Below are positions 1 through 64,000 of a stretch of 64,000 nt of DNA, piece after piece. Source of the stretch: an uncultured candidate division Zixibacteria bacterium (GTDB lineage Bacteria > Zixibacteria > MSB-5A5 > UBA10806 > 4484-95); the NCBI GenBank assembly GCA_963668625.2, contig CAXXKA010000010.1, forward strand, positions 352,001 through 416,000, written 5' to 3'. The notes beneath the pieces were generated by a model. It did no database searches. It had not been told where the DNA came from and was given only the letters and a program-made list of their open reading frames with translations. The number at the start of each line of letters is the position of its first letter. Within the stretch, counting starts at the first letter, position 1. The translations under genes and the position numbers were made by a program.

Positions 1-3000
1 ATACAAGTAATCACTCCCAGCGGTCCTTATGTCATTTTAGATAGCTACGATATCAATGATGTTGCCGGAAACAATAACGGCGAGGTTGATGCTGGCGAGA
101 GTATCGTGCTTGGCGTGCAGGTAATAAATGTTGGCCCGGATGATGCTAACAATGTCTCGGCGAGTTTATCCTCCAGCAGCAGCTACGTGACGATTTCCGA
201 TAATTCCGAATACTACGGAACTGTCGACGGTGATAACGGCATCTCTTATAGCTCTAACGCTTTCGCGTTTACGGTCAGCGGGGATGCTCCCGATGGTTAC
301 AACATTCCGTTCGAGCTGGAGATAACCGGTACCACAATAGATCTCTGGGCAAGCAATTTCACTATTCCAGTACATGCGCCCGATCTGGGTCTGGTTTCAG
401 TCAGCGTAAATGATGCCTCGGGTAACAACAATGGAGTGCTTGATCCCGGCGAAACAGCCTCGATTATCGTAACGATATCGAACGCCGGTTCGGGAAGCTC
501 GTACAATGTCAGCGGCGTGCTATCCGAAAACGACGGCTACGTGTCAGTCGGTGATGCCAATGGTTATTTCGGTACGATTAACTCTAACGGCGGAACCGCC
601 GATAATTCCGGCGATACCTACTCCGTTACGGCCAGCTCCGGTACGCCTCAGGGTTATGAGGTAACTTTCGATCTAGATTTAAACGATGATTTAGGCGCGA
701 GCGCCACGGTTAATTTCGATCTGGTAATAGGTGACAGGTCAGTCGTATTTTTCGATGATTTCTCCTATGACCAGGGTTGGTCAGGTTTGGGCGGAATAGG
801 TGAATGGACAATCGGCGCCGCTACCGGTGGCTCGGGTGCGGATAGCTACGGTGGTCCCGATCCCTCGGCGGACCATACCAATACTACCGATAACGGTGTG
901 CTGGGTAATGATATCAGCTCAAGCGATGGCGATTATAATATCGACATGGAACAAACCTACTGGGTTTACTCGCCGATTATCGACTGCATGGAGTACACCA
1001 GTGTCATAATGTCTTACTATCACTGGCTGGGAATCGAGTCTAACACTTATGATAACGTTTATTTCGAGGTTTATGATGGTTCAAGCTGGGTGAACCTGTT
1101 TGCCAATACCTCTTCTATAGATGAGGGCGCCTGGATTGAGTCCGATTACGATCTTACGGCCTATGCGGATGAAAATCCCGATTTCCAGATCAGGTTCGGC
1201 ATCGGTGAAACAGACGGCTCATGGAATTACTGCGGATGGAATATAGACGATATCGAGATCAAAGGTTATTTCATGGGCAGCTCCGAGCCGCCTGATTTAG
1301 CCTACGATCCCGAGAGTTTCACCGATAGCCTGGATCAGGATGATACCTCCGTGCAGCAGTTAACTGTCAACAACAACGGCACGGGAAATCTCAGGTTCAG
1401 ACTCAGCTCAAGCGACAGCTGGCTCGAATTCGATAACACGCTTCACAACATAGCTCCGGGATCGTTCTATAATTACGATATTACGATAAATTCTACGGGC
1501 ATGGAATCGGGAGACCACACCGGCTCGTTAGCGTTCACCTCGAATGACCCCGACACTCCGTCGGGGACGATACCGGTCGATTTGCATATATATTATCCCG
1601 ATATATTTGTCACGCAAAGCTCGGTACACGAAATTTTGGAATCGGGCGAACAGTCGATTGTGCCGCTGATCGTAGAAAACAACGGTGACGGCACATTAGA
1701 TTATACAGTCGATCACGCGGTGTTCGAAAATACCGCCGCCTCATTAAGCTTGAGCGCACAAAAAACGGTAAAAGGCTCGCAAATCATAACGAGCCCGGTT
1801 GTCGAACCTATCGGATATCATTCTTCGACCATCAAGTCAAAAGAGCGTGAGCCTATTTTCCCGCCGATGACTTCCGGTTACGGTGGCCCGGATGCTTTCG
1901 GGTACTCCTGGAAAGACTCCGATGAAACGGGGGGCCCGGTATATTCCTGGGTGGATATCACCTCGGTCGGAACGGAGATCACCGGTATTGATGATGACGC
2001 TAATGTCGGCCCATACGATTTAGGCTTTGATTTCGATTTTTATGGCGAGACCTACGATTCGTTCCGGTTCTGTACCAACGGTTTTATATCGTTTACCTCG
2101 ACCGATGACGAGTACAGTAACGTCGGCTTACCCACCGGAGGAGCGGAACCGATGAATATCATCGCGCCGTTCTGGGATGATATGAATTTCGAAGATGGTG
2201 GAACGCCTTATTACTACACTAACAATATCGACAGCCTGGTCGTATCCTGGGAAAACGTCGCCCATTTCGATACCGGCGGTACATACACCTACCAGGTAAT
2301 ACTTCAGTCGAACGGTAAAATCACTTTCCAGTACCAGACATTGAATTGGCCATTGAACTCGACAACTATCGGCATACAAAACAGCAACGCCACGATAGGT
2401 TTGCAGGTAGCTTACAATCAGGATTACATCCACAGCAATATGGCGATACTAATCAACGCCGGCACGGAATGGCTGGATGTTAATCCGACCTCCGGCTCTG
2501 TCGCGGGGCACAATAGCTGTACGATAGAGCTTCTATTCGATGCCGCCGATTTGCCCGAGGGAGACTACGATGGGCAGGTCACGATAAGCTCCAACGATCC
2601 CGACAGCCCGGTTATAGATATTCCGGTTACGCTCAGTATCGGTCTTGACGGTCCCGTGATCCAGTTGACTCCGGTTGCTATCAATGATACCGTGATTGTC
2701 GGCCATACGGCCGATACCGATTTGATTATCAGTAATACCGGTACGCTCGATCTCGAATTCACTATAGCCGATAACGCCGCCTGGATAAGCGAGTCGATCG
2801 ATAGCGGAACGATAGCGCCGGAAGGATCGACCACCTCGGTGGTTACTCTTAATGCCACCACATTGCCGGAAGGCAGCTATTCCGGGCAGATAACTGTCAA
2901 CTCCAACGCCGTGAACGAGTCCTCGGCGATAATTCCCGTATCTATGCTGATACTTCCGCCGCCACCCGTACCTAGTATGACACTTAACCTGACCGAAATA

Positions 3001-3654
3001 TCCGAGACGGTTGTTGAGGGAGAGAACGTTATAGTCGAGCTTATAATCGGTAACGATGGCACGGGTGAGCTTACCTATAGTCTGGCCGACGACGCGGCTT
3101 GGATGACCGAGTCGCCTGTAAGCGGCAGTGTCGATGAGTTCGAGGCGGATACAGTAGCGGTTACGCTTGATGGTGGCAGCCTGACTGAAGGTGAGTATAC
3201 GGCTACGTTGACGATAACCTCCAATGATACCGAGCAGGATACTACGCAAATACCAATCACATTAGATATCGTTCCGGGGGGGCCGATGTGCGAATATATG
3301 CCCGGTGATCTCAATAGTGATGGTACGACTATCGGTAGCGATATTACTTTCGCTGTTTCGTATTTCCGTGGCAATATAGTGCCTGCTGATTCATGTTATC
3401 GCGAGTCAAACGCACGCTGGCTGTATGTTGCAGGTGATGTTAACGGTGATTGTCAGTTTATCGGTTCGGATGTTACCTACTACGTAAATTATTTCCGCGG
3501 TATCAGCCAGGGACTTCAATATTGCCCGGAGCTACCGCCATACGAACCGCCGCTCGTCACAGTTCCTTCCACGATAACTAATGAGAGCGATAATAATGAG
3601 GTGGTCCCGGCAATAATACCCGAACAAAAAGTAAAAACAGATAAACTAAAGTAA
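1..3654 (+). CDS. Large secreted multidomain protein (C-terminal part; Ig/BACON-like repeats, C-terminal dockerin-like domain), 5'-truncated by window
   Basis: Frame 1 is open from base 1. Contains NNNGxLDPGE modules, repeated ITSNDPD Ig-like units, a GGPDAFGYSWKDSDE domain and paired GD(L/V)NxD..GSD(I/V)T..V.YFRG dockerin repeats. Confidence 0.8.
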   Translation: MQVITPSGPYVILDSYDINDVAGNNNGEVDAGESIVLGVQVINVGPDDANNVSASLSSSSSYVTISDNSEYYGTVDGDNGISYSSNAFAFTVSGDAPDGYNIPFELEITGTTIDLWASNFTIPVHAPDLGLVSVSVNDASGNNNGVLDPGETASIIVTISNAGSGSSYNVSGVLSENDGYVSVGDANGYFGTINSNGGTADNSGDTYSVTASSGTPQGYEVTFDLDLNDDLGASATVNFDLVIGDRSVVFFDDFSYDQGWSGLGGIGEWTIGAATGGSGADSYGGPDPSADHTNTTDNGVLGNDISSSDGDYNIDMEQTYWVYSPIIDCMEYTSVIMSYYHWLGIESNTYDNVYFEVYDGSSWVNLFANTSSIDEGAWIESDYDLTAYADENPDFQIRFGIGETDGSWNYCGWNIDDIEIKGYFMGSSEPPDLAYDPESFTDSLDQDDTSVQQLTVNNNGTGNLRFRLSSSDSWLEFDNTLHNIAPGSFYNYDITINSTGMESGDHTGSLAFTSNDPDTPSGTIPVDLHIYYPDIFVTQSSVHEILESGEQSIVPLIVENNGDGTLDYTVDHAVFENTAASLSLSAQKTVKGSQIITSPVVEPIGYHSSTIKSKEREPIFPPMTSGYGGPDAFGYSWKDSDETGGPVYSWVDITSVGTEITGIDDDANVGPYDLGFDFDFYGETYDSFRFCTNGFISFTSTDDEYSNVGLPTGGAEPMNIIAPFWDDMNFEDGGTPYYYTNNIDSLVVSWENVAHFDTGGTYTYQVILQSNGKITFQYQTLNWPLNSTTIGIQNSNATIGLQVAYNQDYIHSNMAILINAGTEWLDVNPTSGSVAGHNSCTIELLFDAADLPEGDYDGQVTISSNDPDSPVIDIPVTLSIGLDGPVIQLTPVAINDTVIVGHTADTDLIISNTGTLDLEFTIADNAAWISESIDSGTIAPEGSTTSVVTLNATTLPEGSYSGQITVNSNAVNESSAIIPVSMLILPPPPVPSMTLNLTEISETVVEGENVIVELIIGNDGTGELTYSLADDAAWMTESPVSGSVDEFEADTVAVTLDGGSLTEGEYTATLTITSNDTEQDTTQIPITLDIVPGGPMCEYMPGDLNSDGTTIGSDITFAVSYFRGNIVPADSCYRESNARWLYVAGDVNGDCQFIGSDVTYYVNYFRGISQGLQYCPELPPYEPPLVTVPSTITNESDNNEVVPAIIPEQKVKTDKLK

Positions 3655-3674
3655 GGGATTATCATATACGATTG

Positions 3675-3702
3675 AAAGGCGGTGTAACAGCCGCCTTTTT
3701 TA
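3675..3702 (+). terminator. Intrinsic terminator
   Basis: AAAGGCGG-tgtaacag-CCGCCTTTTTT just after the stop codon. Confidence 0.85.
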
Positions 3703-3712
3703 TTGATCCTAT

Positions 3713-3840
3713 AAACCACCGGTTAATCCGGTGTGTGCGTTTAAAGCGAGGCTTTTGTAAAAGGAATATTTATTTGCAGCGACGGCTGAGGTTCTCGATA
3801 TCTGTGCTTTCGCATATCTGTCATCTCTGCGGAGGGGGTT
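3713..3840. repeat. Non-coding element, copy 1 (copy 2 at 60908-61034); possible IS200/IS605-type end
   Basis: Shared blocks AAACCACCGGTT..CCGGTGTG, CAGCGACGGCTGAG and CGGAGGGGGT at similar spacing in both copies. Confidence 0.6.
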
Positions 3841-3991
3841 GTTGAAAAAGTCTATTTCACGCGTCGCTTGGCGGACGAAGTCCTTTGTTCATTCCTTCCC
3901 GGCGACATTCTGCATCAATACAGCGGGAAGGAAAGGATTCCTTCCTGCTCAGTGAAAATGTTTACCAGTGATTCGCATAAATGACTTTTTC
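3838..3991. mobile_element. Degenerate MITE-like remnant
   Basis: Inverted ends GAAAAAGTCtATTT ... AAATGACTTTTTC and an internal inverted pair TTCCTTCCCG/CGGGAAGGAA; no clear TSD. Confidence 0.4.
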
Positions 3992-4067
3992 CTTTTCGCT
4001 ACCGAACTCCGTAGCGTAAGCCATGCCTAACGGCTATTGATCACCTTTGCAGATATGCTATTTCCGA

Positions 4068-7000
4068 TTAGCCGTGCTTACCGTGACACTGCTTGTATTT
4101 CTTGCCGCTGCCACAGGGACAGGGATCGTTACGGCCGACTTTCTTTTCCACCCGTACCGGCTTTTGTTTCATGCCCGGTTCGATCCTATCCTGCATCGGG
4201 CCGGTATAACCAACTCCCGATGATTCGCCTTGCGAAGCCGCTGCGGCTTGTCTGGCCAGGGCGGCTGTTGCCACACCCATACCAACGGTATTGTCTTTAT
4301 GAATTTGCACCGGTGTCTGAGAGCGGGGTTGCGCTTGAGCGGTTGCCGGTTTCAAGCGATATATATTGGCTACCGCCAGTTCATCTATACGTCCGAGCAT
4401 CTCCTCGAACATCCTGTAACCCTCTTTTTTGAATTCGATTAGCGGGTCACGCTGGCCATAAGCTCTTAAGCCGATTCCCTGTTTCAGCTGATCCATCTCG
4501 TATAGATGTTCTTTCCATTCGTGATCGATTATCGAAAGGAAAGCGAAACGCTCTAACTGACGCATCATCTCCTCGCCCAAAAGCTCCTCTTTTTGTCGAT
4601 AAATCTCGAAAGCTGCTTTGGCAAGCCTGTCGACTACGGTGTGCTGGTTGAGTTTCAGCACATCCTCCTCCGGCCAGTTGAAATCGAGCAGGAATATTTT
4701 GCGGGTTTGTTCGCGAAGACCGTCAAGCGCCCAGTTTTCGGGGTATTCTTTTTCGGGACAGAATTCCCAGACTTTGCTTTCTATGATCTCGGGGATAAGT
4801 TCCTGTACCTCTTCTTTGAGGTTCTTGCCTTTGAGGCTGGCTTGACGTTTGGTATAAACGACCTCGCGCTGGTTGTTCATGACATCGTCATAGTCCAACA
4901 GATGTTTTCTTATGGAGAAATTCTGTGCCTCGACTCTTTGCTGGGCTTTGCTGATCGCCTTGGTAACCATACCGTGCTCGATCATCTCGCCCTCTTTCAA
5001 GCCCAGCCTGTCCATTACCGAGGCGATTCGCTCGGAACCGAACAGACGCATCAGGTCATCCTCGAGCGAAAGGAAGAAACGCGAGCTGCCCGGATCACCC
5101 TGACGACCTGCACGACCGCGCAACTGGCGATCGATACGCCGCGATTCGTGTCGTTCTGTTCCGACAATATGCAAACCGCAAGGGACGTCATCATCACATT
5201 TGAGCTCATCGTAGAACGGGCACTTTTCGTTTTCATTCATGGGCGAAACCAGCATACAGTGAGGCGATTTCACCACGTTCTCGCCGAGCTTGATATCCGT
5301 ACCTCGGCCCGCCATGTTGGTTGCTATAGTCACCGCTCCCGGCCGACCGGCTTTGGAGACTATCTCAGCCTCAGACTGGTGGTATTTCGCGTTTAAAACC
5401 GAGTGGCCGATTTTCTGCAATTTTAGAAGTTTGGATAGCACCTCAGAAACATCCACGGAGGCAGTACCTACCAGCACCGGGATGTTCTTATTATGTAGCC
5501 TGACTATCTCCTCGACAATGGCCGAATATTTTTCTTTTCGAGTGCGGAATATGACATCATCATAGTCCGACCGTCTCACCGGACGATTGGTGGGGATGAC
5601 TACCACATCCAGCTTATATATCTCCCAGAACTCGCTCGCTTCAGTCTCGGCGGTACCGGTCATACCGGCAAGCTTATCGTACATACGGAAGAAGTTTTGC
5701 AAGGTGATCGTTGCCAGCGTCTGGGTTTCGCCCTCGACACGCACGCCCTCTTTGGCCTCAATAGCCTGATGCAGACCCTCGGAATAACGCCTGCCGGACA
5801 TCAAGCGACCGGTAAACTCATCAACGATCATAACCTTGTTGTCTTGCACCACGTACTCGACATCTTTTTCGTAAAGCTGGTAAGCTCGGAGTAACTGGTT
5901 TAAGGCGTGGTTCTTTTCGGAAAGCTCCGCGTGGCGGTGGTACAGTTCCTCCTTGGCGCGGTGACGGTCATCATCATTGTAATTCTCATCGTTATCTATA
6001 GCGACCAGGCCTTCCGCGATATCGGGAATCTCGAATAATCTCTGATCATCGGGGGAGAGTAAATTTTGTCCCGGCTCCTCCAGGCTGATATTATGTTCGC
6101 GCTCATCGATGGAGAAATAGAGACTGTCGTTAATCTCACCCATGCGCTTATCGCGCATGTAGTCCGATTCTACTTTTTGTACCAGTTGTTTTATACCCTG
6201 TTCTTTGTATAATTTCATCAGGCGCTTATTCTTGGGAGAACCCCGGTGGACGATTAAGAATTTTATTCCGGCTTCATACTCCTCGCCGTCTTTAAAAAGT
6301 TTTTCGCCTTCATTCAATAGACTCGTGCAGAGCTGGTTTTGACGTCTTACCATATTTTGCACCAGCGGTTTCATCTCTATGAAACGCTCGTTCATTCTCG
6401 ATTCTACTGGCCCGGATATGATAAGCGGAGTACGAGCCTCATCGACAAGCACCGAGTCTACCTCATCCACGATTGCAAAGAAATGACGGCGTTGTACCAT
6501 GTCCTCCGTCCTAACCGACATGTTATCGCGAAGGTAGTCGAAGCCGAATTCGTTGTTGGTACCATAGGTTATGTCGCATGCGTATTGCTGACGTCTCTCG
6601 GCGGGATCCATATCAGCCTGTATGCAGCCGACAGACAGGCCGAGAAACTCCAACACTTTACCCATCCACAAGGAATCTCGTCGAGCGAGGTAGTCGTTGA
6701 CCGTAATCAGATGCGCGCCCAGTCCAACCAGCGCGTTCAAATAAAGTGGTAATGTAGCGACCAGCGTTTTTCCCTCACCGGTAGCCATCTCGGCGATTTT
6801 GCCCTCGTGTAGCACTATTCCGCCGATTAGCTGGCAATCGTAGGGAATCATCTCCCATTTTATTTCTATCCCGCTGATATCCCAGCTTTTACCGACGTGC
6901 CGTTTACATGATTGCTTGACCATGGCAAACGCCTCAGGCAGTATCTCCTCGAATTTTTCGCCCAGTATATCATTATAAGCTTTTTTGCGTCTCTCGTAGT

Positions 7001-7214
7001 CGTAGTCCGGATTGTCCTCGAGATGCTGGACGTATTGTTCACCTAATGGCTTAAGCTCTACTTTGAATTCCTCGGTACGGGTTACGAACCAGTCATCCGG
7101 TTTATCGTGTAAAGTTTCGTATATTTCGTTTATCTCATCAATTAACGGCTCGACTTTCTTGATATCTCTATCGTGTTTCGAGCCGAATATTTTCGTTAAG
7201 AAATTAAATCCCAT
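4068..7214 (-). CDS. secA: Preprotein translocase subunit SecA
   Basis: MATGEGKT Walker A, DEVDS, GTERHESRRID and C-terminal GRNDPCPCGSGKKYKQCH SEC-C motif. Confidence 0.99.
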   Translation of the reverse strand: MGFNFLTKIFGSKHDRDIKKVEPLIDEINEIYETLHDKPDDWFVTRTEEFKVELKPLGEQYVQHLEDNPDYDYERRKKAYNDILGEKFEEILPEAFAMVKQSCKRHVGKSWDISGIEIKWEMIPYDCQLIGGIVLHEGKIAEMATGEGKTLVATLPLYLNALVGLGAHLITVNDYLARRDSLWMGKVLEFLGLSVGCIQADMDPAERRQQYACDITYGTNNEFGFDYLRDNMSVRTEDMVQRRHFFAIVDEVDSVLVDEARTPLIISGPVESRMNERFIEMKPLVQNMVRRQNQLCTSLLNEGEKLFKDGEEYEAGIKFLIVHRGSPKNKRLMKLYKEQGIKQLVQKVESDYMRDKRMGEINDSLYFSIDEREHNISLEEPGQNLLSPDDQRLFEIPDIAEGLVAIDNDENYNDDDRHRAKEELYHRHAELSEKNHALNQLLRAYQLYEKDVEYVVQDNKVMIVDEFTGRLMSGRRYSEGLHQAIEAKEGVRVEGETQTLATITLQNFFRMYDKLAGMTGTAETEASEFWEIYKLDVVVIPTNRPVRRSDYDDVIFRTRKEKYSAIVEEIVRLHNKNIPVLVGTASVDVSEVLSKLLKLQKIGHSVLNAKYHQSEAEIVSKAGRPGAVTIATNMAGRGTDIKLGENVVKSPHCMLVSPMNENEKCPFYDELKCDDDVPCGLHIVGTERHESRRIDRQLRGRAGRQGDPGSSRFFLSLEDDLMRLFGSERIASVMDRLGLKEGEMIEHGMVTKAISKAQQRVEAQNFSIRKHLLDYDDVMNNQREVVYTKRQASLKGKNLKEEVQELIPEIIESKVWEFCPEKEYPENWALDGLREQTRKIFLLDFNWPEEDVLKLNQHTVVDRLAKAAFEIYRQKEELLGEEMMRQLERFAFLSIIDHEWKEHLYEMDQLKQGIGLRAYGQRDPLIEFKKEGYRMFEEMLGRIDELAVANIYRLKPATAQAQPRSQTPVQIHKDNTVGMGVATAALARQAAAASQGESSGVGYTGPMQDRIEPGMKQKPVRVEKKVGRNDPCPCGSGKKYKQCHGKHG

Positions 7215-7579
7215 ATTATTACCCTCGTAGTTTTTTTAAGTATACTTTTATCTCTATAGCCGGGCAAGGGAAAAGTTCCATATCGGCTTAGTTAACAGAT
7301 TTAAAACACAAGACTACCAGTGTACGATATTAACAATCTCTTTGCCAAACGTCGCTTCATTATATTCCTCCTGTCGGTAAAATATACTTTCTGCATGCCT
7401 TATTCCGGATGCTTGGTACCCGGGGGCAGGCTGTTTTATTGACAAATTAATAATATGAGACAACAAATTTTGTTATGATGAAGTTTACTATTGTGTTATA
7501 TCTGTCGATTGCCTTAATAATACAATTTCGACCATTGTGTTGGGGGAAATAGCTCTCTAGATAAATCGGAGGAATACAG

Positions 7580-7762
7580 TTGGCTCACTTTATCGATGAA
7601 GAATGTATCATGTGTGATGTTTGCGTTGATGTATGCCCTAAGAAAGCGATAAAACCCGGCGATCCGCTTTACCGGATCGATCCAAAACTATGTGATGATT
7701 GTGGAGAATGCACTAGGGTTTGCCCGGTTGGCGCTTGCCGGCCCGAAGATAATATTGATTAA
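7580..7762 (+). CDS. 2[4Fe-4S] ferredoxin
   Basis: Two CxxCxxCxxxCP motifs; GGAGG RBS before a TTG start. Confidence 0.93.
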
Positions 7763-7784
7763 ACACGACTATTGATATAGATTA

Positions 7785-8966
7785 ATGGGGATGAAACCCT
7801 ATCGTCAATTTTTAGCCTTAACTTTTATCACCCGTACCGCGTTTTCTTTTTCGTTTGCTACATATGTGATGTTTTTGCTATCCCGGAATGCCTCGCTTTT
7901 CGAGGTTGGTCTTATCAATATATCGTTCATGCTCGCTATAGCGCTGGCCGAAATCCCGACCGGTATATTCGCCGATCTGTTGGGGCGTAAACGGTCGTTT
8001 CAGATTAGCTGCTTTATCATGGCGATTGGGTTTTTCATCTATTATCTCTCACAAAGTTTCTGGATGTTCATCGTCGCCGAGACATTGGCTGGTATCGGCT
8101 TGACTTTTCGCTCCGGGGCTCTCCAAGCCTGGGCTATTGATTCTATAAGGGAGACTGGGGCTGATATCCCGAACGAGCGGCTGTTTTCATCCGAGGGTAT
8201 AGCGAAGAACGCCGCGAATATCACAGGCGGATTGGCCGGAGCTTATATGGGAGACTTAGACCTGGCCTATCCGTTTTTAGCGGGGGCTGTCGTATTAGTA
8301 ATTACACTGGTATTGTCATCGATAGTCATGCGGGAACCTGAATCACATTTCGATCTGACCCGGCAATCGCCGTTTGCCGCTGTTAAATCGATATTCAAAC
8401 GCTCGGTTGACTACGGCTTACGAGAGAAAACAGTATTTATGCTAATGATGACAGCGCTGGTTTCGGCGTTATTCTACCAGCCTTTGAATATGTACTGGCA
8501 ACCTCGTTTCGCGGAGGTAGCTAATGGCAAAATTTGGATTCTGGGATGGATCTGGGTGTTTATCTCAGGATCTTTGATGCTGGGAGGATACCTGATCAAG
8601 TTGATTCCCCGGCGATATAATCGTTACTCGGTGCTTATTGTGACTGTCTTGCTTAACTCGTTGCCGGTGATATTAGCGGCTGTTGTCCGCGATTTCGTTA
8701 TCGTTTTGCTGTTTTTCGGGATGTACGAGATCGCCCGGGGTATGACCGAACCGATCAGGCTGGCGCTTCTAAACGATTCCATTCCCTCCGCCGAAAGAGC
8801 TACCATCCTCTCGTTAGATCAAGTGTTTATGCGAACCGGAGCGGTGCTCGGATTGCTTTTTACCGGCTTGCTGGCGGATAATTATTCAATCTCGATTGCC
8901 TGGATCGTGGCTGCGATTGTTGGTCTTATCAATATACCGATCTTAGTCTCAATTCGCAAAAAGTAA
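7785..8966 (+). CDS. MFS transporter
   Basis: EIPTGIFADLLGRKRS MFS motif A; about 12 hydrophobic segments. Confidence 0.92.
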   Translation: MGMKPYRQFLALTFITRTAFSFSFATYVMFLLSRNASLFEVGLINISFMLAIALAEIPTGIFADLLGRKRSFQISCFIMAIGFFIYYLSQSFWMFIVAETLAGIGLTFRSGALQAWAIDSIRETGADIPNERLFSSEGIAKNAANITGGLAGAYMGDLDLAYPFLAGAVVLVITLVLSSIVMREPESHFDLTRQSPFAAVKSIFKRSVDYGLREKTVFMLMMTALVSALFYQPLNMYWQPRFAEVANGKIWILGWIWVFISGSLMLGGYLIKLIPRRYNRYSVLIVTVLLNSLPVILAAVVRDFVIVLLFFGMYEIARGMTEPIRLALLNDSIPSAERATILSLDQVFMRTGAVLGLLFTGLLADNYSISIAWIVAAIVGLINIPILVSIRKK

Positions 8967-9094
8967 ATGGATTGTCTTGTCTGCTAAGAGGGGTGGTTTT
9001 TATGAAATAAGTCTTGTCGCAAGCTGAATAATTGTTATATTAGCTTCTAACTGGGGAGAGGTGAAGTGCTCTATTCACAACAAAGGAGTATTGG

Positions 9095-9727
9095 ATGAGG
9101 TTTTGCTTGATCGCAGTTCTTATTATGTTGCTGAGTTTTTCCAGTATGGGTATGGCTCAGGAATCTGGAAGTTTTATAGCCAGCTTTGATATTGGTATCA
9201 CCTCTGCTATGGGCGAATTTAAGGATGATGGCATGGCGGCCAATGGGTTTGGCTTAGGCGCCGAACTTCAGTATACGCTTTTCCAGAATTTATCTTTCGG
9301 GCCGTTTGCCAGATATCATAGGTTTGGATTGCGGGAGCCAAGTACTGACGGAACATCAAGCTATAATTTTACACAATATGGCGGTGTAGCTAAGCTCAAC
9401 TTGTTCGATGTTGACAAAGGTAAATTGTACGTAGTCGGTGGCGGCGGAATGTTCACGCCGAACTATCATATTTGGACGCCAGATTACGTTTCGAATGATG
9501 AATGGGATACCGGCACGTTTTTCATGGGTGGTCTGGGCATATCTTCCAACCCCTTCAGGAAGACAGTTTTTCAGCTGGAGGTAAGGTATAATCTCGGTAC
9601 AGCCGATTACGTGATGGAAGATGCCTTTGGCGAAGAAACCTCCGAGGAATACAAATTCGATTTTCTCTATTTCCTTGTTAAGATTTCATTCAACTCTAAA
9701 GGCAAGTCCGCTCCGCCAAGATATTAA
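9095..9727 (+). CDS. Outer-membrane beta-barrel protein
   Basis: Signal peptide; amphipathic Gly/aromatic-rich beta-strands. Confidence 0.7.
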   Translation: MRFCLIAVLIMLLSFSSMGMAQESGSFIASFDIGITSAMGEFKDDGMAANGFGLGAELQYTLFQNLSFGPFARYHRFGLREPSTDGTSSYNFTQYGGVAKLNLFDVDKGKLYVVGGGGMFTPNYHIWTPDYVSNDEWDTGTFFMGGLGISSNPFRKTVFQLEVRYNLGTADYVMEDAFGEETSEEYKFDFLYFLVKISFNSKGKSAPPRY

Positions 9728-9754
9728 ATATTATGGTTGATATCGCAAGAATTG

Positions 9755-9780
9755 AAAGCCCGCCTCAGCGGGTTTTTTTT
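9755..9780. terminator. Bidirectional intrinsic terminator
   Basis: AAAGCCCGC-ctca-GCGGGTTTTTTTT between convergent genes. Confidence 0.8.
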
Positions 9781-10606
9781 ATAGCACGTCTCTGAATGAG
9801 GTAAACTCGTATTTACTGATTATCTTTTCCAGCTTGGAATAGGTTTTATCGAGATTTATATAATGCCGAAATGTGTTGCCTAACCCCGCGCCACTCAAAC
9901 GCGGCTGCTTCGGATCGAACTCCCAGGGGTGGAGATACACTATAACGGGTCGTTTCTCGGCCATTGCCTTTTTAATATTCATATCGATCAGGAAATCCGG
10001 AAACAGCCTGAAATAACCGCCGCCCGCCGCGGGGATTCGTTTACCGAAATACTCGACGACTGTCATGGGAAATTCTTTTAACAACACCTCACCGTTGGCT
10101 TTAATCTCGAATGGAGCGAGTGGCGCCGATTGTGAATCGGCATAACGGAAATGTTTCATCGGAAACAGCGAGGAATCGTATTTGAACCCCAACCCGGAAA
10201 GAATTTTGAACTTGTCGATATCACCGACTCCCAGGGAGAAACTGGGCGCGCGATGGCCGATGATTTTCTGCCCTGATAATGATTCCAATAGCTCGCTGGT
10301 TTCGGCCAGTTCCTCTCGAAGCTGCTCATCGGGCATATCGTATATCAGTTTATGATCGAAACCGTGACTGGCGATCTCATGTCCGTTTTCGGCTATCAGC
10401 TCGACAAGTTTCGGATGACGTTTCGCGATCCAGCCGAGTATAAAAAAAGTAGCTTTGATATCGTAGCGTCCCAAAAGCTCGAGTATACTCCCGGTGCTTT
10501 CAACCACGCGAGAATCATGCTTGTCCCAGTTCTCCCGTTTAACGGCATCCGCCATACCGGATACCTGGAAATGCTCTTCGATATCAAAGCTAAGTATGTT
10601 TTTCAT
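9779..10606 (-). CDS. Polysaccharide deacetylase (DUF3473 / PEP-CTERM-system type)
   Basis: SFDIEEHF, ATFFILG, GHEIASHGFDH, RAPSFS, GGGYFRL and YLHPWEFDP motifs. Confidence 0.92.
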   Translation of the reverse strand: MKNILSFDIEEHFQVSGMADAVKRENWDKHDSRVVESTGSILELLGRYDIKATFFILGWIAKRHPKLVELIAENGHEIASHGFDHKLIYDMPDEQLREELAETSELLESLSGQKIIGHRAPSFSLGVGDIDKFKILSGLGFKYDSSLFPMKHFRYADSQSAPLAPFEIKANGEVLLKEFPMTVVEYFGKRIPAAGGGYFRLFPDFLIDMNIKKAMAEKRPVIVYLHPWEFDPKQPRLSGAGLGNTFRHYINLDKTYSKLEKIISKYEFTSFRDVL

Positions 10607-10634
10607 GATACTAATTATCTGTCGCCATATCAGC

Positions 10635-11960
10635 TTACAGCTTTGGCAAATAGTTTTCTATCTCGTAATCCATTACCGCCATACGATAACGATCCCATTC
10701 CACTTTTTTGTTCTCGATCAGTTTGTAGTAAAGATGATCGCCGAGCACCTTGCGCATGAAATCCGATTGCTCGAACTCCCTGACGGCGTTTTCCAATGAA
10801 TTCGGCAGAATATCGAGATTCAAACTTTCGCGCTTGGCGTCATCCATATGGAAAATATTCTCCTCGATGGCGTCTGTCAAAGATAAATTATTCTTCACGC
10901 CGTCATAACCCGAGGCCAGCATCGTAGCGAACGCCAGGTAAGGGTTGCAGGCCGGATCCGGGCTTCTCAGCTCGACCCTGGTGGCTTCCTCGCGGCCCAC
11001 TCGATACATCGGGATACGAATAAGTGATGAGCGGTTTCGTCGTCCCCAGGAGATATATGCAGGAGCCTCGTAACCCGGTACCAGACGTTTGTACGAGTTG
11101 ACCCACTGGTTGGTGATAAGGGTGAACGATTTGATATGCTTCATCAAACCCGCCACGTAACTGCGCGCGGTTTTCGATAAGTTATACTCCGCATTTTTAT
11201 CGAAGAAAGTGTTATGATTATCTTTGAACAACGATTGATGCGTATGCATACCGGAGCCGTTTTCACCGAATATCGGCTTGGGCATGAACGTAGCGTAGTA
11301 TCCCTCGCTGGCGGCTATTTCCTTTACGATCAGTCGGTAAATCATCGCTGAATCGGCCATTCTGAGAGCTTTGTTATATTTCAAGTCTATCTCATGCTGG
11401 CTTGGGGCTACCTCGTGATGAGAACATTCTACCGGTATACCCACCGATTCCAACGCCTTGATCGTTTTCTTGCGAATTTTCGTCGGCGTGTCTATTGCCG
11501 TGTAGTCGAAATAGCCTGCCTTATCCAATACCTCAGGCGAGTTGGAATCTTTAAAATAGAAATACTCTATTTCCGGTCCCATATATGCGGTGTAACCATC
11601 TTTGGCCAATTCCCCGGTTACTCGTTTTAAAATATAACGGGAATCACCCTCGTAGGGTTGGCCGTCCGGAGTCTGGATATCGGCAAATAGGAAAGCAATG
11701 CGCTCGTCATTGATCGACCAGGGAATGATCGTGAACGTATCCAGGTCGGGTATTGCCATCAAATCCGATTCCTCGATCCTGACGAAGCCCTCGATCGAGG
11801 ACCCGTCAAAACCCTGCCCGTGTTCCAAAACAGCTTCGATTTCCGAGCGGGTTATACTCATCCCTTTCAAGTATCCGAGAATATCGGTGAACCACAAGCG
11901 AATGTATTTGATCTGGTTTTCGTCGATGATTTTTATAATATCGTCTTTGGTGTAAGGCAT
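10635..11960 (-). CDS. glnA: Glutamine synthetase type I
   Basis: FDGSSIEGF, HHEVAPSQHE, FMPKP, NGSGMH, KRLVPGYEAP, ELRSPDPACNPY. Confidence 0.97.
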   Translation of the reverse strand: MPYTKDDIIKIIDENQIKYIRLWFTDILGYLKGMSITRSEIEAVLEHGQGFDGSSIEGFVRIEESDLMAIPDLDTFTIIPWSINDERIAFLFADIQTPDGQPYEGDSRYILKRVTGELAKDGYTAYMGPEIEYFYFKDSNSPEVLDKAGYFDYTAIDTPTKIRKKTIKALESVGIPVECSHHEVAPSQHEIDLKYNKALRMADSAMIYRLIVKEIAASEGYYATFMPKPIFGENGSGMHTHQSLFKDNHNTFFDKNAEYNLSKTARSYVAGLMKHIKSFTLITNQWVNSYKRLVPGYEAPAYISWGRRNRSSLIRIPMYRVGREEATRVELRSPDPACNPYLAFATMLASGYDGVKNNLSLTDAIEENIFHMDDAKRESLNLDILPNSLENAVREFEQSDFMRKVLGDHLYYKLIENKKVEWDRYRMAVMDYEIENYLPKL

Positions 11961-12047
11961 TTATTTCCTCCTGAAAGTTGTATCGTTTTTATATGTATCG
12001 GAATTATGTGAAACTAACTTGCTGAAAAAATAAATTTTAATGGATTT

Positions 12048-13022
12048 CTAATCAGAAATACGCGGGAATTTTTTATGCCAGGCAATCGTGTTTTTAAGCC
12101 CCTGTTGAAGATTCGTTCGGGATTCAAATTGCAACAGTCTTTTAGCCCTGTCCAAATCAGGAACCCTGTTTCTGACATCCTCGTATTTACCGCCGAAATT
12201 TTCATAAGGTATATATCGTATTTCGGATGATGAACCGGTTATGGCGATTACTTTCTCTGCCAGTTCACTGATATTTATCTCATCATCCGAACCTATATTT
12301 ACGATCTCTCCGATAGTTTTATCAGTTTCGGCCGCTTTCATTATGCCGCGTACGGTATCATCGACGTAACAAAAACTCCGCGTCTGTAAACCATCACCAT
12401 GAACGGTGAGGGATTTATTTTGCAGGGCCTGTTCGATAAACACCGCTTGCGGCCCGCCCCACCAGGTTCTATGGTTTCTCGGTCCATAACTTCCAAAGAA
12501 CCTCATAACCACCACCGGAAGTTCCTTTTCGGCGTAATAAGCCATGGCTAATTGTTCATCGAAAGCTTTAGAGATAGCGTAAGCCCAACGCCTGACATAC
12601 GGTGATCCGATAACCAGGTCATCGGTTTCTTTAAAGGGAGGATTGGGATTTTTCCCATAGACATCGGATGTGGAGGCCAATAAAGTTTTTACCTTATATG
12701 TGGATGCCGATTCGAATACCGCTTTCGTGCCCTCGTTATTAATATCGAGAGTTTGCAAAGCGCCACCGTACCGGGGGATTTTGAACGCCGCCAAGTGAAA
12801 TACTGCATCCGCGCCCTTAAAGCAATCATCCAGAACCTTACGGTTTCGAACGTCCGCTTTGACGAATTCGAATCGATCGCTGTTCGATATCGGTTCTAGA
12901 TTTATCAAATCGCCGAATGAGAGATCGTCTATTGCGATCACGCTCCAACCGGAGTCGATCAACTTTATAGATAAATTCGAGCCGATAAAACCGGCGCCGC
13001 CTGTAATTACTGCTTTAGGCAT
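12048..13022 (-). CDS. NAD-dependent epimerase/dehydratase
   Basis: TGGAGFIG, ASTSDVYG, YAISK (YxxxK), GDGLQTRSF. Confidence 0.93.
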   Translation of the reverse strand: MPKAVITGGAGFIGSNLSIKLIDSGWSVIAIDDLSFGDLINLEPISNSDRFEFVKADVRNRKVLDDCFKGADAVFHLAAFKIPRYGGALQTLDINNEGTKAVFESASTYKVKTLLASTSDVYGKNPNPPFKETDDLVIGSPYVRRWAYAISKAFDEQLAMAYYAEKELPVVVMRFFGSYGPRNHRTWWGGPQAVFIEQALQNKSLTVHGDGLQTRSFCYVDDTVRGIMKAAETDKTIGEIVNIGSDDEINISELAEKVIAITGSSSEIRYIPYENFGGKYEDVRNRVPDLDRAKRLLQFESRTNLQQGLKNTIAWHKKFPRISD

Positions 13023-13025
13023 TTT

Positions 13026-14183
13026 CTATGTAATGGATGTGGTTTTAATTTTACGTGTCGACGGATCATCGAACGGCAACGATTTGGAGATTATCTCTAC
13101 GATTCGTCCTGCCGTGTGACCATCCCAATACTTGGGTACGCCGCCGGGTTTGTTTTTGCTATCGAGAATCAATTCCGCTGAGGCGACTATTTTCTCGGGG
13201 AACGAGCCGACTATCGTATTGGTGCCCTCTTTAACCGTGGCGATCCATTCGGTATTTTGACGAATGGTCAGGCAGGGAATGCCCAGCGCGCTGGATTCTA
13301 CCTGCATAGTGCCCGAATCGGTCATCATGAAAAGCGCGTCACGTTCCAACGCCAGTATGTCCGGATATTTGGATTCGACATACATGATGAGGCGTTTGTC
13401 ATCGAAATAATGAGTCAGGCCGAATTCGGAGATATCGTTTTTTACTCGTTTATGGCAAGCGAACACCACCGGTATCTTACTGGATATGGCTTTGGCCGCC
13501 GAAAGAATACCGTTTAACGGTTCGTAGGAGTTCGTGTTAGCTTTGCGGTGAAGAGATAACACGGCGTACATTTTCGGGATCAAACCGTATTTATCCTGTA
13601 TCCTCGATTCTCTGGCGAATGGCAGATATTTTTTCAATGTGTCCACCATAAGGTTGCCGACGAAAAATATATGATCCTCGGGGATACCCTCCTCCAGCAT
13701 ATTGCCATGCGAAATACCGTCGGTAACAAAGTGAAGTTCGGTGATACTGTCAATCAGCTTGCGATTGACATCCGTAGCCGAGGTCAAGCCGGGGCATCTG
13801 AGGCCGGATTCGATATGGGCGATTTTTATCGCTTTTCGGGCCGCTGTAATCGAGGCTCCCAAACATGAGGCGGATCCACCGATGACAACCACCAGGTCGG
13901 GGGATATCTCTTTGAATAGCCTCTCGGTTTCAGTCATCACATTAGCCGTAGCCTCCGCCTGCGGTCCCGGTGGAATATTCAGAAACAAGTTTGGTGGCGG
14001 CAATTGGAGATGCTCGAACAGGTATGAAGATTCGGTTTTACTGAGTGGCTTGCCCGTATATACCACAATGGGCTCAAGTGTATCATAATAACGAGAAAAT
14101 TTTTCCAATACGGGTGAAACTTTAATCAAATTTTTCACCGAGTTGATTATAAACAGCACTTTTTTCAATTTGCCGGAATACAA
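13026..14183 (-). CDS. WecB-like UDP-GlcNAc 2-epimerase homologue with divergent active-site motifs
   Basis: AHIESGLR, FVGNLMVD, TDSG, PCLTIRQNTE and WDGHTAGRIV match the family; several canonical residues are changed. Confidence 0.8.
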   Translation of the reverse strand: MYSGKLKKVLFIINSVKNLIKVSPVLEKFSRYYDTLEPIVVYTGKPLSKTESSYLFEHLQLPPPNLFLNIPPGPQAEATANVMTETERLFKEISPDLVVVIGGSASCLGASITAARKAIKIAHIESGLRCPGLTSATDVNRKLIDSITELHFVTDGISHGNMLEEGIPEDHIFFVGNLMVDTLKKYLPFARESRIQDKYGLIPKMYAVLSLHRKANTNSYEPLNGILSAAKAISSKIPVVFACHKRVKNDISEFGLTHYFDDKRLIMYVESKYPDILALERDALFMMTDSGTMQVESSALGIPCLTIRQNTEWIATVKEGTNTIVGSFPEKIVASAELILDSKNKPGGVPKYWDGHTAGRIVEIISKSLPFDDPSTRKIKTTSIT

Positions 14184-14276
14184 TACACATTCTCCTTTTT
14201 TGTATTGTTGTCGGTCGAATCGTAAGCTATTATAGCATTATTTTCAGGGTATAGTAAAGGAAAAAGGAAATTATAG

Positions 14277-15140
14277 TCATTCGGTTTCATCAATTTCTAA
14301 AATCCGAGTTATTTTCGCGAAATCGAACTCCAATAATAACCGGGTCAGCTTGAATTCCGCCAAACTCAGATTCCCGTAGCTTTTCAAACTTTGAAGCGGA
14401 CTTAGCACCTGCTGGGGCAGATGCGGGTCGAATTCCCAGAGCGGGAAATTGATTATCGCGGGCATATTCTTAAAAGTATGTCTCCTGAGACACCGTCTAA
14501 GAAACCAGAACGGATAAAGCCTGATTTTGCCTGTTTTACCGAATCTCGTTTCCACCCCGAATATTTTATACAAACTTGGCGGGAAAACATCGATTTTAGA
14601 GCCGTTTTCATAGGTAATCGATATAGGTAAGGTAGTTTGGCCTCTAAGTGACATTTTGAAATCGACCAGGCAATATGAAAAACCGTAATTGGCAACCGCT
14701 TTGATATATTGCCGGCCTTTCTCCGGACTGGATTTTAGCAATATCCCGTGTGCCGTCTGGTCGGTTATTTTCTCCAGTTCCGCTTTAGAGGATTCGACTG
14801 AATCGAAACACTCGGGAACATCGACATCACAACAAATACCGATTTCATGTCCCCGCGAGGAGACAAGCGACACCACCTCAGGAAATGCTTTCATTATATC
14901 CGCGGTGATATAAAAATTGCCTTCAGCACGATGTTTATCTATATGGTCAAGTAAATGAAGAATATTCGGGATTACTCTCGAGCGGGTTTTACCGGAAACA
15001 GCTCCTTTGGGCAGGAAATCGTTTATCTCAATTACGAGGATATGGCCTAGGAATGGCTTAACTTGTTCGGATTTTTCTAATTTTGTGGCTTGCATTCTCA
15101 TCTTTCCGGGATTACGTGTCACATCAGTCATTAATATCAT
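14277..15140 (-). CDS. Degenerate DUF3473 deacetylase paralogue
   Basis: GHEIG, RLYP and PLWEFDP resemble 9779-10606, but the metal-binding and catalytic residues are missing. Confidence 0.65.
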   Translation of the reverse strand: MILMTDVTRNPGKMRMQATKLEKSEQVKPFLGHILVIEINDFLPKGAVSGKTRSRVIPNILHLLDHIDKHRAEGNFYITADIMKAFPEVVSLVSSRGHEIGICCDVDVPECFDSVESSKAELEKITDQTAHGILLKSSPEKGRQYIKAVANYGFSYCLVDFKMSLRGQTTLPISITYENGSKIDVFPPSLYKIFGVETRFGKTGKIRLYPFWFLRRCLRRHTFKNMPAIINFPLWEFDPHLPQQVLSPLQSLKSYGNLSLAEFKLTRLLLEFDFAKITRILEIDETE

Positions 15141-15357
15141 CGGATGGACAATGTTAACAGCTTAGAAAATAAAATGCAAGTTACGTATGGAAAATAGTTA
15201 TCTATATAAACATGTATTGCAATAATAGGCTGTTTTGCGCCACGGATTTCATATTATATATTGATGATAGCTATTATTAAGGATTTAAAGGTTAATATTG
15301 ATGATAGTTTATCTTTTTAATATTTACTCTATATGTCGATAGTGTTATTATAAAGTT

Positions 15358-16263
15358 ATGGGTAGAATACCGAAAAAATTAATGATTATCGTAAATCCCT
15401 CCAGCGGCGGGGGAAAATCCCTCGATATGCTTCCTGATATCGAGAGGATTGTCGGTGAACTGGGCGGAAGGGCTGATATCAGGCTTTCCAAAAGCGCTCA
15501 GGATGCCACCAATCTCGCCAAATCGGCGGTTAAGTGCTTCTACGAAAGGGTCATAGCTGTCGGTGGCGATGGCACGATCAACCTGGTTGCCTCAGGATTA
15601 GTCGGCTCTAAAACGTCGCTGGGAATCATCCCGGCCGGTACCGGCAACGATTTCGCCCGGGTGCTGGACATTAACGGCGATCTCGACAATATATGTAAAA
15701 TAGCCTTGAAGAATGATCCAATCGATACGGATATCGGTAGGATTAACGATCAGGTATTTTTCAATATGGTGGGTATCGGGTTTGATGCTTTAATCGCGCA
15801 ATCGATTAATTTGCAGGAAAACAGGTTTGGCCTGGCCTCGTACCTGATAGCGATTTACAAGAATTTGAAAGAGTATTCCAGCAATGAGATCAAGATTCGC
15901 GTGGATAGCTATGAAAGTGAAGAGGAGGCGTTGATGCTGGCCATAGGCATTGGTAGAAGTACCGGCAGCGGGTTCAGGCTGACGCCCTCGGCTAAAATCG
16001 ATGATGGCAAATTCGATATATGCCTGGTTAAGCATGTTAAACCTCTGCGCATGATATCGTTATTACCAAGCGTGCGTAAGGGGAATCATGTCAGGATACC
16101 CGAGGTCAAGATGTATCGATGCCGTCAGTTGGAGATATTTTCATCGAAACCGCTTCCAATCCAGTACGAGGGCGAGACAACATACAGTACTAATGGAAAA
16201 ATTTCAGTAAAGATGTGCCGTTCCAAACTTCATGTTGCCGCAGGAGTACAAGTAAATAGATGA
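15358..16263 (+). CDS. Diacylglycerol kinase family (YegS/DAGK) lipid kinase
   Basis: NPSSG, GGDGT, PAGTGNDF, DDGKFD. Confidence 0.93.
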   Translation: MGRIPKKLMIIVNPSSGGGKSLDMLPDIERIVGELGGRADIRLSKSAQDATNLAKSAVKCFYERVIAVGGDGTINLVASGLVGSKTSLGIIPAGTGNDFARVLDINGDLDNICKIALKNDPIDTDIGRINDQVFFNMVGIGFDALIAQSINLQENRFGLASYLIAIYKNLKEYSSNEIKIRVDSYESEEEALMLAIGIGRSTGSGFRLTPSAKIDDGKFDICLVKHVKPLRMISLLPSVRKGNHVRIPEVKMYRCRQLEIFSSKPLPIQYEGETTYSTNGKISVKMCRSKLHVAAGVQVNR

Positions 16264-16910
16264 GGACCTTAGTACTGTTTTTAATAGCGTTCGCGCTGAT
16301 GATTTCGTTCACCGAATCTAAAGCGTCCGGTTATAGTTTTGCCCGGCGCGATTTTATCTCGGCTATGGCTGATTCGGCCGAGGATATAATCCCCGAGCCG
16401 GAGGATAGCAACTGTTGCGATAAAATATCGAAGATCGAAGCTAAAACCATAATCCCCGGCGCCAGGGTTGATAGTCTGAAACTAGCCCTTCCCGATGGCG
16501 ACAAGCAATGGAATCCGAATCCGACCACATCTTTGTTCCTTTCAATGTTCATTCCCGGCGGCGGTCAGTTTTACAATCGGAGCTATATTAAATCGGTTGT
16601 ATATGGTAGCACGGAAATTTACCTGGTAAAATATATTGCCTGGCGCTGGAAATGGATGAACCGTCATAAAAGTAATTTCCAGAACACCGATGACGAGACG
16701 TATAAAGCGGAGCAATTCGCTCTGTATGAAAAAACACGCGATAGCAGGAATCTTCACCTGTGGCTTATCAGCCTGACAACTCTCTTTACCATGTTTGATG
16801 CTTACGTGGATGCTCATCTTTCCGATTTCGACCAGACCGATAAGGCTTTCGAGGTGTATCTTACACCCGAGGATGAGGCGATACTGTTAAACCTGGTTTA
16901 TAATTTCTGA
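16260..16910 (+). CDS. DUF5683-like membrane protein
   Basis: P..SLFLSMFIPGGGQFYN and DAYVDAHL motifs; signal peptide. Confidence 0.75.
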   Translation: MRTLVLFLIAFALMISFTESKASGYSFARRDFISAMADSAEDIIPEPEDSNCCDKISKIEAKTIIPGARVDSLKLALPDGDKQWNPNPTTSLFLSMFIPGGGQFYNRSYIKSVVYGSTEIYLVKYIAWRWKWMNRHKSNFQNTDDETYKAEQFALYEKTRDSRNLHLWLISLTTLFTMFDAYVDAHLSDFDQTDKAFEVYLTPEDEAILLNLVYNF

Positions 16911-17482
16911 TGATTACCGGTATCTCAGGTTCGGCGACACCCAACAGCTCAACCGATATACTTATCGGAAAAGCCTTGAGCGGCGCAAAGATGAACCGTC
17001 ACAAAACGAAATTTTATCGCTTAAACGAGATGAATATGATTCCCTGTCAGGCCTGCGGGAAATCACCCGAGCCCGAGTATTGTTTTTTTCATGATGATGC
17101 TTATATACTATTCGAGAAGATCGAGCAAAGCGACGCGGTAATTTTGGGCTCGCCGGTTTATTTCGATTCTGTTTCGGCGCAGACCAAGATATTCATCGAT
17201 AGAAGCAACTGCCTTCGCCCGGCGGATTTTTCCGACATGAACGTGCAGAATTTTCGGAAACCACGATTCATCGGAAAGAGCGGCGGAATAATTCTGGTGG
17301 CCGGTGACTATGGCAAGTTCGAGGCCTCATTGCGAGTGATGCGGGCGTATTTTATCTGGGCCGGTATTGAAATAAAGTTCGAGTTGCTATATACCACTAA
17401 GTCTCTTCAATACGGCGAAGCGGCTCAGGATGAACATATCTTAAACGAGGCTTTCGAGTGCGGCCAAAAACTTATGAATTGA
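16910..17482 (+). CDS. Iron-sulfur flavoprotein / flavodoxin family protein
   Basis: PCQACG..C, LGSPVYF, KIFIDR. Confidence 0.88.
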   Translation: MITGISGSATPNSSTDILIGKALSGAKMNRHKTKFYRLNEMNMIPCQACGKSPEPEYCFFHDDAYILFEKIEQSDAVILGSPVYFDSVSAQTKIFIDRSNCLRPADFSDMNVQNFRKPRFIGKSGGIILVAGDYGKFEASLRVMRAYFIWAGIEIKFELLYTTKSLQYGEAAQDEHILNEAFECGQKLMN

Positions 17483-17489
17483 GGAATGT

Positions 17490-17675
17490 ATGGCGGAGAA
17501 ACTTTACAGATCGTTAGATAACAGAAAGCTGGCCGGGGTGTGCGGTGGGCTGGGTGAATACTTCAGTATAGATCCGGTGATTATCAGGCTGGCCTGGATA
17601 GCATTTATTTTAGTCGGCGGCGCCGGAATCCTGGCTTATATCATTGCCTGGATCGTGATTCCCGATAAGGCTTAG
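17490..17675 (+). CDS. PspC domain protein
   Basis: KLYRS...LAGVCGGLGEYF.IDP. Confidence 0.93.
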   Translation: MAEKLYRSLDNRKLAGVCGGLGEYFSIDPVIIRLAWIAFILVGGAGILAYIIAWIVIPDKA

Positions 17676-17676
17676 C

Positions 17677-17976
17677 CTAACCGGGAATATGGATTTTACC
17701 GCTAATAATCGTTTCACAATCCGAGGGCAAATGCAATGGTTGCTTGGCTTTGGTATAAAACGCCAGCCCTTTGTAACTAATCAGATATTTATACGATGGC
17801 GAGAAAAACGCGGGACCAGATACCACCACCAATGGCTTTTCACATTTATACAATATTTTCATGAACTCATCGCTTTCGACCCGGACTAAAACTCCAGAGG
17901 CTTTAATCGCATTAGCGATTGCCGCTTGAGCCGCCGCCGCTCCCGATGCGCCGCCTACCGCTCCACTATTAGACAT
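17677..17976 (-). CDS. Hypothetical protein
   Basis: AGGAGG RBS; Ala-rich N-terminus; YKGLAFY motif. Confidence 0.75.
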   Translation of the reverse strand: MSNSGAVGGASGAAAAQAAIANAIKASGVLVRVESDEFMKILYKCEKPLVVVSGPAFFSPSYKYLISYKGLAFYTKAKQPLHLPSDCETIISGKIHIPG

Positions 17977-18181
17977 AACATTCCTCCTAATATAGTGTTT
18001 TACTATATATAACCTTTATTACAGGGATTATTCAAGCGGTTCTGTTCGGTAATCATCGGGAATAATATGAACGCGACCGGGTATGCCGATTGTCTCGGGT
18101 GTGATATTTTCTGATAGCGTCGCTTTCACTTCCTCGCAATGACGAGAATACTAAGTTATTGATAGAATTCTAAATATAGCG

Positions 18182-19285
18182 TTAATCCGAGGATCGTTTC
18201 TCCTCGATCTGCCGGGCGACTTTATCTTTGATTTTCTCTTTATAATCTTCGGCCCGATCGTATTTCTTTTTCAGCCTGTTTGAGATATCTTTCTCTACGG
18301 TTTGGTCGAGTAGAGCGTTGAAATGCTTTAAAGCATCAATGTACTCACCCCGCCAATAGTAGGCTATACCGAGGTAATAATTGCATAACCCTATATTGTA
18401 GTAGTTTTGGTTTCCCTTTCGTTCCAAACCTTTCTTGATTGACTTGAAGGAGGCGATTACTCCCTCCGAGTGGCCAATTTTAAAAGCGGCCATGCCTTTG
18501 GGCCATAACACCTGCCGTCCCCGATAGCCTTTGCTCATCAAGTTGTTCAAGATATCGAGAGATTTCTTATAATCCTTCTTATCGAGATATATCATGGCCA
18601 GGCTGGTTGCCGCCGGTAGGGAGGAGTACCTCGAGCTATCACGAGCCAGTTGTACTTGATATATACCCTCTTCGCGCTTATCTGATATGAATGGCAGGCT
18701 CCTTATCAGTCCCATCTTGGCCGATCGCCAATAATTGAGGTTGCCCAGCCCGAGATAGGCCTCGTAGAAAGTAGAATCGAGTTCGATGGCTTTCGAATAC
18801 TGTTTGCCCGCTTCCAGGCCTTTGATTACCGCTTTCAGCCAGCTTCCGTTCTGTCCCTCGTATAGCGCCCGGTATCCCATCGTAACGCCTTTAAAATAGT
18901 ACGCCCATTTATCTTCAGGATTTTCAGCAATGTAATTATCGAGGCCATACCCGGCGGTATCGATCAGGCTATAGAAACGATCAAGTTGCCTATCGTTCTC
19001 GTCATCGCTTAACTCACCATATAATACTCCGACTTTAAACACATACGCCGGCCAATAATCAGGTGTTATGATGAGGATCGAATCCAGTGCGGTTTGGGCA
19101 GCCGTAAAACTGTCACGATAAGTATACTCGATCGTCTTCATGAGCAGCCTGTCCTGATATTCGTTCGGCTGCAAACACATGGCCCGTGTCGACCCTGCTT
19201 TGCCGACGGAGATAAGCATCAACTGAAACAAAACCATCAAGATGCTAACGATTATGACATGTCCGCGAATTTTCATTGCTATCAC
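18182..19285 (-). CDS. Exported TPR-repeat protein
   Basis: Signal peptide; helical TPR-like repeats (AIELDSTFYEAYLGLG). Confidence 0.8.
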   Translation of the reverse strand: MIAMKIRGHVIIVSILMVLFQLMLISVGKAGSTRAMCLQPNEYQDRLLMKTIEYTYRDSFTAAQTALDSILIITPDYWPAYVFKVGVLYGELSDDENDRQLDRFYSLIDTAGYGLDNYIAENPEDKWAYYFKGVTMGYRALYEGQNGSWLKAVIKGLEAGKQYSKAIELDSTFYEAYLGLGNLNYWRSAKMGLIRSLPFISDKREEGIYQVQLARDSSRYSSLPAATSLAMIYLDKKDYKKSLDILNNLMSKGYRGRQVLWPKGMAAFKIGHSEGVIASFKSIKKGLERKGNQNYYNIGLCNYYLGIAYYWRGEYIDALKHFNALLDQTVEKDISNRLKKKYDRAEDYKEKIKDKVARQIEEKRSSD

Positions 19286-19534
19286 CTACAATAAGCTAAC
19301 TGTGCAAATATTGAGCAAGTTAATGTTATATTGGTCGGAATCAAAATAAATTGAATTAGGTTTTATCGTTATTTAGCGAAATTTATGCCTTAAAACACTG
19401 GGTTATTTACTTTTATTCCAATTTGATCAAAAACAAGCTCTCTTTTTTTGTTTCAAAATTAAATATCGTGGCAGATTTGACGAAATATAAAACAGTAGGC
19501 AGTACATCTGGAAAATACTAACTTCGGAGGTAAT

Positions 19535-20860
19535 ATGGCAAACATCATCGTAGTTGATGATGATAAGGTACTGCGCAAGAATCTAGCGTTTTATATTCGA
19601 AGCCAGGGTTACGATGTTGATGTTGCTGAATCTGGCGAGGAAGCGGTTGAATTGGCAAAAAGCCGATTCTACGATATCGTTATCACAGATATCAGAATGG
19701 CTAAGATGTCCGGTTTCGAGCTGATGAAGAACGTCAAGAAGATTCATCCAGGCTCCGAAGTGATTCTTGTGACCGGTTACGGTAATATTCCCATGGCGGT
19801 TGATGCTATTCAGGGAGGCGCCGCTGATTTTATCTGCAAACCATTCGAGTTTGGCAGTTTGCTTTCACGAATCGAAAAAATCCTTAGACGCAGAGAACAG
19901 AATGTCGTTTCGGATGAGGATAAATACGATAGAATAATTACGAAATCTCAGAAAATGCAGGATGTTCTCGACCTGATCGCCAAAGCCTCGATGGCCGAGG
20001 TGGCCGTGTTGATCGAGGGCGAAACCGGCACCGGCAAGGAACTGGTTGCGCGGGCGGTTCATTCACGCTCGAATCGCAAAGATCAGCCGTTCATGGTTGT
20101 CGAATGTTATACGGGTAGCGAGGATGATTTGAGTCGCGAGCTTTTCGGCCAGTGGCTCGATCCATCCAGTGAATACTCCGGTATGATCGTTCGCGCCAAT
20201 GGCGGATCGCTTTTCATAAAGGATATCGATAATCTTTCACCCGCGCTGCAAACCAGGTTGTTAAGGTTCAGCCAGGATGGATTTTTTACCATACCCGAGA
20301 AGAACCAGAAAATCAAATCCAGTGTCAGGTTGATTTGCTCGAGCACCAAGAGTATCAAACGCCTGACCTCTATGGGTAATTTCCGTGAGGATCTGTTCTA
20401 CGCGATTAATATCATGCCGATTTACCTGCCGGCTCTACGTAACCGTATCGCCGATATTTTCCCGCTGGTGAATCATTTCATGGAAAAATATAGCGTCAAG
20501 TTCGATAAAGATATTAAAGCCATCTCGCCGGATATACTTGCCTGGATGCAGACATACCAGTGGCCGGGCAATGTCGCCGAGTTGGAAAATATTATCGCCA
20601 GAGCTTGCGCGCTCTCTACCAGTGACGTCATCGACGAATCGTTGGTATTTACCCTGCCGAAAGACCGTCCCGCCTCGGAGGAAGGCCCTGGATATCTCAA
20701 CGTTACCTTGAAAGACAACCAGAAAACCTTGATCCTCAAGGCGCTCAAGCAGAATAATGGTAATTACACCAGAACCGCCCAGCAACTGGGTATTTCCCGT
20801 ACCACGCTCTGGCGGCGCATGAAGAAATTCAAAATAGATGAAAAGGCTGTTGCCGTTTAG
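19535..20860 (+). CDS. NtrC-like response regulator (REC-AAA-Fis HTH) lacking GAFTGA
   Basis: VVDDD/TDIRM receiver, GETGTGKE, FREDLFY, WPGNVAEL, LGISRTTLWR. Confidence 0.92.
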   Translation: MANIIVVDDDKVLRKNLAFYIRSQGYDVDVAESGEEAVELAKSRFYDIVITDIRMAKMSGFELMKNVKKIHPGSEVILVTGYGNIPMAVDAIQGGAADFICKPFEFGSLLSRIEKILRRREQNVVSDEDKYDRIITKSQKMQDVLDLIAKASMAEVAVLIEGETGTGKELVARAVHSRSNRKDQPFMVVECYTGSEDDLSRELFGQWLDPSSEYSGMIVRANGGSLFIKDIDNLSPALQTRLLRFSQDGFFTIPEKNQKIKSSVRLICSSTKSIKRLTSMGNFREDLFYAINIMPIYLPALRNRIADIFPLVNHFMEKYSVKFDKDIKAISPDILAWMQTYQWPGNVAELENIIARACALSTSDVIDESLVFTLPKDRPASEEGPGYLNVTLKDNQKTLILKALKQNNGNYTRTAQQLGISRTTLWRRMKKFKIDEKAVAV

Positions 20861-20883
20861 ATAAATATAACATTCGATTTCTT

Positions 20884-20920
20884 AACCGGGCTGTGTGAAT
20901 TCGCGGCCCGGTTTTATTTT
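20884..20920 (+). terminator. Intrinsic terminator
   Basis: AACCGGGCTGTG...CGCGGCCCGGTT followed by a T-rich tract. Confidence 0.75.
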
Positions 20921-20979
20921 GAATTTATCCGTAATACTATTGTATATAGTTATAGAAACATAAGTGAAAGAGGTTAAGT

Positions 20980-21192
20980 ATGCCGCATCTTAATTTTGTT
21001 TGTCCGAAATGTTCCAGCACTCAATACGAGGTCGGTGAGTTTCGCGCAGCCAGTGGTTTCTGGACCAAGATTTTCGATGTTCAAAGCGCGCGGTTTTCTA
21101 CGGTGACCTGCAGGAAATGCCGCTATACGGAAATATATAAAGCTGACAGTAGTACGCTTGGGAATATATTCGATTTCATAACGAATGGTTGA
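20980..21192 (+). CDS. Zinc-ribbon protein (DUF2082-like)
   Basis: CPKC...KIFDVQ...F..VTCRKCRYTEIY. Confidence 0.85.
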   Translation: MPHLNFVCPKCSSTQYEVGEFRAASGFWTKIFDVQSARFSTVTCRKCRYTEIYKADSSTLGNIFDFITNG

Positions 21193-21380
21193 TAAAACTC
21201 CTCGGCACGAAGCGATATGGTTTTTGCTTATTCCTGGTTTCCGCCACTCGGGAGGCTGACCGTGTTACTATGGGCGGCTGTTATATCAAACAAAAATATA
21301 GGGGCGTTCCAGCGAACGTCCCTACATTTAGCTTATTATTCATTCGAGATCGTTATTACGTGTCACCCCGATATGTTTAA

Positions 21381-21872
21381 CTATTCATCCTCTATCGTGA
21401 ATTCCCATTTGCACCAGTACTCGCCATTGAAATCATCGGGCGGGCAGCGATGACATTTCGTTTTGATTCGCGGATCTATTGTTTGCGCGAAAGTAGTATA
21501 TTCCACGATACCGACCGATTTGCAGGGAAACGGTTTGAGATTTTTTCTATGACGGGCGTTCTGGACGCGGCAGGCGTTCATCTGAAAGACAGCGTGTTTG
21601 TCATCCTGCTCGATGACCTCCTGTTGGTTTATCTGCTCGTATAGTCTCTCATCCAGGGCCTTAATGAGCGCGGGTATACCGCCGCCCGGTTCGATGCCCA
21701 GCCTTTTCATGATACGCTTGGCCTCTATAGGCGAGAACCGTGACCAGGCCTCGGTATCCATCTCGATAGCGGCATCTATGCCATATTTTTTCTCGATCGC
21801 CTGAAACCATAATCCATCATGTGCCAGCCAGAGCTTAGCGAAATCCAATAATTTTTGATCTTTGATATCCAT
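21381..21872 (-). CDS. DUF6125-like protein
   Basis: WLAHDGLWFQAIE, CRVQ.AR, C.CPPD...WC.W.F. Confidence 0.8.
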   Translation of the reverse strand: MDIKDQKLLDFAKLWLAHDGLWFQAIEKKYGIDAAIEMDTEAWSRFSPIEAKRIMKRLGIEPGGGIPALIKALDERLYEQINQQEVIEQDDKHAVFQMNACRVQNARHRKNLKPFPCKSVGIVEYTTFAQTIDPRIKTKCHRCPPDDFNGEYWCKWEFTIEDE

Positions 21873-21913
21873 GCTTGCCTCAATTTCTAATGCATTATAA
21901 TTGTTGCGTTTTA

Positions 21914-22882
21914 TCAGCTATTGTCGCGAAGTTTCTCCAGGTCGGCATCCACCATGATTTTTACCATCTCCTCGAAACTTGTCCTGGGACGCCAACCGAG
22001 TGTTTTCTCGGCATATGAGGGATCACCCAAGAGAACATCCACCTCCGCCGGTCGTACGAATCTCGGATCGACTGTCACATAGTCGTTGTAGTCGAGATCT
22101 ACATGGCCGAACGCTTGTTCGCAAAAATCTCGTACCGAGTGATTCTTTCCGGTGGCCATCACGTAGTTATCGGGTTTATCATGCTGAAGCATCATCCACA
22201 TACCCTGAACGTAATCGGGCGCGTAACCCCAGTCACGTTTGGCATCGAGATTACCCAGCGCCAGTTTATCGGTTAGTCCGAGCTTTATCATGGCCGCGCC
22301 GTGTGTGATCTTGCGGGTAACGAATTCAAGTCCTCGGCGGGGTGACTCGTGGTTGAACAGGATGCCTGATACGCCGAATATATCGTAGCTTTCGCGATAA
22401 TTCACGGTGATGAAATGGCCGTACACTTTAGCTACGCCATAAGGCGAACGAGGGTAGAACGGGGTCGTCTCTTTCTGCGGCACCTCGACCACCTTGCCGA
22501 ACATCTCCGAGGACGAGGCCTGGTAGAATTTGATTTTGGGGTTAACGTGACGGATTGCCTCGAGGATTTTTGCCACGCCCAGGCCGGTGAATTCGCCGGT
22601 CAACAGCGGTTGACGCCAGCTGGTGGGGACGAACGACTGCGCCGCCAGGTTGTAGACCTCATCGGGTTTGCATTCCTCCAGAAGCTCAACCATCGAGAGC
22701 TGATCCAGCAGATCGGCGTAGCTAAGGGTGATTTTATCTTTAATATGTTCAATACGTTCGAAATTTTCGGTGGAGGCGCGGCGGACCATCCCCCAAACCT
22801 CGTAACCTTTTTCCAGAAGGAACTCGGCTAAATACGATCCATCCTGGCCGGTTATACCCGTAATTAGTGCTTTCATTTTCAC
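21914..22882 (-). CDS. gmd: GDP-mannose 4,6-dehydratase
   Basis: [39 protein letters not shown]. Confidence 0.98.
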
Positions 22883-23126
22883 CTCTTTCGTTTGAGGTAA
22901 GATATATTTCCAGGTAGGGGTATGTCAATCGTATTATGGCCGTGATATAAAGCGTTTAAGTATTGATTGAATTCTGTGGTCGTTATTGCCCCTGCTGAAA
23001 TATTATCTATGGCAGTACCAGGCGGGGATGTCTGATAACCAAATAAAATTTTCTCGAATACGATTTCTATTGCCGGCTAAAACCTTTCTATTGATATTTG
23101 TTATACAAAATAATTATATTAATATT

Positions 23127-24014
23127 ATGGATAAAATCAACCTTAAAGTGCCGGCCAAGATCAATCTTTTCCTGCGTGTGTTGGATAAACGTTCCGATGG
23201 CTATCACAATATCGATAGTGTGATGCAGACGATTAATTTGTATGATGATCTCACGCTGGAAAAATCAGATAATCTCGAACTGATTTGCGAGGATTTACCC
23301 AACCTTCCAGCGGAAAGTAACCTGGCCTATAAAGCGGCTGAGATTGTATCTCAACAAGCCTATATCCCCGGCGTTAAGATAGTTCTGAAAAAGGCCATAC
23401 CCTCGGGCGCCGGTTTAGGTGGCGGTTCGGCGGATGCCGCATTCGTGATTCGCGGTTTAATGAGTTTATACAAGTTAAACCTGGATATCGATCAACTCCT
23501 TGATATGTCAACGAGTCTTGGAGCGGATGTTCCTTTTTTCCTCGGGCGCGGTCAGGCTCGGGTAGGCGGAATCGGCAATATTATGCAGGATATAAGGCTG
23601 CCGTTATCATACCGTATATTAGTAGTAAAACCTCCCTTTTCTGTTGACACATCAACAGCTTACGTGGGACTTGACAGGCTGAGGGAAGGCAAATTTTCCT
23701 TGACAAATGATCGAAAAAATACTTTATTACATAGGAATTTAACGGACCATGACTTTGTCCGAATTGCCAAGACATTTATAAACGACCTGGAGGAGATAGT
23801 TTTTTCCTGGTATAGCGAACTTATCCAGGTAAAGAAGTATCTGCTTGATGCTGGTGCTTTCCATGCCGGTATGTCCGGTTCTGGATCATCGGTGTTTGGG
23901 CTTTTTACTCCAGATAACAGAATTGATGAAACAGCGAGGAGGTTAACCGAAAATAACTATCTTGTATTCAATTGCAAGCCGGTGCTGCTCCCGCCGGCAA
24001 GCATAAGTAATTGA
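23127..24014 (+). CDS. ispE: 4-diphosphocytidyl-2-C-methyl-D-erythritol kinase
   Basis: PAKINLFL, IPSGAGLGGGSADAA, GADVPFF, MSGSGSSVF; start moved to ATG 23127. Confidence 0.96.
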   Translation: MDKINLKVPAKINLFLRVLDKRSDGYHNIDSVMQTINLYDDLTLEKSDNLELICEDLPNLPAESNLAYKAAEIVSQQAYIPGVKIVLKKAIPSGAGLGGGSADAAFVIRGLMSLYKLNLDIDQLLDMSTSLGADVPFFLGRGQARVGGIGNIMQDIRLPLSYRILVVKPPFSVDTSTAYVGLDRLREGKFSLTNDRKNTLLHRNLTDHDFVRIAKTFINDLEEIVFSWYSELIQVKKYLLDAGAFHAGMSGSGSSVFGLFTPDNRIDETARRLTENNYLVFNCKPVLLPPASISN

Positions 24015-24054
24015 GGGCAAATTGGAGCAAATAGCAGATCCGAGGGGAGGACCT

Positions 24055-24330
24055 GTGGAAATCACCGAGGTCAAACTGACTCTGAGAAATGAAGAAAAGC
24101 TGAAAGGATTTGCCAATATAACTTTTGATAATGCTTTTGTCATCAGAGGATTGAAAATCATCAACGGCTCGAAAGGTTTATTTATCTCGATGCCATCGAA
24201 GAGACGCTCCGATGGGACTTTCCAGGATATCGCGCATCCAATAAACCCGGATATGCGCAAAAGGATTGAGGAAATAGTACTCGATGCTTATAATTCGGAA
24301 GCTAGAGACCACCAGGAGTCGGCAACGTAA
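24055..24330 (+). CDS. spoVG: SpoVG family protein
   Basis: (M)EITEVK..., GLFISMPS, DIAHPIN; GGAGG RBS before GTG 24055; follows ispE. Confidence 0.95.
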   Translation: MEITEVKLTLRNEEKLKGFANITFDNAFVIRGLKIINGSKGLFISMPSKRRSDGTFQDIAHPINPDMRKRIEEIVLDAYNSEARDHQESAT

Positions 24331-24473
24331 AAGAATTGGCAACTGACCACAGCAATAAAAACTGGGTTAATCTCGTTTACAGGCTTATTATCCAAATAAG
24401 TCGTAAAGATTATAATTCATACCTGATGTTTTATTAATCTTGTTTTAAAGATACGTTTCATATACATTTAAGT

Positions 24474-25265
24474 ATGCTTGATATCAGAAAATCGTGGGAT
24501 AAAATCACAAATTTATATCTCCAAAAATACCCGATTATGAATGATACCATTCATTACGGACCGCTCTGTCCCGGCGAAAACAAATTGAACCTTCTGGGAG
24601 ATATAAAAGGTTTAAAAGCTATAGACCTGGGATGCGGCGCAGGGCAGAACGTTGTTGCGATGGCCAAAGCCGGCGCGACTGTCACCGGTGTCGATTTTTC
24701 AATAAATCAACTGACACAGGCAAAAGTATTGGCCAAAAATGAAAACATAAGAGCTGAATTTATCGAATCGAATATGAATGCCTTGCCTATGCTGGCCGAT
24801 CAATCTTTCGATATCGTTTTGACGGCTTGCGCTATCGCTTTCGTGAAAGAGCTCGAAAGCACACTTGAAGAGGTGTACAGAATTCTCGAGCCGGGGGGAA
24901 GGTTTATACTAGCGGTTATGCATCCCACGCAATATATTATAGATGGCGAAGAGGGGACCATGTATTTCAATTCGACATATCCGTTTAAGCCTCGAGTTTT
25001 GAAATGGAGCTGGGATTTTAAAGAGGCCTCGATTCCGTTTCAACATTACCTGCGTTCGGTGGCGGAATATCACAACGCGATTTCGGATGCCGGATTGAGA
25101 GTCAGTAAAATTGTCGAGCCTAAACCATACACGGGTTCGCCGCATGTTGGAATCTCAAAGGAGATAATGAGCGATTACCCTTATATCGCCAATCATTTAC
25201 CTGTTACGTTAATTATGCTGGCACATAAAGATCCATCGTCAACGATTGGAGAGCGTGATGGATAA
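24474..25265 (+). CDS. Class I SAM-dependent methyltransferase
   Basis: IDLGCGAG, VTGVDFS, RILEPGG. Confidence 0.92.
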   Translation: MLDIRKSWDKITNLYLQKYPIMNDTIHYGPLCPGENKLNLLGDIKGLKAIDLGCGAGQNVVAMAKAGATVTGVDFSINQLTQAKVLAKNENIRAEFIESNMNALPMLADQSFDIVLTACAIAFVKELESTLEEVYRILEPGGRFILAVMHPTQYIIDGEEGTMYFNSTYPFKPRVLKWSWDFKEASIPFQHYLRSVAEYHNAISDAGLRVSKIVEPKPYTGSPHVGISKEIMSDYPYIANHLPVTLIMLAHKDPSSTIGERDG

Positions 25266-25743
25266 AACGAATTATCTGAAATACTGGCAAATTGTCAGGC
25301 TGATGACAATAAAGCTTTTGGATGAGTTTCCGGCCGACTCGTTCGATTACAGGCCGGCTCCCGAAATAATGACTGTCTCGCAAATTTTCAAACATGTCCT
25401 GCAGGTGGAGGTATACATACGTGAGGGTTTTTTAACCAAGGAATGGAAAGACCCCGAGACTATCAGCAGCAATATGTTCGAAAAGGAGATGCTGAAAGAC
25501 CGTCTGAAATTGGAAAACGAGAAAACAGTAAAGCTCTTAGCCGAGTTGCCTGAGGGATATTTCCTCAAAAAGCGAGAGACGCCATTCGGCAACCTCACCG
25601 GCGAGCTTATTATAATGGTGGCAATCGATGAGGAGATTCACCATCGCGGGAACCTCTATACGTACCTCAGATGTCTGGGGATTACGCCGCCGCAAATGAT
25701 ACAAAAATATGTCGAGATTTTAAAGGAGACCGAGGATGTTTGA
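25258..25743 (+). CDS. DinB family protein
   Basis: FDYRP, H..., EEIHHRGNL..YLR..GI.PP. Confidence 0.88.
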   Translation: MDKTNYLKYWQIVRLMTIKLLDEFPADSFDYRPAPEIMTVSQIFKHVLQVEVYIREGFLTKEWKDPETISSNMFEKEMLKDRLKLENEKTVKLLAELPEGYFLKKRETPFGNLTGELIIMVAIDEEIHHRGNLYTYLRCLGITPPQMIQKYVEILKETEDV

Positions 25744-26959
25744 TAAACTCACCGCCAAGATAGACAGCTATAAACAGAGCGTTATCGATATACAGAAGCT
25801 ATTGGTTTCGGTGCCGGCGCTGGCCCCGGAAAATGACGGCGACGGCGAGGATTTGAAAGCGAAAGCGTTGATGGAGTACCTCAAGAAAGAGGGATTCCCC
25901 GAACCCATTAATTATCCCGCTCCCGATGACAGGGTAAGCTCGGGTGAAAGACCGAATCTCGTTTATCGTATAAAGGGCGAGGATTCCTCCAGGGCAATCT
26001 GGATTATGGCGCATACCGATGTCGTACCGGAAGGTGATCTAAATAAATGGGAATCCGATCCGTTCGAGCTTAAAGTCGATGGCGACAAGCTGATCGGTCG
26101 CGGTGTGGAGGATAACCATCAGGGGCTGGTAGCCGCTTACCTGACCGGCAAAGCCTTCATCGAGACCGGCATGAAACCCAAATACGACCTGTGCCTGTTA
26201 TTCGTGGCCGATGAGGAAGTCGGTTCTAAATTCGGGATCGGCTATATGCTGGAACATCACGATATTTTCGGTAAGGATGATTTGATACTGGTACCCGATT
26301 CGGGTGATGAATCCGGCGCCAATGTCGAGGTCGCGGAAAAATCGATTGTCTGGCTGAAAGTATCCACCAAGGGCAAACAGTGTCACGGCTCCCGTCCCGA
26401 CCAGGGCAAAAACGCGTTTCGCGCCGCCTCCAACCTGGTGGTGAAACTCGAGGATCTGTATAAAGAGTTCGACGCTAAAGACGAGCTGTTCGAGCCAGCT
26501 ATCTCGACATTCGAGCCGACCAAGAAAGAGGCTAATGTGCCCAATGTCAATACCATCCCCGGTGATGACGTTTTCTATATCGACTGCCGCGTGCTGCCTA
26601 CTTACAAGCTTCAGGACGTGCAGGATAAGATCAGGCAGTGGGCCGATGAGATCGAGAAGAAGTACGATGTCAAGATGACTATCAGCCATCTGCAGCGAGC
26701 TGAGGCCGCCCCGCCGACAGCGGTGGATGCCCCGGTGGTGGTCGCCCTGATGGCCGGTATCAAAGAAGTCTACAAGGTAGATCCCAGGCCGATCGGTATA
26801 GGCGGCGGTACGGTAGCGGCACTGTTCCGCAATCGCGGATATGGCGCAGCCGTCTGGGCGAAGATATTCGAGTCGGCGCATCAACCTAACGAGTATGCGT
26901 TGATTTCGAATACTATTGGTGACGCCAAGGTTTTCGCGCATGTTTGCGTGAACGCGTAA
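25736..26959 (+). CDS. M20 family metallohydrolase (DapE/ArgE-like)
   Basis: AHTDVVP, GRGVEDN, ADEEVGS, HGS, AHQPNE. Confidence 0.93.
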   Translation: MFDKLTAKIDSYKQSVIDIQKLLVSVPALAPENDGDGEDLKAKALMEYLKKEGFPEPINYPAPDDRVSSGERPNLVYRIKGEDSSRAIWIMAHTDVVPEGDLNKWESDPFELKVDGDKLIGRGVEDNHQGLVAAYLTGKAFIETGMKPKYDLCLLFVADEEVGSKFGIGYMLEHHDIFGKDDLILVPDSGDESGANVEVAEKSIVWLKVSTKGKQCHGSRPDQGKNAFRAASNLVVKLEDLYKEFDAKDELFEPAISTFEPTKKEANVPNVNTIPGDDVFYIDCRVLPTYKLQDVQDKIRQWADEIEKKYDVKMTISHLQRAEAAPPTAVDAPVVVALMAGIKEVYKVDPRPIGIGGGTVAALFRNRGYGAAVWAKIFESAHQPNEYALISNTIGDAKVFAHVCVNA

Positions 26960-27131
26960 AGATTTTACTTGACCGTAATTGATTGATATATATATAATTA
27001 TAAGAAATTAGCGAAATATGCATGGTTAACCGTGCATAATTAACTGTTTTGGTGTAACTGGTATTAAATCAATATGTTATGGGCAGTAAATAAGAATATT
27101 TAACATATAAAGAGAATCCAATTCTACAGGA

Positions 27132-27791
27132 TTGAAGATAATGAAGGTATCCTTTTCATATTTGCTTGTGTTACCAGTGTTATTAGTCCTTACGTATTTA
27201 GCAGGGATATTTTTTCCAGATTTAGCAGAACATTTAAAGGGATTAGAAGGTTTTGCTAGCTTGCTTATTGTAGTTTTAACTGCTGTATATGTTTTTTTTA
27301 CAGGCTTAATGGTACAGCAGATGATAAAAGCACAAGCCGACGAAAGAAGACCATACATTATTGCAGATTTTAATATTCAACACCCTCATGTGTGGTTTGT
27401 TGTGAAAAATATTGGTAGGCTTCCTGCGCTTAATCTAACAATAATAATCGATCCTGAGTTAATTGCTTTAAGGAAAAGTAATCTATCCCAAAAAGTATTT
27501 TCAACGCCATTTAAATTTTTCCCACCCGGAAAAGAATTTAGAACTTTTATTAATGCTGCATACGATTTCTTAGATGAATCACAGCCGGATAATTATACAA
27601 TCTCAATTAGCTATAATTGGCTTGGGCATAAAGAATTTGTAGCTGAAGAAATACATATAAATCTTGATGCATATAAGCATGCTATAACCGTTAATCAAAA
27701 TACCATTCACGATCTAACTAACGAGTTAATAGCGTTAAAAAAAGAGATTTCATCTATTGAAGGAAGTATAAAAAAAATAGCAAATCGATAG
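27132..27791 (+). CDS. Membrane-anchored hypothetical protein (AT-rich islet)
   Basis: Two N-terminal TM helices, RPYI motif, low GC. Confidence 0.7.
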   Translation: MKIMKVSFSYLLVLPVLLVLTYLAGIFFPDLAEHLKGLEGFASLLIVVLTAVYVFFTGLMVQQMIKAQADERRPYIIADFNIQHPHVWFVVKNIGRLPALNLTIIIDPELIALRKSNLSQKVFSTPFKFFPPGKEFRTFINAAYDFLDESQPDNYTISISYNWLGHKEFVAEEIHINLDAYKHAITVNQNTIHDLTNELIALKKEISSIEGSIKKIANR

Positions 27792-27999
27792 GTCAATTAT
27801 CAATCAAGTACCAAACACAAAATAGTTTTTTATTATAGAAATTAAGAAATGTATAAAACAAATTGCCATCATCCATTCCAACCTTACCAAATTTGTAATT
27901 AAACACATCAGGTATTAAGTTGTCAAAAATGGGGATTTTTAATAAAAACTCAATATATCCTCGTATAATTTGATTACTCCAATTAAAATCATCAACTAT

Positions 28000-28254
28000 C
28001 ACTAGTGTCCGGTCTTTTCATCTCGTTGCGAAGCGCTGCTTCGCAACGTGGCTTGTTTGCCGGCAGAATGTGCATTCTACATGATTCAAGAAGGTTTCCA
28101 AGCAGCGCTTGGAAACCAGAAAACCAAGCCTAACATCGGCAGGATATGTCAGGATGAATGATACGCTGAATAAAATAATTATATCGGAAAATATTTTTCA
28201 TTAACAATTCCAAGGAGAAATTTAAAATTTAACGAAAAACACCGGACACTAGTG
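28000..28254. mobile_element. MITE (255 bp) with IS4-like terminal inverted repeats
   Basis: TIR CACTAGTGTCCGGT / ACCGGACACTAGTG; 9-bp TSD ATCAACTAT at 27991-27999 and 28255-28263. Confidence 0.9.
28022..28119. repeat. REP-like palindrome pair inside the MITE
   Basis: GTTGCGAAGCgctGCTTCGCAAC and GGTTTCCAAGCagcGCTTGGAAACC. Confidence 0.6.
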
Positions 28255-28794
28255 ATCAACTATAAATGGTGAAACCCCATGAGGAAATTTAAAATCTCTA
28301 TTACCAAAGTGATGAAATAATATTGCTTTCGATATGGAATCTAATATTGGATTTACCCTATTATACTCACCTTTAATTACCTTGTGATTACCTAGAAAAA
28401 TCCCCGAAGGACTAAATAATTTGTTATCGCTTATCATGTTTCTTAATCCTCCTTTAATAGATGGATTATATAAAAACGACTTTGTTACTTTATTATTATA
28501 GATTTCCAATGCTTCCTTATTGTAGTGCGCTGAAGCAGTGACTATCCAATTACGAAAGTATTCTATGTCTTTCGAGTCACCATTATTACATTCTTTACAT
28601 GATGGTACTATAATTAGCTTGCCCCTGTTTTCATTTGTCACTAAGCATTTTGGAGGGATGTGTTCTTTTGTTTTTGTCGTATTGTCTAACTCACACCCAC
28701 ATTTATAACAAATATCTTTCCTCATGATTAAAATATAGTTATAAATCGTAGGATGGTAAATGAAAATATTATTTAGAATATATGGAGGTAAACA

Positions 28795-29208
28795 ATGAAA
28801 TCACACACATACTATCACATATTCCAAACACAGAAGAAACGCGAGTACATTCGGGTAACCGATATCGTCGAGGAACAACTGGCTAAATCAGGTATCAAAG
28901 AGGGGCTGTGCTTAGTCAGCGCTATGCATATAACCGCAGCCGTGTATGTCAATGATGCCGAAAGCGGACTTTTGCAGGATATCGAGGAATGGCTGCAGAA
29001 ATTAGCCCCCGAGGGTCCGGATTATAATCATCACAGAACCGGTGAAGTGAACGGTGACGCTCACCTGAAAAATTTGCTATTGCACAATCAAACCATGCTG
29101 CCGGTAACCGATGGTAAACTCGATCTAGGCCCGTGGCAAGAGATCTACTACGCCGAATTCGACGGTCGTCGTAAGAAACGAATGATAGTAAAAATCATCG
29201 GTGAATAG
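28795..29208 (+). CDS. YjbQ/UPF0047 family protein
   Basis: [31 protein letters not shown]. Confidence 0.93.
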
Positions 29209-29387
29209 TTCCAATTGTTAATTGCTTATTGGCGTACTATTATGTATGGTGATGATAATAAGGATGTTTCAGTTGTTTTTTTGTTGATCATTATTGTCAT
29301 GTTATTCTAATTAGTTAACACTATTATCCGATAATCTTGATAAAAGATTAATTGAAAGAAACAATATGCACTTTTTAGGAGGGAAGC

Positions 29388-31322
29388 ATGTATAGAATTA
29401 TCATTTCAGTATTCATTGCTTTAAGTTTGGCGGTCTTTTTTCTAATCGCTTGCGAGGAGACAACCACCGAACCGGGGATTTACTCGGTTAACCTGAATGT
29501 TACCGTACCTGCGGGCGATGATGATTTCTCGGATATGGTAGGTAATACCGCCTCTTTGTATATCTATCAAAGTGAAACCGCCGTTGCTGCGATTTATAGC
29601 GGCAACGCTGATGTCACCAGCACCGGGTTCTCAATCGAAATTACGGAGATCGACGAGGCCGAATATTTTATGCTGCTGGTAATTGATTCGGATGGTACCC
29701 CGGCCAGCGGTTCGGTGATGGAGCGCGGCGATATTATCTGGGCCAGCATGGATGTTGACGTTAACGGCGCTCTGACTATCAATCTCGATAAAAGTTACCT
29801 GCAAAGGTATCACTCGGTGATGGTCGGCGTCCGCGGTTACGCATCAGCCAATGTAGGCGATTTAGTTGCCTGTGCTTTGATGGAAGACGGGGCAAGTTAC
29901 TGGAATCTTAACGATAATATCGAGTGGGGATCGTACCAGAAGTTATACAATCAAACCGCCGTATTCGCCTTGAGCCCGATCGGATCGAGCGATACCGGGG
30001 TCGATGATTCGCTCCAATACCAGGCCTGGATGAACGAAGAACTGGCTACCGACGATTACGATTTGTTCTTCCTGGTCGATGAGGATGGCACGATTGATGA
30101 TTACGAAGACGATGATGAACTCAATCCGCTCTCACCGGGCGATCTCTATTATGAGTACGGTTTCGACTATGACGCCTCGGAGGCGGCTGATATGTATACC
30201 TATCTCACAGCTACTTTCGCCGAAATACAATTCAGCGATATCACCCTGACCGTTAACTATACTATTCCGGATGACGAGGTTGCTCATGTAACCGGCGATA
30301 CCATCGCTTTATCGATCTGGTCAAACCCGGGAGATGAAAACCCGGTGTCTGAGACGGAGCAAGTAGTTTCCGGAGCGACAGGCTCATTGGCCCTGGATAG
30401 TATCCCGGAGGGGACATATGCAATAACTGTCACGATCGGTGATGAGGATGAGGGTTCACTCGAAGTGCAGGAAGAGTTTATCGCCTGGGCCGGTTTGGAT
30501 GTCGAGATAAGCGATGATTTAAGCATCGGTATAGGCGATTCCATGTGGCAGTATGTCGATGGGGACCTAGTGATCGGAGTTCGCGGTATTGACTCTCAAT
30601 ACGAGGGCGAGTTCGTTTTGCTGGCGCTTTTTGCCGATGCCGGTGATTACTACAATTTCCACAATTTCGAAAATTTCATAATGGCCGGCTACGGTTATGT
30701 ATTCAATAATGCTTGTGTGATCGTGCCGCATAACAACAATGAGCAAGATTCCGAGTTCGAGCTTGCACCGGGTAACTACGATCTGGTTGCGCTAATCGAC
30801 ACTAACGGTTCACCTGACTACTACGATGGTATAAACCTGGATTCCGTCGGTATGTGGAGCCCATACGAGGCTGGCGATCCATTCGATATAATCGACATAT
30901 CTTATGATACGACAGATTCCAATGGTGACCTCCAAATTTATACCGGCTCGTTCTCCAATATGCTTGCAGTTTCAGGTGCCGTGACCTGCTCCGCCTGGAC
31001 CTCCGGCGGTGGTGATATCTACATCCTGTCATTCGATTCGAATCCGTTCGAGGATGATTCGAGCAGTGGCGATAACGATCCACTTGCTTTTGATATTCTC
31101 AGTCAACCTGGCGCGTACGAATTCCCGGTGTTCCCGAATTTCAGTGGTTACGTTGTTGGTATGTGGGATGTCAATGACTCTGGTCTCGATGAGGGGCCTG
31201 ACGCCGGAGATTACATCGGTTTCTACGGCGACTCGATGGATTCGTTAACTCAAGTGCAAGTATTAAGCTCGGATGTTGACAACATCGATATTGTCATCGA
31301 ATTCGAATACTCTGAAGATTAA
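29388..31322 (+). CDS. Acidic lipoprotein with internal duplication
   Basis: Lipobox LIAC; Asp/Glu-rich; two similar halves. Confidence 0.75.
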   Translation: MYRIIISVFIALSLAVFFLIACEETTTEPGIYSVNLNVTVPAGDDDFSDMVGNTASLYIYQSETAVAAIYSGNADVTSTGFSIEITEIDEAEYFMLLVIDSDGTPASGSVMERGDIIWASMDVDVNGALTINLDKSYLQRYHSVMVGVRGYASANVGDLVACALMEDGASYWNLNDNIEWGSYQKLYNQTAVFALSPIGSSDTGVDDSLQYQAWMNEELATDDYDLFFLVDEDGTIDDYEDDDELNPLSPGDLYYEYGFDYDASEAADMYTYLTATFAEIQFSDITLTVNYTIPDDEVAHVTGDTIALSIWSNPGDENPVSETEQVVSGATGSLALDSIPEGTYAITVTIGDEDEGSLEVQEEFIAWAGLDVEISDDLSIGIGDSMWQYVDGDLVIGVRGIDSQYEGEFVLLALFADAGDYYNFHNFENFIMAGYGYVFNNACVIVPHNNNEQDSEFELAPGNYDLVALIDTNGSPDYYDGINLDSVGMWSPYEAGDPFDIIDISYDTTDSNGDLQIYTGSFSNMLAVSGAVTCSAWTSGGGDIYILSFDSNPFEDDSSSGDNDPLAFDILSQPGAYEFPVFPNFSGYVVGMWDVNDSGLDEGPDAGDYIGFYGDSMDSLTQVQVLSSDVDNIDIVIEFEYSED

Positions 31323-31352
31323 AATCCGGTTTGTAATTGAGATTTAGAATTG

Positions 31353-31385
31353 AGGCGCTGCTCAACCGGGCAGCGCTTTTTTTTG
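31353..31385 (+). terminator. Intrinsic terminator
   Basis: GGCGCTGCTC-aacc-GGGCAGCGCT plus T run. Confidence 0.8.
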
Positions 31386-31466
31386 TTTTCAAACTCCGAT
31401 TTGGAAACAGATATATTCGATAAACCTGGTTTCGATTTTGATTTTATTTTCGATAGAATGTCAAAA

Positions 31467-31522
31467 AATACGTGGGTTACAAAATCGGAGTTTTGTAATC
31501 AGTACAGCTGGCTTAAGTCGGC
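31467..31522. repeat. ~55-bp palindromic repeat, copy 1 (copy 2 at 61125-61181)
   Basis: TTACAAAAtcggagTTTTGTAA hairpin followed by CAGTACAGCTGGCTTAAGTCG. Confidence 0.65.
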
Positions 31523-31557
31523 TGAATAGAAACCGCAGCCCAGTGGCCGGTGGTAGT

Positions 31558-32808
31558 TTACTTGATACCCTTTATATGACGTCTTAAAACATCTAATGCA
31601 TAAAAAGCGGAGCGTTCTCGATTACGTTCCCTCACCGGACCGGCATTGTATTTTTTGGCAAACGATTCGTTCTTATTCGCCAGGCCTATGAATGTTAACC
31701 CGATTGGCTTCTCTGGCGTGGCACCGGTAGGGCCGGCGATACCGGTAATCGATATACCGTAATCCGCGCCGGTTAGTTTTCTGACGCCCTCGGCCATTGC
31801 TATTGCTGTTTGTTCCGATACCGCCCCATACTGCTCTAAAGTGGTTTCGGGTACGCCCAGCACCCTGGCTTTGATATCGTTGGAATAGGATATGACCCCG
31901 CCCAGAAAATACCGCGAGGCCCCGGGGATATCGGTTAGTGTTTTACCGAGGTAACCCCCCGTGCACGATTCGGCAACAGCCAACGTGCTCCGTGATTGAA
32001 CCAGCATTTCACCTATTACCGATGGCAAGGTATCATCATCATGGCCGTAAATATAATCACCGATTCTCTCGTTAAACGACCGTTCGAGCTTATCGATTTT
32101 TTGTCTGGCGGTTTCGATATCTTTTCCCGAGCAGGTCAATCGAAGTGTCACGCCTTTGGCCGCCGGTAAAAACGCGATGGAGATACTGGATTTCTCATCG
32201 ATGAGATCTTTGACTCTCTCGAAAATCTCCGACTCGATTATTCCGACCGTGTTCAAACGTCTGTGATGAATTACTTCATCTCCGATACGTTTTTTCAATA
32301 ACGGCACTAGCTCCTCGGTTACCATTATTTTCATCTCTTTAGGTACACCAGGCATGGCCACGAACAGCTTACCGCGCTCATCGAAAACGATACCCAGCGC
32401 CGAGCCGATTTTATTGTCGAGAAAACTCGCGCCCTGCGGTAATAACGCCTGATTTTGATTGATGGGCGGCATCTTAATACCGATTTTAGCGTATTTCCCC
32501 TCCAACTCGGCCAATACGTCCTCGTGAAAAACCAACTGGCGTTTGTAATATTTGCAAATGACTTTCTTGGTGATATCATCATGGGTAGGCCCAAGACCGC
32601 CTGTAGCGAGTACGACATCGGCGCGGTTTATAGCGGTCGAGATTGCGTTTATCATACGTTCGGGGTTGTCGGCAACGGTTGTATGATAGATCAGATCGAC
32701 GCCTATCTCGGCTAATTTCTGTCCGATGAAAGCGGCATTAGTGTCAATAGTGTGACCATAAATCAGCTCATCACCTATGGTAATTAGCTCAGCTTTTATC
32801 ATATCCAA
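31558..32808 (-). CDS. cinA: Competence/damage-inducible protein CinA (PncC domain)
   Basis: IGDEL..G..IDTN, GGLGPTHDDIT, AESCTGG, TGIAGP. Confidence 0.95.
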   Translation of the reverse strand: MDMIKAELITIGDELIYGHTIDTNAAFIGQKLAEIGVDLIYHTTVADNPERMINAISTAINRADVVLATGGLGPTHDDITKKVICKYYKRQLVFHEDVLAELEGKYAKIGIKMPPINQNQALLPQGASFLDNKIGSALGIVFDERGKLFVAMPGVPKEMKIMVTEELVPLLKKRIGDEVIHHRRLNTVGIIESEIFERVKDLIDEKSSISIAFLPAAKGVTLRLTCSGKDIETARQKIDKLERSFNERIGDYIYGHDDDTLPSVIGEMLVQSRSTLAVAESCTGGYLGKTLTDIPGASRYFLGGVISYSNDIKARVLGVPETTLEQYGAVSEQTAIAMAEGVRKLTGADYGISITGIAGPTGATPEKPIGLTFIGLANKNESFAKKYNAGPVRERNRERSAFYALDVLRRHIKGIK

Positions 32809-33293
32809 CCTGCCCCTAGCTTTCTGAATAGTACGATTATCAATTGTAGTACGATAGCCGCGTAAACACCGGCGGCAATATCATCTGCGACTATACCATA
32901 ACCGCCGTGGAATTTCTCCCATTTGCGCGCCGGTTGAGGTTTGACTATGTCAGCCGCCCGGAAAAGCATGAAACCGATCAGGTACGCCAAAATATTATGC
33001 GGCGCCATGAACAACGCTATCATCTGGCCGATTACCTCATCTATAACGATCGGGCTGCCATCATGGCCATAATAGGCAACGGCTTTATCGGCAAAATAAA
33101 CCGCAAACGGATAGAACGCCAGTATTGCCAGCATCTGGTAATACCATTGTTCGGGCCAGGCAAACCATAATATAACACATGTCAGAAGTGAGCCCCAGGT
33201 ACCGGGCGCGTATGGAAGTTTCCCCGTAAACAAGGCGGTGGCGAAAAGTTTGCGGAGTACATCAGTCGGTCTATTGGAATTATTTTCTGTCAA
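32799..33293 (-). CDS. pgpA: Phosphatidylglycerophosphatase A
   Basis: APGTWGS, IVIDEVIG, FR..DIVKP, G.GIVADD. Confidence 0.94.
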   Translation of the reverse strand: MTENNSNRPTDVLRKLFATALFTGKLPYAPGTWGSLLTCVILWFAWPEQWYYQMLAILAFYPFAVYFADKAVAYYGHDGSPIVIDEVIGQMIALFMAPHNILAYLIGFMLFRAADIVKPQPARKWEKFHGGYGIVADDIAAGVYAAIVLQLIIVLFRKLGAGWI

Positions 33294-33877
33294 CGAAGTA
33301 ATCCTTTCAGTAAACTGCCGGATTTCATCAGGTAGTCCAGCCCGGTTCCGACTGTCAAGATAACCGTAATCGATATCATAACATCAAAAACGGTCATTGT
33401 CACGGGGGATGTGAACATAGCCCAGTTATAACCTGCCGGAACCATCCATGTTTTCAGGTTGATAAACACCAGTATCATCGACAGCACGGTCATCTGCGAG
33501 GCGGTTTTCCACTGAGCCGCTCTCGAGGGTGTAATCATCATACCCTTATACGCGGCAATCGAGCGCAGGCCTATAATAAAAAATTCCCGCACGATAATAG
33601 TGGTCACCATCCAGGGTTGAGCGTAGCCGAGGTTGGCAAATGAGATAAAAGCCGTTGAAACGAGAATCTTATCGGCAATAGGATCCATGAACTTACCGAA
33701 ATTGGTGAGAGTGCCCATGCGACGCGCCAGATAGCCGTCGAATAAATCGGTCAGAGCGGCTATTATGAATACGATTGTTGCCAACAGGCGGCTGAGAGGC
33801 GCCTCGATTAGAAACAGCACCATGAATACGGGGGATAGGAAGATTCTAGAAAGTGTCAGTAAATTCGGTAAATTCAT
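33290..33877 (-). CDS. pgsA: CDP-diacylglycerol--glycerol-3-phosphate 3-phosphatidyltransferase
   Basis: NLPNLLTLSRI, TDLFDGYLAR...FGKFMDPIADK. Confidence 0.96.
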   Translation of the reverse strand: MNLPNLLTLSRIFLSPVFMVLFLIEAPLSRLLATIVFIIAALTDLFDGYLARRMGTLTNFGKFMDPIADKILVSTAFISFANLGYAQPWMVTTIIVREFFIIGLRSIAAYKGMMITPSRAAQWKTASQMTVLSMILVFINLKTWMVPAGYNWAMFTSPVTMTVFDVMISITVILTVGTGLDYLMKSGSLLKGLLR

Positions 33878-33949
33878 AAATTATCCAGTTTATCGTACTC
33901 CGGCTTCCAATTTATAGAATGGGGTGTAAGGTGTCAAACTGTTTAAGTT

Positions 33950-34861
33950 CTAGTGCGGCTTTTTACTTTCGCCCTCCGGCTCCACATGCACGGTAACATC
34001 CATAACGCGCTTATCATACTCGAGTATCATGTGCTTAACACCGGCGGCAATTTCATGGCCTTCACTAACGGTCATATCCGAGGCGACCTCGATATGCACC
34101 TCCATGTGGATAGAATTACCGACATAGCGCATTTTCAGCTTGTGCGGGTTCATGACTTTCGGATATTCTCGAATAAGCCCGTATATCTCTTCTATATATG
34201 TCGTAGGTGGCGCTGTATCTATAATACGTTTAAAGCCCTCGTGAAGTATTTCCCAGCCTACTTTTATGATCAGGGTGGCGACAACCAGGCTGGCGGCCGC
34301 ATCCAGAAACGCCAGGTCGGGAGATATTTGTACTGCTACCAGCCCGATCAATACGGCTATAGATGAAAGGGCATCCGATCTATGATGCCAGGCGTTGGCC
34401 AGCAAGGCTCGATTGCCGGATTTATCGGCTACGTTCTTCGTCCAGCGATAAAGAAGCTCTTTGGCCAGAATCGAAATCGCGGCGGCAACGATAGTTATCG
34501 GTTGAGGCAGTTTATAATCCTGAAGGAAAATGGCAGTGGCTGAATCGTAGGCCAGCTTTAAGGCGACACCTATCAGGATCAATCCCAGGATAAGCTCGGT
34601 CATGGTCTCGATTTTTTCATGCCCGTAATGGTGGTCTTTATCGGCGGGCAACGATCCGAAATGCAGGCCGAGGAACACCACCAGATCGGAGGCCAGATCG
34701 GACACCGAATGCACGGCATCGGCGATTAGTGCCCGGCTATCGCCCATATAGCCGAACGCGAATTTCAGGCCGGCCAGAAGGACATTAATGATAGCTCCGA
34801 CAATAGTAACCCGTTTACCGGAGGCTTTATCGATTTCGACTATTTGGGAATCGGATGACAT
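33950..34861 (-). CDS. Cation diffusion facilitator transporter (FieF-like)
   Basis: ADAVHSVSD, HHYGHEK, NAWHHRSD, VHVEP. Confidence 0.94.
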   Translation of the reverse strand: MSSDSQIVEIDKASGKRVTIVGAIINVLLAGLKFAFGYMGDSRALIADAVHSVSDLASDLVVFLGLHFGSLPADKDHHYGHEKIETMTELILGLILIGVALKLAYDSATAIFLQDYKLPQPITIVAAAISILAKELLYRWTKNVADKSGNRALLANAWHHRSDALSSIAVLIGLVAVQISPDLAFLDAAASLVVATLIIKVGWEILHEGFKRIIDTAPPTTYIEEIYGLIREYPKVMNPHKLKMRYVGNSIHMEVHIEVASDMTVSEGHEIAAGVKHMILEYDKRVMDVTVHVEPEGESKKPH

Positions 34862-34897
34862 CTCGTAATTAATACATTCTCGAATCGGTTAAACTGC

Positions 34898-36442
34898 TTA
34901 ATTCGCCCATGATGGTATAGCCGAACTATAGCCCCACACGGGCAACACTACGAAATATATATAACAGGCAACGATAAATGCTATCGATAAGTTCAATATA
35001 ACCCCGATTTTTGCCATATGGGAAATTTTAATCACGCCCGAGGAGAAAACTATGGCATTAGGCGGCGTAGCTACAGGCAGCATGAATGCCATCGAGGCGG
35101 AGATAGTAGCCGGTATCATTAGTAGCAGCGGATTGAGATTAAGCGCGATAGCCGTACCTTTCATTATCGGCAAAAGCGCGGCGGCCGTGGCCGTGTTCGA
35201 GGTCAGCTCGGTCATGAATGTCAGGATGAGGCAGATTATGAGTACGATTAAAAGCGGGTGAAATACCAGGTAGGGCTTCAACGCCTGCCCGATCTGAATG
35301 TCCAGCCCGGAAAGCGTGAATCCTCCGGCGATAGCGAATCCACCGCCGAATAGCAGGAGTATCCCCCAGGGCAGTTTGATAGCCGTATGCCAGTCCATTA
35401 AGAAAGTATGCTTATAGTCTTTTCCTGCCGGTATTATAAACATCACGATGCCCATAAACATGGCTACTGTAGCATCATGAATCAATTTCGGATTGGGGAG
35501 AATGTTGGACCAGCCCGGTATGGTGAAAAATCCCAATGAAATATTACTTCTGAATATCCACAACAATGCGGTGATAGTAAATATAACGAGCACTTTCTTT
35601 TCCGGCGCGCTCATCGGGCCGAGCTTCTTTAACTCGGCTTTAATTATCTTCCTGCCCGAACCCGTAGCGCTTTTCGTGGGAAATATCAATTTAGCTAATA
35701 TAAACCAGGCAAGCGGCAGAAGGATCAATACCAGTGGCAGGAAAACTGTAAGCCAATTAAAAAAGCTTATCGGCGGGGCATTCGTAAAGCTTTTTTCATA
35801 AACACCCAAAAACAGGATATTCGGCGGCGTGCCTATCGGGGTGGCGATTCCGCCCAGCGAAGCGCCATAAGCGATACCCAGCATGAGGGCGATACCGAAA
35901 TTCGTCTTCTTTTTTCGATTGCTTTCAAGCTCGGAGATTACAGCCATGCCGATCGGCAACATGATAAGCGCCGTGGCCGTGTTGGATATCCACATCGACA
36001 TGAAGGCCGTGCCACCCATGAAACCTAAGATTATTTTCGCCGGCGATGTCCCCAGCAGCAAGGTAATAAGCAGAGATATCCTGCGGTGAAGATTCCATCT
36101 CTCGATTGCCAGCGCGATAATGAAGCCGCCCATGAACAGGTAGATATTGTTGTCGGCGTAATATTTCACCGTTGTTTGCGAGCCTGCTATTCCGAGCAGC
36201 GGAAATAGCACGATCGGCAATAACGAGGTGACCGGTATCGGCAGGCATTGCGATATCCAGAAACAGGCCATCATGAGCACCACCCCGGCGGTTGCCGAGG
36301 CTTTATGAGGTATATCGAAACCGGGCAGATCGAACACGAATATTAGAAACAGGATGAGGCCGAGAATTAAACCGACAATCTTAGATCTGGAGAATATTTC
36401 ATTATTTGTGTTTTCCATAGCTGACATGTTGAATTTTATCAT
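34898..36442 (-). CDS. SLC13/DASS sodium:dicarboxylate/sulfate symporter
   Basis: SMWISNTAT, TPIGTPPN, TELTSNTAT, MLPVATPPNA. Confidence 0.95.
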   Translation of the reverse strand: MIKFNMSAMENTNNEIFSRSKIVGLILGLILFLIFVFDLPGFDIPHKASATAGVVLMMACFWISQCLPIPVTSLLPIVLFPLLGIAGSQTTVKYYADNNIYLFMGGFIIALAIERWNLHRRISLLITLLLGTSPAKIILGFMGGTAFMSMWISNTATALIMLPIGMAVISELESNRKKKTNFGIALMLGIAYGASLGGIATPIGTPPNILFLGVYEKSFTNAPPISFFNWLTVFLPLVLILLPLAWFILAKLIFPTKSATGSGRKIIKAELKKLGPMSAPEKKVLVIFTITALLWIFRSNISLGFFTIPGWSNILPNPKLIHDATVAMFMGIVMFIIPAGKDYKHTFLMDWHTAIKLPWGILLLFGGGFAIAGGFTLSGLDIQIGQALKPYLVFHPLLIVLIICLILTFMTELTSNTATAAALLPIMKGTAIALNLNPLLLMIPATISASMAFMLPVATPPNAIVFSSGVIKISHMAKIGVILNLSIAFIVACYIYFVVLPVWGYSSAIPSWAN

Positions 36443-36559
36443 AATTCGGAAAATATGTAAAGATGTTTGGGTTTGACGTGTTTTGTTAAAAACGCCCTTG
36501 GAAATTCATATTATGATAGTATATTTACTTTAGCCGAACTTAACCGCGAGGTAGGTATT

Positions 36560-37615
36560 ATGAAAATAACACTACAGGCTACATTATTAATACTAATTAT
36601 TATCCTCGTAGTACCGCAAGCAGATGCTGATTCTTTAAGCGTGCTATTTATCGGCAACAGCCATACTTATTATAACGATATGCCTCAAATGTTTTCCCTG
36701 CTTTCCGAATCTGGCGGGCATACCGTGAATGTCGATCAAAGCACACCCGGCGGTTATACGCTCATGCAGCACACCACCAATCAAAACACGCTGGATAAAA
36801 TCTCGCAGGATGGATGGAATTATGTCATCCTGCAGGAGAACAGCCAGTACCCGGTGATCGAATACTTGCGCTATAACAGCATGTATCCGGCCTCGCGCTA
36901 TCTCGATTCACTGATTATCGAGAATGGCGGGCAAACAGCGTTTTTCCTTAGCTGGGGTTGGCGCTACGGAGGTCATTTCGAGATCGATGGTCATGAAAGC
37001 CCGGTGTTCGAGGATTATTTCGAGATGCAGGACACGTTGACCTCAGCCTATACCGAGATTGCTACCGAACTGGAGGCCGCGCTCGTTCCGGTGGGGATTG
37101 CCTGGTCAACAGCGGTTACCAGGGAGCCCGAGTTGGTACTGTGGAATACCGATAACTATCATCCGGCGCTAAACGGCTCTTACCTGACTGCATGTGTTTT
37201 CTATGGCTTATTCTTTAATGAGTCAGCGGTTGGTCTGACATATACTGCCGGATTAGATTCTACCGAGGCGTTGTTCCTTCAGCAAGCGGCTTTTGAATCG
37301 CTAACGGATATACCCGGGCAGGAAACTAGCCTGCCACAAACGAACGAGCTATTGTGCAACTATCCCAACCCGTTTAACAGCAGTACTATTATCGAGTACA
37401 TCCTTCCACGGGATAGTTATGTGAGTCTGAAAGTGTACGATTTGTTGGGCAGGGAGATAAACACGCTTGTCGATTGTGTTCAGTCGGCGGGGAAGCAGTT
37501 TGTTTATTGGCGGGGCCGCAATCAGGATGGCAATAGTGTGAGTTCGGGAGTGTATTTCTATCAGTTATCTTACGATAGTGAAAATGCCGTAAAAAAAATG
37601 ATATATCTCAAATAA
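36560..37615 (+). CDS. Secreted SGNH-like (DUF4886-like) protein with FlgD-Ig/T9SS-like tail
   Basis: Signal peptide from ATG 36560; LFIGNSHT, DNYHP; tail NYPNPFN...SSGVYFY. Confidence 0.82.
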   Translation: MKITLQATLLILIIILVVPQADADSLSVLFIGNSHTYYNDMPQMFSLLSESGGHTVNVDQSTPGGYTLMQHTTNQNTLDKISQDGWNYVILQENSQYPVIEYLRYNSMYPASRYLDSLIIENGGQTAFFLSWGWRYGGHFEIDGHESPVFEDYFEMQDTLTSAYTEIATELEAALVPVGIAWSTAVTREPELVLWNTDNYHPALNGSYLTACVFYGLFFNESAVGLTYTAGLDSTEALFLQQAAFESLTDIPGQETSLPQTNELLCNYPNPFNSSTIIEYILPRDSYVSLKVYDLLGREINTLVDCVQSAGKQFVYWRGRNQDGNSVSSGVYFYQLSYDSENAVKKMIYLK

Positions 37616-37623
37616 TCATTCCG

Positions 37624-38142
37624 ATGATAATTCCACCTTTAAAAGATGACTACCGCCTGGCCAACTGCTGCAATCCCGTTCCAGGTGATGATCTTATCGG
37701 CTTTTTAAAATACGATTCAACTGTCATGTCGGTTCATCGAGCGGACTGCCTTAACCTGGCCAAGGTGGAAATGAGCCGGTTGGTGAAGTTGACCTGGCAG
37801 GAGATCATTAAAGATAATTTCGAAAGGCCAATAGGCGATGAGCCGGATTATAACGTTCTTGATGATATCGATTTCAAGATATTGCATCACCACATGAAGA
37901 TGGGCCGTGATTACGCCGCCGTAGTAGCCCGTCTGACCGGAATAGAAAGAGCGACAGTTTTCGACCGCCACAAGAAACTACGCGATATGAACCTTCTAAC
38001 CAGGGTAAAAGCGCTTATGATGCGTTACCGTAAAGGTATAGTCGACAATAAGTGGGTTAAGCATCGCAATCACACTTATTACGAGTTGACATCCCGGGGA
38101 CTCGAATATATAGAATACTATCAGAAACAAAAGGATGTTTAA
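37624..38142 (+). CDS. RelA/SpoT zinc-finger-like domain fused to a winged-helix (DUF2250-like) domain
   Basis: LANCCNPVPGD.LIG...VHRADC.N; C-terminal KHRNHTYYELTSRG. Confidence 0.65.
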   Translation: MIIPPLKDDYRLANCCNPVPGDDLIGFLKYDSTVMSVHRADCLNLAKVEMSRLVKLTWQEIIKDNFERPIGDEPDYNVLDDIDFKILHHHMKMGRDYAAVVARLTGIERATVFDRHKKLRDMNLLTRVKALMMRYRKGIVDNKWVKHRNHTYYELTSRGLEYIEYYQKQKDV

Positions 38143-38584
38143 AATGATTTTCAGGATTGTTCTGATAGTAATACTTATCGTAGCGGCGGTTACCGTAGTT
38201 CAGAAATTTATACTAGGTTATTACCGCAGGCGGTTACTCTCGGTGGTTGAGGATAGATTCGCCGGCAGGAAAATTATATTGATGGCGTTGAATGCGAACT
38301 ATTTCGGGCATAAAACAGAAGGCGGTAAACAAATCCGCGGCAACGGGGCGCTGGTGTTAACCGAGGATGAACTCTGGTTCAGCCTGGCCGTGCCTCAGCG
38401 CGAATTATCGATACCGATAAATCAGATTACCGCAGTGGAGCTAACCCGGAGCCATCTGGGCAAAACAGTATTCAGATCGCTGTTAGCGGTAAGTTTTAAC
38501 CATCAGGGAAGACAGGAACAGATAGCCTGGGCCGTTAACGATCCCGAAAAATGGCGTGGAGCGATAGAAGGGCTGCGAAAATAA
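38135..38584 (+). CDS. Membrane-anchored hypothetical protein
   Basis: N-terminal TM helix; QIRGNGALVLT motif. Confidence 0.7.
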   Translation: MFKMIFRIVLIVILIVAAVTVVQKFILGYYRRRLLSVVEDRFAGRKIILMALNANYFGHKTEGGKQIRGNGALVLTEDELWFSLAVPQRELSIPINQITAVELTRSHLGKTVFRSLLAVSFNHQGRQEQIAWAVNDPEKWRGAIEGLRK

Positions 38585-38592
38585 CAACTTTA

Positions 38593-39357
38593 TTATATCG
38601 CCTCTTTGGATTCCTCCCACAGCGCATCCATTTCCTCGAGTGTGGAATCGACCGGCGAGCCTCCGTTCTCATACAGCTTGTTTTCTATATATTGAAATCG
38701 TTTTATGAACTTGTTATTGGTCGAATCGAGAGCCTCCTCGGCGCATACTCCCAGGTGACGGCTCAAATTCACCAGCGAGAACAGCAGATCTCCGATCTCA
38801 TCCTGCATCGCGTTCTCATCCCGATCGCTAAATGCGCGTTCGAACTCGGCGAGTTCTTCCTTGATTTTCTCCATAACCTGCTCGGGCTTGTCCCAGTCGA
38901 AACCGATTCGGCCGACTTTCTCCTGTATGCGGTAGGCTTTCAGGAGGGCAGGCAGGGTTTTGGGCACACCGGCCAGCATCGAGCGTTTCTCGTTGGCGCG
39001 CTTCTTGATCGCCTCCCAGCGGTCGAGAACCTCGGAGGGGGTCAGTTCCGTTTTATTCGTAAATACGTGCGGGTGACGTTCGATAAGCTTATCGGAGATC
39101 ATCCGGCAGACAACCTCGATATCGAACTCATCGTTCTCGTGGGCGATCTGGGCATGGAAGACTATTTGCAGCAATAGATCGCCTAACTCCTCGGCCAGCA
39201 CCTTCGGGTCATCGGTATCGATAGCCTCGACTACCTCGTATGTTTCCTCGATGAGGTATGGTTTTAACGATTTATGGTTTTGGGCTTGATCCCAGGGGCA
39301 GCCATCCTTGCCACGAAGGCTTGCCATTATTTCCAGCAGACGTTTAAATTGTTCCAT
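38593..39357 (-). CDS. mazG: Nucleoside triphosphate pyrophosphohydrolase MazG
   Basis: GCPWD.AQ, EETYEV, EELGDLL, RHPHVF, GFDW, EIGDLLF. Confidence 0.96.
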   Translation of the reverse strand: MEQFKRLLEIMASLRGKDGCPWDQAQNHKSLKPYLIEETYEVVEAIDTDDPKVLAEELGDLLLQIVFHAQIAHENDEFDIEVVCRMISDKLIERHPHVFTNKTELTPSEVLDRWEAIKKRANEKRSMLAGVPKTLPALLKAYRIQEKVGRIGFDWDKPEQVMEKIKEELAEFERAFSDRDENAMQDEIGDLLFSLVNLSRHLGVCAEEALDSTNNKFIKRFQYIENKLYENGGSPVDSTLEEMDALWEESKEAI

Positions 39358-39439
39358 GGCATCAAACTATCCGCCACCATATAGGAAGTCAAGGTTATTG
39401 TTTTGCTCCAGAATATATTCCAATTACATTTTTTGGGGA

Positions 39440-39468
39440 TTGACATTTAAGATGGCGATTATTATTAT
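39440..39468 (+). promoter_or_regulatory. Sigma70-type promoter for tRNA-Ser
   Basis: TTGACA-17 bp-TATTAT, 6 bp upstream of the tRNA. Confidence 0.75.
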
Positions 39469-39474
39469 CACTTC

Positions 39475-39563
39475 GGAGAGATGTCCGAGTTGGCCGAAGG
39501 AGCACGCCTGGAAAGTGTGTAGCCCTCAAAAGGGGCTCCAGGGTTCGAATCCCTGTCTCTCCG
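39475..39563 (+). tRNA. tRNA-Ser(GGA)
   Basis: Acceptor GGAGAGA/TCTCTCC; anticodon arm CACGC-CTGGAAA-GTGTG; long variable arm AGCCCT/GGGGCT; GGTTCGAATCC; CCA not encoded. Confidence 0.97.
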
Positions 39564-39611
39564 TTTCCTGTTTTTCAAACAACAAATGATGTTGGTTCTA
39601 CTATCGCCCTT

Positions 39612-40562
39612 ATGAATTACGATCCATTTGGAAATCAGACGAATATTACCGGTAGTCCAGGGACTTACAGCTATAATGGCAATGAGTTCGATGATGAATG
39701 GGATTTCGATTTGTATTATTATGGCGCTCGTTTCATGGATCCGGCGCTTGGTAGGTTTATCACACCTGATCCAGTGAATGATTTTATCAATCCTTACAGC
39801 TATGTCGGCAATAATCCTATGAATATGATTGATCCAACGGGGATGGCAATGATGCCAGCGATTGTGTATAGTGTGATACAGTCAGTTCCACCTTGGGAAG
39901 CAAATAGAGTAGATATAGTTGAATCTGTTAAGCAGCAATCTTTAAATGGGGCGCTTCAAGAGAGAGCAGATTATATTAGAGGATTAATGAACGATGCTGC
40001 TGCTGAAGCACGAAGTATGAAAAGTGTTGATCAAAGTGAATCTTTAAATAAAGATTGGGAAGACATAGCGGATGTATTAAATGAATGGGCAGATATGTCT
40101 GATGATGAAATATTGGCTTCAATTGTAGATATAGGGGGGATAAATTCAGCTATATATCCAAAATGGGATGATAAAGGTGACTTAAAATCGGCAAAATTAT
40201 TATTAAATGAAAATTCATTTTTTGGGGGAGGTAAAACAAGGACTGATTTAATAGGATTTCTAATTCATGAGGCTGCTAACTACGTTTTTATGAATAAACA
40301 TTCAAATTACATTGGATATGCAAAATCAGAGGGATGTAATCCTGATGATTTATATCAAGGTTACGTTGAGTTGGCTGAAATGAATGCATATAGCAAACAT
40401 CTTGATGTTATTAGCAAGCCTTCAAATATTAACAATATTACTAAGTTTAAACTTGAAGCAAAAACTTGGGGAGGTTATGAAGGTGGCCTTAATCTTCCAA
40501 AAGGTGCTGTTTTAGATCATATGGTAGATAAATATGTATTGCCTTATTGGTGGTTTTATTGA
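39612..40562 (+). CDS. N-truncated Rhs core with C-terminal metallopeptidase-like toxin domain
   Basis: YDPFG, LYYYGARFMDPALGRFITPDP, YSYVGNNP..IDPTG; C-terminal LIHEAAN...E..AY. Confidence 0.85.
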   Translation: MNYDPFGNQTNITGSPGTYSYNGNEFDDEWDFDLYYYGARFMDPALGRFITPDPVNDFINPYSYVGNNPMNMIDPTGMAMMPAIVYSVIQSVPPWEANRVDIVESVKQQSLNGALQERADYIRGLMNDAAAEARSMKSVDQSESLNKDWEDIADVLNEWADMSDDEILASIVDIGGINSAIYPKWDDKGDLKSAKLLLNENSFFGGGKTRTDLIGFLIHEAANYVFMNKHSNYIGYAKSEGCNPDDLYQGYVELAEMNAYSKHLDVISKPSNINNITKFKLEAKTWGGYEGGLNLPKGAVLDHMVDKYVLPYWWFY

Positions 40563-40586
40563 TATTAATAATGGGAGGTTTAAGCC

Positions 40587-41357
40587 ATGTGTAGATTTAT
40601 GTTTACTTTATTTGTTATTATTTTAGGAACAGTAACTTCTTATGCTTCTATCCCGCGAATAGCACAAGAGCTTAGACTATTCGGCGCCTACGAAGACACC
40701 ATTCCTCATCAAGAATTGGATGAATATATCATTGCCAAAGTTTGTTCACTTAAAGCAATTGAAACAGTTGAAAAATTCCAGGTTAAGACTGGTGTTAGTG
40801 TTGTGTTTTCATTTGAGGAATTACCCGGATTAAAATTGTATCTCTTTTCGGGAGCGGTTTTTCTGCAGGATGATTATTACTGTGTACTATTTAACGCAAA
40901 TGATTCTACAGTCTATCCATTTGATACAGGGGGACCAAGGTTTTCGAGAGTAATTTCTAGTTATCTGCCAAAGATTATAGAAGAAAACAAAATATTAGAT
41001 TTGATCAACTTTTATATTAATACATTATCGGGAAATGTTCCATTTTACATTGTATCTGACGTGGAAGATTATGAAACTCTTTGGGAGGAAGAGTTTGAAT
41101 ATGCGGCAAAACTCTATCCTCCAGCAGTTGATAGTATTAAAAAAGCAGCTGAGGAAGATATTGATGAGGTCAAGAAACTTATACATGAAAGACTATTATA
41201 TGATAATGACGGTTATTATATTATTCGCGTGACGACCTGGGAAAAGGCACGTGGCAATTTAGAATCTTGGGAATTCAGGGTATCTGAAAGCGTATTTGAG
41301 GTGAAAAGCAGGGTGACATATTTCTTAGGAAAAGGGCCAAATCTTATGCAACATTAG
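40587..41357 (+). CDS. Exported putative immunity/partner protein, paralogue 1
   Basis: Signal peptide; directly after the toxin; shares FxxLPGL, LFN..DS..Y.F, SYL..II, TWE...G..E.W and KGP with 43740 and 45292. Confidence 0.65.
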   Translation: MCRFMFTLFVIILGTVTSYASIPRIAQELRLFGAYEDTIPHQELDEYIIAKVCSLKAIETVEKFQVKTGVSVVFSFEELPGLKLYLFSGAVFLQDDYYCVLFNANDSTVYPFDTGGPRFSRVISSYLPKIIEENKILDLINFYINTLSGNVPFYIVSDVEDYETLWEEEFEYAAKLYPPAVDSIKKAAEEDIDEVKKLIHERLLYDNDGYYIIRVTTWEKARGNLESWEFRVSESVFEVKSRVTYFLGKGPNLMQH

Positions 41358-41519
41358 AGATATTAAAAATTATTGATTGAAATGACCGAGGTTGGACAAA
41401 TGAGTTATTATTAATTTTAATATTGAAGATTTAAAAAATAAATTTATGTAATGTAAATTACTAGTTATTAGCAAAGGAAGATAGAAATTAAATGAAAATT
41501 ACTAATATTTATGTTTTAA

Positions 41520-42847
41520 CATTACTGTCCCAACGTTTTGTTTTTGAGTTGCTGTAAGTAGATAACTGGCAAGGGATTTTAGCAAAAAATAGAATTTTTC
41601 GATTTGAACTTGGAAAGCCGATTTAGCCATACTTCCGAGGGGGGAACTCGGAAGGAGATGGCTGATGCATTCAGGCAAGATTCTTTTATCGCAGCTTATG
41701 GACTTTGTCCCGAGATACGAATTTCTCAAATGTGTGGGACGTTACCGGGGCAATTACAAGATCAAAAGCTTTTCCTGCTGGGACCAATATCTTTGCATGG
41801 CTTTTGCTCAGCTTACTTACCGAGAGAGTCTGCGGGATATCGAGGCTTGCCTGAGGGCGGCTCATGTTAAGCTTTATCATATGGGTATCAGAGGCAAAGT
41901 ATCACGCAATACTCTAGCTCATGCCAATGAGGTGAGGGATTATCGCATTTATGAGGATTTTACCAGGACACTTATCAGCACGGCCAGAGGGTTGTATGTT
42001 AACGAGCCTTTCGGAGTGGAATTGGAGCAGACTGTTTATGCTCTCGATTCGACTACCATCGATTTGTGTTTGTCTCTTTTCCCCTGGGCTGAATTCAGGC
42101 GAAGGAAGGGAGCTATAAAGATGCACACTCTTCTGGATTTGCGCGGCAATATACCCAGCATGGTAATTGTTACTCCCGGAAAGGTTCATGATGTAAATAT
42201 CCTGGATAATCTGATGGTGGAAGCCGGCGCGATTTATATTCTGGACAAGGCTTATATAGATTATGCTCGTCTATACGGCATTCACAAATCTCTGGCATTT
42301 TTTGTAACTCGTGCCAAGAAGAACTTCAACTACAGACGCCTTTACTCTCATCCCAAGAATGTAAAAGCCGGAATAAGAAGTGACCAGACGGTTATGCTTA
42401 AAGGTTATTATGCCGGATTAGATTATCCTGAGAAGCTCAGACGCATAAGTTATATTGATCAGATATTGAACAAACGCTTTATCTTTCTGACCAATAACTT
42501 TGATTTACCGGCAATAACAATTGCTGAACTATATCGCTGTCGTTGGCAGGTGGAACTGTTCTTCAAATGGATTAAAAGCCATCTCAGGATAAAGAAGTTT
42601 TTCGGGCTATCAGACAATGCAGTCAAGACTCAGATATGGATAGCAATCAGCATCTATGTGCTGGTAGCGATAGTGAAGAAACGTTTAAATCTTAGAGCGA
42701 GCTTATATCAAATTCTACAGATTTTAAGCGTTACCCTGTTTGAGAAAATCCCTATAGAACAAGCACTTAGCGATATTGATACGGAAGAAATTATAACCGA
42801 AATCCCTAACCAATTGAAACTATTCAACTAACGTTGGGACAGTAGTG
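41520..42847 (+). mobile_element. IS4-family insertion sequence (1328 bp)
   Basis: TIRs CATTACTGTCCCAACGTT / AACGTTGGGACAGTAGTG; 9-bp TSD ATGTTTTAA (41511-41519, 42848-42856). Confidence 0.93.
41665..42831 (+). CDS. IS4 family transposase (DUF4372 + DDE)
   Basis: FAQLTYRESLRDIE, LDSTTIDL, HDV, DKAY, YRCRWQVELFFKWIK (YREK-like). Confidence 0.96.
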   Translation: MHSGKILLSQLMDFVPRYEFLKCVGRYRGNYKIKSFSCWDQYLCMAFAQLTYRESLRDIEACLRAAHVKLYHMGIRGKVSRNTLAHANEVRDYRIYEDFTRTLISTARGLYVNEPFGVELEQTVYALDSTTIDLCLSLFPWAEFRRRKGAIKMHTLLDLRGNIPSMVIVTPGKVHDVNILDNLMVEAGAIYILDKAYIDYARLYGIHKSLAFFVTRAKKNFNYRRLYSHPKNVKAGIRSDQTVMLKGYYAGLDYPEKLRRISYIDQILNKRFIFLTNNFDLPAITIAELYRCRWQVELFFKWIKSHLRIKKFFGLSDNAVKTQIWIAISIYVLVAIVKKRLNLRASLYQILQILSVTLFEKIPIEQALSDIDTEEIITEIPNQLKLFN

Positions 42848-42929
42848 ATGTTTTAACTATAAATATTATATTATTTACCTGGTACCCCACTCCATCTACT
42901 GTGGAGTGGGATAGGTTAAATGAGCTAAT

Positions 42930-43715
42930 ATGCCAAACTTGAAACACGGGGTACCTCACCAGAAGGGTGAGTATTATATGCATGCTGATTCGCCAATCAT
43001 AAATAGCAGTGAGGCTTGTAGTCTTACCCACCCTACTGGTGGGCTGCCTGCTGAAACTCGAAATAGAGTAGATGTAGTTGAATCTGTTAAACAACAATCT
43101 AAGGATGCGGCCCTTCAAAAAAAAACAGATTATATAAGAGGATTAATGGAAGCTGCTGCAGATGAAGCGCGAAGTATGGTTAGTGTTGATCAAAGCGAAT
43201 CTGTAAATAGAGAATGGGAAGACATAGCAGATGTATTAGATACATGGGCTAGTATGCCTGATGAGGAGTTAAATAGTTTTGTTACTGTGGTAAATGATAT
43301 GTCTGCTGATGCTCAATTGTTTCCTATATGGAAAGATGATGGTAGCGGGGAATTACAGGAGACTAAACTACTACTTGATAAAGATATATTTTTGGGCAGC
43401 GGTAAAACTGATATAGATAAAATTGGCTTTTTGATTCATGAAGCCGCTCATCAAGTGTTTTATAATAGACATCCAAATTGGAAAGAATACGCTGAAGAAA
43501 ACGGAGAGACTAAAGATAGAGACTTTTTTTATAATTATCATCAGGAAGAATTCGCATATACTAAACAATTTGATTTTATTAGTCAACCATATAATCGTGA
43601 TTTAATAAATTCATTCAGGCGAGTTGCCTATGATTGGTCCAATCCAAGATTAAAACCAGGAATACTTGAATCCCATATTCGTAATTCACTTGCTATTGGC
43701 TTTGGAGGTTACTAA
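42930..43715 (+). CDS. Orphan toxin C-terminal cassette (HExxH metallopeptidase-like), paralogue of the 39612 C-terminal domain
   Basis: NRVDVVESVKQQS...WEDIADVL shared with 39612; LIHEAAH...EEFAY; true start uncertain. Confidence 0.7.
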   Translation: MPNLKHGVPHQKGEYYMHADSPIINSSEACSLTHPTGGLPAETRNRVDVVESVKQQSKDAALQKKTDYIRGLMEAAADEARSMVSVDQSESVNREWEDIADVLDTWASMPDEELNSFVTVVNDMSADAQLFPIWKDDGSGELQETKLLLDKDIFLGSGKTDIDKIGFLIHEAAHQVFYNRHPNWKEYAEENGETKDRDFFYNYHQEEFAYTKQFDFISQPYNRDLINSFRRVAYDWSNPRLKPGILESHIRNSLAIGFGGY

Positions 43716-43739
43716 ATACTATATAATAAAGGAGAAACT

Positions 43740-44618
43740 ATGAGATTAATATGCATGTTATTTATTTTCTATTGCGTCTATTTTGCAGATCAAGGAAATT
43801 GTCAGATCGTTAGCAAGTATGATCCAATTTTAGTAAGTTCTAAATTAAATAGTAATCCAAGCTCATATTCTATTGACAGAGTATTCCCAAAGGGTTTACA
43901 TAAAATTATTAATGAAAATAAAATATTCAGTATATATGAAGATTCTGTTAGAGATTCTGGTCCTGAGGAATACGTAACGAGAGAAATTAAGATTCTTGTT
44001 TCAAATAGAACAAATATTCAGATAGATAAGGAATTAAGTATTGTTAGAAAATATTCCTTTATTGATCTGCCAGGATTACATTTATTTGTTTTTGCTGGGG
44101 CTCCATCAACACCTCAAGTAGCTTGTTTATTCAACTCGAGTGACTCATCATTATATTATTTTGGCGATTGCATATTAGAATATTCCAAAATGATGAGTAG
44201 TTATCTGCGTGATATAATTATAAAAGAAGAGTTTCACGATTTGATTCTACTTTATCTTAATTCGCTTAATAATTTTGGCGGATATTATATTGTTGAAGAT
44301 AAAAATGAGTTTATTGATATTTGGAATATCGAAACAAAAAGTATTAGTTTTATTGATAGTTCTGATACTTTAAGCATAATTAAAAGAAAAGAAATTAATG
44401 AAATTTCTGACATATATAAAAAGATAGATGTATTGAAGTTAAATTATAGTAAAAGTATTATTTATCAAGTTACATTAATCACATGGGAAAATAAATATGG
44501 AATGATTGAAAAATGGCAGTTTATAATTTCTGATAAAGCTATTGAGCTTAAATTTAGAAAACCATTGTTTTTAAATAAAGGACCATGGGATGGGCTTCTT
44601 AGAAGCATTTGGGACTAA
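43740..44618 (+). CDS. Exported putative immunity/partner protein, paralogue 2
   Basis: AAGGAG RBS; signal peptide; FIDLPGL, LFNSSDSSLYYF, TWE..G.IE.W, KGP. Confidence 0.65.
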   Translation: MRLICMLFIFYCVYFADQGNCQIVSKYDPILVSSKLNSNPSSYSIDRVFPKGLHKIINENKIFSIYEDSVRDSGPEEYVTREIKILVSNRTNIQIDKELSIVRKYSFIDLPGLHLFVFAGAPSTPQVACLFNSSDSSLYYFGDCILEYSKMMSSYLRDIIIKEEFHDLILLYLNSLNNFGGYYIVEDKNEFIDIWNIETKSISFIDSSDTLSIIKRKEINEISDIYKKIDVLKLNYSKSIIYQVTLITWENKYGMIEKWQFIISDKAIELKFRKPLFLNKGPWDGLLRSIWD

Positions 44619-44683
44619 CAGAAGTGTTAGTATATTGAAAAGAGTATTTAGTTAAGCTGATATTTATTTTCAAGGAGGATTAT

Positions 44684-45282
44684 ATGTTTAAAAGGATGTT
44701 GATTATTGTTTTTATAATAACGATTTTATTAAAAATTGGATATGCAGATAATAATTTATTTCTAAATCAGGAATATTCATCTGATAATATTGAGTTTGAA
44801 TTAAATCTAGTCAATTCAGATACTCTCTTTGGGATGCAAATACCAATTGATCTCGGTTTAAGCAAACTTGGCCTAAGGATTGACTCCGTTTCTTTCGCCG
44901 ATTCACGTATCGAACATTTCTATGAGTATTTTTATACCGAAAATGCTGACAGTAGCGGTATCTTCATATTCATCCTGGATTCAGCCGATCCTGAGATAGA
45001 GTCAACACCGCTGCTGCCGGGATCAGGCAAAATAGCAACAATCTATTTATCTCGTACGCGCGCCCCTATAGCGGATGATCATACAATAAATATAAAGAGC
45101 TGAAAGAACATCGCCGAAGATTAAGTTTCAGTGCCTGGGATCCTAACCAAGGCTTAGACCGCGCCAAAAATATTAGGTCTAAAAAGAAAAGAGCACAAAC
45201 CATAGAAAACGTGATGAGACGAAGGCAGTATCAGGATAAGATAGATTACTTTGATGGCGGGAATTTTGTTTTCCCTTACTAG
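44684..45282 (+). pseudogene. Frameshifted/chimeric cohesin-like gene (copy 1)
   Basis: Near-identical core to 46099-46611; frameshift near 45096; alternative frame continues RRRLSFSAWDP and then diverges. Confidence 0.65.
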
Positions 45283-45291
45283 TACTGGGAG

Positions 45292-46098
45292 GTGCATATG
45301 ATTTTAAGAATGTTAATAATTATACTGATCCTATCTGTTCCGCTTGCTGGACAAGAATATAGTATCCCAGATTTCAGTCTGTTTGGTTGCCAAAATGATG
45401 AAGATAAAGACAGCCTATTGTATAATTATGTTGTTGTGGAAATCGATTCAATTACAAAAGCTGAAACAATAAGAGGCAATGGAAAAGATTTTCGTGTTAA
45501 GGATTCATTCTCTTTCACTGAATTAAAGTGCATTAAATACTATGAATTTAGAGATGAACATGATTTTCACTACAGGAATATGGAACAATATTATAAAGTA
45601 TTATTCAATGTTTGCGATTCCACTTTATATCCATTTTCTGGTGATGGTTTAAAATTTACTAATGTGATAAAAAGCTACTTACCTGAAATCATAGCCGGAG
45701 GCGAGCAGAAAATATTGAACCTATGCTTTTTGTTTCTACACACAGTCAATCGCGTACCAATAAATTCAATTGATAATTATCAAAAGTTATGGGAGGATAT
45801 CTATGAGGAATATAGTGATTATAATGAGTTATCGGAAGAGGATATCATTGATGATATAGAATCAATAAATAGACTACTGCATCCAACCAGTACGTATACA
45901 ACCAATAGAATAACATACAAAAATAATTTCTTCCGGATTATTATAAAAACATGGGAACCATTTAATGGTGATATTGAATCCTGGACATTATTAGTTTCGA
46001 ATAAGATATTTGAAGTTGAGAATGTTACTAGACGTCTTGAGAGAATGGGGCCATATCAACAAAGACATAGTGATCTAATCATAAGAAAGGAAAATTAG
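45292..46098 (+). CDS. Exported putative immunity/partner protein, paralogue 3
   Basis: GGAGG RBS; signal peptide; FSFTEL, LFNVCDSTLYPF, SYLPEII, TWEPFNGDIESW, MGP. Confidence 0.65.
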   Translation: MHMILRMLIIILILSVPLAGQEYSIPDFSLFGCQNDEDKDSLLYNYVVVEIDSITKAETIRGNGKDFRVKDSFSFTELKCIKYYEFRDEHDFHYRNMEQYYKVLFNVCDSTLYPFSGDGLKFTNVIKSYLPEIIAGGEQKILNLCFLFLHTVNRVPINSIDNYQKLWEDIYEEYSDYNELSEEDIIDDIESINRLLHPTSTYTTNRITYKNNFFRIIIKTWEPFNGDIESWTLLVSNKIFEVENVTRRLERMGPYQQRHSDLIIRKEN

Positions 46099-46611
46099 AT
46101 GGTTAGGTTTATTGCACTTTATATTATAATCCTGAATATATGTGTTTTGGGTGAAAATAATATATCAAGTCAGTTTAATGCTTCAGGAAATAATATCCAA
46201 ATTGAATTGAACCTAGTCAATTCAGATACCCTTTCTGGGATGCAAATACCAGTAGACCTTGGTTTAAGTAAGCTCGGCTTGAGAATTGACTCCGTTTCTT
46301 TCGCCGATTCACGTATCGAACATTTCTATGAGTATTTTTATACCGAAAATGCTGACAGTAGCGGTATCTTCATATTCATCCTGGATTCAGCCGATCCTGA
46401 GATCGAATCAACACCGCTGCTGCCAGGATCAGGTAAGATTGCAACTATCTATTTATCTTGCACGCGTGATCCTAGGGTAGATAGTCACTCCCTTGGCATT
46501 AAAGAGGTAAGAGACCGTAAACGAAGGCTAACCTTCGATGCTTGGGATCCAACAGGTAATCCAGTCGAAATAGAGTTAACGCCACTGAGACTTGATGTTA
46601 GGCGGGAGTAA
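46099..46611 (+). CDS. Small exported cohesin-like beta-sandwich protein (copy 2)
   Basis: Signal peptide; L.NSDTL.GMQIP..L, IDSVSFADSR and LLPGSGKIATIYL resemble cohesin-like domains (pattern recognition only). Confidence 0.55.
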   Translation: MVRFIALYIIILNICVLGENNISSQFNASGNNIQIELNLVNSDTLSGMQIPVDLGLSKLGLRIDSVSFADSRIEHFYEYFYTENADSSGIFIFILDSADPEIESTPLLPGSGKIATIYLSCTRDPRVDSHSLGIKEVRDRKRRLTFDAWDPTGNPVEIELTPLRLDVRRE

Positions 46612-46690
46612 GTAAATGATAAAAGAGTGTATTCTTGCTATGATGGCATATACTTTAAAATAAGCATGTTAGTATAAATGAGTTGATATT

Positions 46691-46854
46691 TTCTAACGAG
46701 TTTCTAACAATTAACTTCATGGAACTCAACGAAACTCGGCACAACTCGATAGAACTGAATGCAACTAAACGATTGAAAATCAGAGGATTGAGCGCAATTT
46801 ATTAGTATGCAACAAATTAGCTTAAACTGCCAGCGTCGAATCCCTGTCTCTCCG
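46691..46854. repeat. att-like arm plus tRNA 3'-end core, copy 1
   Basis: TTCTAAC x2; AACT at a 10-bp period (46713-46763); IHF-consensus AATCAGaggaTTG; 19-bp core. Confidence 0.8.
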
Positions 46855-47120
46855 GTTAGTATCCCCTCATTTCTATTTTAAGTTATCTTTCAAAACTTTT
46901 GTAAAGACCAGTTATAATTTAGCGGCATTTTTCTTTCTATAATCTGATGGATTTTTCAATCATTCAATTACTATAGAAGCTATAGCCTCCTGCTGCCTAA
47001 TAGAGAGGGCGTAAAAGCAGATTTCTAGCCGTCATTGTTAATGTAATAATAAAATATTGGATTATGACATAGAGATAAAATGATGTAACAGAATGCCAAT
47101 CAATATGTTATATTTTTGGC

Positions 47121-47177
47121 TTGACATAAATGGAAGAAGATGTATCTTAGTATTGCAACTACCAATGGTGGTTGCAA
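47121..47177 (+). promoter_or_regulatory. Promoter with adjacent inverted repeat (putative operator)
   Basis: TTGACA-16 bp-TATCTT, then TTGCAACTACC-aat-GGTGGTTGCAA. Confidence 0.6.
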
Positions 47178-47225
47178 AAAACATAGGGCTGCTGATTGTA
47201 CAGGTTGAATTGAAAAGAGGGTATA

Positions 47226-48128
47226 TTGACTGAAATACTTGAGAAGATAAAAAAACTTGGGTTGAACAGTTATGAAGCTAAAGTTTATTTAGCTCTATTA
47301 GAGCGCGAAGCATTAACTGTCAGCGAAATATCTAATATCTCGGGAGTTCCCAGGGGGCGAATATATGATACTCTTGACTCTTTAATGATCGCGGGATTAA
47401 CCACTTTAAAGCCGGGAACACTTAAGAAATATAGTGCAGCCAGTCCCGAGGTGCTTCAAAGTTTGCTTGAACAGAGAATCAAATCACAATTCGAAGAGCA
47501 AAATGAACGATTGTCAAGTGCGGTACTGGTCCTAAAGAAAACGTATGAAATCGCTCGTGAAAACAGATTGAAGAATTCCAGCCCGCTGGACTATATTGAA
47601 GTTCTTAGAAATCGTATACAGATTCATCATAAATATCTGGAGTTATTCTCTAGAGCCCAACATGAAGTATTGTCATTTACCAAACCGCCATTCGCGTTCG
47701 CTAATGATCGGCAATTAGATGAACAATATAAAGTTCAGCTTGATGCGGTTAAGAAGAAAGTCAGAATTAGGACTATTGTTGAACTGCCACCAAAAGATAA
47801 ACTAGAAGAATTTTACAGTGAGATATTCGCGCCTGAGAATAAAATAGACGCACCCTTAGATCAGCATGAGATCAGGGTCTTCGATGAATTACCGGTAAAG
47901 ATGTTCGTGTTTGATGGTAAAACCTGTTTCTTTACTCTTGAGGATCCTATTAAAGGAAAAACATCCTTAACGATGCTTGTCACCGACCATGTAGCTATGG
48001 CAAAGAGTTTTAGATTCTTATTCGAGTCATTCTGGGAAAAATCAAGGCATTACTTAATTATCAATGGTGAGCAACGCTATATTTATTCTGAAGAGGAATT
48101 AAAGGGCAGGAAGAGCGGTAAATCATGA
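47226..48128 (+). CDS. TrmB family transcriptional regulator
   Basis: LGLNSYEAKVYLALL, SGVPRGRIYDTL HTH; C-terminal LPVKMFVFD...F..FW. Confidence 0.9.
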   Translation: MTEILEKIKKLGLNSYEAKVYLALLEREALTVSEISNISGVPRGRIYDTLDSLMIAGLTTLKPGTLKKYSAASPEVLQSLLEQRIKSQFEEQNERLSSAVLVLKKTYEIARENRLKNSSPLDYIEVLRNRIQIHHKYLELFSRAQHEVLSFTKPPFAFANDRQLDEQYKVQLDAVKKKVRIRTIVELPPKDKLEEFYSEIFAPENKIDAPLDQHEIRVFDELPVKMFVFDGKTCFFTLEDPIKGKTSLTMLVTDHVAMAKSFRFLFESFWEKSRHYLIINGEQRYIYSEEELKGRKSGKS

Positions 48129-48189
48129 GAGTATATAAAATAAAACGAGCAACTAATAAACTCTTAGATAATGTTAGCAGGAGGTTGAT

Positions 48190-50543
48190 TTGAAAAAGTC
48201 AATAGTATTTTCCTTAGCTCTGGTATCTATTTTAGCGATAGCCAGTAGCGCTTCTGAAAACTCGAGCATACAGAAATCAATGTCGGAGGTAAAGGATACG
48301 ATAATTTATTTGCAGGGAGACTCGTCGGATATCCCTATGATGTTGCATAAAGAGCGTGAATTCATAACCCTAAGTCCGTATCACTCACAATCATCATCAC
48401 CGCAAGATAATGGCTTAACTCTTGATGTGCCGCCTAATGATGACTGCGCGAACGCTCAGGAGATAGGAGAGGTAGATCACCTGTCAGCGTCCACTAGAGA
48501 AGCTACTACCGATGGAGGAGACTTTTCCACAAATCCTAATATCTGGTATCTTTACACGCCTTCGGCGACCGACAGGATGAGGGCTTTTATCGGTTTTGAT
48601 GAGAACGACCATGAAGGTGGTGGCGGAAAAATTACTATTTATAGCGGTAGTTCTTGTCCAGAGCCAGCCGGTATTCCCCAGCCATCGAGTCTACAGGGCG
48701 GTGAGATTATTGAAAGCGCGGTACCTGTCTCCGACCAGCTACCGGTAGCGCACTATGGAAGTTTAGACGGGTATGTTCGTGATTACCATGATTATTCGTG
48801 TGGCTTAGAGCACAGTTTCGTGGGTCCTGACGCTGTTTATTCATACACGCCCCAGTCCGATAAAGTAATCGATATTGTCCTCGGAGAAATAGATGGCGAT
48901 GTTAACCTTGTAGTAATGGATGAGGATAGTAACGAATTGGCCTGCGGCAACTGTCATAGATATGAAAACTCTGAAGATAATATTAGCGGGCCGGCTATAC
49001 TTAATTTTCCCGTTACAGCCGGAGAGACATATTATCTGGTTCTATCAGGAAATTATACAGATGTGTTCTACAATTATATGTTCGCTATTTTCGAACCTGG
49101 TTATGAAATAGTAGACATGAGCCTTGGATTTCGTTTCACTGGCGCCTGGGTTGATTTTTTATGCTATCGCAGGAAATCAGTACCTTATAGAGGTAAGCTA
49201 TGAACACCCTTTTGAGAGTTCTTTCCTAACAATTGAACCTATTCCTGATCCTCCAGTTAATGATGTTTGCGAAAATGCCCAGGATGGCGGTGTGGCTTCG
49301 AGAATTTGAGACCATACAATTCACCGGAGATAATACAGCGGCGACTATGACAGTTCCTTTTATTATGCCTTACCCTGAAGTGTGGGTTAAGTTTACTCTT
49401 GAGGATACACTTACTATTTTAATGGATTATTGTGGCAATACATCAATTGGTGATTACATTGTCCAATCGTTTGTCATGACTCAAGACTGCCCGTTTCATT
49501 CGGAGGGCTGGTATTTTGGTGATTCCCCGTTTGATATTCTCTTTTTGCCCAAATATGTCAATGTTGGTATGGTGGGATGACCTACCTCCCGGTACTTACT
49601 ACTATCCTATGCTTGTTCATAATGATTACGAAGGGTACTATTCGATTAACATTACCGCGATGAGCAGTCAGGAGTGTAAAGAGGATGTCTTGTTTGGTCA
49701 GAGCCCTACAAGTTTGCGAAATCCTATTAGCGATAATTACTATTATTCTGATTACGAGGTTGGCTTTGCCTGCGTAGATAAATTTGAGGATGTTACCGGT
49801 CCTATCAACGAGATAAACTGGTGGGGAATTTCTGCAGATCCCTCCGAGGAAGAAAATCCATAATTGCGATCCCGAAGAACCATATACATTCCAAATAGTA
49901 TTCTTGCAACTTGAATCAGACCTCGCCTTACCTGCCGGGAGATACTGCTGCTGTTTACGATGTAAATCCCGAAATTACTGAAACCGGATTTAAACTTAAC
50001 AACTATACTATTAACGAGATTCCTCAAAGGAAGTATACAGCAGTTTTACCAGATCCAGTTGAAATGGAAACCGGCTGGATAATGATTCGCGGTAATGATG
50101 GCATCAATAATTGCGCTTTTGCCTGGCAAAACTCTTCGGCCAATTTTGAAAATGGCCTTATTTTCGATGCTATAGAAAATAGCTGGTCTCGTACTGATGA
50201 AAGCTATGCTTTCTGCCTGGGAGAGGGCCAGGTTGGCATTGATGATGAATCAGAGGAAACACCATCTAATTATGAACTGATCTGGAACTACCCCAATCCG
50301 TTTAACGCTACGACCTCTATACAATTTTCATTAAAACATTCAGACGATGTCACATTATCAATATACGATATAGGAGGCCGCTTGATAAAGTCAGTGTACG
50401 ATGGTTCTCTTTCCGCCGGCTTACATAGTGTTATTTGGGATGGCTCAAACCAATCAGGTGAAACAGCATCCTCAGGTATCTATTTCTATAGATTACAGAC
50501 CTCCGACGAGGTACACGTTAACAGAATGATATTATTGAAATAA
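48190..50543 (+). pseudogene. Multiply frameshifted secreted protein (PPNDxC modules, FlgD-Ig/T9SS-like tail)
   Basis: Consecutive ORFs 48190, 49124, 49233, 49516 and 49911 join into one protein homologous to 50804 (NQYLIEV, PPVNDVCENA, PEVWVKFT, GTYYYP) ending NYPNPFN...SSGIYFY. Confidence 0.8.
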
Positions 50544-50803
50544 ACAGTAAACAGACATAATTAAGGATAAGAATCAATTTTGAAAAAAGATCAATCTTTA
50601 ACTCACAAGAATCAGAAATCAGGGAAGAAAAATGGCTGTTCGGCCCAATCCGAACAGCCTGAAAACAGAATTTCGGATTTAACACCCGATTCGCAGGAAA
50701 AATTAAATGATCAAACGAGAAAAAGCAAACGTATTATGTTCCCGATCCACTGATAGTCGGATTTCTGAAGGTCGCTTATAACGTTTGCGGAGGAAATTGA
50801 AGT

Positions 50804-53800
50804 ATGAAAAAAGTACTGCTTTTTATATTGATACCAATTTCATTTTGCGCCATAACTTCTTATGCGCTGGCCGATCCTCCGGCTAACGATGATTGTATCG
50901 ATGCTACTGATGCCGGCACCCTGTCGGCGGGCATGCCCGTTCAACTCAGCGGTAGTTTGATTGATGCTACGAATGATTGCCAGAATGTTTGGTATCCAGA
51001 GGTGTGGATTAAGTTCACAATTACATCATTTATGGATGTTACGATAGATTACTGTGATGATGCAAACTACTTGTTTGAGGCATCCTCCGTGCTATTTAGT
51101 GATTGCCCGTGTGGTTCAGCTATTGATTACAGTCTTTGGGATCATTGCCCGTTAGGTAATCCGTCGTATACCTGGTATGGCCTGAGCGCTGGTACTTACT
51201 ATTATCCAATTGGAGGCGTGTGGGGTAGTACTGAGAAAGCCGGCTCCTATACGATAAACATAACCGGTGATAATTGTCCGCCACCTCCTGCCAATGATGA
51301 TTGTGCTAACGCGATCTCGGTATCCGAGGTTACGGACCAGTCTTACAGCACTCGCGGAGCTACTTTTGATGGCACAGGTACCTGCCTGACCTCTGGAAAT
51401 ATCTGGTATGTGTATACACCCAGCTTCACGGGTACTGCCAGGATTTCGCTGGATCCATCATATAGTTCAAGAGTTACCGCTTATGATGGCTACTCTTGTT
51501 TGCCATTGCCTTCACAGTTGGGATGCGAGGAATCAGAGATTGATTTTGCGGTCGTTACAGGCCAGCAGTACCTTTTGGAAATCGGTGGTTCCGATTCATC
51601 CGTTGGAGATGGAACATTTACTATTAGAGAAGCTCCGGAATCGCCAGCCAACGACGATTGCGCTGACGCTACCGATGCAGGGACCCTGGTAGACGGCAAC
51701 ACGGTTCAGCTCAGTGGGTCTCTTATTGAGGCGACTGTTGATTGTCAGTTTAACTATGTCCCCGAAGTCTGGGTAAAATTCACTTTAAACTCTTGCATGG
51801 ATGTTACCATTGATTTTTGCGATTATGAGGAACAGTTTTATGGCGCTCCCATGTATTTATACGCGGATTGCCCCTGCGATGATGGGATGGTATCATATAA
51901 TAACTCATACAACTGCGAGCTTAACGGCAATCCGATAATGACCTGGCAGGGGCTGGAAGCCGGTACATATTATTATGCAATATATTATGAGTTCTTCTTA
52001 AATACCGATGCGTATGATTCATATGTTGTTAATATTACCGGCACTGATTGCCCGTTACCGCCTGCTAATGATAACTGCAGTGACGCTATCGCAATCGGAG
52101 AGGTAACCGATTATGGATTCACGACCCGAAGTGCGACATATGATGGCAGCGGTAGTTGTATCACCGAGGGGGCAAATGTATGGTTTGTTTATACTCCATC
52201 GTTTACCGGAGATGCCAGAATAAATCTTAACGGCTCCGAATTCAACACTGTATTTGCTGTCTACGATGGCGCGACCTGCTCTCCTCTTCCCTTTGAAATC
52301 GATTGTACTGAGGAACCAAGTATGGATTACATAGTGGTTTCCGGACAACAATACCTTATAGAAATCGGCGCGAGCAATGAAGAGACAGGCGCCGGTGTAT
52401 TAACTATTGGTGAAGTACCTGATGCCCCGCCGAATGATAACTGTGAAAATGCGGATGATGGCGGAGTATTGATATCAGATTCTACAGTTCAATTTACAGG
52501 CACCACGGCTGGAGCGACACAGGATTGTGTGATGAATTACTATCCTGAGGTCTGGATTAAATTCACGGTACCATCCTGCATGGATATCACCATTGATTTT
52601 TGTGAAAATGAAGGCCGTATCTGGGAATTAGCGGAAAATTTGTATTACGATTGCTCATGTTACGATAGTCGTTACGCTAATGGCAATGACTATTGCGATA
52701 ACGACAATCCTATACTTAATTTCTATGGAGTCGAATCGGGTACATACTATTATTCAGTTTATGCTGTAGATGGAGGCAGTCCTTATACAGTTAACATTAC
52801 GGGCGTTGATTGTCCTTTACCTCCTGAGCCGGATTTCATCGTGACTGCCCCCTATACGGGAACAAGCACTACATGCGGTGCCGGGGACGATTGCAGAATT
52901 CCTTACGCCGGTGAGGATCAACTTTATGAGGTAACAATTTCCACGGATGGCAACTGGCTTTTCTCGCTGTGTAATAGCCAATCGGAATGGGAATCAGCAA
53001 TTACTCTTGGCACATCTCCCTGCGGCTGGGATATTGATCTGGAAAATCAAGATTGTGAAAACTGGCAGTCAGCGGGAATAGCTTATGGCCTTGATGCTGG
53101 AACCTATTACCTGAATATTGATGCCTCTGGAATCAGTTGCGGCGAATATACGCTGGATATACTTGAAATACCAGGGCCTTGCGATAATTCATACTATACC
53201 AATGGTAATCCGGATTACGCTGATGCGATAGCATCTTATCGCACGAGCGGAGAGACAGGTGTTTACTATGCCTGTGATGATTTCACTATCACCGAAGACA
53301 TTACTCTCGAAAGTATTAATTTCATGTCCGCTCTGTATAGCGAAGGTTTTGTGTATTTCGATGGGACAGGCGACTATATGATTTTATCTGACGATGGCGG
53401 CGCTCCCGGATCAATTCTTTACGAAGGCACGGAAGTGCAATGCGATGAAGTATCGACCGGCCGTCTTTATCATGGCATGGATGAAGTTTTCGCGTATCAA
53501 TTCGATAATCTGGACATCGAATTAGCGGCTGGAACTTATTTCCTGGCCTGTCGCACTATATCATCCCCGAACTACTGGTTAACGACAGATTCTCAAGCCG
53601 GAACAACCGCGTTTTACATGGATGATATTAATACTAATTGGACTCCATCAGGAGTTAACGCCGATTTGGCCTTCTGTTTGCTTGCTTCTACAAACGGCGG
53701 CGATTTCGAATACCTCCCCGGTGACGCCAACATGGCTGCCGGCTCGTGGCCGCCGAATGTAATCGGCGCGGATGTCACCTACCTGGTAAACTATTTCCGG

Positions 53801-54055
53801 GCTATCGCCGCGCCATGTCTGGTCGGTGGTTTCTATAACTCGGCTGATGCTAACGGTGACTGTTCGGTAATCGGCGCTGATGTCACTTACCTGGTACAAT
53901 ATTTCCGAGGCGCGAACGAATTACATTTCTGCCCGGACTATGAGCCAGCCTGGCAAAGCAGCGGTGATTTACCGGCCGAGGCTCCCTCCGGTTGGCCGAA
54001 TTGTGAAACTCCATCGTTGCTAAACGATCTAATTGTGCCCACTTCAGATCGTTAA
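50804..54055 (+). CDS. Secreted Cys-rich repeat protein with C-terminal dockerin-like domain
   Basis: Signal peptide; five PPxND(D/N)C-initiated modules in A-B-A-B-A order; two GADVTYLV.YFR dockerin repeats. Confidence 0.85.
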   Translation: MKKVLLFILIPISFCAITSYALADPPANDDCIDATDAGTLSAGMPVQLSGSLIDATNDCQNVWYPEVWIKFTITSFMDVTIDYCDDANYLFEASSVLFSDCPCGSAIDYSLWDHCPLGNPSYTWYGLSAGTYYYPIGGVWGSTEKAGSYTINITGDNCPPPPANDDCANAISVSEVTDQSYSTRGATFDGTGTCLTSGNIWYVYTPSFTGTARISLDPSYSSRVTAYDGYSCLPLPSQLGCEESEIDFAVVTGQQYLLEIGGSDSSVGDGTFTIREAPESPANDDCADATDAGTLVDGNTVQLSGSLIEATVDCQFNYVPEVWVKFTLNSCMDVTIDFCDYEEQFYGAPMYLYADCPCDDGMVSYNNSYNCELNGNPIMTWQGLEAGTYYYAIYYEFFLNTDAYDSYVVNITGTDCPLPPANDNCSDAIAIGEVTDYGFTTRSATYDGSGSCITEGANVWFVYTPSFTGDARINLNGSEFNTVFAVYDGATCSPLPFEIDCTEEPSMDYIVVSGQQYLIEIGASNEETGAGVLTIGEVPDAPPNDNCENADDGGVLISDSTVQFTGTTAGATQDCVMNYYPEVWIKFTVPSCMDITIDFCENEGRIWELAENLYYDCSCYDSRYANGNDYCDNDNPILNFYGVESGTYYYSVYAVDGGSPYTVNITGVDCPLPPEPDFIVTAPYTGTSTTCGAGDDCRIPYAGEDQLYEVTISTDGNWLFSLCNSQSEWESAITLGTSPCGWDIDLENQDCENWQSAGIAYGLDAGTYYLNIDASGISCGEYTLDILEIPGPCDNSYYTNGNPDYADAIASYRTSGETGVYYACDDFTITEDITLESINFMSALYSEGFVYFDGTGDYMILSDDGGAPGSILYEGTEVQCDEVSTGRLYHGMDEVFAYQFDNLDIELAAGTYFLACRTISSPNYWLTTDSQAGTTAFYMDDINTNWTPSGVNADLAFCLLASTNGGDFEYLPGDANMAAGSWPPNVIGADVTYLVNYFRAIAAPCLVGGFYNSADANGDCSVIGADVTYLVQYFRGANELHFCPDYEPAWQSSGDLPAEAPSGWPNCETPSLLNDLIVPTSDR

Positions 54056-54078
54056 TTATTACCTTTAAGAAAAGGGTG

Positions 54079-54105
54079 AAAGGCGGCTTTAAAGCCGCCT
54101 TTTTT
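54079..54105 (+). terminator. Intrinsic terminator
   Basis: AAAGGCGGCT-ttaa-AGCCGCCTTTTTT. Confidence 0.85.
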
Positions 54106-54267
54106 CTAACGATTTTCTAACGAGTTACTCGATGGAACTCAACAGAAATCGACACAACTTAACGCAACTGAATGGAACTAAACAGTTGAATATCAGCAAA
54201 TTAAACATAACTCGATGATATACAGAATATTAGCTGATATTACCCTCGTCGAATCCCTTTTTCTCCG
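54104..54267. repeat. att-like arm plus degenerate tRNA 3'-end core, copy 2
   Basis: TTCTAACGA x2; (A/T)ACT-like motif at a 10-bp period (54126-54176); IHF-consensus TATCAGcaaaTTA; core TCGAATCCCTtTtTCTCCG. Confidence 0.75.
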
Positions 54268-54371
54268 TATTATAACTCCACTATTCAATACTTGACAGTA
54301 ATTGCGACAGTAGGAAATACAACCTTCATTTAAAATTCTAAATAAAGGTTTACAATTTCACAAAAAATAAC

Positions 54372-54399
54372 TTGACATTCATTGAAATAAATATATAAT
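54372..54399 (+). promoter_or_regulatory. Sigma70-type promoter of the lys operon
   Basis: TTGACA-16 bp-TATAAT. Confidence 0.75.
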
Positions 54400-54433
54400 G
54401 GCTTCTCGAGTTTGAACGATATTAAGAAATGAG

Positions 54434-54574
54434 ATGAGATTGAATAACCCAAATGGCATTATCGCCAAAGCAGCAAGCTCAATAAACGGCCGAAAACAGG
54501 TTGTCATAAATAAGTCTAAGCGCGTGCTTAATATATATGGAGATATCCGGTTGGGTTACATCGTAATGAAATAG
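54434..54574 (+). CDS. Putative leader peptide (46 aa)
   Basis: MRLNNPNGIIAKAASSINGRKQVVINKSKRVLNIYGDIRLGYIVMK, located between the promoter and the attenuator-like terminator. Confidence 0.45.
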   Translation: MRLNNPNGIIAKAASSINGRKQVVINKSKRVLNIYGDIRLGYIVMK

Positions 54575-54599
54575 AATCTGAGTAAAAATAAAATTCTTT

Positions 54600-54633
54600 A
54601 AAAAGCCTTTCCACCCGGAAAGGCTTTTTTTTT
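54600..54633 (+). terminator. Attenuator-like terminator upstream of lysW
   Basis: AAAAGCCTTTCC-accc-GGAAAGGCTTTTTTTTT, about 33 bp before the lysW start. Confidence 0.8.
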
Positions 54634-54665
54634 CGCTTAATAACTCAAATTGAAAGGAAAGAAAA

Positions 54666-54830
54666 ATGACAGAATGCCCGGTTTGCGGAACAAAAATTAC
54701 ATTGGAAAACGATGTTGTTCAAGGTGAAATCCTTGTCTGTATTGAATGCGGTACGGAGTTAGAACTTTTTAGTGTTGATCCTATAACTATAGTTGAAGCG
54801 CCTCAGGAAGAAGAGGATTGGGGTGAATAA
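54666..54830 (+). CDS. lysW: Amino-group carrier protein LysW (absent from the ORF track)
   Basis: MTECPVCG...CIECGTELE...EEEDWGE*; 54 aa with the diagnostic C-terminal EDWGE. Confidence 0.97.
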   Translation: MTECPVCGTKITLENDVVQGEILVCIECGTELELFSVDPITIVEAPQEEEDWGE

Positions 54831-55992
54831 TCAAATCCAGATACTTGATTCAACTCTACGTGAGGGAGAACAAACTCCGGGAGTTTATTTCGACAATCAC
54901 ATAAAAAAAGAAATTGCGGATATTCTGAACTCCATTGGCGTTGGCTATATAGAGGCTGGGCATCCCCTGGTTAGCGATGAAATCTGTACGGCAGTTAGAG
55001 ATATTAGTCGCCTTAACTTGAACTCGATAGTCGTTGCTCATGCCAGATCACAGAAAAAAGATATAGATATGGCATTGCAATCAAATGTCGGTATGATCGG
55101 GATTTTCTATTGTGTTTCCGATAAAAGACTAAATGACGTTTTCAATGTAAGCCTGACCAAAGCAATCGACCAGATAGTATCAACAATTACCTATGCTAAA
55201 GAGCAGAAGCCTGATATTCTGATCAGGTATACACCCGAGGATACGGTACGTTCGAAATTTCAAAACGTCGTTGATGCCTCAGTAGCGGCTGTCGAAGCCG
55301 GCGCGGATATTATTAGTGTTGCTGATACTACTGGATATATGATACCCGGCGTCCGTAGCATGTATGATTATATAAGCCGGCTCAGGGATGCATTATCAAA
55401 GCATGGGATACGTCCTACTATCGCAGCCCATTGCCACAACGACAGGGGGCTTGCTCTGGCAAATTCGCTTGATGCCGTGCGGGCTGGAGCCAACATTATT
55501 GACGCCTCCGTGTTGAGGCTGGGTGAACGAACCGGTATTACTGATCTCGCTGAAATTCTCTTTAATCTAACTGATGGATTTCATCTAGATCGGTGGGATC
55601 TCCCACGTCTGCAAAAACTATATGAACTCGTTAGCAATTACACCGGCATCGGAATCCCTGTAAATTATCCTATTGTCGGGGAAAATGCTTTTACTCACAA
55701 TGCTGGTGTTCATACCCATGCATGGATCAAGAAGAACGACCATTATGAAAGCGTGCAGCCTGAAATTGTCGGCCGTACATCAAAAATATGCCTGGATAAT
55801 ATGTCCGGTTTGGCCTCGGTGATTCATGCTCTGGAGCGCATAAGCAATGCTGAAATAGATATTGAAATGGCAAAGTGGATTTTAAAACGCGTGAAGGAGA
55901 TTGGTTTGAGAGGACGCGCTGTTAAAGAAGATGAACTGAATTTGTTGGTTAAATACTTTAAATCTCTGGTTGAAGGACATTCAGCTGCTTAA
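54823..55992 (+). CDS. Homocitrate synthase-like (DRE-TIM) enzyme
   Basis: LDSTLREGEQ, ADTTG, HCHNDRG, LGERTG, FTHNAGVH; GTG start overlaps the end of lysW. Confidence 0.85.
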   Translation: MNNQIQILDSTLREGEQTPGVYFDNHIKKEIADILNSIGVGYIEAGHPLVSDEICTAVRDISRLNLNSIVVAHARSQKKDIDMALQSNVGMIGIFYCVSDKRLNDVFNVSLTKAIDQIVSTITYAKEQKPDILIRYTPEDTVRSKFQNVVDASVAAVEAGADIISVADTTGYMIPGVRSMYDYISRLRDALSKHGIRPTIAAHCHNDRGLALANSLDAVRAGANIIDASVLRLGERTGITDLAEILFNLTDGFHLDRWDLPRLQKLYELVSNYTGIGIPVNYPIVGENAFTHNAGVHTHAWIKKNDHYESVQPEIVGRTSKICLDNMSGLASVIHALERISNAEIDIEMAKWILKRVKEIGLRGRAVKEDELNLLVKYFKSLVEGHSAA

Positions 55993-56006
55993 GAAAGTAG
56001 GATAAT

Positions 56007-56861
56007 ATGAGAATTGGTTTTTTACATTCGCTAATTCGCAAAGATGAGAAATTGTTGATAGATGAATTCAAAAAGAGAAAAAATCTTGAATTAGTGATGA
56101 TAGATGACAGGCGGATTTCATTTGATTTAAAAAGCTCCGGATATTCTGTAGATGTATTGGTTGAGAGGTGCATAAACCATTCGAGGGCGCTCCATGCTTT
56201 AAGGCTTTTTGAAAGCCAGGGTATAACCTGCGTAAATACATCCTCAGTGGCGACTATATGTGGAGATAAACTACTAACCTCGGTTGTACTCGAGGAGAAT
56301 AATATACCTCAGCCTGAGATTCGAGTTGCTTTTACAGTGGAATCAGCTCTGTCGGCAATTGAGGATATTGGTTATCCGGTTGTTTTGAAACCAGCTGTTG
56401 GCTCCTGGGGAAGGCTTCTGGCTAAAATCAACGATCGCGATGCAGCGGAGGCAATCCTTGAGCATAAAACTGTTCTGGGAAGTTACCATCATTCGATTTT
56501 CTATATACAGAAATATATCTCTAAAAATGGCAGAGACATCAGGAGCTTTATTGTTGGCGATCGATGTATAGCCGCGATTTATAGAAATTCTGATCATTGG
56601 ATAACCAACACCGCGAGAGGAGCTGAAGCAGAAAACTGCCCGGTAACCGCAGACATTCGCGATCTCTCTATAAGAGCAGCCAGGGCCGTAGGTGGGGGAA
56701 TCGTGGCAGTTGATCTTCTGGAGAGCCCGGACGGTCTTCTGGTTAATGAAGTTAATTACACGATGGAATTTAAAAACAGTATAACCACGACAGGTGTTGA
56801 TATACCCCGATACATTGTCGACTACGCGATAACGGCGGCTGAAAGAGGAGTTTATGAATAA
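56007..56861 (+). CDS. lysX: Alpha-aminoadipate--LysW ligase
   Basis: ATP-grasp [35 protein letters not shown]. Confidence 0.93.
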
Positions 56862-57900
56862 TGCGAAAGTATCTGTAGTGGGAGGATCAGGCTATGTTGG
56901 CGGCGAATTAATAAGGTTGCTACTTTCACATCCTCATACGGATATTCATCAAGTGACCTCTGAAAGAAACGTGGGGAGGTATGTTCATCAGTTGCATCCC
57001 AATCTCCGCAATAGAACACGGATGAAATATTGCAAGCTTAATGACCTGGAAACCTGTGACATCCTGTTTATATGCCTGCCTCACACAAAGACCATAGCTC
57101 ATATTGATAGGTTTTTGGGGCTTGCCGATAAAGTCATCGATCTGGGTGCTGATTTCCGTTTAAACACGGAAGATGATTATGCCTTCTGGTATGGTTTACC
57201 GCACGGCTACCCGGAATTACTCAAAAAGTTCGTCTATGGCATTCCAGAACTCCGAAGAGATGAGATGAGAAATTCCAATTATATCTCCAGCGCTGGATGC
57301 AATGCCACGGTAACGATACTGGCGTTGTATCCGCTATTTAAGAACGATTTGATAGAGCCGGAGAGGACTGTCGTCGAGGTCAAGGTAGGTTCTAGCGAAA
57401 GCGGTAATAATGTTTCAATGGCTTCTCATCATCCGGAAAGAAGCGGATGTGTCAGGTCTTTCAAGCCTGTAGGTCACAGGCATATTGCTGAAATATTACA
57501 GGAGTTGTCGTTTGGAAAGAAAATCGAGGTACACTTCTCGGTCACATCGGTGGAGCTTGTTCGTGGTGCTCTGGCGACCTCGCATGTTTTTCTGAAAAGC
57601 GATGTTGATGAAAAAGATATCTGGAAAATATATCGCAAGGAATACGGTAATGAGCCCTTTATCCGTATAGTAAAAGAAAAAAATGGAATCTATCGTTACC
57701 CGGAGCCGAAATTGCTTGTAGGTTCTAATTACTGCGATATCGGTTTTGTAAAAGATATGAGCTCTAACAGGCTGGTTGTAATCAGCGCTATTGATAATCT
57801 CATGAAAGGTGCGGCCGGACAGGCTGTTCAAGCATTAAATTTGATGTTAGGCTGCAATGAAACCACAGGTCTCGAATTTCCCGGACTTCACCCGGTTTAA
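56854..57900 (+). CDS. lysY: LysW-aminoadipyl-phosphate reductase (ArgC-like)
   Basis: [38 protein letters not shown]. Confidence 0.92.
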
Positions 57901-57911
57901 AGGAGTGGAAG

Positions 57912-58547
57912 ATGTGCAGACTGTTGTGTGTCAAAGCAGAAAAGGAGTTTTCCATCTCATACCATCTGCGAAAATTTGCCGAGATGGCAAAAACAAGCAG
58001 GGAGTATCAGGGGCATGGTTGGGGATGCGCTTATCTTCAAGACGGAGTTTGGAAGATTTATCATAGCATTATTCCTGTTTGGGAGGATGATTTTCGGAAA
58101 TTCACGAAAACGACTCTCCTGTTAACTCATGCAAGAAGCGCTTTTCAGAACAGAGGGATCAAAGTAGAAAACAATATGCCATTTTATGATGGTAAGTATG
58201 TATTCATTTTTAACGGCGAACTTCATGGAGTGAGAATTAATGAGTCGGGAAGAATTGGTGCTGAGAAACTATTTAACTTTATTAAAAGATTTGATGATGG
58301 TGATATGGGGGAGGCGCTTGAAACAGGGATTATTTGTCTTAAAGGAAAGGTCAAATATATCAAAGCGGCTAATATAATTATTGCCGCCGGAAAGCAAGTC
58401 TATTGGGCATCATTATTCAACGAAAATCCCGAATATTTTACTATGCATTGTAAAAAGAGTGGTAACCTGAAAATTATCGCATCCGCGCCATATGTGAACG
58501 ATAACAACTGGGTGAAAATTACTAAAGGATCAATAGGGGAGTTATAA
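57912..58547 (+). CDS. Class II glutamine amidotransferase-like (Ntn hydrolase; EgtC/YafJ/Dug3-like)
   Basis: N-terminal MCRLL (Cys nucleophile), HGWG, HARSA, N.MPF, F.FNG. Confidence 0.8.
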   Translation: MCRLLCVKAEKEFSISYHLRKFAEMAKTSREYQGHGWGCAYLQDGVWKIYHSIIPVWEDDFRKFTKTTLLLTHARSAFQNRGIKVENNMPFYDGKYVFIFNGELHGVRINESGRIGAEKLFNFIKRFDDGDMGEALETGIICLKGKVKYIKAANIIIAAGKQVYWASLFNENPEYFTMHCKKSGNLKIIASAPYVNDNNWVKITKGSIGEL

Positions 58548-59339
58548 ATGATTATTGTTAAAATCGGTGGTGGAGATAAAATAAATCTCCGGGGCATTAT
58601 TGAGGATTTAGCAGACTGCGATGAGCAATTTATAATTGTGCACGGTGCTAATCATTTAAGGGATAAAATAGCGGCTGATCTGAATATCGAGAAGAAAGTA
58701 CTGACCTCGATTTCAGGGTACAGCAGCGTTTATTCCGACAGTACCGCTCTCGATCTTCTGATGATGGCGTATGCTGGATTGAGAAATAAGCGAGTTGTAG
58801 AAATTTGTCATCAAAACGGTATTAATGCTATTGGGCTTTCCGGTTTGGATGGAAAAATCATCCAGGGACAAAGAAATAAAGGTATCAGGGTAAAAATGAA
58901 TTACAAGGTCAGAATTGTCCGAGATTTTTCAGGCAAACCCAGGCAGGTTAATTCTTCATTGCTGATGTTGCTTATGGATAACGGTTACGTACCGGTATTA
59001 AGCGTCCCAATAATTGATGAGCAAAATTTTGCTATCAATTCTGATAACGATGATATTGTCGCCTTACTGCAAAAGACCTGTAATGCTAGGAAGATTATCC
59101 ATTTAATAGAGGCTCCCGGCTTTCTGGATGATCCTGATGATGAAAGCAAGGTTGTAAAAAATATTACAAGAGAGGAGTTGAAAATGCGTGAAAAGCAGGC
59201 TGAGGGGCGGATGAAAAGGAAGATGCTTGCCATAAGAAAGCTATTCGAACACGGAACGCCAACTGTATACATATCGGATGGACGAACAGCTCATCCAATT
59301 AGCAGTGCTCTGGGGGGAGAAGGGACGATTATAGCATGA
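58548..59339 (+). CDS. lysZ: LysW-aminoadipate kinase (ArgB-like)
   Basis: VKIGG, VHGA, SGYSSVYSD, GLSGLDG, GRMKRK. Confidence 0.92.
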   Translation: MIIVKIGGGDKINLRGIIEDLADCDEQFIIVHGANHLRDKIAADLNIEKKVLTSISGYSSVYSDSTALDLLMMAYAGLRNKRVVEICHQNGINAIGLSGLDGKIIQGQRNKGIRVKMNYKVRIVRDFSGKPRQVNSSLLMLLMDNGYVPVLSVPIIDEQNFAINSDNDDIVALLQKTCNARKIIHLIEAPGFLDDPDDESKVVKNITREELKMREKQAEGRMKRKMLAIRKLFEHGTPTVYISDGRTAHPISSALGGEGTIIA

Positions 59340-60496
59340 CAGAATTCAATCGGGAAATAGATGATAATGAGCTTGATCTGTACCCTAAAAGAGATCTCGT
59401 GATTGTAAAGGGGAAAAACGCTATTGTCTGGGATGACCGGGGCAGGGAATACATAGATTGTGTAGCAGGACATGGAGTTGTCAACGTTGGACATTGTAAT
59501 GCACGAGTAGTGAAAGCAATACAAAATCAGGCGGAAAAACTTATCAGTTGTACGGGTATATTCGATAATGATTCAAAATCCAAACTCCTGAAAATGCTCG
59601 TAGATATCTCTCCAGCAAGCTTAAATAAGGCTTTCCTTTGTAATTCAGGAACTGAAAGTATAGAAGCGGCGATAAAATTCGCACGATATTCGACTCGTAA
59701 AACTGAATTTATCTGTGCCATGAGGGGATTTCATGGTAGAACGCTGGGGTCATTAAGCGCTACTTATAATCCGAAATATAGAAATGATTTCGAACCGTTG
59801 GTTCCTGGCTTTAAGTTTGTTCCATTCAATAATTTTGATAAAATTGAATCGGTAGTATCAAAAAATACTGCAGGAATTATACTTGAAATAATCCAGGGCG
59901 AGGGTGGTATTAATTTAGGAAATCATGAATATTTTACTCAAATAAGAAGAATGTGCGATGAAAAAGAAATTCTACTTATTATCGATGAGGTCCAAACTGG
60001 ATTTGGTAGGACGGGAAAGATGTTTGCCTGCGACCACTTCGGTTTGCAGCCCGATATATTGTGTTTAGCTAAGGCCATTGCCGGCGGAATGCCCATGGGG
60101 GCAGTCTTATGCTCAAATAAAATTACAGCTTCGAAAGGGAAACATGGTTCGACATTTGGCGGAAATCCTCTTGCCTGTGAAGCGGCTCTAGCTGCTATAA
60201 CATTTATTTTGGATAGTAATCTTGCAGATCAATCATTGGAAAAAGGCGACTATATATGTTCGCGGCTAAAAGAATTCAATCTTCAAGTTATTCGTGAGAT
60301 TAGACACAAGGGGCTTATGATCGGGATTGAACTGAAAGTAAAAGTAAAACCATTTATTACCAGATTAATGAAAAAGGGAATCCTGGTTTTACCTGCAGGG
60401 GCTACGGTTATAAGACTTTTGCCGCCACTAACTATAAGTTATGAGGAATTGGATAAGGTAATCAACGAACTATATGAGGTACTACGGCCGGTGTAA
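59336..60496 (+). CDS. lysJ: LysW-aminoadipate semialdehyde transaminase (ArgD-like)
   Basis: NSGTESIEAA, FHGRT, QGEGG, DEVQTG, LAKAIAGG, STFGGNP. Confidence 0.9.
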   Translation: MTEFNREIDDNELDLYPKRDLVIVKGKNAIVWDDRGREYIDCVAGHGVVNVGHCNARVVKAIQNQAEKLISCTGIFDNDSKSKLLKMLVDISPASLNKAFLCNSGTESIEAAIKFARYSTRKTEFICAMRGFHGRTLGSLSATYNPKYRNDFEPLVPGFKFVPFNNFDKIESVVSKNTAGIILEIIQGEGGINLGNHEYFTQIRRMCDEKEILLIIDEVQTGFGRTGKMFACDHFGLQPDILCLAKAIAGGMPMGAVLCSNKITASKGKHGSTFGGNPLACEAALAAITFILDSNLADQSLEKGDYICSRLKEFNLQVIREIRHKGLMIGIELKVKVKPFITRLMKKGILVLPAGATVIRLLPPLTISYEELDKVINELYEVLRPV

Positions 60497-60513
60497 CATC
60501 ATAATCGGTGTAG

Positions 60514-60792
60514 TACATTGGAGAAGGCATTTACTGTGTCAATATCGATGGCAATAATAACGATATCAGCGATATCTGCGAAGAGCAAGACACTTATGAT
60601 TACCTCCTCGGTGACGCCAACATGGCAGCCGGCTCGTCGCCGCCGAATGTAATCGGCGCGGATGTCACCTGCCTGGTACGATATTTCCGGGGCGCGAACG
60701 AATTACATTTCTGCCCGGATTATGAGCCAGCCTGGCAAAGCAGCGGTGATTTACCGTCCGAGGCTCCCTATGGTTGGCCGAACTGCGAATAG
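60514..60792 (+). pseudogene. 3' remnant of a dockerin-tailed gene
   Basis: 60601-60789 is nearly identical to 53711-54007 with a 108-bp in-frame deletion; no gene 5' end. Confidence 0.8.
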
Positions 60793-60864
60793 ACTCCTGA
60801 TTTGAGTAATTAAGCTCAGCTACTACTTCTTGAAAAGTGCTCTAACACTTTGACCTTGATTTAC

Positions 60865-60896
60865 TAAGGGCGGCTCTGCAAAGGGCCGCCTTATTT
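60865..60896 (+). terminator. Intrinsic terminator
   Basis: GGCGGCTC-tgcaaa-GGGCCGCC followed by TTATTT. Confidence 0.7.
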
Positions 60897-60907
60897 GTTG
60901 ATATTAA

Positions 60908-61034
60908 AAACCACCGGTTTACCCGGTGTGCCCGTTTGAGGCGAAGTATTTGCAGAAAGTTTTATTATCAACAGCGACGGCTGAGTCTCTCAATAGCGTC
61001 ATTATCCTATATTTGATAATACCTCGGAGGGGGT
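60908..61034. repeat. Non-coding element, copy 2 (copy 1 at 3713-3840)
   Basis: AAACCACCGGTTTACCCGGTGTG...CAGCGACGGCTGAG...CGGAGGGGGT. Confidence 0.6.
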
Positions 61035-61124
61035 AATCCAGTACGGCCTTTTCTTTTTATAAGACTATAATCTATTTCTATTAAGTTAGCTTATATGGAG
61101 GGTAAACAAAACGAAGCTTTTAGA

Positions 61125-61181
61125 ATACGGTGGGATTACAAAATTGGAGTTTTGTGGCCAGTATAGCCGGCTTAAGCCGAC
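61125..61181. repeat. ~55-bp palindromic repeat, copy 2
   Basis: TTACAAAATTGGAGTTTTGTGGCCAGTATAGCCGGCTTAAGCCG aligns to 31467-31522. Confidence 0.65.
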
Positions 61182-61304
61182 AGTAGTTTACAACTAATAT
61201 AACAACAATAAGTTAGGAAGCTATCCGAATTTGATTTCTAGCGCGAAATTAAAGATAATAATATCTCATTTCGCTTATTCTCAAAATAGCTAATAAAAAT
61301 ATAC

Positions 61305-61373
61305 TTGACAAATATTTTGTATCTATTATTATAGTACTGTTGTTGTTCAACGGAACACAGAAAACCACAACAG
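61305..61373 (+). promoter_or_regulatory. Promoter with adjacent inverted repeat
   Basis: TTGACA-16 bp-TATTAT, then CTGTTGTTGTT...AACCACAACAG. Confidence 0.5.
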
Positions 61374-61377
61374 GAAG

Positions 61378-62319
61378 TTGAAGATGAAAAAGCTCACATT
61401 AGTAAATAAAATAAAGCAATTAGGTTTCAGCGACTATGAAACGAAGTGTTATCTGGCGCTGTGTGAAAGATCATCGATGTCTGTGAGCGAGATTTCCAAG
61501 CTGGCGGAAATTCCTCGTTCGAACGCTTATGAAGCGTTAGAGAAGCTTCTAATGAAAGGAATGGTAGTTTCGATTCCGGGTAAGAACAAGAAATTCGCGG
61601 CCTCGGAACCAGAGACATTTGCTATGAAAGCACTGGATATATTTAACACGAGCGCTCAGGATGAGATGGCGGCGCTTGAGCGCAAAATAAAAGAACTTCA
61701 AGATATAAAATTAAAAGAGATCAATGAGAGAAAAGATGCTATCAAAGCAAATCTCAATAGTATTGTTGGAGAGCTTGACAGTCTGTATAAAAGCAATCGC
61801 GGTAACGATAACCCACTCGATTATATAAAGATACTCAAAGATCCGTATCAGGCGGACAGGCTGTTCCAGAAATATTTTAGCGAATGCAAAGAGGAGGCGT
61901 TCGGTATTGTCAAACAGAGAGTTCAGGTTTTTACGGACTCGGTTTTGACCAAGAAATTAAGGGAGCAGATCAAAGCAGGGGCGAAGAATATAAAAAGAGG
62001 AGTAAAAGTCAGAAGTCTTTACGAAATTTTCGATGATAACGAAAGCAACAAATTGCTCTGCAAAGAGTTGATAGATAAATTCGATGATGCCGGAGAGCAA
62101 GTTCGAGTCAAAGCCAGTTTACCGATGAGAATGGCGGTTTTCGATAATAAAATTGCGATTTTTACTTTGATCGATCCCCAGACCCAAAATGATAAGTCAT
62201 CAACCGTGCAGATCGTTAAACATCCCGTATTTGCACAGTCGTTTAAAATCATGTTTGATGCTCTGTGGGATGAGGCGGAAGAATATAGTGAATTCAAAAA
62301 TAGAATGAAAATAGATTAG
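61378..62319 (+). CDS. TrmB family transcriptional regulator (paralogue of 47226)
   Basis: LGFSDYETKCYLAL, AEIPRSNAYEAL, PLDYI..L, LPMRMAVFD, F..LW. Confidence 0.9.
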   Translation: MKMKKLTLVNKIKQLGFSDYETKCYLALCERSSMSVSEISKLAEIPRSNAYEALEKLLMKGMVVSIPGKNKKFAASEPETFAMKALDIFNTSAQDEMAALERKIKELQDIKLKEINERKDAIKANLNSIVGELDSLYKSNRGNDNPLDYIKILKDPYQADRLFQKYFSECKEEAFGIVKQRVQVFTDSVLTKKLREQIKAGAKNIKRGVKVRSLYEIFDDNESNKLLCKELIDKFDDAGEQVRVKASLPMRMAVFDNKIAIFTLIDPQTQNDKSSTVQIVKHPVFAQSFKIMFDALWDEAEEYSEFKNRMKID

Positions 62320-62465
62320 TGAAGGAGGTAGTAGAGCGCCAGATCTAATGAAATCTCAGATGTTGGCCGCCGGCAGATATCGCTATCTACCGGGCGACCA
62401 AGCGAAATACGATGGTGCACCGGGCTGTACACCAATCACGAAATAAGTATTAAGGAGAAGCGGTA

Positions 62466-64000
62466 ATGAAAATGCAAGCATTTAAATCAAGAATAATTAA
62501 ACATTTGGGCCTCACAATAATAATAGCCGTTATGCTAGTGGCATTTTCCGGTATGGCAAGCGCCGATGCAGGAGATGTCGTTTGGTCTAATATACAACAC
62601 TATGTTGATATGGAAACACCGGCTGGTGATACGGTTTTTTTCCGATGTGTCGCGATAGATGAAACTACCGATGGTGGAAGTGTAGTTGCCGGTTATGCCG
62701 AAGCGACCTCGGTTTATAATGATGATCTGGCTTATATTATCAGGCTGGATCAATATGGAGACACTCTCTGGGTCCGTCATTTTGGCAGAGCGGATTATCA
62801 TTATAAATCCAGAGCGGTTATTGTCGAGCCTGATGGTGGATTTATCCTGGTCGGTGATATACGATCCCCATATTATGAAATACCTCCCTCATACTCCGAA
62901 ACTGGTGTTTTTATGATGAAGATTAACGCCGATGGTGATAGTGTTTGGTTTGGCCGCTATAATGATATTCCCGGAAAATACTACTACAATGTCAGGAATG
63001 TTTGCAAAACCTCCGATGACGGATATGTTTTATTCGGCAATACGATTAGAAAGCAAGAAGGGGGAGATCTAACCATGTGGGATGGTTTCATAATTAAAAC
63101 CGATTCTGATGGTAATGAGGAATGGACCAGGCACTATGAGGGGCCAGCCGACGAAGAAGATCCCCGCTGGGACAGGACTCATATAGTAGCACTTGCAGGT
63201 GATATCGCCAATGACGGTACATATTTATTAACCGGCTCCCAACAGACGGTTTATAGTGAGAATGGTGATAGGCTTTGGATATATGACAACGCCCTGGTAA
63301 TGAATATAGACGCCAACGGTGATACCATCTCGACTTTCAAGTATGGCATACATGATCAGGTTAAGGATATATGCGCGACCGCAGAAGGCGGTTATTTAAT
63401 AGGATTGATAAATAGGGATGTGTTCAGTGATGATGTTGCCGAGTTTATCGATCAGGCAACGGTCGTAAATGTTGATAATGCGAATAACGAGATCTGGCAT
63501 TACGACGTGCTTATGGATTCCGGTATTGATTCGGGTTATGACACTTCGAGTGTCGCCCGGTCGGTTGCCGAGATACCAGGCGGCGGATATTTATTAGCAG
63601 GACAGAAATTATTTTTTATTGAAGATTCCAGTCATCTGATACCTGTACGTACTAGTCAGCTTTTCATATCGGTTTTCGATAATGATGGTTCTTTGAAATT
63701 CACACGCCTGTATGAAGATGAATTCGGTAATTCAACCTTAAGACCATTTATTCCTTTAGATGTCAAGATAAAAGCGAACGGAAATTACCTCGTATGTGGT
63801 ACGTTCGAGTATTATGAGACTGAAGAAAACAGACTCATTTATCCCGCCGAGGGAATTGTAGTGGAATTGGAAGCCAGCACTGTTGGCATCGAGGATAACC
63901 AAACTTCCCAATTGCCCGAGCAGATATCTCTCATGCAGAACTACCCCAATCCGTTCAACGCCACCACGCAAATACAGTTCTCCCTGAATACATCAGATGA
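62466..64000 (+). CDS. Secreted beta-propeller-like protein with FlgD-Ig/T9SS-like tail, 3'-truncated by window
   Basis: AAGGAG RBS, ATG 62466, signal peptide; repeated DGG/(D/N)xxGDxxW motifs; NYPNPFNATT near the window end; frame open to the end. Confidence 0.85.
   Translation, partial: MKMQAFKSRIIKHLGLTIIIAVMLVAFSGMASADAGDVVWSNIQHYVDMETPAGDTVFFRCVAIDETTDGGSVVAGYAEATSVYNDDLAYIIRLDQYGDTLWVRHFGRADYHYKSRAVIVEPDGGFILVGDIRSPYYEIPPSYSETGVFMMKINADGDSVWFGRYNDIPGKYYYNVRNVCKTSDDGYVLFGNTIRKQEGGDLTMWDGFIIKTDSDGNEEWTRHYEGPADEEDPRWDRTHIVALAGDIANDGTYLLTGSQQTVYSENGDRLWIYDNALVMNIDANGDTISTFKYGIHDQVKDICATAEGGYLIGLINRDVFSDDVAEFIDQATVVNVDNANNEIWHYDVLMDSGIDSGYDTSSVARSVAEIPGGGYLLAGQKLFFIEDSSHLIPVRTSQLFISVFDNDGSLKFTRLYEDEFGNSTLRPFIPLDVKIKANGNYLVCGTFEYYETEENRLIYPAEGIVVELEASTVGIEDNQTSQLPEQISLMQNYPNPFNATTQIQFSLNTSD

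What the first reader, a model, noticed from the sequence alone, without database searches (positions are those of the whole stretch)
57912..58547. LysW lysine operon lacks lysK but embeds an Ntn-hydrolase: candidate non-orthologous LysK replacement
Seen: gene order is lysW, HCS-like, lysX, lysY, class II GAT-like, lysZ, lysJ, tightly packed (the GAT stop abuts the lysZ ATG), with no M20 peptidase in the operon. Established: in Thermus/Sulfolobus the M20 peptidase LysK releases lysine from the gamma-carboxyl of LysW's C-terminal Glu. Class II GAT-fold Ntn hydrolases such as EgtC and Dug3 cleave gamma-glutamyl amide bonds with an N-terminal Cys. Inference: this MCRLL protein performs the LysW-gamma-Lys release step by different chemistry, or recycles mis-loaded LysW. 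I do not know of a description of this substitution.
Basis: partly seen in the sequence, partly recalled or inferred. Interest (0 to 1): 0.82.

Follow-up and report, generated by a model that had tools for sequence, protein, structure and literature searches.

The report
Ntn hydrolase replaces LysK for LysW
A small cysteine-nucleophile hydrolase sits inside this lysine/arginine operon that builds amino acids on a carrier protein, and it most likely does the final release step, which the textbook version gives to an unrelated metal enzyme.

Summary
Window 54666-60496 (+) is a packed operon: lysW, HCS-like, lysX, lysY, a 211-aa class II GATase/Ntn-fold protein (57912-58547, starts MCRLL), lysZ, lysJ. 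It has no M20 gene, and the genome has no LysK over its family cut-off.

- Synteny: all 80 relatives examined, from many phyla, lie beside LysW-pathway genes.
- Exclusion: of 68 LysX-bearing genomes tested for both, 44 have only the Ntn gene, 23 only LysK, 0 both, 1 neither.
- Position: in one subtype the Ntn gene follows lysJ, where lysK sits in LysK-type clusters.
- New clue: LysW ends in Gln instead of Glu in 25 of 82 Ntn-type clusters and 0 of 42 LysK-type clusters. This needs at least 12 changes on a LysX tree. A terminal Gln needs gamma-deamidation, which is the chemistry of this fold.
- Fold: closest to the gamma-glutamyl hydrolase EgtC (TM 0.76).

Most likely it is a LysW-gamma-Lys/Orn hydrolase that displaced LysK. 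No biochemistry exists, and six literature searches found no description.

The parts
54372..54399 (+). sigma-70-like promoter candidate (TTGACA, 16 nt, TATAAT) upstream of the operon
   Evidence: 12 of 12 consensus matches. This is a consensus match only, not shown to function.
54600..54629 (+). terminator-like hairpin plus T-run in the leader just before the lysW ribosome-binding site; possible attenuator
   Evidence: No Rfam family reaches its gathering score in 54000-54700.
54666..54830 (+). lysW, amino-group carrier protein, 54 aa, ending ...EEEDWGE
   Evidence: PF21344, 64.3 bits. TIGR01206, 65.5 against 53.2. Sequence.
54793..55992 (+). homocitrate/isopropylmalate synthase-like gene. The longest ORF starts at TTG 54793. 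The likely start is GTG 54824, overlapping the lysW stop (VNNQIQILDSTLREGEQ).
   Evidence: It is the only LeuA/HCS homologue in the genome by tblastn. It is below all NCBIfam equivalog cut-offs.
56007..56861 (+). lysX, ATP-grasp ligase that loads LysW
   Evidence: TIGR02144, 347.8 against 275.6.
56854..57900 (+). lysY, LysW-aminoadipyl/glutamyl-phosphate reductase (ArgC family)
   Evidence: TIGR01850, 380.7 against 233.6. There is no second ArgC homologue in the genome.
57912..58547 (+). the finding: a 211-aa Cys-nucleophile Ntn (class II GATase-fold) protein, proposed LysW-gamma-Lys/Orn hydrolase and LysW C-terminal Gln deamidase
   Evidence: Synteny. Complementarity with LysK.
58548..59339 (+). 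lysZ, LysW-aminoadipate/glutamate kinase
   Evidence: NF010659, 238.1 against 223. It is the only ArgB-family gene in the genome.
59336..60496 (+). lysJ, LysW-semialdehyde aminotransferase (ArgD family)
   Evidence: TIGR00707, 449.1 against 410. The LysJ-specific models score 429 and 370, below their 700 cut-offs.
60867..60892 (+). terminator-like hairpin after lysJ; likely operon end
   Evidence: 11 pairs, 7 G-C. Consensus match only.

Best explanation
The 211-aa protein is the release enzyme of an Ntn-type variant of the LysW (amino-group carrier protein) pathway. It is a non-homologous replacement of the M20 metallohydrolase LysK.

Proposed mechanism:
1. The initiator Met is removed, so Cys2 becomes the N-terminal nucleophile.
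2. Its thiol attacks the gamma-carbonyl of LysW's C-terminal Glu54. That carbonyl is amide-linked to the alpha-amino group of the finished lysine, or of ornithine.
3. Asn101 and Gly102 stabilise the oxyanion. Arg75 holds the free alpha-carboxylate of Glu54.
4. Free Lys/Orn leaves, giving a LysW-gamma-glutamyl thioester on the enzyme.
5. Water resolves the thioester and returns LysW-Glu54 for reloading by LysX.

The same reaction on a gamma-carboxamide turns a gene-encoded C-terminal Gln into Glu. That is why LysW can end in Gln only in clusters that carry this enzyme.

In this genome the seven-gene module was probably acquired horizontally. It is the only ArgB/ArgC-type route, so it probably supplies ornithine for arginine. 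With the in-operon HCS-like gene it probably supplies lysine too.

Shown here: gene order, family membership, conserved residues, fold, co-occurrence and exclusion patterns, and the Gln termini. Inferred: the substrate, the covalent mechanism, the residue roles and the products.
For: (1) Synteny.
- 540 relatives were found in species genomes. All 80 of the best 80 lie within 2.5 kb of LysW-pathway genes on the same strand: 73 have lysY upstream, 67 have lysZ directly downstream, and 62 have both.
- By record titles the hosts include Gammaproteobacteria, Deltaproteobacteria, Gemmatimonadota, Acidobacteriota, Ignavibacteria/Bacteroidota, Calditrichia, KSB1 and Binatia.

(2) Complementarity with LysK.
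- Acidobacteriota: 39 LysX-bearing genomes gave 17 Ntn only, 21 LysK only, 0 both, 1 neither.
- Gemmatimonadota: 27 gave 25 Ntn only, 2 LysK only, 0 both.
- The window's phylum: LysX occurs in 2 of 285 genomes, and strong Ntn matches occur in exactly those 2.
- 0 of 50 Ntn-bearing genomes have LysK over the cut-off.
- 0 of 80 LysK loci from metagenomes have an Ntn relative.
- The M20 genes after lysJ are true LysK in 9 of 9 tested (251-331 bits against 163.1).

(3) Positional equivalence. A divergent subtype (L093, L120-L122, L124) has the Ntn gene directly after lysJ, the place of lysK.

(4) Footprint on the substrate.
- LysW ends in ...DWGQ in 25 of 82 Ntn-type clusters and in 0 of 42 LysK-type clusters (Fisher p = 9e-6, kin not independent).
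- Stop codons after CAA/CAG were verified in 12 loci.
- The change needs at least 12 events on the LysX tree, all inside Ntn-type clades.

(5) Catalytic equipment.
- Invariant in 24 sequences at 54-74% identity: M1-C2-R3-L4-L5, H73-A-R75-S-A, N87-N-M-P-F91, N101-G102-E103 and G113-R-I-G-A-E118.
- In the 50%-identity library most of the 150 listed matches align from their own residue 1.

(6) Fold. AF2 pLDDT is 89.1. The top Foldseek hits are EgtC, an Ntn hydrolase of a gamma-glutamyl amide (TM 0.76, E 6e-11), followed by PurF/GlmS glutaminase domains.

(7) Self-sufficient acquired module.
- 0 of 20 relatives have an ArgB-family kinase.
- The genome has no second ArgB/ArgC but has ArgF.

(8) One Ntn-LysZ fusion protein keeps the Ntn domain at the free N-terminus (MCRIL...).

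(9) Charge. The Ntn family is basic (median pI 8.4) and LysW is acidic (median pI 4.05).
Against: - No enzymology, genetics or expression data exist for any member.
- Generic M20 paralogues are present in 48 of 50 Ntn-bearing genomes (all below the LysK cut-off). This genome has three. A promiscuous ArgE/DapE-type enzyme could therefore do the release.
- On the LysX tree the main Ntn type is one clade (81 rows). The Ntn/LysK switch needs only about 3 events. The many-genome exclusion counts thus reflect few independent events.
- LysK-type samples come from two phyla plus Acidobacteria-like metagenome loci. Archaeal and Thermus-type LysW termini were not examined here.
- The residue roles rest on a weak, motif-anchored hhalign alignment with this genome's own PurF (probability below 1%).
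- 57 of 82 Ntn-type LysW end in Glu, so the Gln clue bears on only part of the family.
Confidence: 0.72

Rival explanations
1. Maturation or proofreading enzyme only. It deamidates Gln-ended LysW, or strips wrongly loaded or dead-end adducts from LysW. Product release is done by a promiscuous M20 (ArgE/DapE/YgeY-type) encoded elsewhere.
For: - Gln-ended LysW exists only with this gene.
- M20 paralogues below the LysK cut-off are present in 48 of 50 Ntn-bearing genomes and in this genome.
Against: - 57 of 82 Ntn-type LysW end in Glu and need no maturation, yet all these clusters keep the gene.
- This reading does not explain why LysK is missing exactly where this gene is present (0 both of 68), nor why the gene takes the lysK slot after lysJ in one subtype.
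- The M20 at 25736 is conserved in 19 of 20 relatives that lack the pathway.
Confidence: 0.13
2. Free-standing glutaminase or small-molecule gamma-glutamyl hydrolase. It makes glutamate for LysX/LysJ, or cleaves gamma-glutamyl peptides, and does not act on LysW itself.
For: - It has a class II GATase fold with a complete glutaminase-type motif set.
- Its nearest solved relatives act on small molecules: EgtC, PurF and GlmS.
Against: - No step of the pathway needs ammonia, and no synthase domain or partner is present.
- The segment that in PurF holds the Asp thought to bind the substrate's free alpha-amino group appears deleted (weak alignment). That fits a peptide-bound Glu.
- This reading does not explain the exclusion with LysK or the Gln termini of LysW.
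Confidence: 0.07
3. Transamidase. The LysW-thioester intermediate is passed directly to the alpha-amino group of the next aminoadipate/glutamate. LysW is reloaded without ATP, and LysX is needed only for priming.
For: - Cys-thioester chemistry allows aminolysis, as in transglutaminases and gamma-glutamyl transferases (established knowledge, recalled).
- Gln-ended LysW would be a ready acyl donor.
Against: - lysX is kept in the Ntn-type clusters wherever the contig reaches.
- No feature specific to transfer was found.
Confidence: 0.06

Closest known systems
LysK, [LysW]-lysine/ornithine hydrolase (M20 metallopeptidase; TIGR01902 / NF003367) of Thermus and Sulfolobus-type LysW pathways
   Same: It has the same proposed reaction and the same place in the pathway. 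The two are mutually exclusive across genomes. In one subtype the Ntn gene occupies the same gene position, after lysJ.
   Different: The fold and chemistry are unrelated: an Ntn alpha-beta-beta-alpha cysteine hydrolase of 211 aa with a covalent thioester and no metal site, against a roughly 350-aa di-metal M20 enzyme. Ntn-type LysW can end in Gln; LysK-type LysW did not in 42 of 42 cases.
EgtC, ergothioneine-pathway Ntn hydrolase (PDB 4zfj/4zfk/4zfl; TIGR03442)
   Same: It is the closest solved fold (TM 0.76, 19-20% identity). It is a single-domain enzyme of similar size with an N-terminal Cys, and it cleaves a gamma-glutamyl amide rather than serving a synthase domain.
   Different: The finding is not an EgtC family member: TIGR03442 scores 48.7 bits against a cut-off of 218.65, and the PDB profile E-value is only 7e-4. 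EgtC's substrate is a small gamma-glutamyl compound, as its PDB entries record (glutamine and its natural substrate). Here the glutamyl residue is the C-terminus of a 54-aa protein. The genomic context also differs: LysW operon against egt operon.
Glutaminase domains of class II amidotransferases (PurF, GlmS) and stand-alone GATase_4 proteins (PDB 3mdn, 1te5; E. coli YafJ, recalled)
   Same: It shares Cys1, the H-x-R motif, the N-x-(Q/M)-P motif and the Asn-Gly oxyanion motif. Pfam GATase_4 is over its gathering score.
   Different: It has no synthase domain and no ammonia-using partner. A five-residue segment that in this genome's PurF reads SSTSD is missing (weak alignment). It forms a compact family of its own: 125 clusters at 50% identity with E <= 1e-30.
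Sulfolobus/Thermococcus-type bifunctional LysW pathway for lysine and ornithine
   Same: One LysW/LysX/LysZ/LysY/LysJ set is the only ArgB/ArgC-type route in the genome, and a homocitrate-synthase-like gene is present.
   Different: The release enzyme differs. The module is bacterial, patchy and probably transferred horizontally: 2 of 285 genomes of the phylum carry it.

Membership tests
Class II (Ntn) glutamine amidotransferase-fold hydrolases (Pfam GATase_4, PF13230) | Cys directly after the initiator Met, as N-terminal nucleophile | tested here: met
   M1-C2 is invariant in 24 of 24 aligned family members. Most of the 150 listed representatives align from their residue 1. The start codon has an AAGGAG Shine-Dalgarno.
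Class II (Ntn) glutamine amidotransferase-fold hydrolases (Pfam GATase_4, PF13230) | Profile match over the curated threshold | tested here: met
   PF13230 scores 34.7 bits against a gathering score of 23. It covers only residues 1-113 of the protein and 1-120 of 272 profile positions.
Class II (Ntn) glutamine amidotransferase-fold hydrolases (Pfam GATase_4, PF13230) | Ntn four-layer alpha-beta-beta-alpha fold | tested here: met
   The AF2 model has pLDDT 89.1 and pTM 0.89. Foldseek gives EgtC at TM 0.76, and GlmS/PurF glutaminase domains at TM 0.6-0.72.
Class II (Ntn) glutamine amidotransferase-fold hydrolases (Pfam GATase_4, PF13230) | Oxyanion Asn-Gly and substrate-carboxylate Arg motifs | tested here: inconclusive
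   R75 and N101-G102 are invariant. They align with the H-N-R and H-N-G motifs of this genome's PurF, but that alignment has very low probability. The residue roles are recalled from the PurF/GlmS literature.
EgtC (TIGR03442 equivalog) | Score over the curated cut-off; egt gene context | tested here: not met
   It scores 48.7 bits against 218.65. The context is a LysW operon in 80 of 80 relatives.
LysK / [LysW]-lysine hydrolase (M20; TIGR01902, NF003367) | Homology to M20 metallopeptidases | tested here: not met
   The protein has no M20 match. It may work like LysK but is not a member.
LysW (amino-group carrier protein) biosynthetic cluster | LysW carrier with C-terminal EDWGE, LysX ligase, LysZ kinase, LysY reductase and LysJ aminotransferase, co-located | tested here: met
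   LysW, LysX, LysY (ArgC model) and LysZ are over their curated cut-offs. LysJ is over the ArgD-family cut-off but below the LysJ-specific ones. All lie in one operon.
LysW (amino-group carrier protein) biosynthetic cluster | LysK release hydrolase | tested here: not met
   No TIGR01902 match over the cut-off exists in the genome, nor in 50 of 50 other Ntn-bearing genomes.

The most novel reading that the evidence does not exclude
The enzyme is a carrier-protein transamidase as well as a hydrolase. It holds LysW as a gamma-glutamyl thioester and can hand it straight to the alpha-amino group of the next aminoadipate or glutamate, so the carrier cycle runs largely without the ATP spent by LysX. 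Gene-encoded Gln-ended LysW would then be a ready-made acyl donor, used in the manner of a transglutaminase for the first loading.
Probability: 0.07. Interest if true: 0.92.

Novelty: new variant of a known kind. Interest (0 to 1): 0.8.

Why it matters
The LysW carrier-protein route to lysine and arginine is taught with LysK as its last enzyme. Pathway tools score that step by M20 homology.

In the two phyla sampled here, 42 of 66 LysX-bearing genomes carry the Ntn gene and 23 carry LysK. At least 540 species' genomes carry a relative. Such genomes would look as if the release step were missing.

If the assignment holds, three things follow:
- It fills a recurrent gap in Lys/Arg pathway reconstruction of uncultured bacteria.
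- It adds a protein-C-terminus-specific gamma-glutamyl hydrolase to the Ntn superfamily.
- It reveals carrier proteins encoded in an amidated (Gln) form that must be enzymatically unmasked.

The claim is directly testable with two small soluble proteins.

Tried and rejected
- Complex prediction of the Ntn family alignment with the LysW alignment gave the verdict 'weak support'. The score was 0.50 and the best of 3 controls was 0.00. By the tool's calibration the mark was reached by 58 of 80 solved complexes and 2 of 110 mismatched pairs. At 0.60 or under, however, it was reached by only 7 of those 80 solved complexes and by both mismatches. The runs agreed in at least 71% of contacts, and the partner's pLDDT was at least 76. 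No interface was given, so I do not count it as evidence.
- The look-up of sequencing runs listed no RNA holder. Nothing can be said on expression.
- Rfam on the operon leader, 54000-54700: nothing reached a gathering score. The best was BTnc231 at 30.4 against 80.4.
- The search for longer, fused forms gave 2 proteins. One is a real-looking Ntn-LysZ fusion. The other (P0122) reads as a frameshifted LysY run-through and was discarded.
- The profile search of PDB sequences gave only marginal hits (3mdn at 1e-4, EgtC at 7e-4). The fold search was needed.
- hhalign against this genome's PurF is too weak to prove residue roles.
- Six literature searches, plus passages of PMC12998189, PMC3249071 and the GapMind 2026 preprint, found no description of an Ntn/GATase-type enzyme in LysW clusters. 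Subscription journals and supplements were not searchable.
- I considered that the M20 at 25736 is the release enzyme. I rejected it as the dedicated one on its distribution.
Full report
**1. What is in the window**

Between 54666 and 60496 on the + strand lie seven tightly packed genes: lysW, an HCS/IPMS-like synthase, lysX, lysY, a 211-aa ORF at 57912-58547, lysZ and lysJ.

Curated models support the names:
- LysW: TIGR01206, 65.5 bits against a cut-off of 53.2.
- LysX: TIGR02144, 347.8 against 275.6.
- LysY: TIGR01850, 380.7 against 233.6.
- LysZ: NF010659, 238.1 against 223.
- LysJ: TIGR00707, 449.1 against 410.

The 211-aa protein starts MCRLL. An AAGGAG sits 8 nt before its ATG, and its stop abuts the lysZ ATG. 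It matches Pfam GATase_4 over the gathering score, through its N-terminal half only (34.7 against 23). It matches the EgtC model far below its cut-off (48.7 against 218.65). No M20 gene is in the operon.

A consensus promoter-like site (54372-54399) and terminator-like hairpins before lysW (54600-54629) and after lysJ (60867-60892) bracket the unit. These are pattern matches only.

**2. No LysK in the genome, and the M20 at 25736**

The genome has 10 contigs, is 4.3 Mb and is 95.9% complete. It has six Peptidase_M20 matches but none reaches the LysK model's cut-off. The best is 82.2 bits against 163.1.

The three full-length M20 proteins are a CpsA-like amidohydrolase, a YgeY-family hydrolase and a PRK13983-family hydrolase. 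The last is the gene at window 25736-26959, at 548 bits.

That gene has 62-81% identical orthologues in 19 of 20 relatives of the same genus, family and order. None of these relatives has LysX or an ArgB/LysZ-type kinase (0 of 20). It belongs to the lineage, not to the LysW module.

**3. The family and its context**

The protein has 2550 relatives of similar length at 90% clustering. It has 125 clusters at 50% identity with E <= 1e-30.

An alignment of 24 members at 54-74% identity to the window's protein has these invariant motifs:
- M1-C2-R3-L4-L5
- E31, Q33-G-H-G-W-G38
- H73-A-R-S-A77
- N87-N-M-P-F91
- N101-G-E-L104
- G113-R-I-G-A-E118

A scan of one genome per species found 540 relatives. 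I examined the 80 best. In 80 of 80 a LysW-pathway gene lies within 2.5 kb on the same strand. In 73 lysY is upstream, in 67 lysZ follows directly, and in 62 both hold. 22 have an HCS-like gene and 4 have two lysX. Only 1 has any M20-like ORF within the flanks, and that is a 38-bit match 9 kb away on the other strand.

The misses are mostly contig ends. The exceptions are eight gammaproteobacterial loci (L009, L011, L014, L015, L018, L021, L022, L025), where nearly 10 kb follows the Ntn gene without an adjacent lysZ, and three loci with 6-10 kb upstream and no lysY found there (L008, L009, L013).

By record titles the hosts include Gammaproteobacteria, Deltaproteobacteria, Gemmatimonadota, Acidobacteriota, Ignavibacteria/Bacteroidetes, Calditrichia, KSB1 and Binatia.

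**4.

The best is 106.5 bits. 48 of 50 have some weaker M20 match.

(b) Acidobacteriota.
- 401 genomes were sampled and 41 have LysX over the cut-off. That tally includes G486, flagged unpublished, which I did not use further.
- I fetched 39 of the 41. G034 was already in hand as L061, and G486 was left out.
- By context, 15 are Ntn-type, 20 have an M20 directly after lysJ, and 4 are cut by contig ends.
- Nine of nine tested M20 genes are true LysK (TIGR01902 251-331 bits).
- Whole-genome searches of these 39 gave 17 Ntn only, 21 LysK only, 0 both and 1 neither. The last is G711, whose locus is a 5.3-kb contig.

(c) Gemmatimonadota. 27 of 251 sampled genomes have LysX. 25 are Ntn only, 2 are LysK only and 0 have both.

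(d) The window's own phylum. LysX occurs in 2 of 285 genomes, G000 and G116. Strong Ntn matches (363 and 265 bits) occur in exactly those two. Four other genomes have only 31-39-bit matches to other GATase-like proteins.

(e) Eighty metagenome loci found with a LysK profile hold no Ntn relative (0 of 80).

In all, 68 LysX-bearing genomes were tested for both genes: 44 Ntn only, 23 LysK only, 0 both, 1 neither.

**5. Position**

In a divergent subtype the order is lysW-lysX-lysY-(HCS-like)-lysZ-lysJ-Ntn. These proteins carry MCRFL, DGDWQGDGWG, HARSAS, FNQPF, FVFNG and GxIGSQK. The Ntn gene thus stands where lysK stands in LysK-type clusters (L093, L120, L121, L122, L124).

**6. An unexpected clue in LysW itself**

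LysW of Ntn-type clusters ends either in ...EEDWGE or in ...EEDWGQ.
- First sample: 49 Glu and 16 Gln of 65.
- Acidobacteriota Ntn-type: 6 Glu and 9 Gln.
- With the window and G116, the total is 57 Glu and 25 Gln of 82.
- LysK-type clusters: 42 Glu and 0 Gln. These are 21 Acidobacteriota genomes and 21 metagenome loci.
- Fisher's test gives p = 9e-6, but related genomes are not independent.

On a LysX tree of 108 rows the Glu/Gln state changes at least 12 times, always inside Ntn-type clades. The Ntn/LysK state changes about 3 times. That was a quick IQ-TREE search, and some long branches were flagged. CAA/CAG followed by a stop codon was checked directly in 12 loci.

The reasoning runs as follows. 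By established knowledge of the pathway, LysX ligates the substrate to the gamma-carboxylate of the terminal Glu. A terminal Gln has no such carboxylate. A Gln-ended LysW is therefore useless until its gamma-amide is hydrolysed. That is precisely the reaction class of a Cys-Ntn glutaminase-fold enzyme. An enzyme that cleaves LysW-gamma-NH-Lys would be expected also to cleave LysW-gamma-NH2, which would make the Glu-to-Gln substitution harmless only in its presence.

A second class-specific LysW position was seen. Residue -11 is Glu in 78 of 82 Ntn-type LysW and Leu in 31 of 42 LysK-type LysW, with Glu in 0 of 42. This may be a recognition feature or mere clade history.

**7. Fold and active site**

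The AF2 model is confident (pLDDT 89.1, pTM 0.89). Foldseek ranks EgtC first (4zfl/4zfj/4zfk, TM 0.76, E 6e-11, 19-20% identity). EgtC is an Ntn hydrolase that cleaves a gamma-glutamyl amide. Next come stand-alone GATase proteins (1te5, 3mdn) and the glutaminase domains of GlmS and PurF. By sequence alone the PDB matches are marginal.

A weak hhalign alignment with this genome's own PurF places H-A-R75 on H-N-R, N-N-M-P on N-I-Q-P and F-N101-G102 on H-N-G. It shows GRIG-----AEK opposite GSIFSSTSDTEL. The missing segment holds the Asp that, from my recollection of the PurF/GlmS literature, binds the free alpha-amino group of glutamine. Its loss would suit a glutamyl residue whose amino group is in a peptide bond, as at the C-terminus of LysW. 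I treat this as a lead, not a result.

The family is basic (median pI 8.4, ten conserved Lys/Arg columns), while LysW is very acidic (median pI 4.05).

**8. What the module makes here**

- tblastn with the operon's proteins finds no second ArgB, ArgC or LeuA/HCS homologue in the genome.
- ArgF is present (384.6 bits).
- LysA is present (454 bits).
- DapA was not found.
- Relatives lack ArgB-family kinases altogether.

The module was therefore most likely acquired as a self-contained unit. It lies downstream of a low-GC stretch with an IS4-type transposase. It is the only route to ornithine, and with the HCS-like gene it may also make lysine. The homoaconitase and homoisocitrate dehydrogenase steps were not resolved.

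Only 22 of 80 related clusters carry an HCS-like gene. In many hosts the product may therefore be ornithine alone.

**9. Verdict**

The best explanation is that this Ntn protein is the LysW-gamma-Lys/Orn hydrolase of a widespread bacterial variant of the carrier-protein pathway, doubling as the deamidase of Gln-ended LysW (confidence 0.72). It works like LysK but is not a member of that family. It is a member of the class II GATase/Ntn superfamily but not of EgtC.

The main rival is that it only matures or proofreads LysW while a generic M20 does the release. That rival is not excluded, because such M20 genes are almost always present and because the Ntn/LysK switch reflects few independent events.

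Six full-text searches and three papers read in passages gave no description of this substitution.

The complex prediction gave only weak support, and no RNA data were found. Both are listed under things tried.

Noticed in passing
window 54372-54660: A perfect sigma-70-like promoter (TTGACA, 16 nt, TATAAT) is followed by a roughly 230-nt leader. The leader ends in a 13-pair terminator-like hairpin with a T-run (54600-54629) right before the lysW ribosome-binding site. It could be an attenuator or an undescribed leader. No Rfam family reached its gathering score.
   Followed up: partly
loci L009, L012, L014, L018, L021, L022, L025, L036, L040, L047, L056, L061, L062, L064, L071, L082, L090, L092, L095, L100, L103, L106, L120, L121, L125: The LysW carrier proteins of these loci are encoded with a C-terminal Gln (...EEDWGQ) instead of Glu. 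This occurs only in clusters that carry the Ntn gene.
   Followed up: yes
LysW C-terminal tails, position -11 (window LysW residue E44): The residue before the conserved Ala-Pro is Glu in 78 of 82 Ntn-type LysW. In LysK-type LysW it is Leu in 31 of 42 and Glu in 0 of 42. It may be a recognition residue or clade history.
   Followed up: partly
window about 40000-48000: A low-GC stretch (31-37% against about 45% elsewhere) holds an IS4-type DDE transposase (41665-42831) and several ORFs without Pfam matches. It looks like foreign DNA upstream of the LysW module.
   Followed up: partly
whole genome G000 and its phylum: The LysW module is present in only 2 of 285 genomes of the phylum, and not in the two other genomes of the same genus. 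None of 20 relatives has an ArgB-family kinase. This points to horizontal acquisition into a lineage that lacks the ornithine pathway.
   Followed up: yes
G000:C6:527654-528868 and whole genome: LysA (diaminopimelate decarboxylase) is present, but no DapA match was found in a 95.9% complete genome. The state of the diaminopimelate route is unclear.
   Followed up: no
window 54793-55992: The HCS-like gene is the only LeuA/homocitrate-synthase homologue in the genome and is below all equivalog cut-offs. Its likely GTG start (54824) overlaps the lysW stop. Whether it makes homocitrate, isopropylmalate or both is open.
   Followed up: partly
protein P0121 (481 aa, from a 3.2-Mb contig): This is a single natural fusion of the Ntn protein (N-terminal, starting MCRIL) with LysZ.
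   Followed up: partly
loci L009, L011, L014, L015, L018, L021, L022, L025: In these gammaproteobacterial genomes no lysZ directly follows the Ntn gene, although nearly 10 kb of sequence follows it. Most read lysW-lysX-lysY-Ntn. In L021 lysZ and lysJ lie about 7-9 kb further on.
   Followed up: no
locus L094, 1-4615: An ArgC/ArgD/ArgB-like set with an ArgE/DapE-type M20 lies next to an Ntn-type LysW cluster in one Acidobacteriota genome. Both kinds of pathway can therefore coexist.
   Followed up: no
window 50804-54055 and 62466-63998: A 1083-aa ORF has no Pfam or NCBIfam match. A protein of more than 511 aa has a weak SBBP beta-propeller repeat match. These two flank the operon.
   Followed up: no
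window 24474-26959: A methyltransferase, a DinB-family protein and the PRK13983-family M20 hydrolase lie in a row. The M20 is conserved in 19 of 20 relatives.
   Followed up: partly
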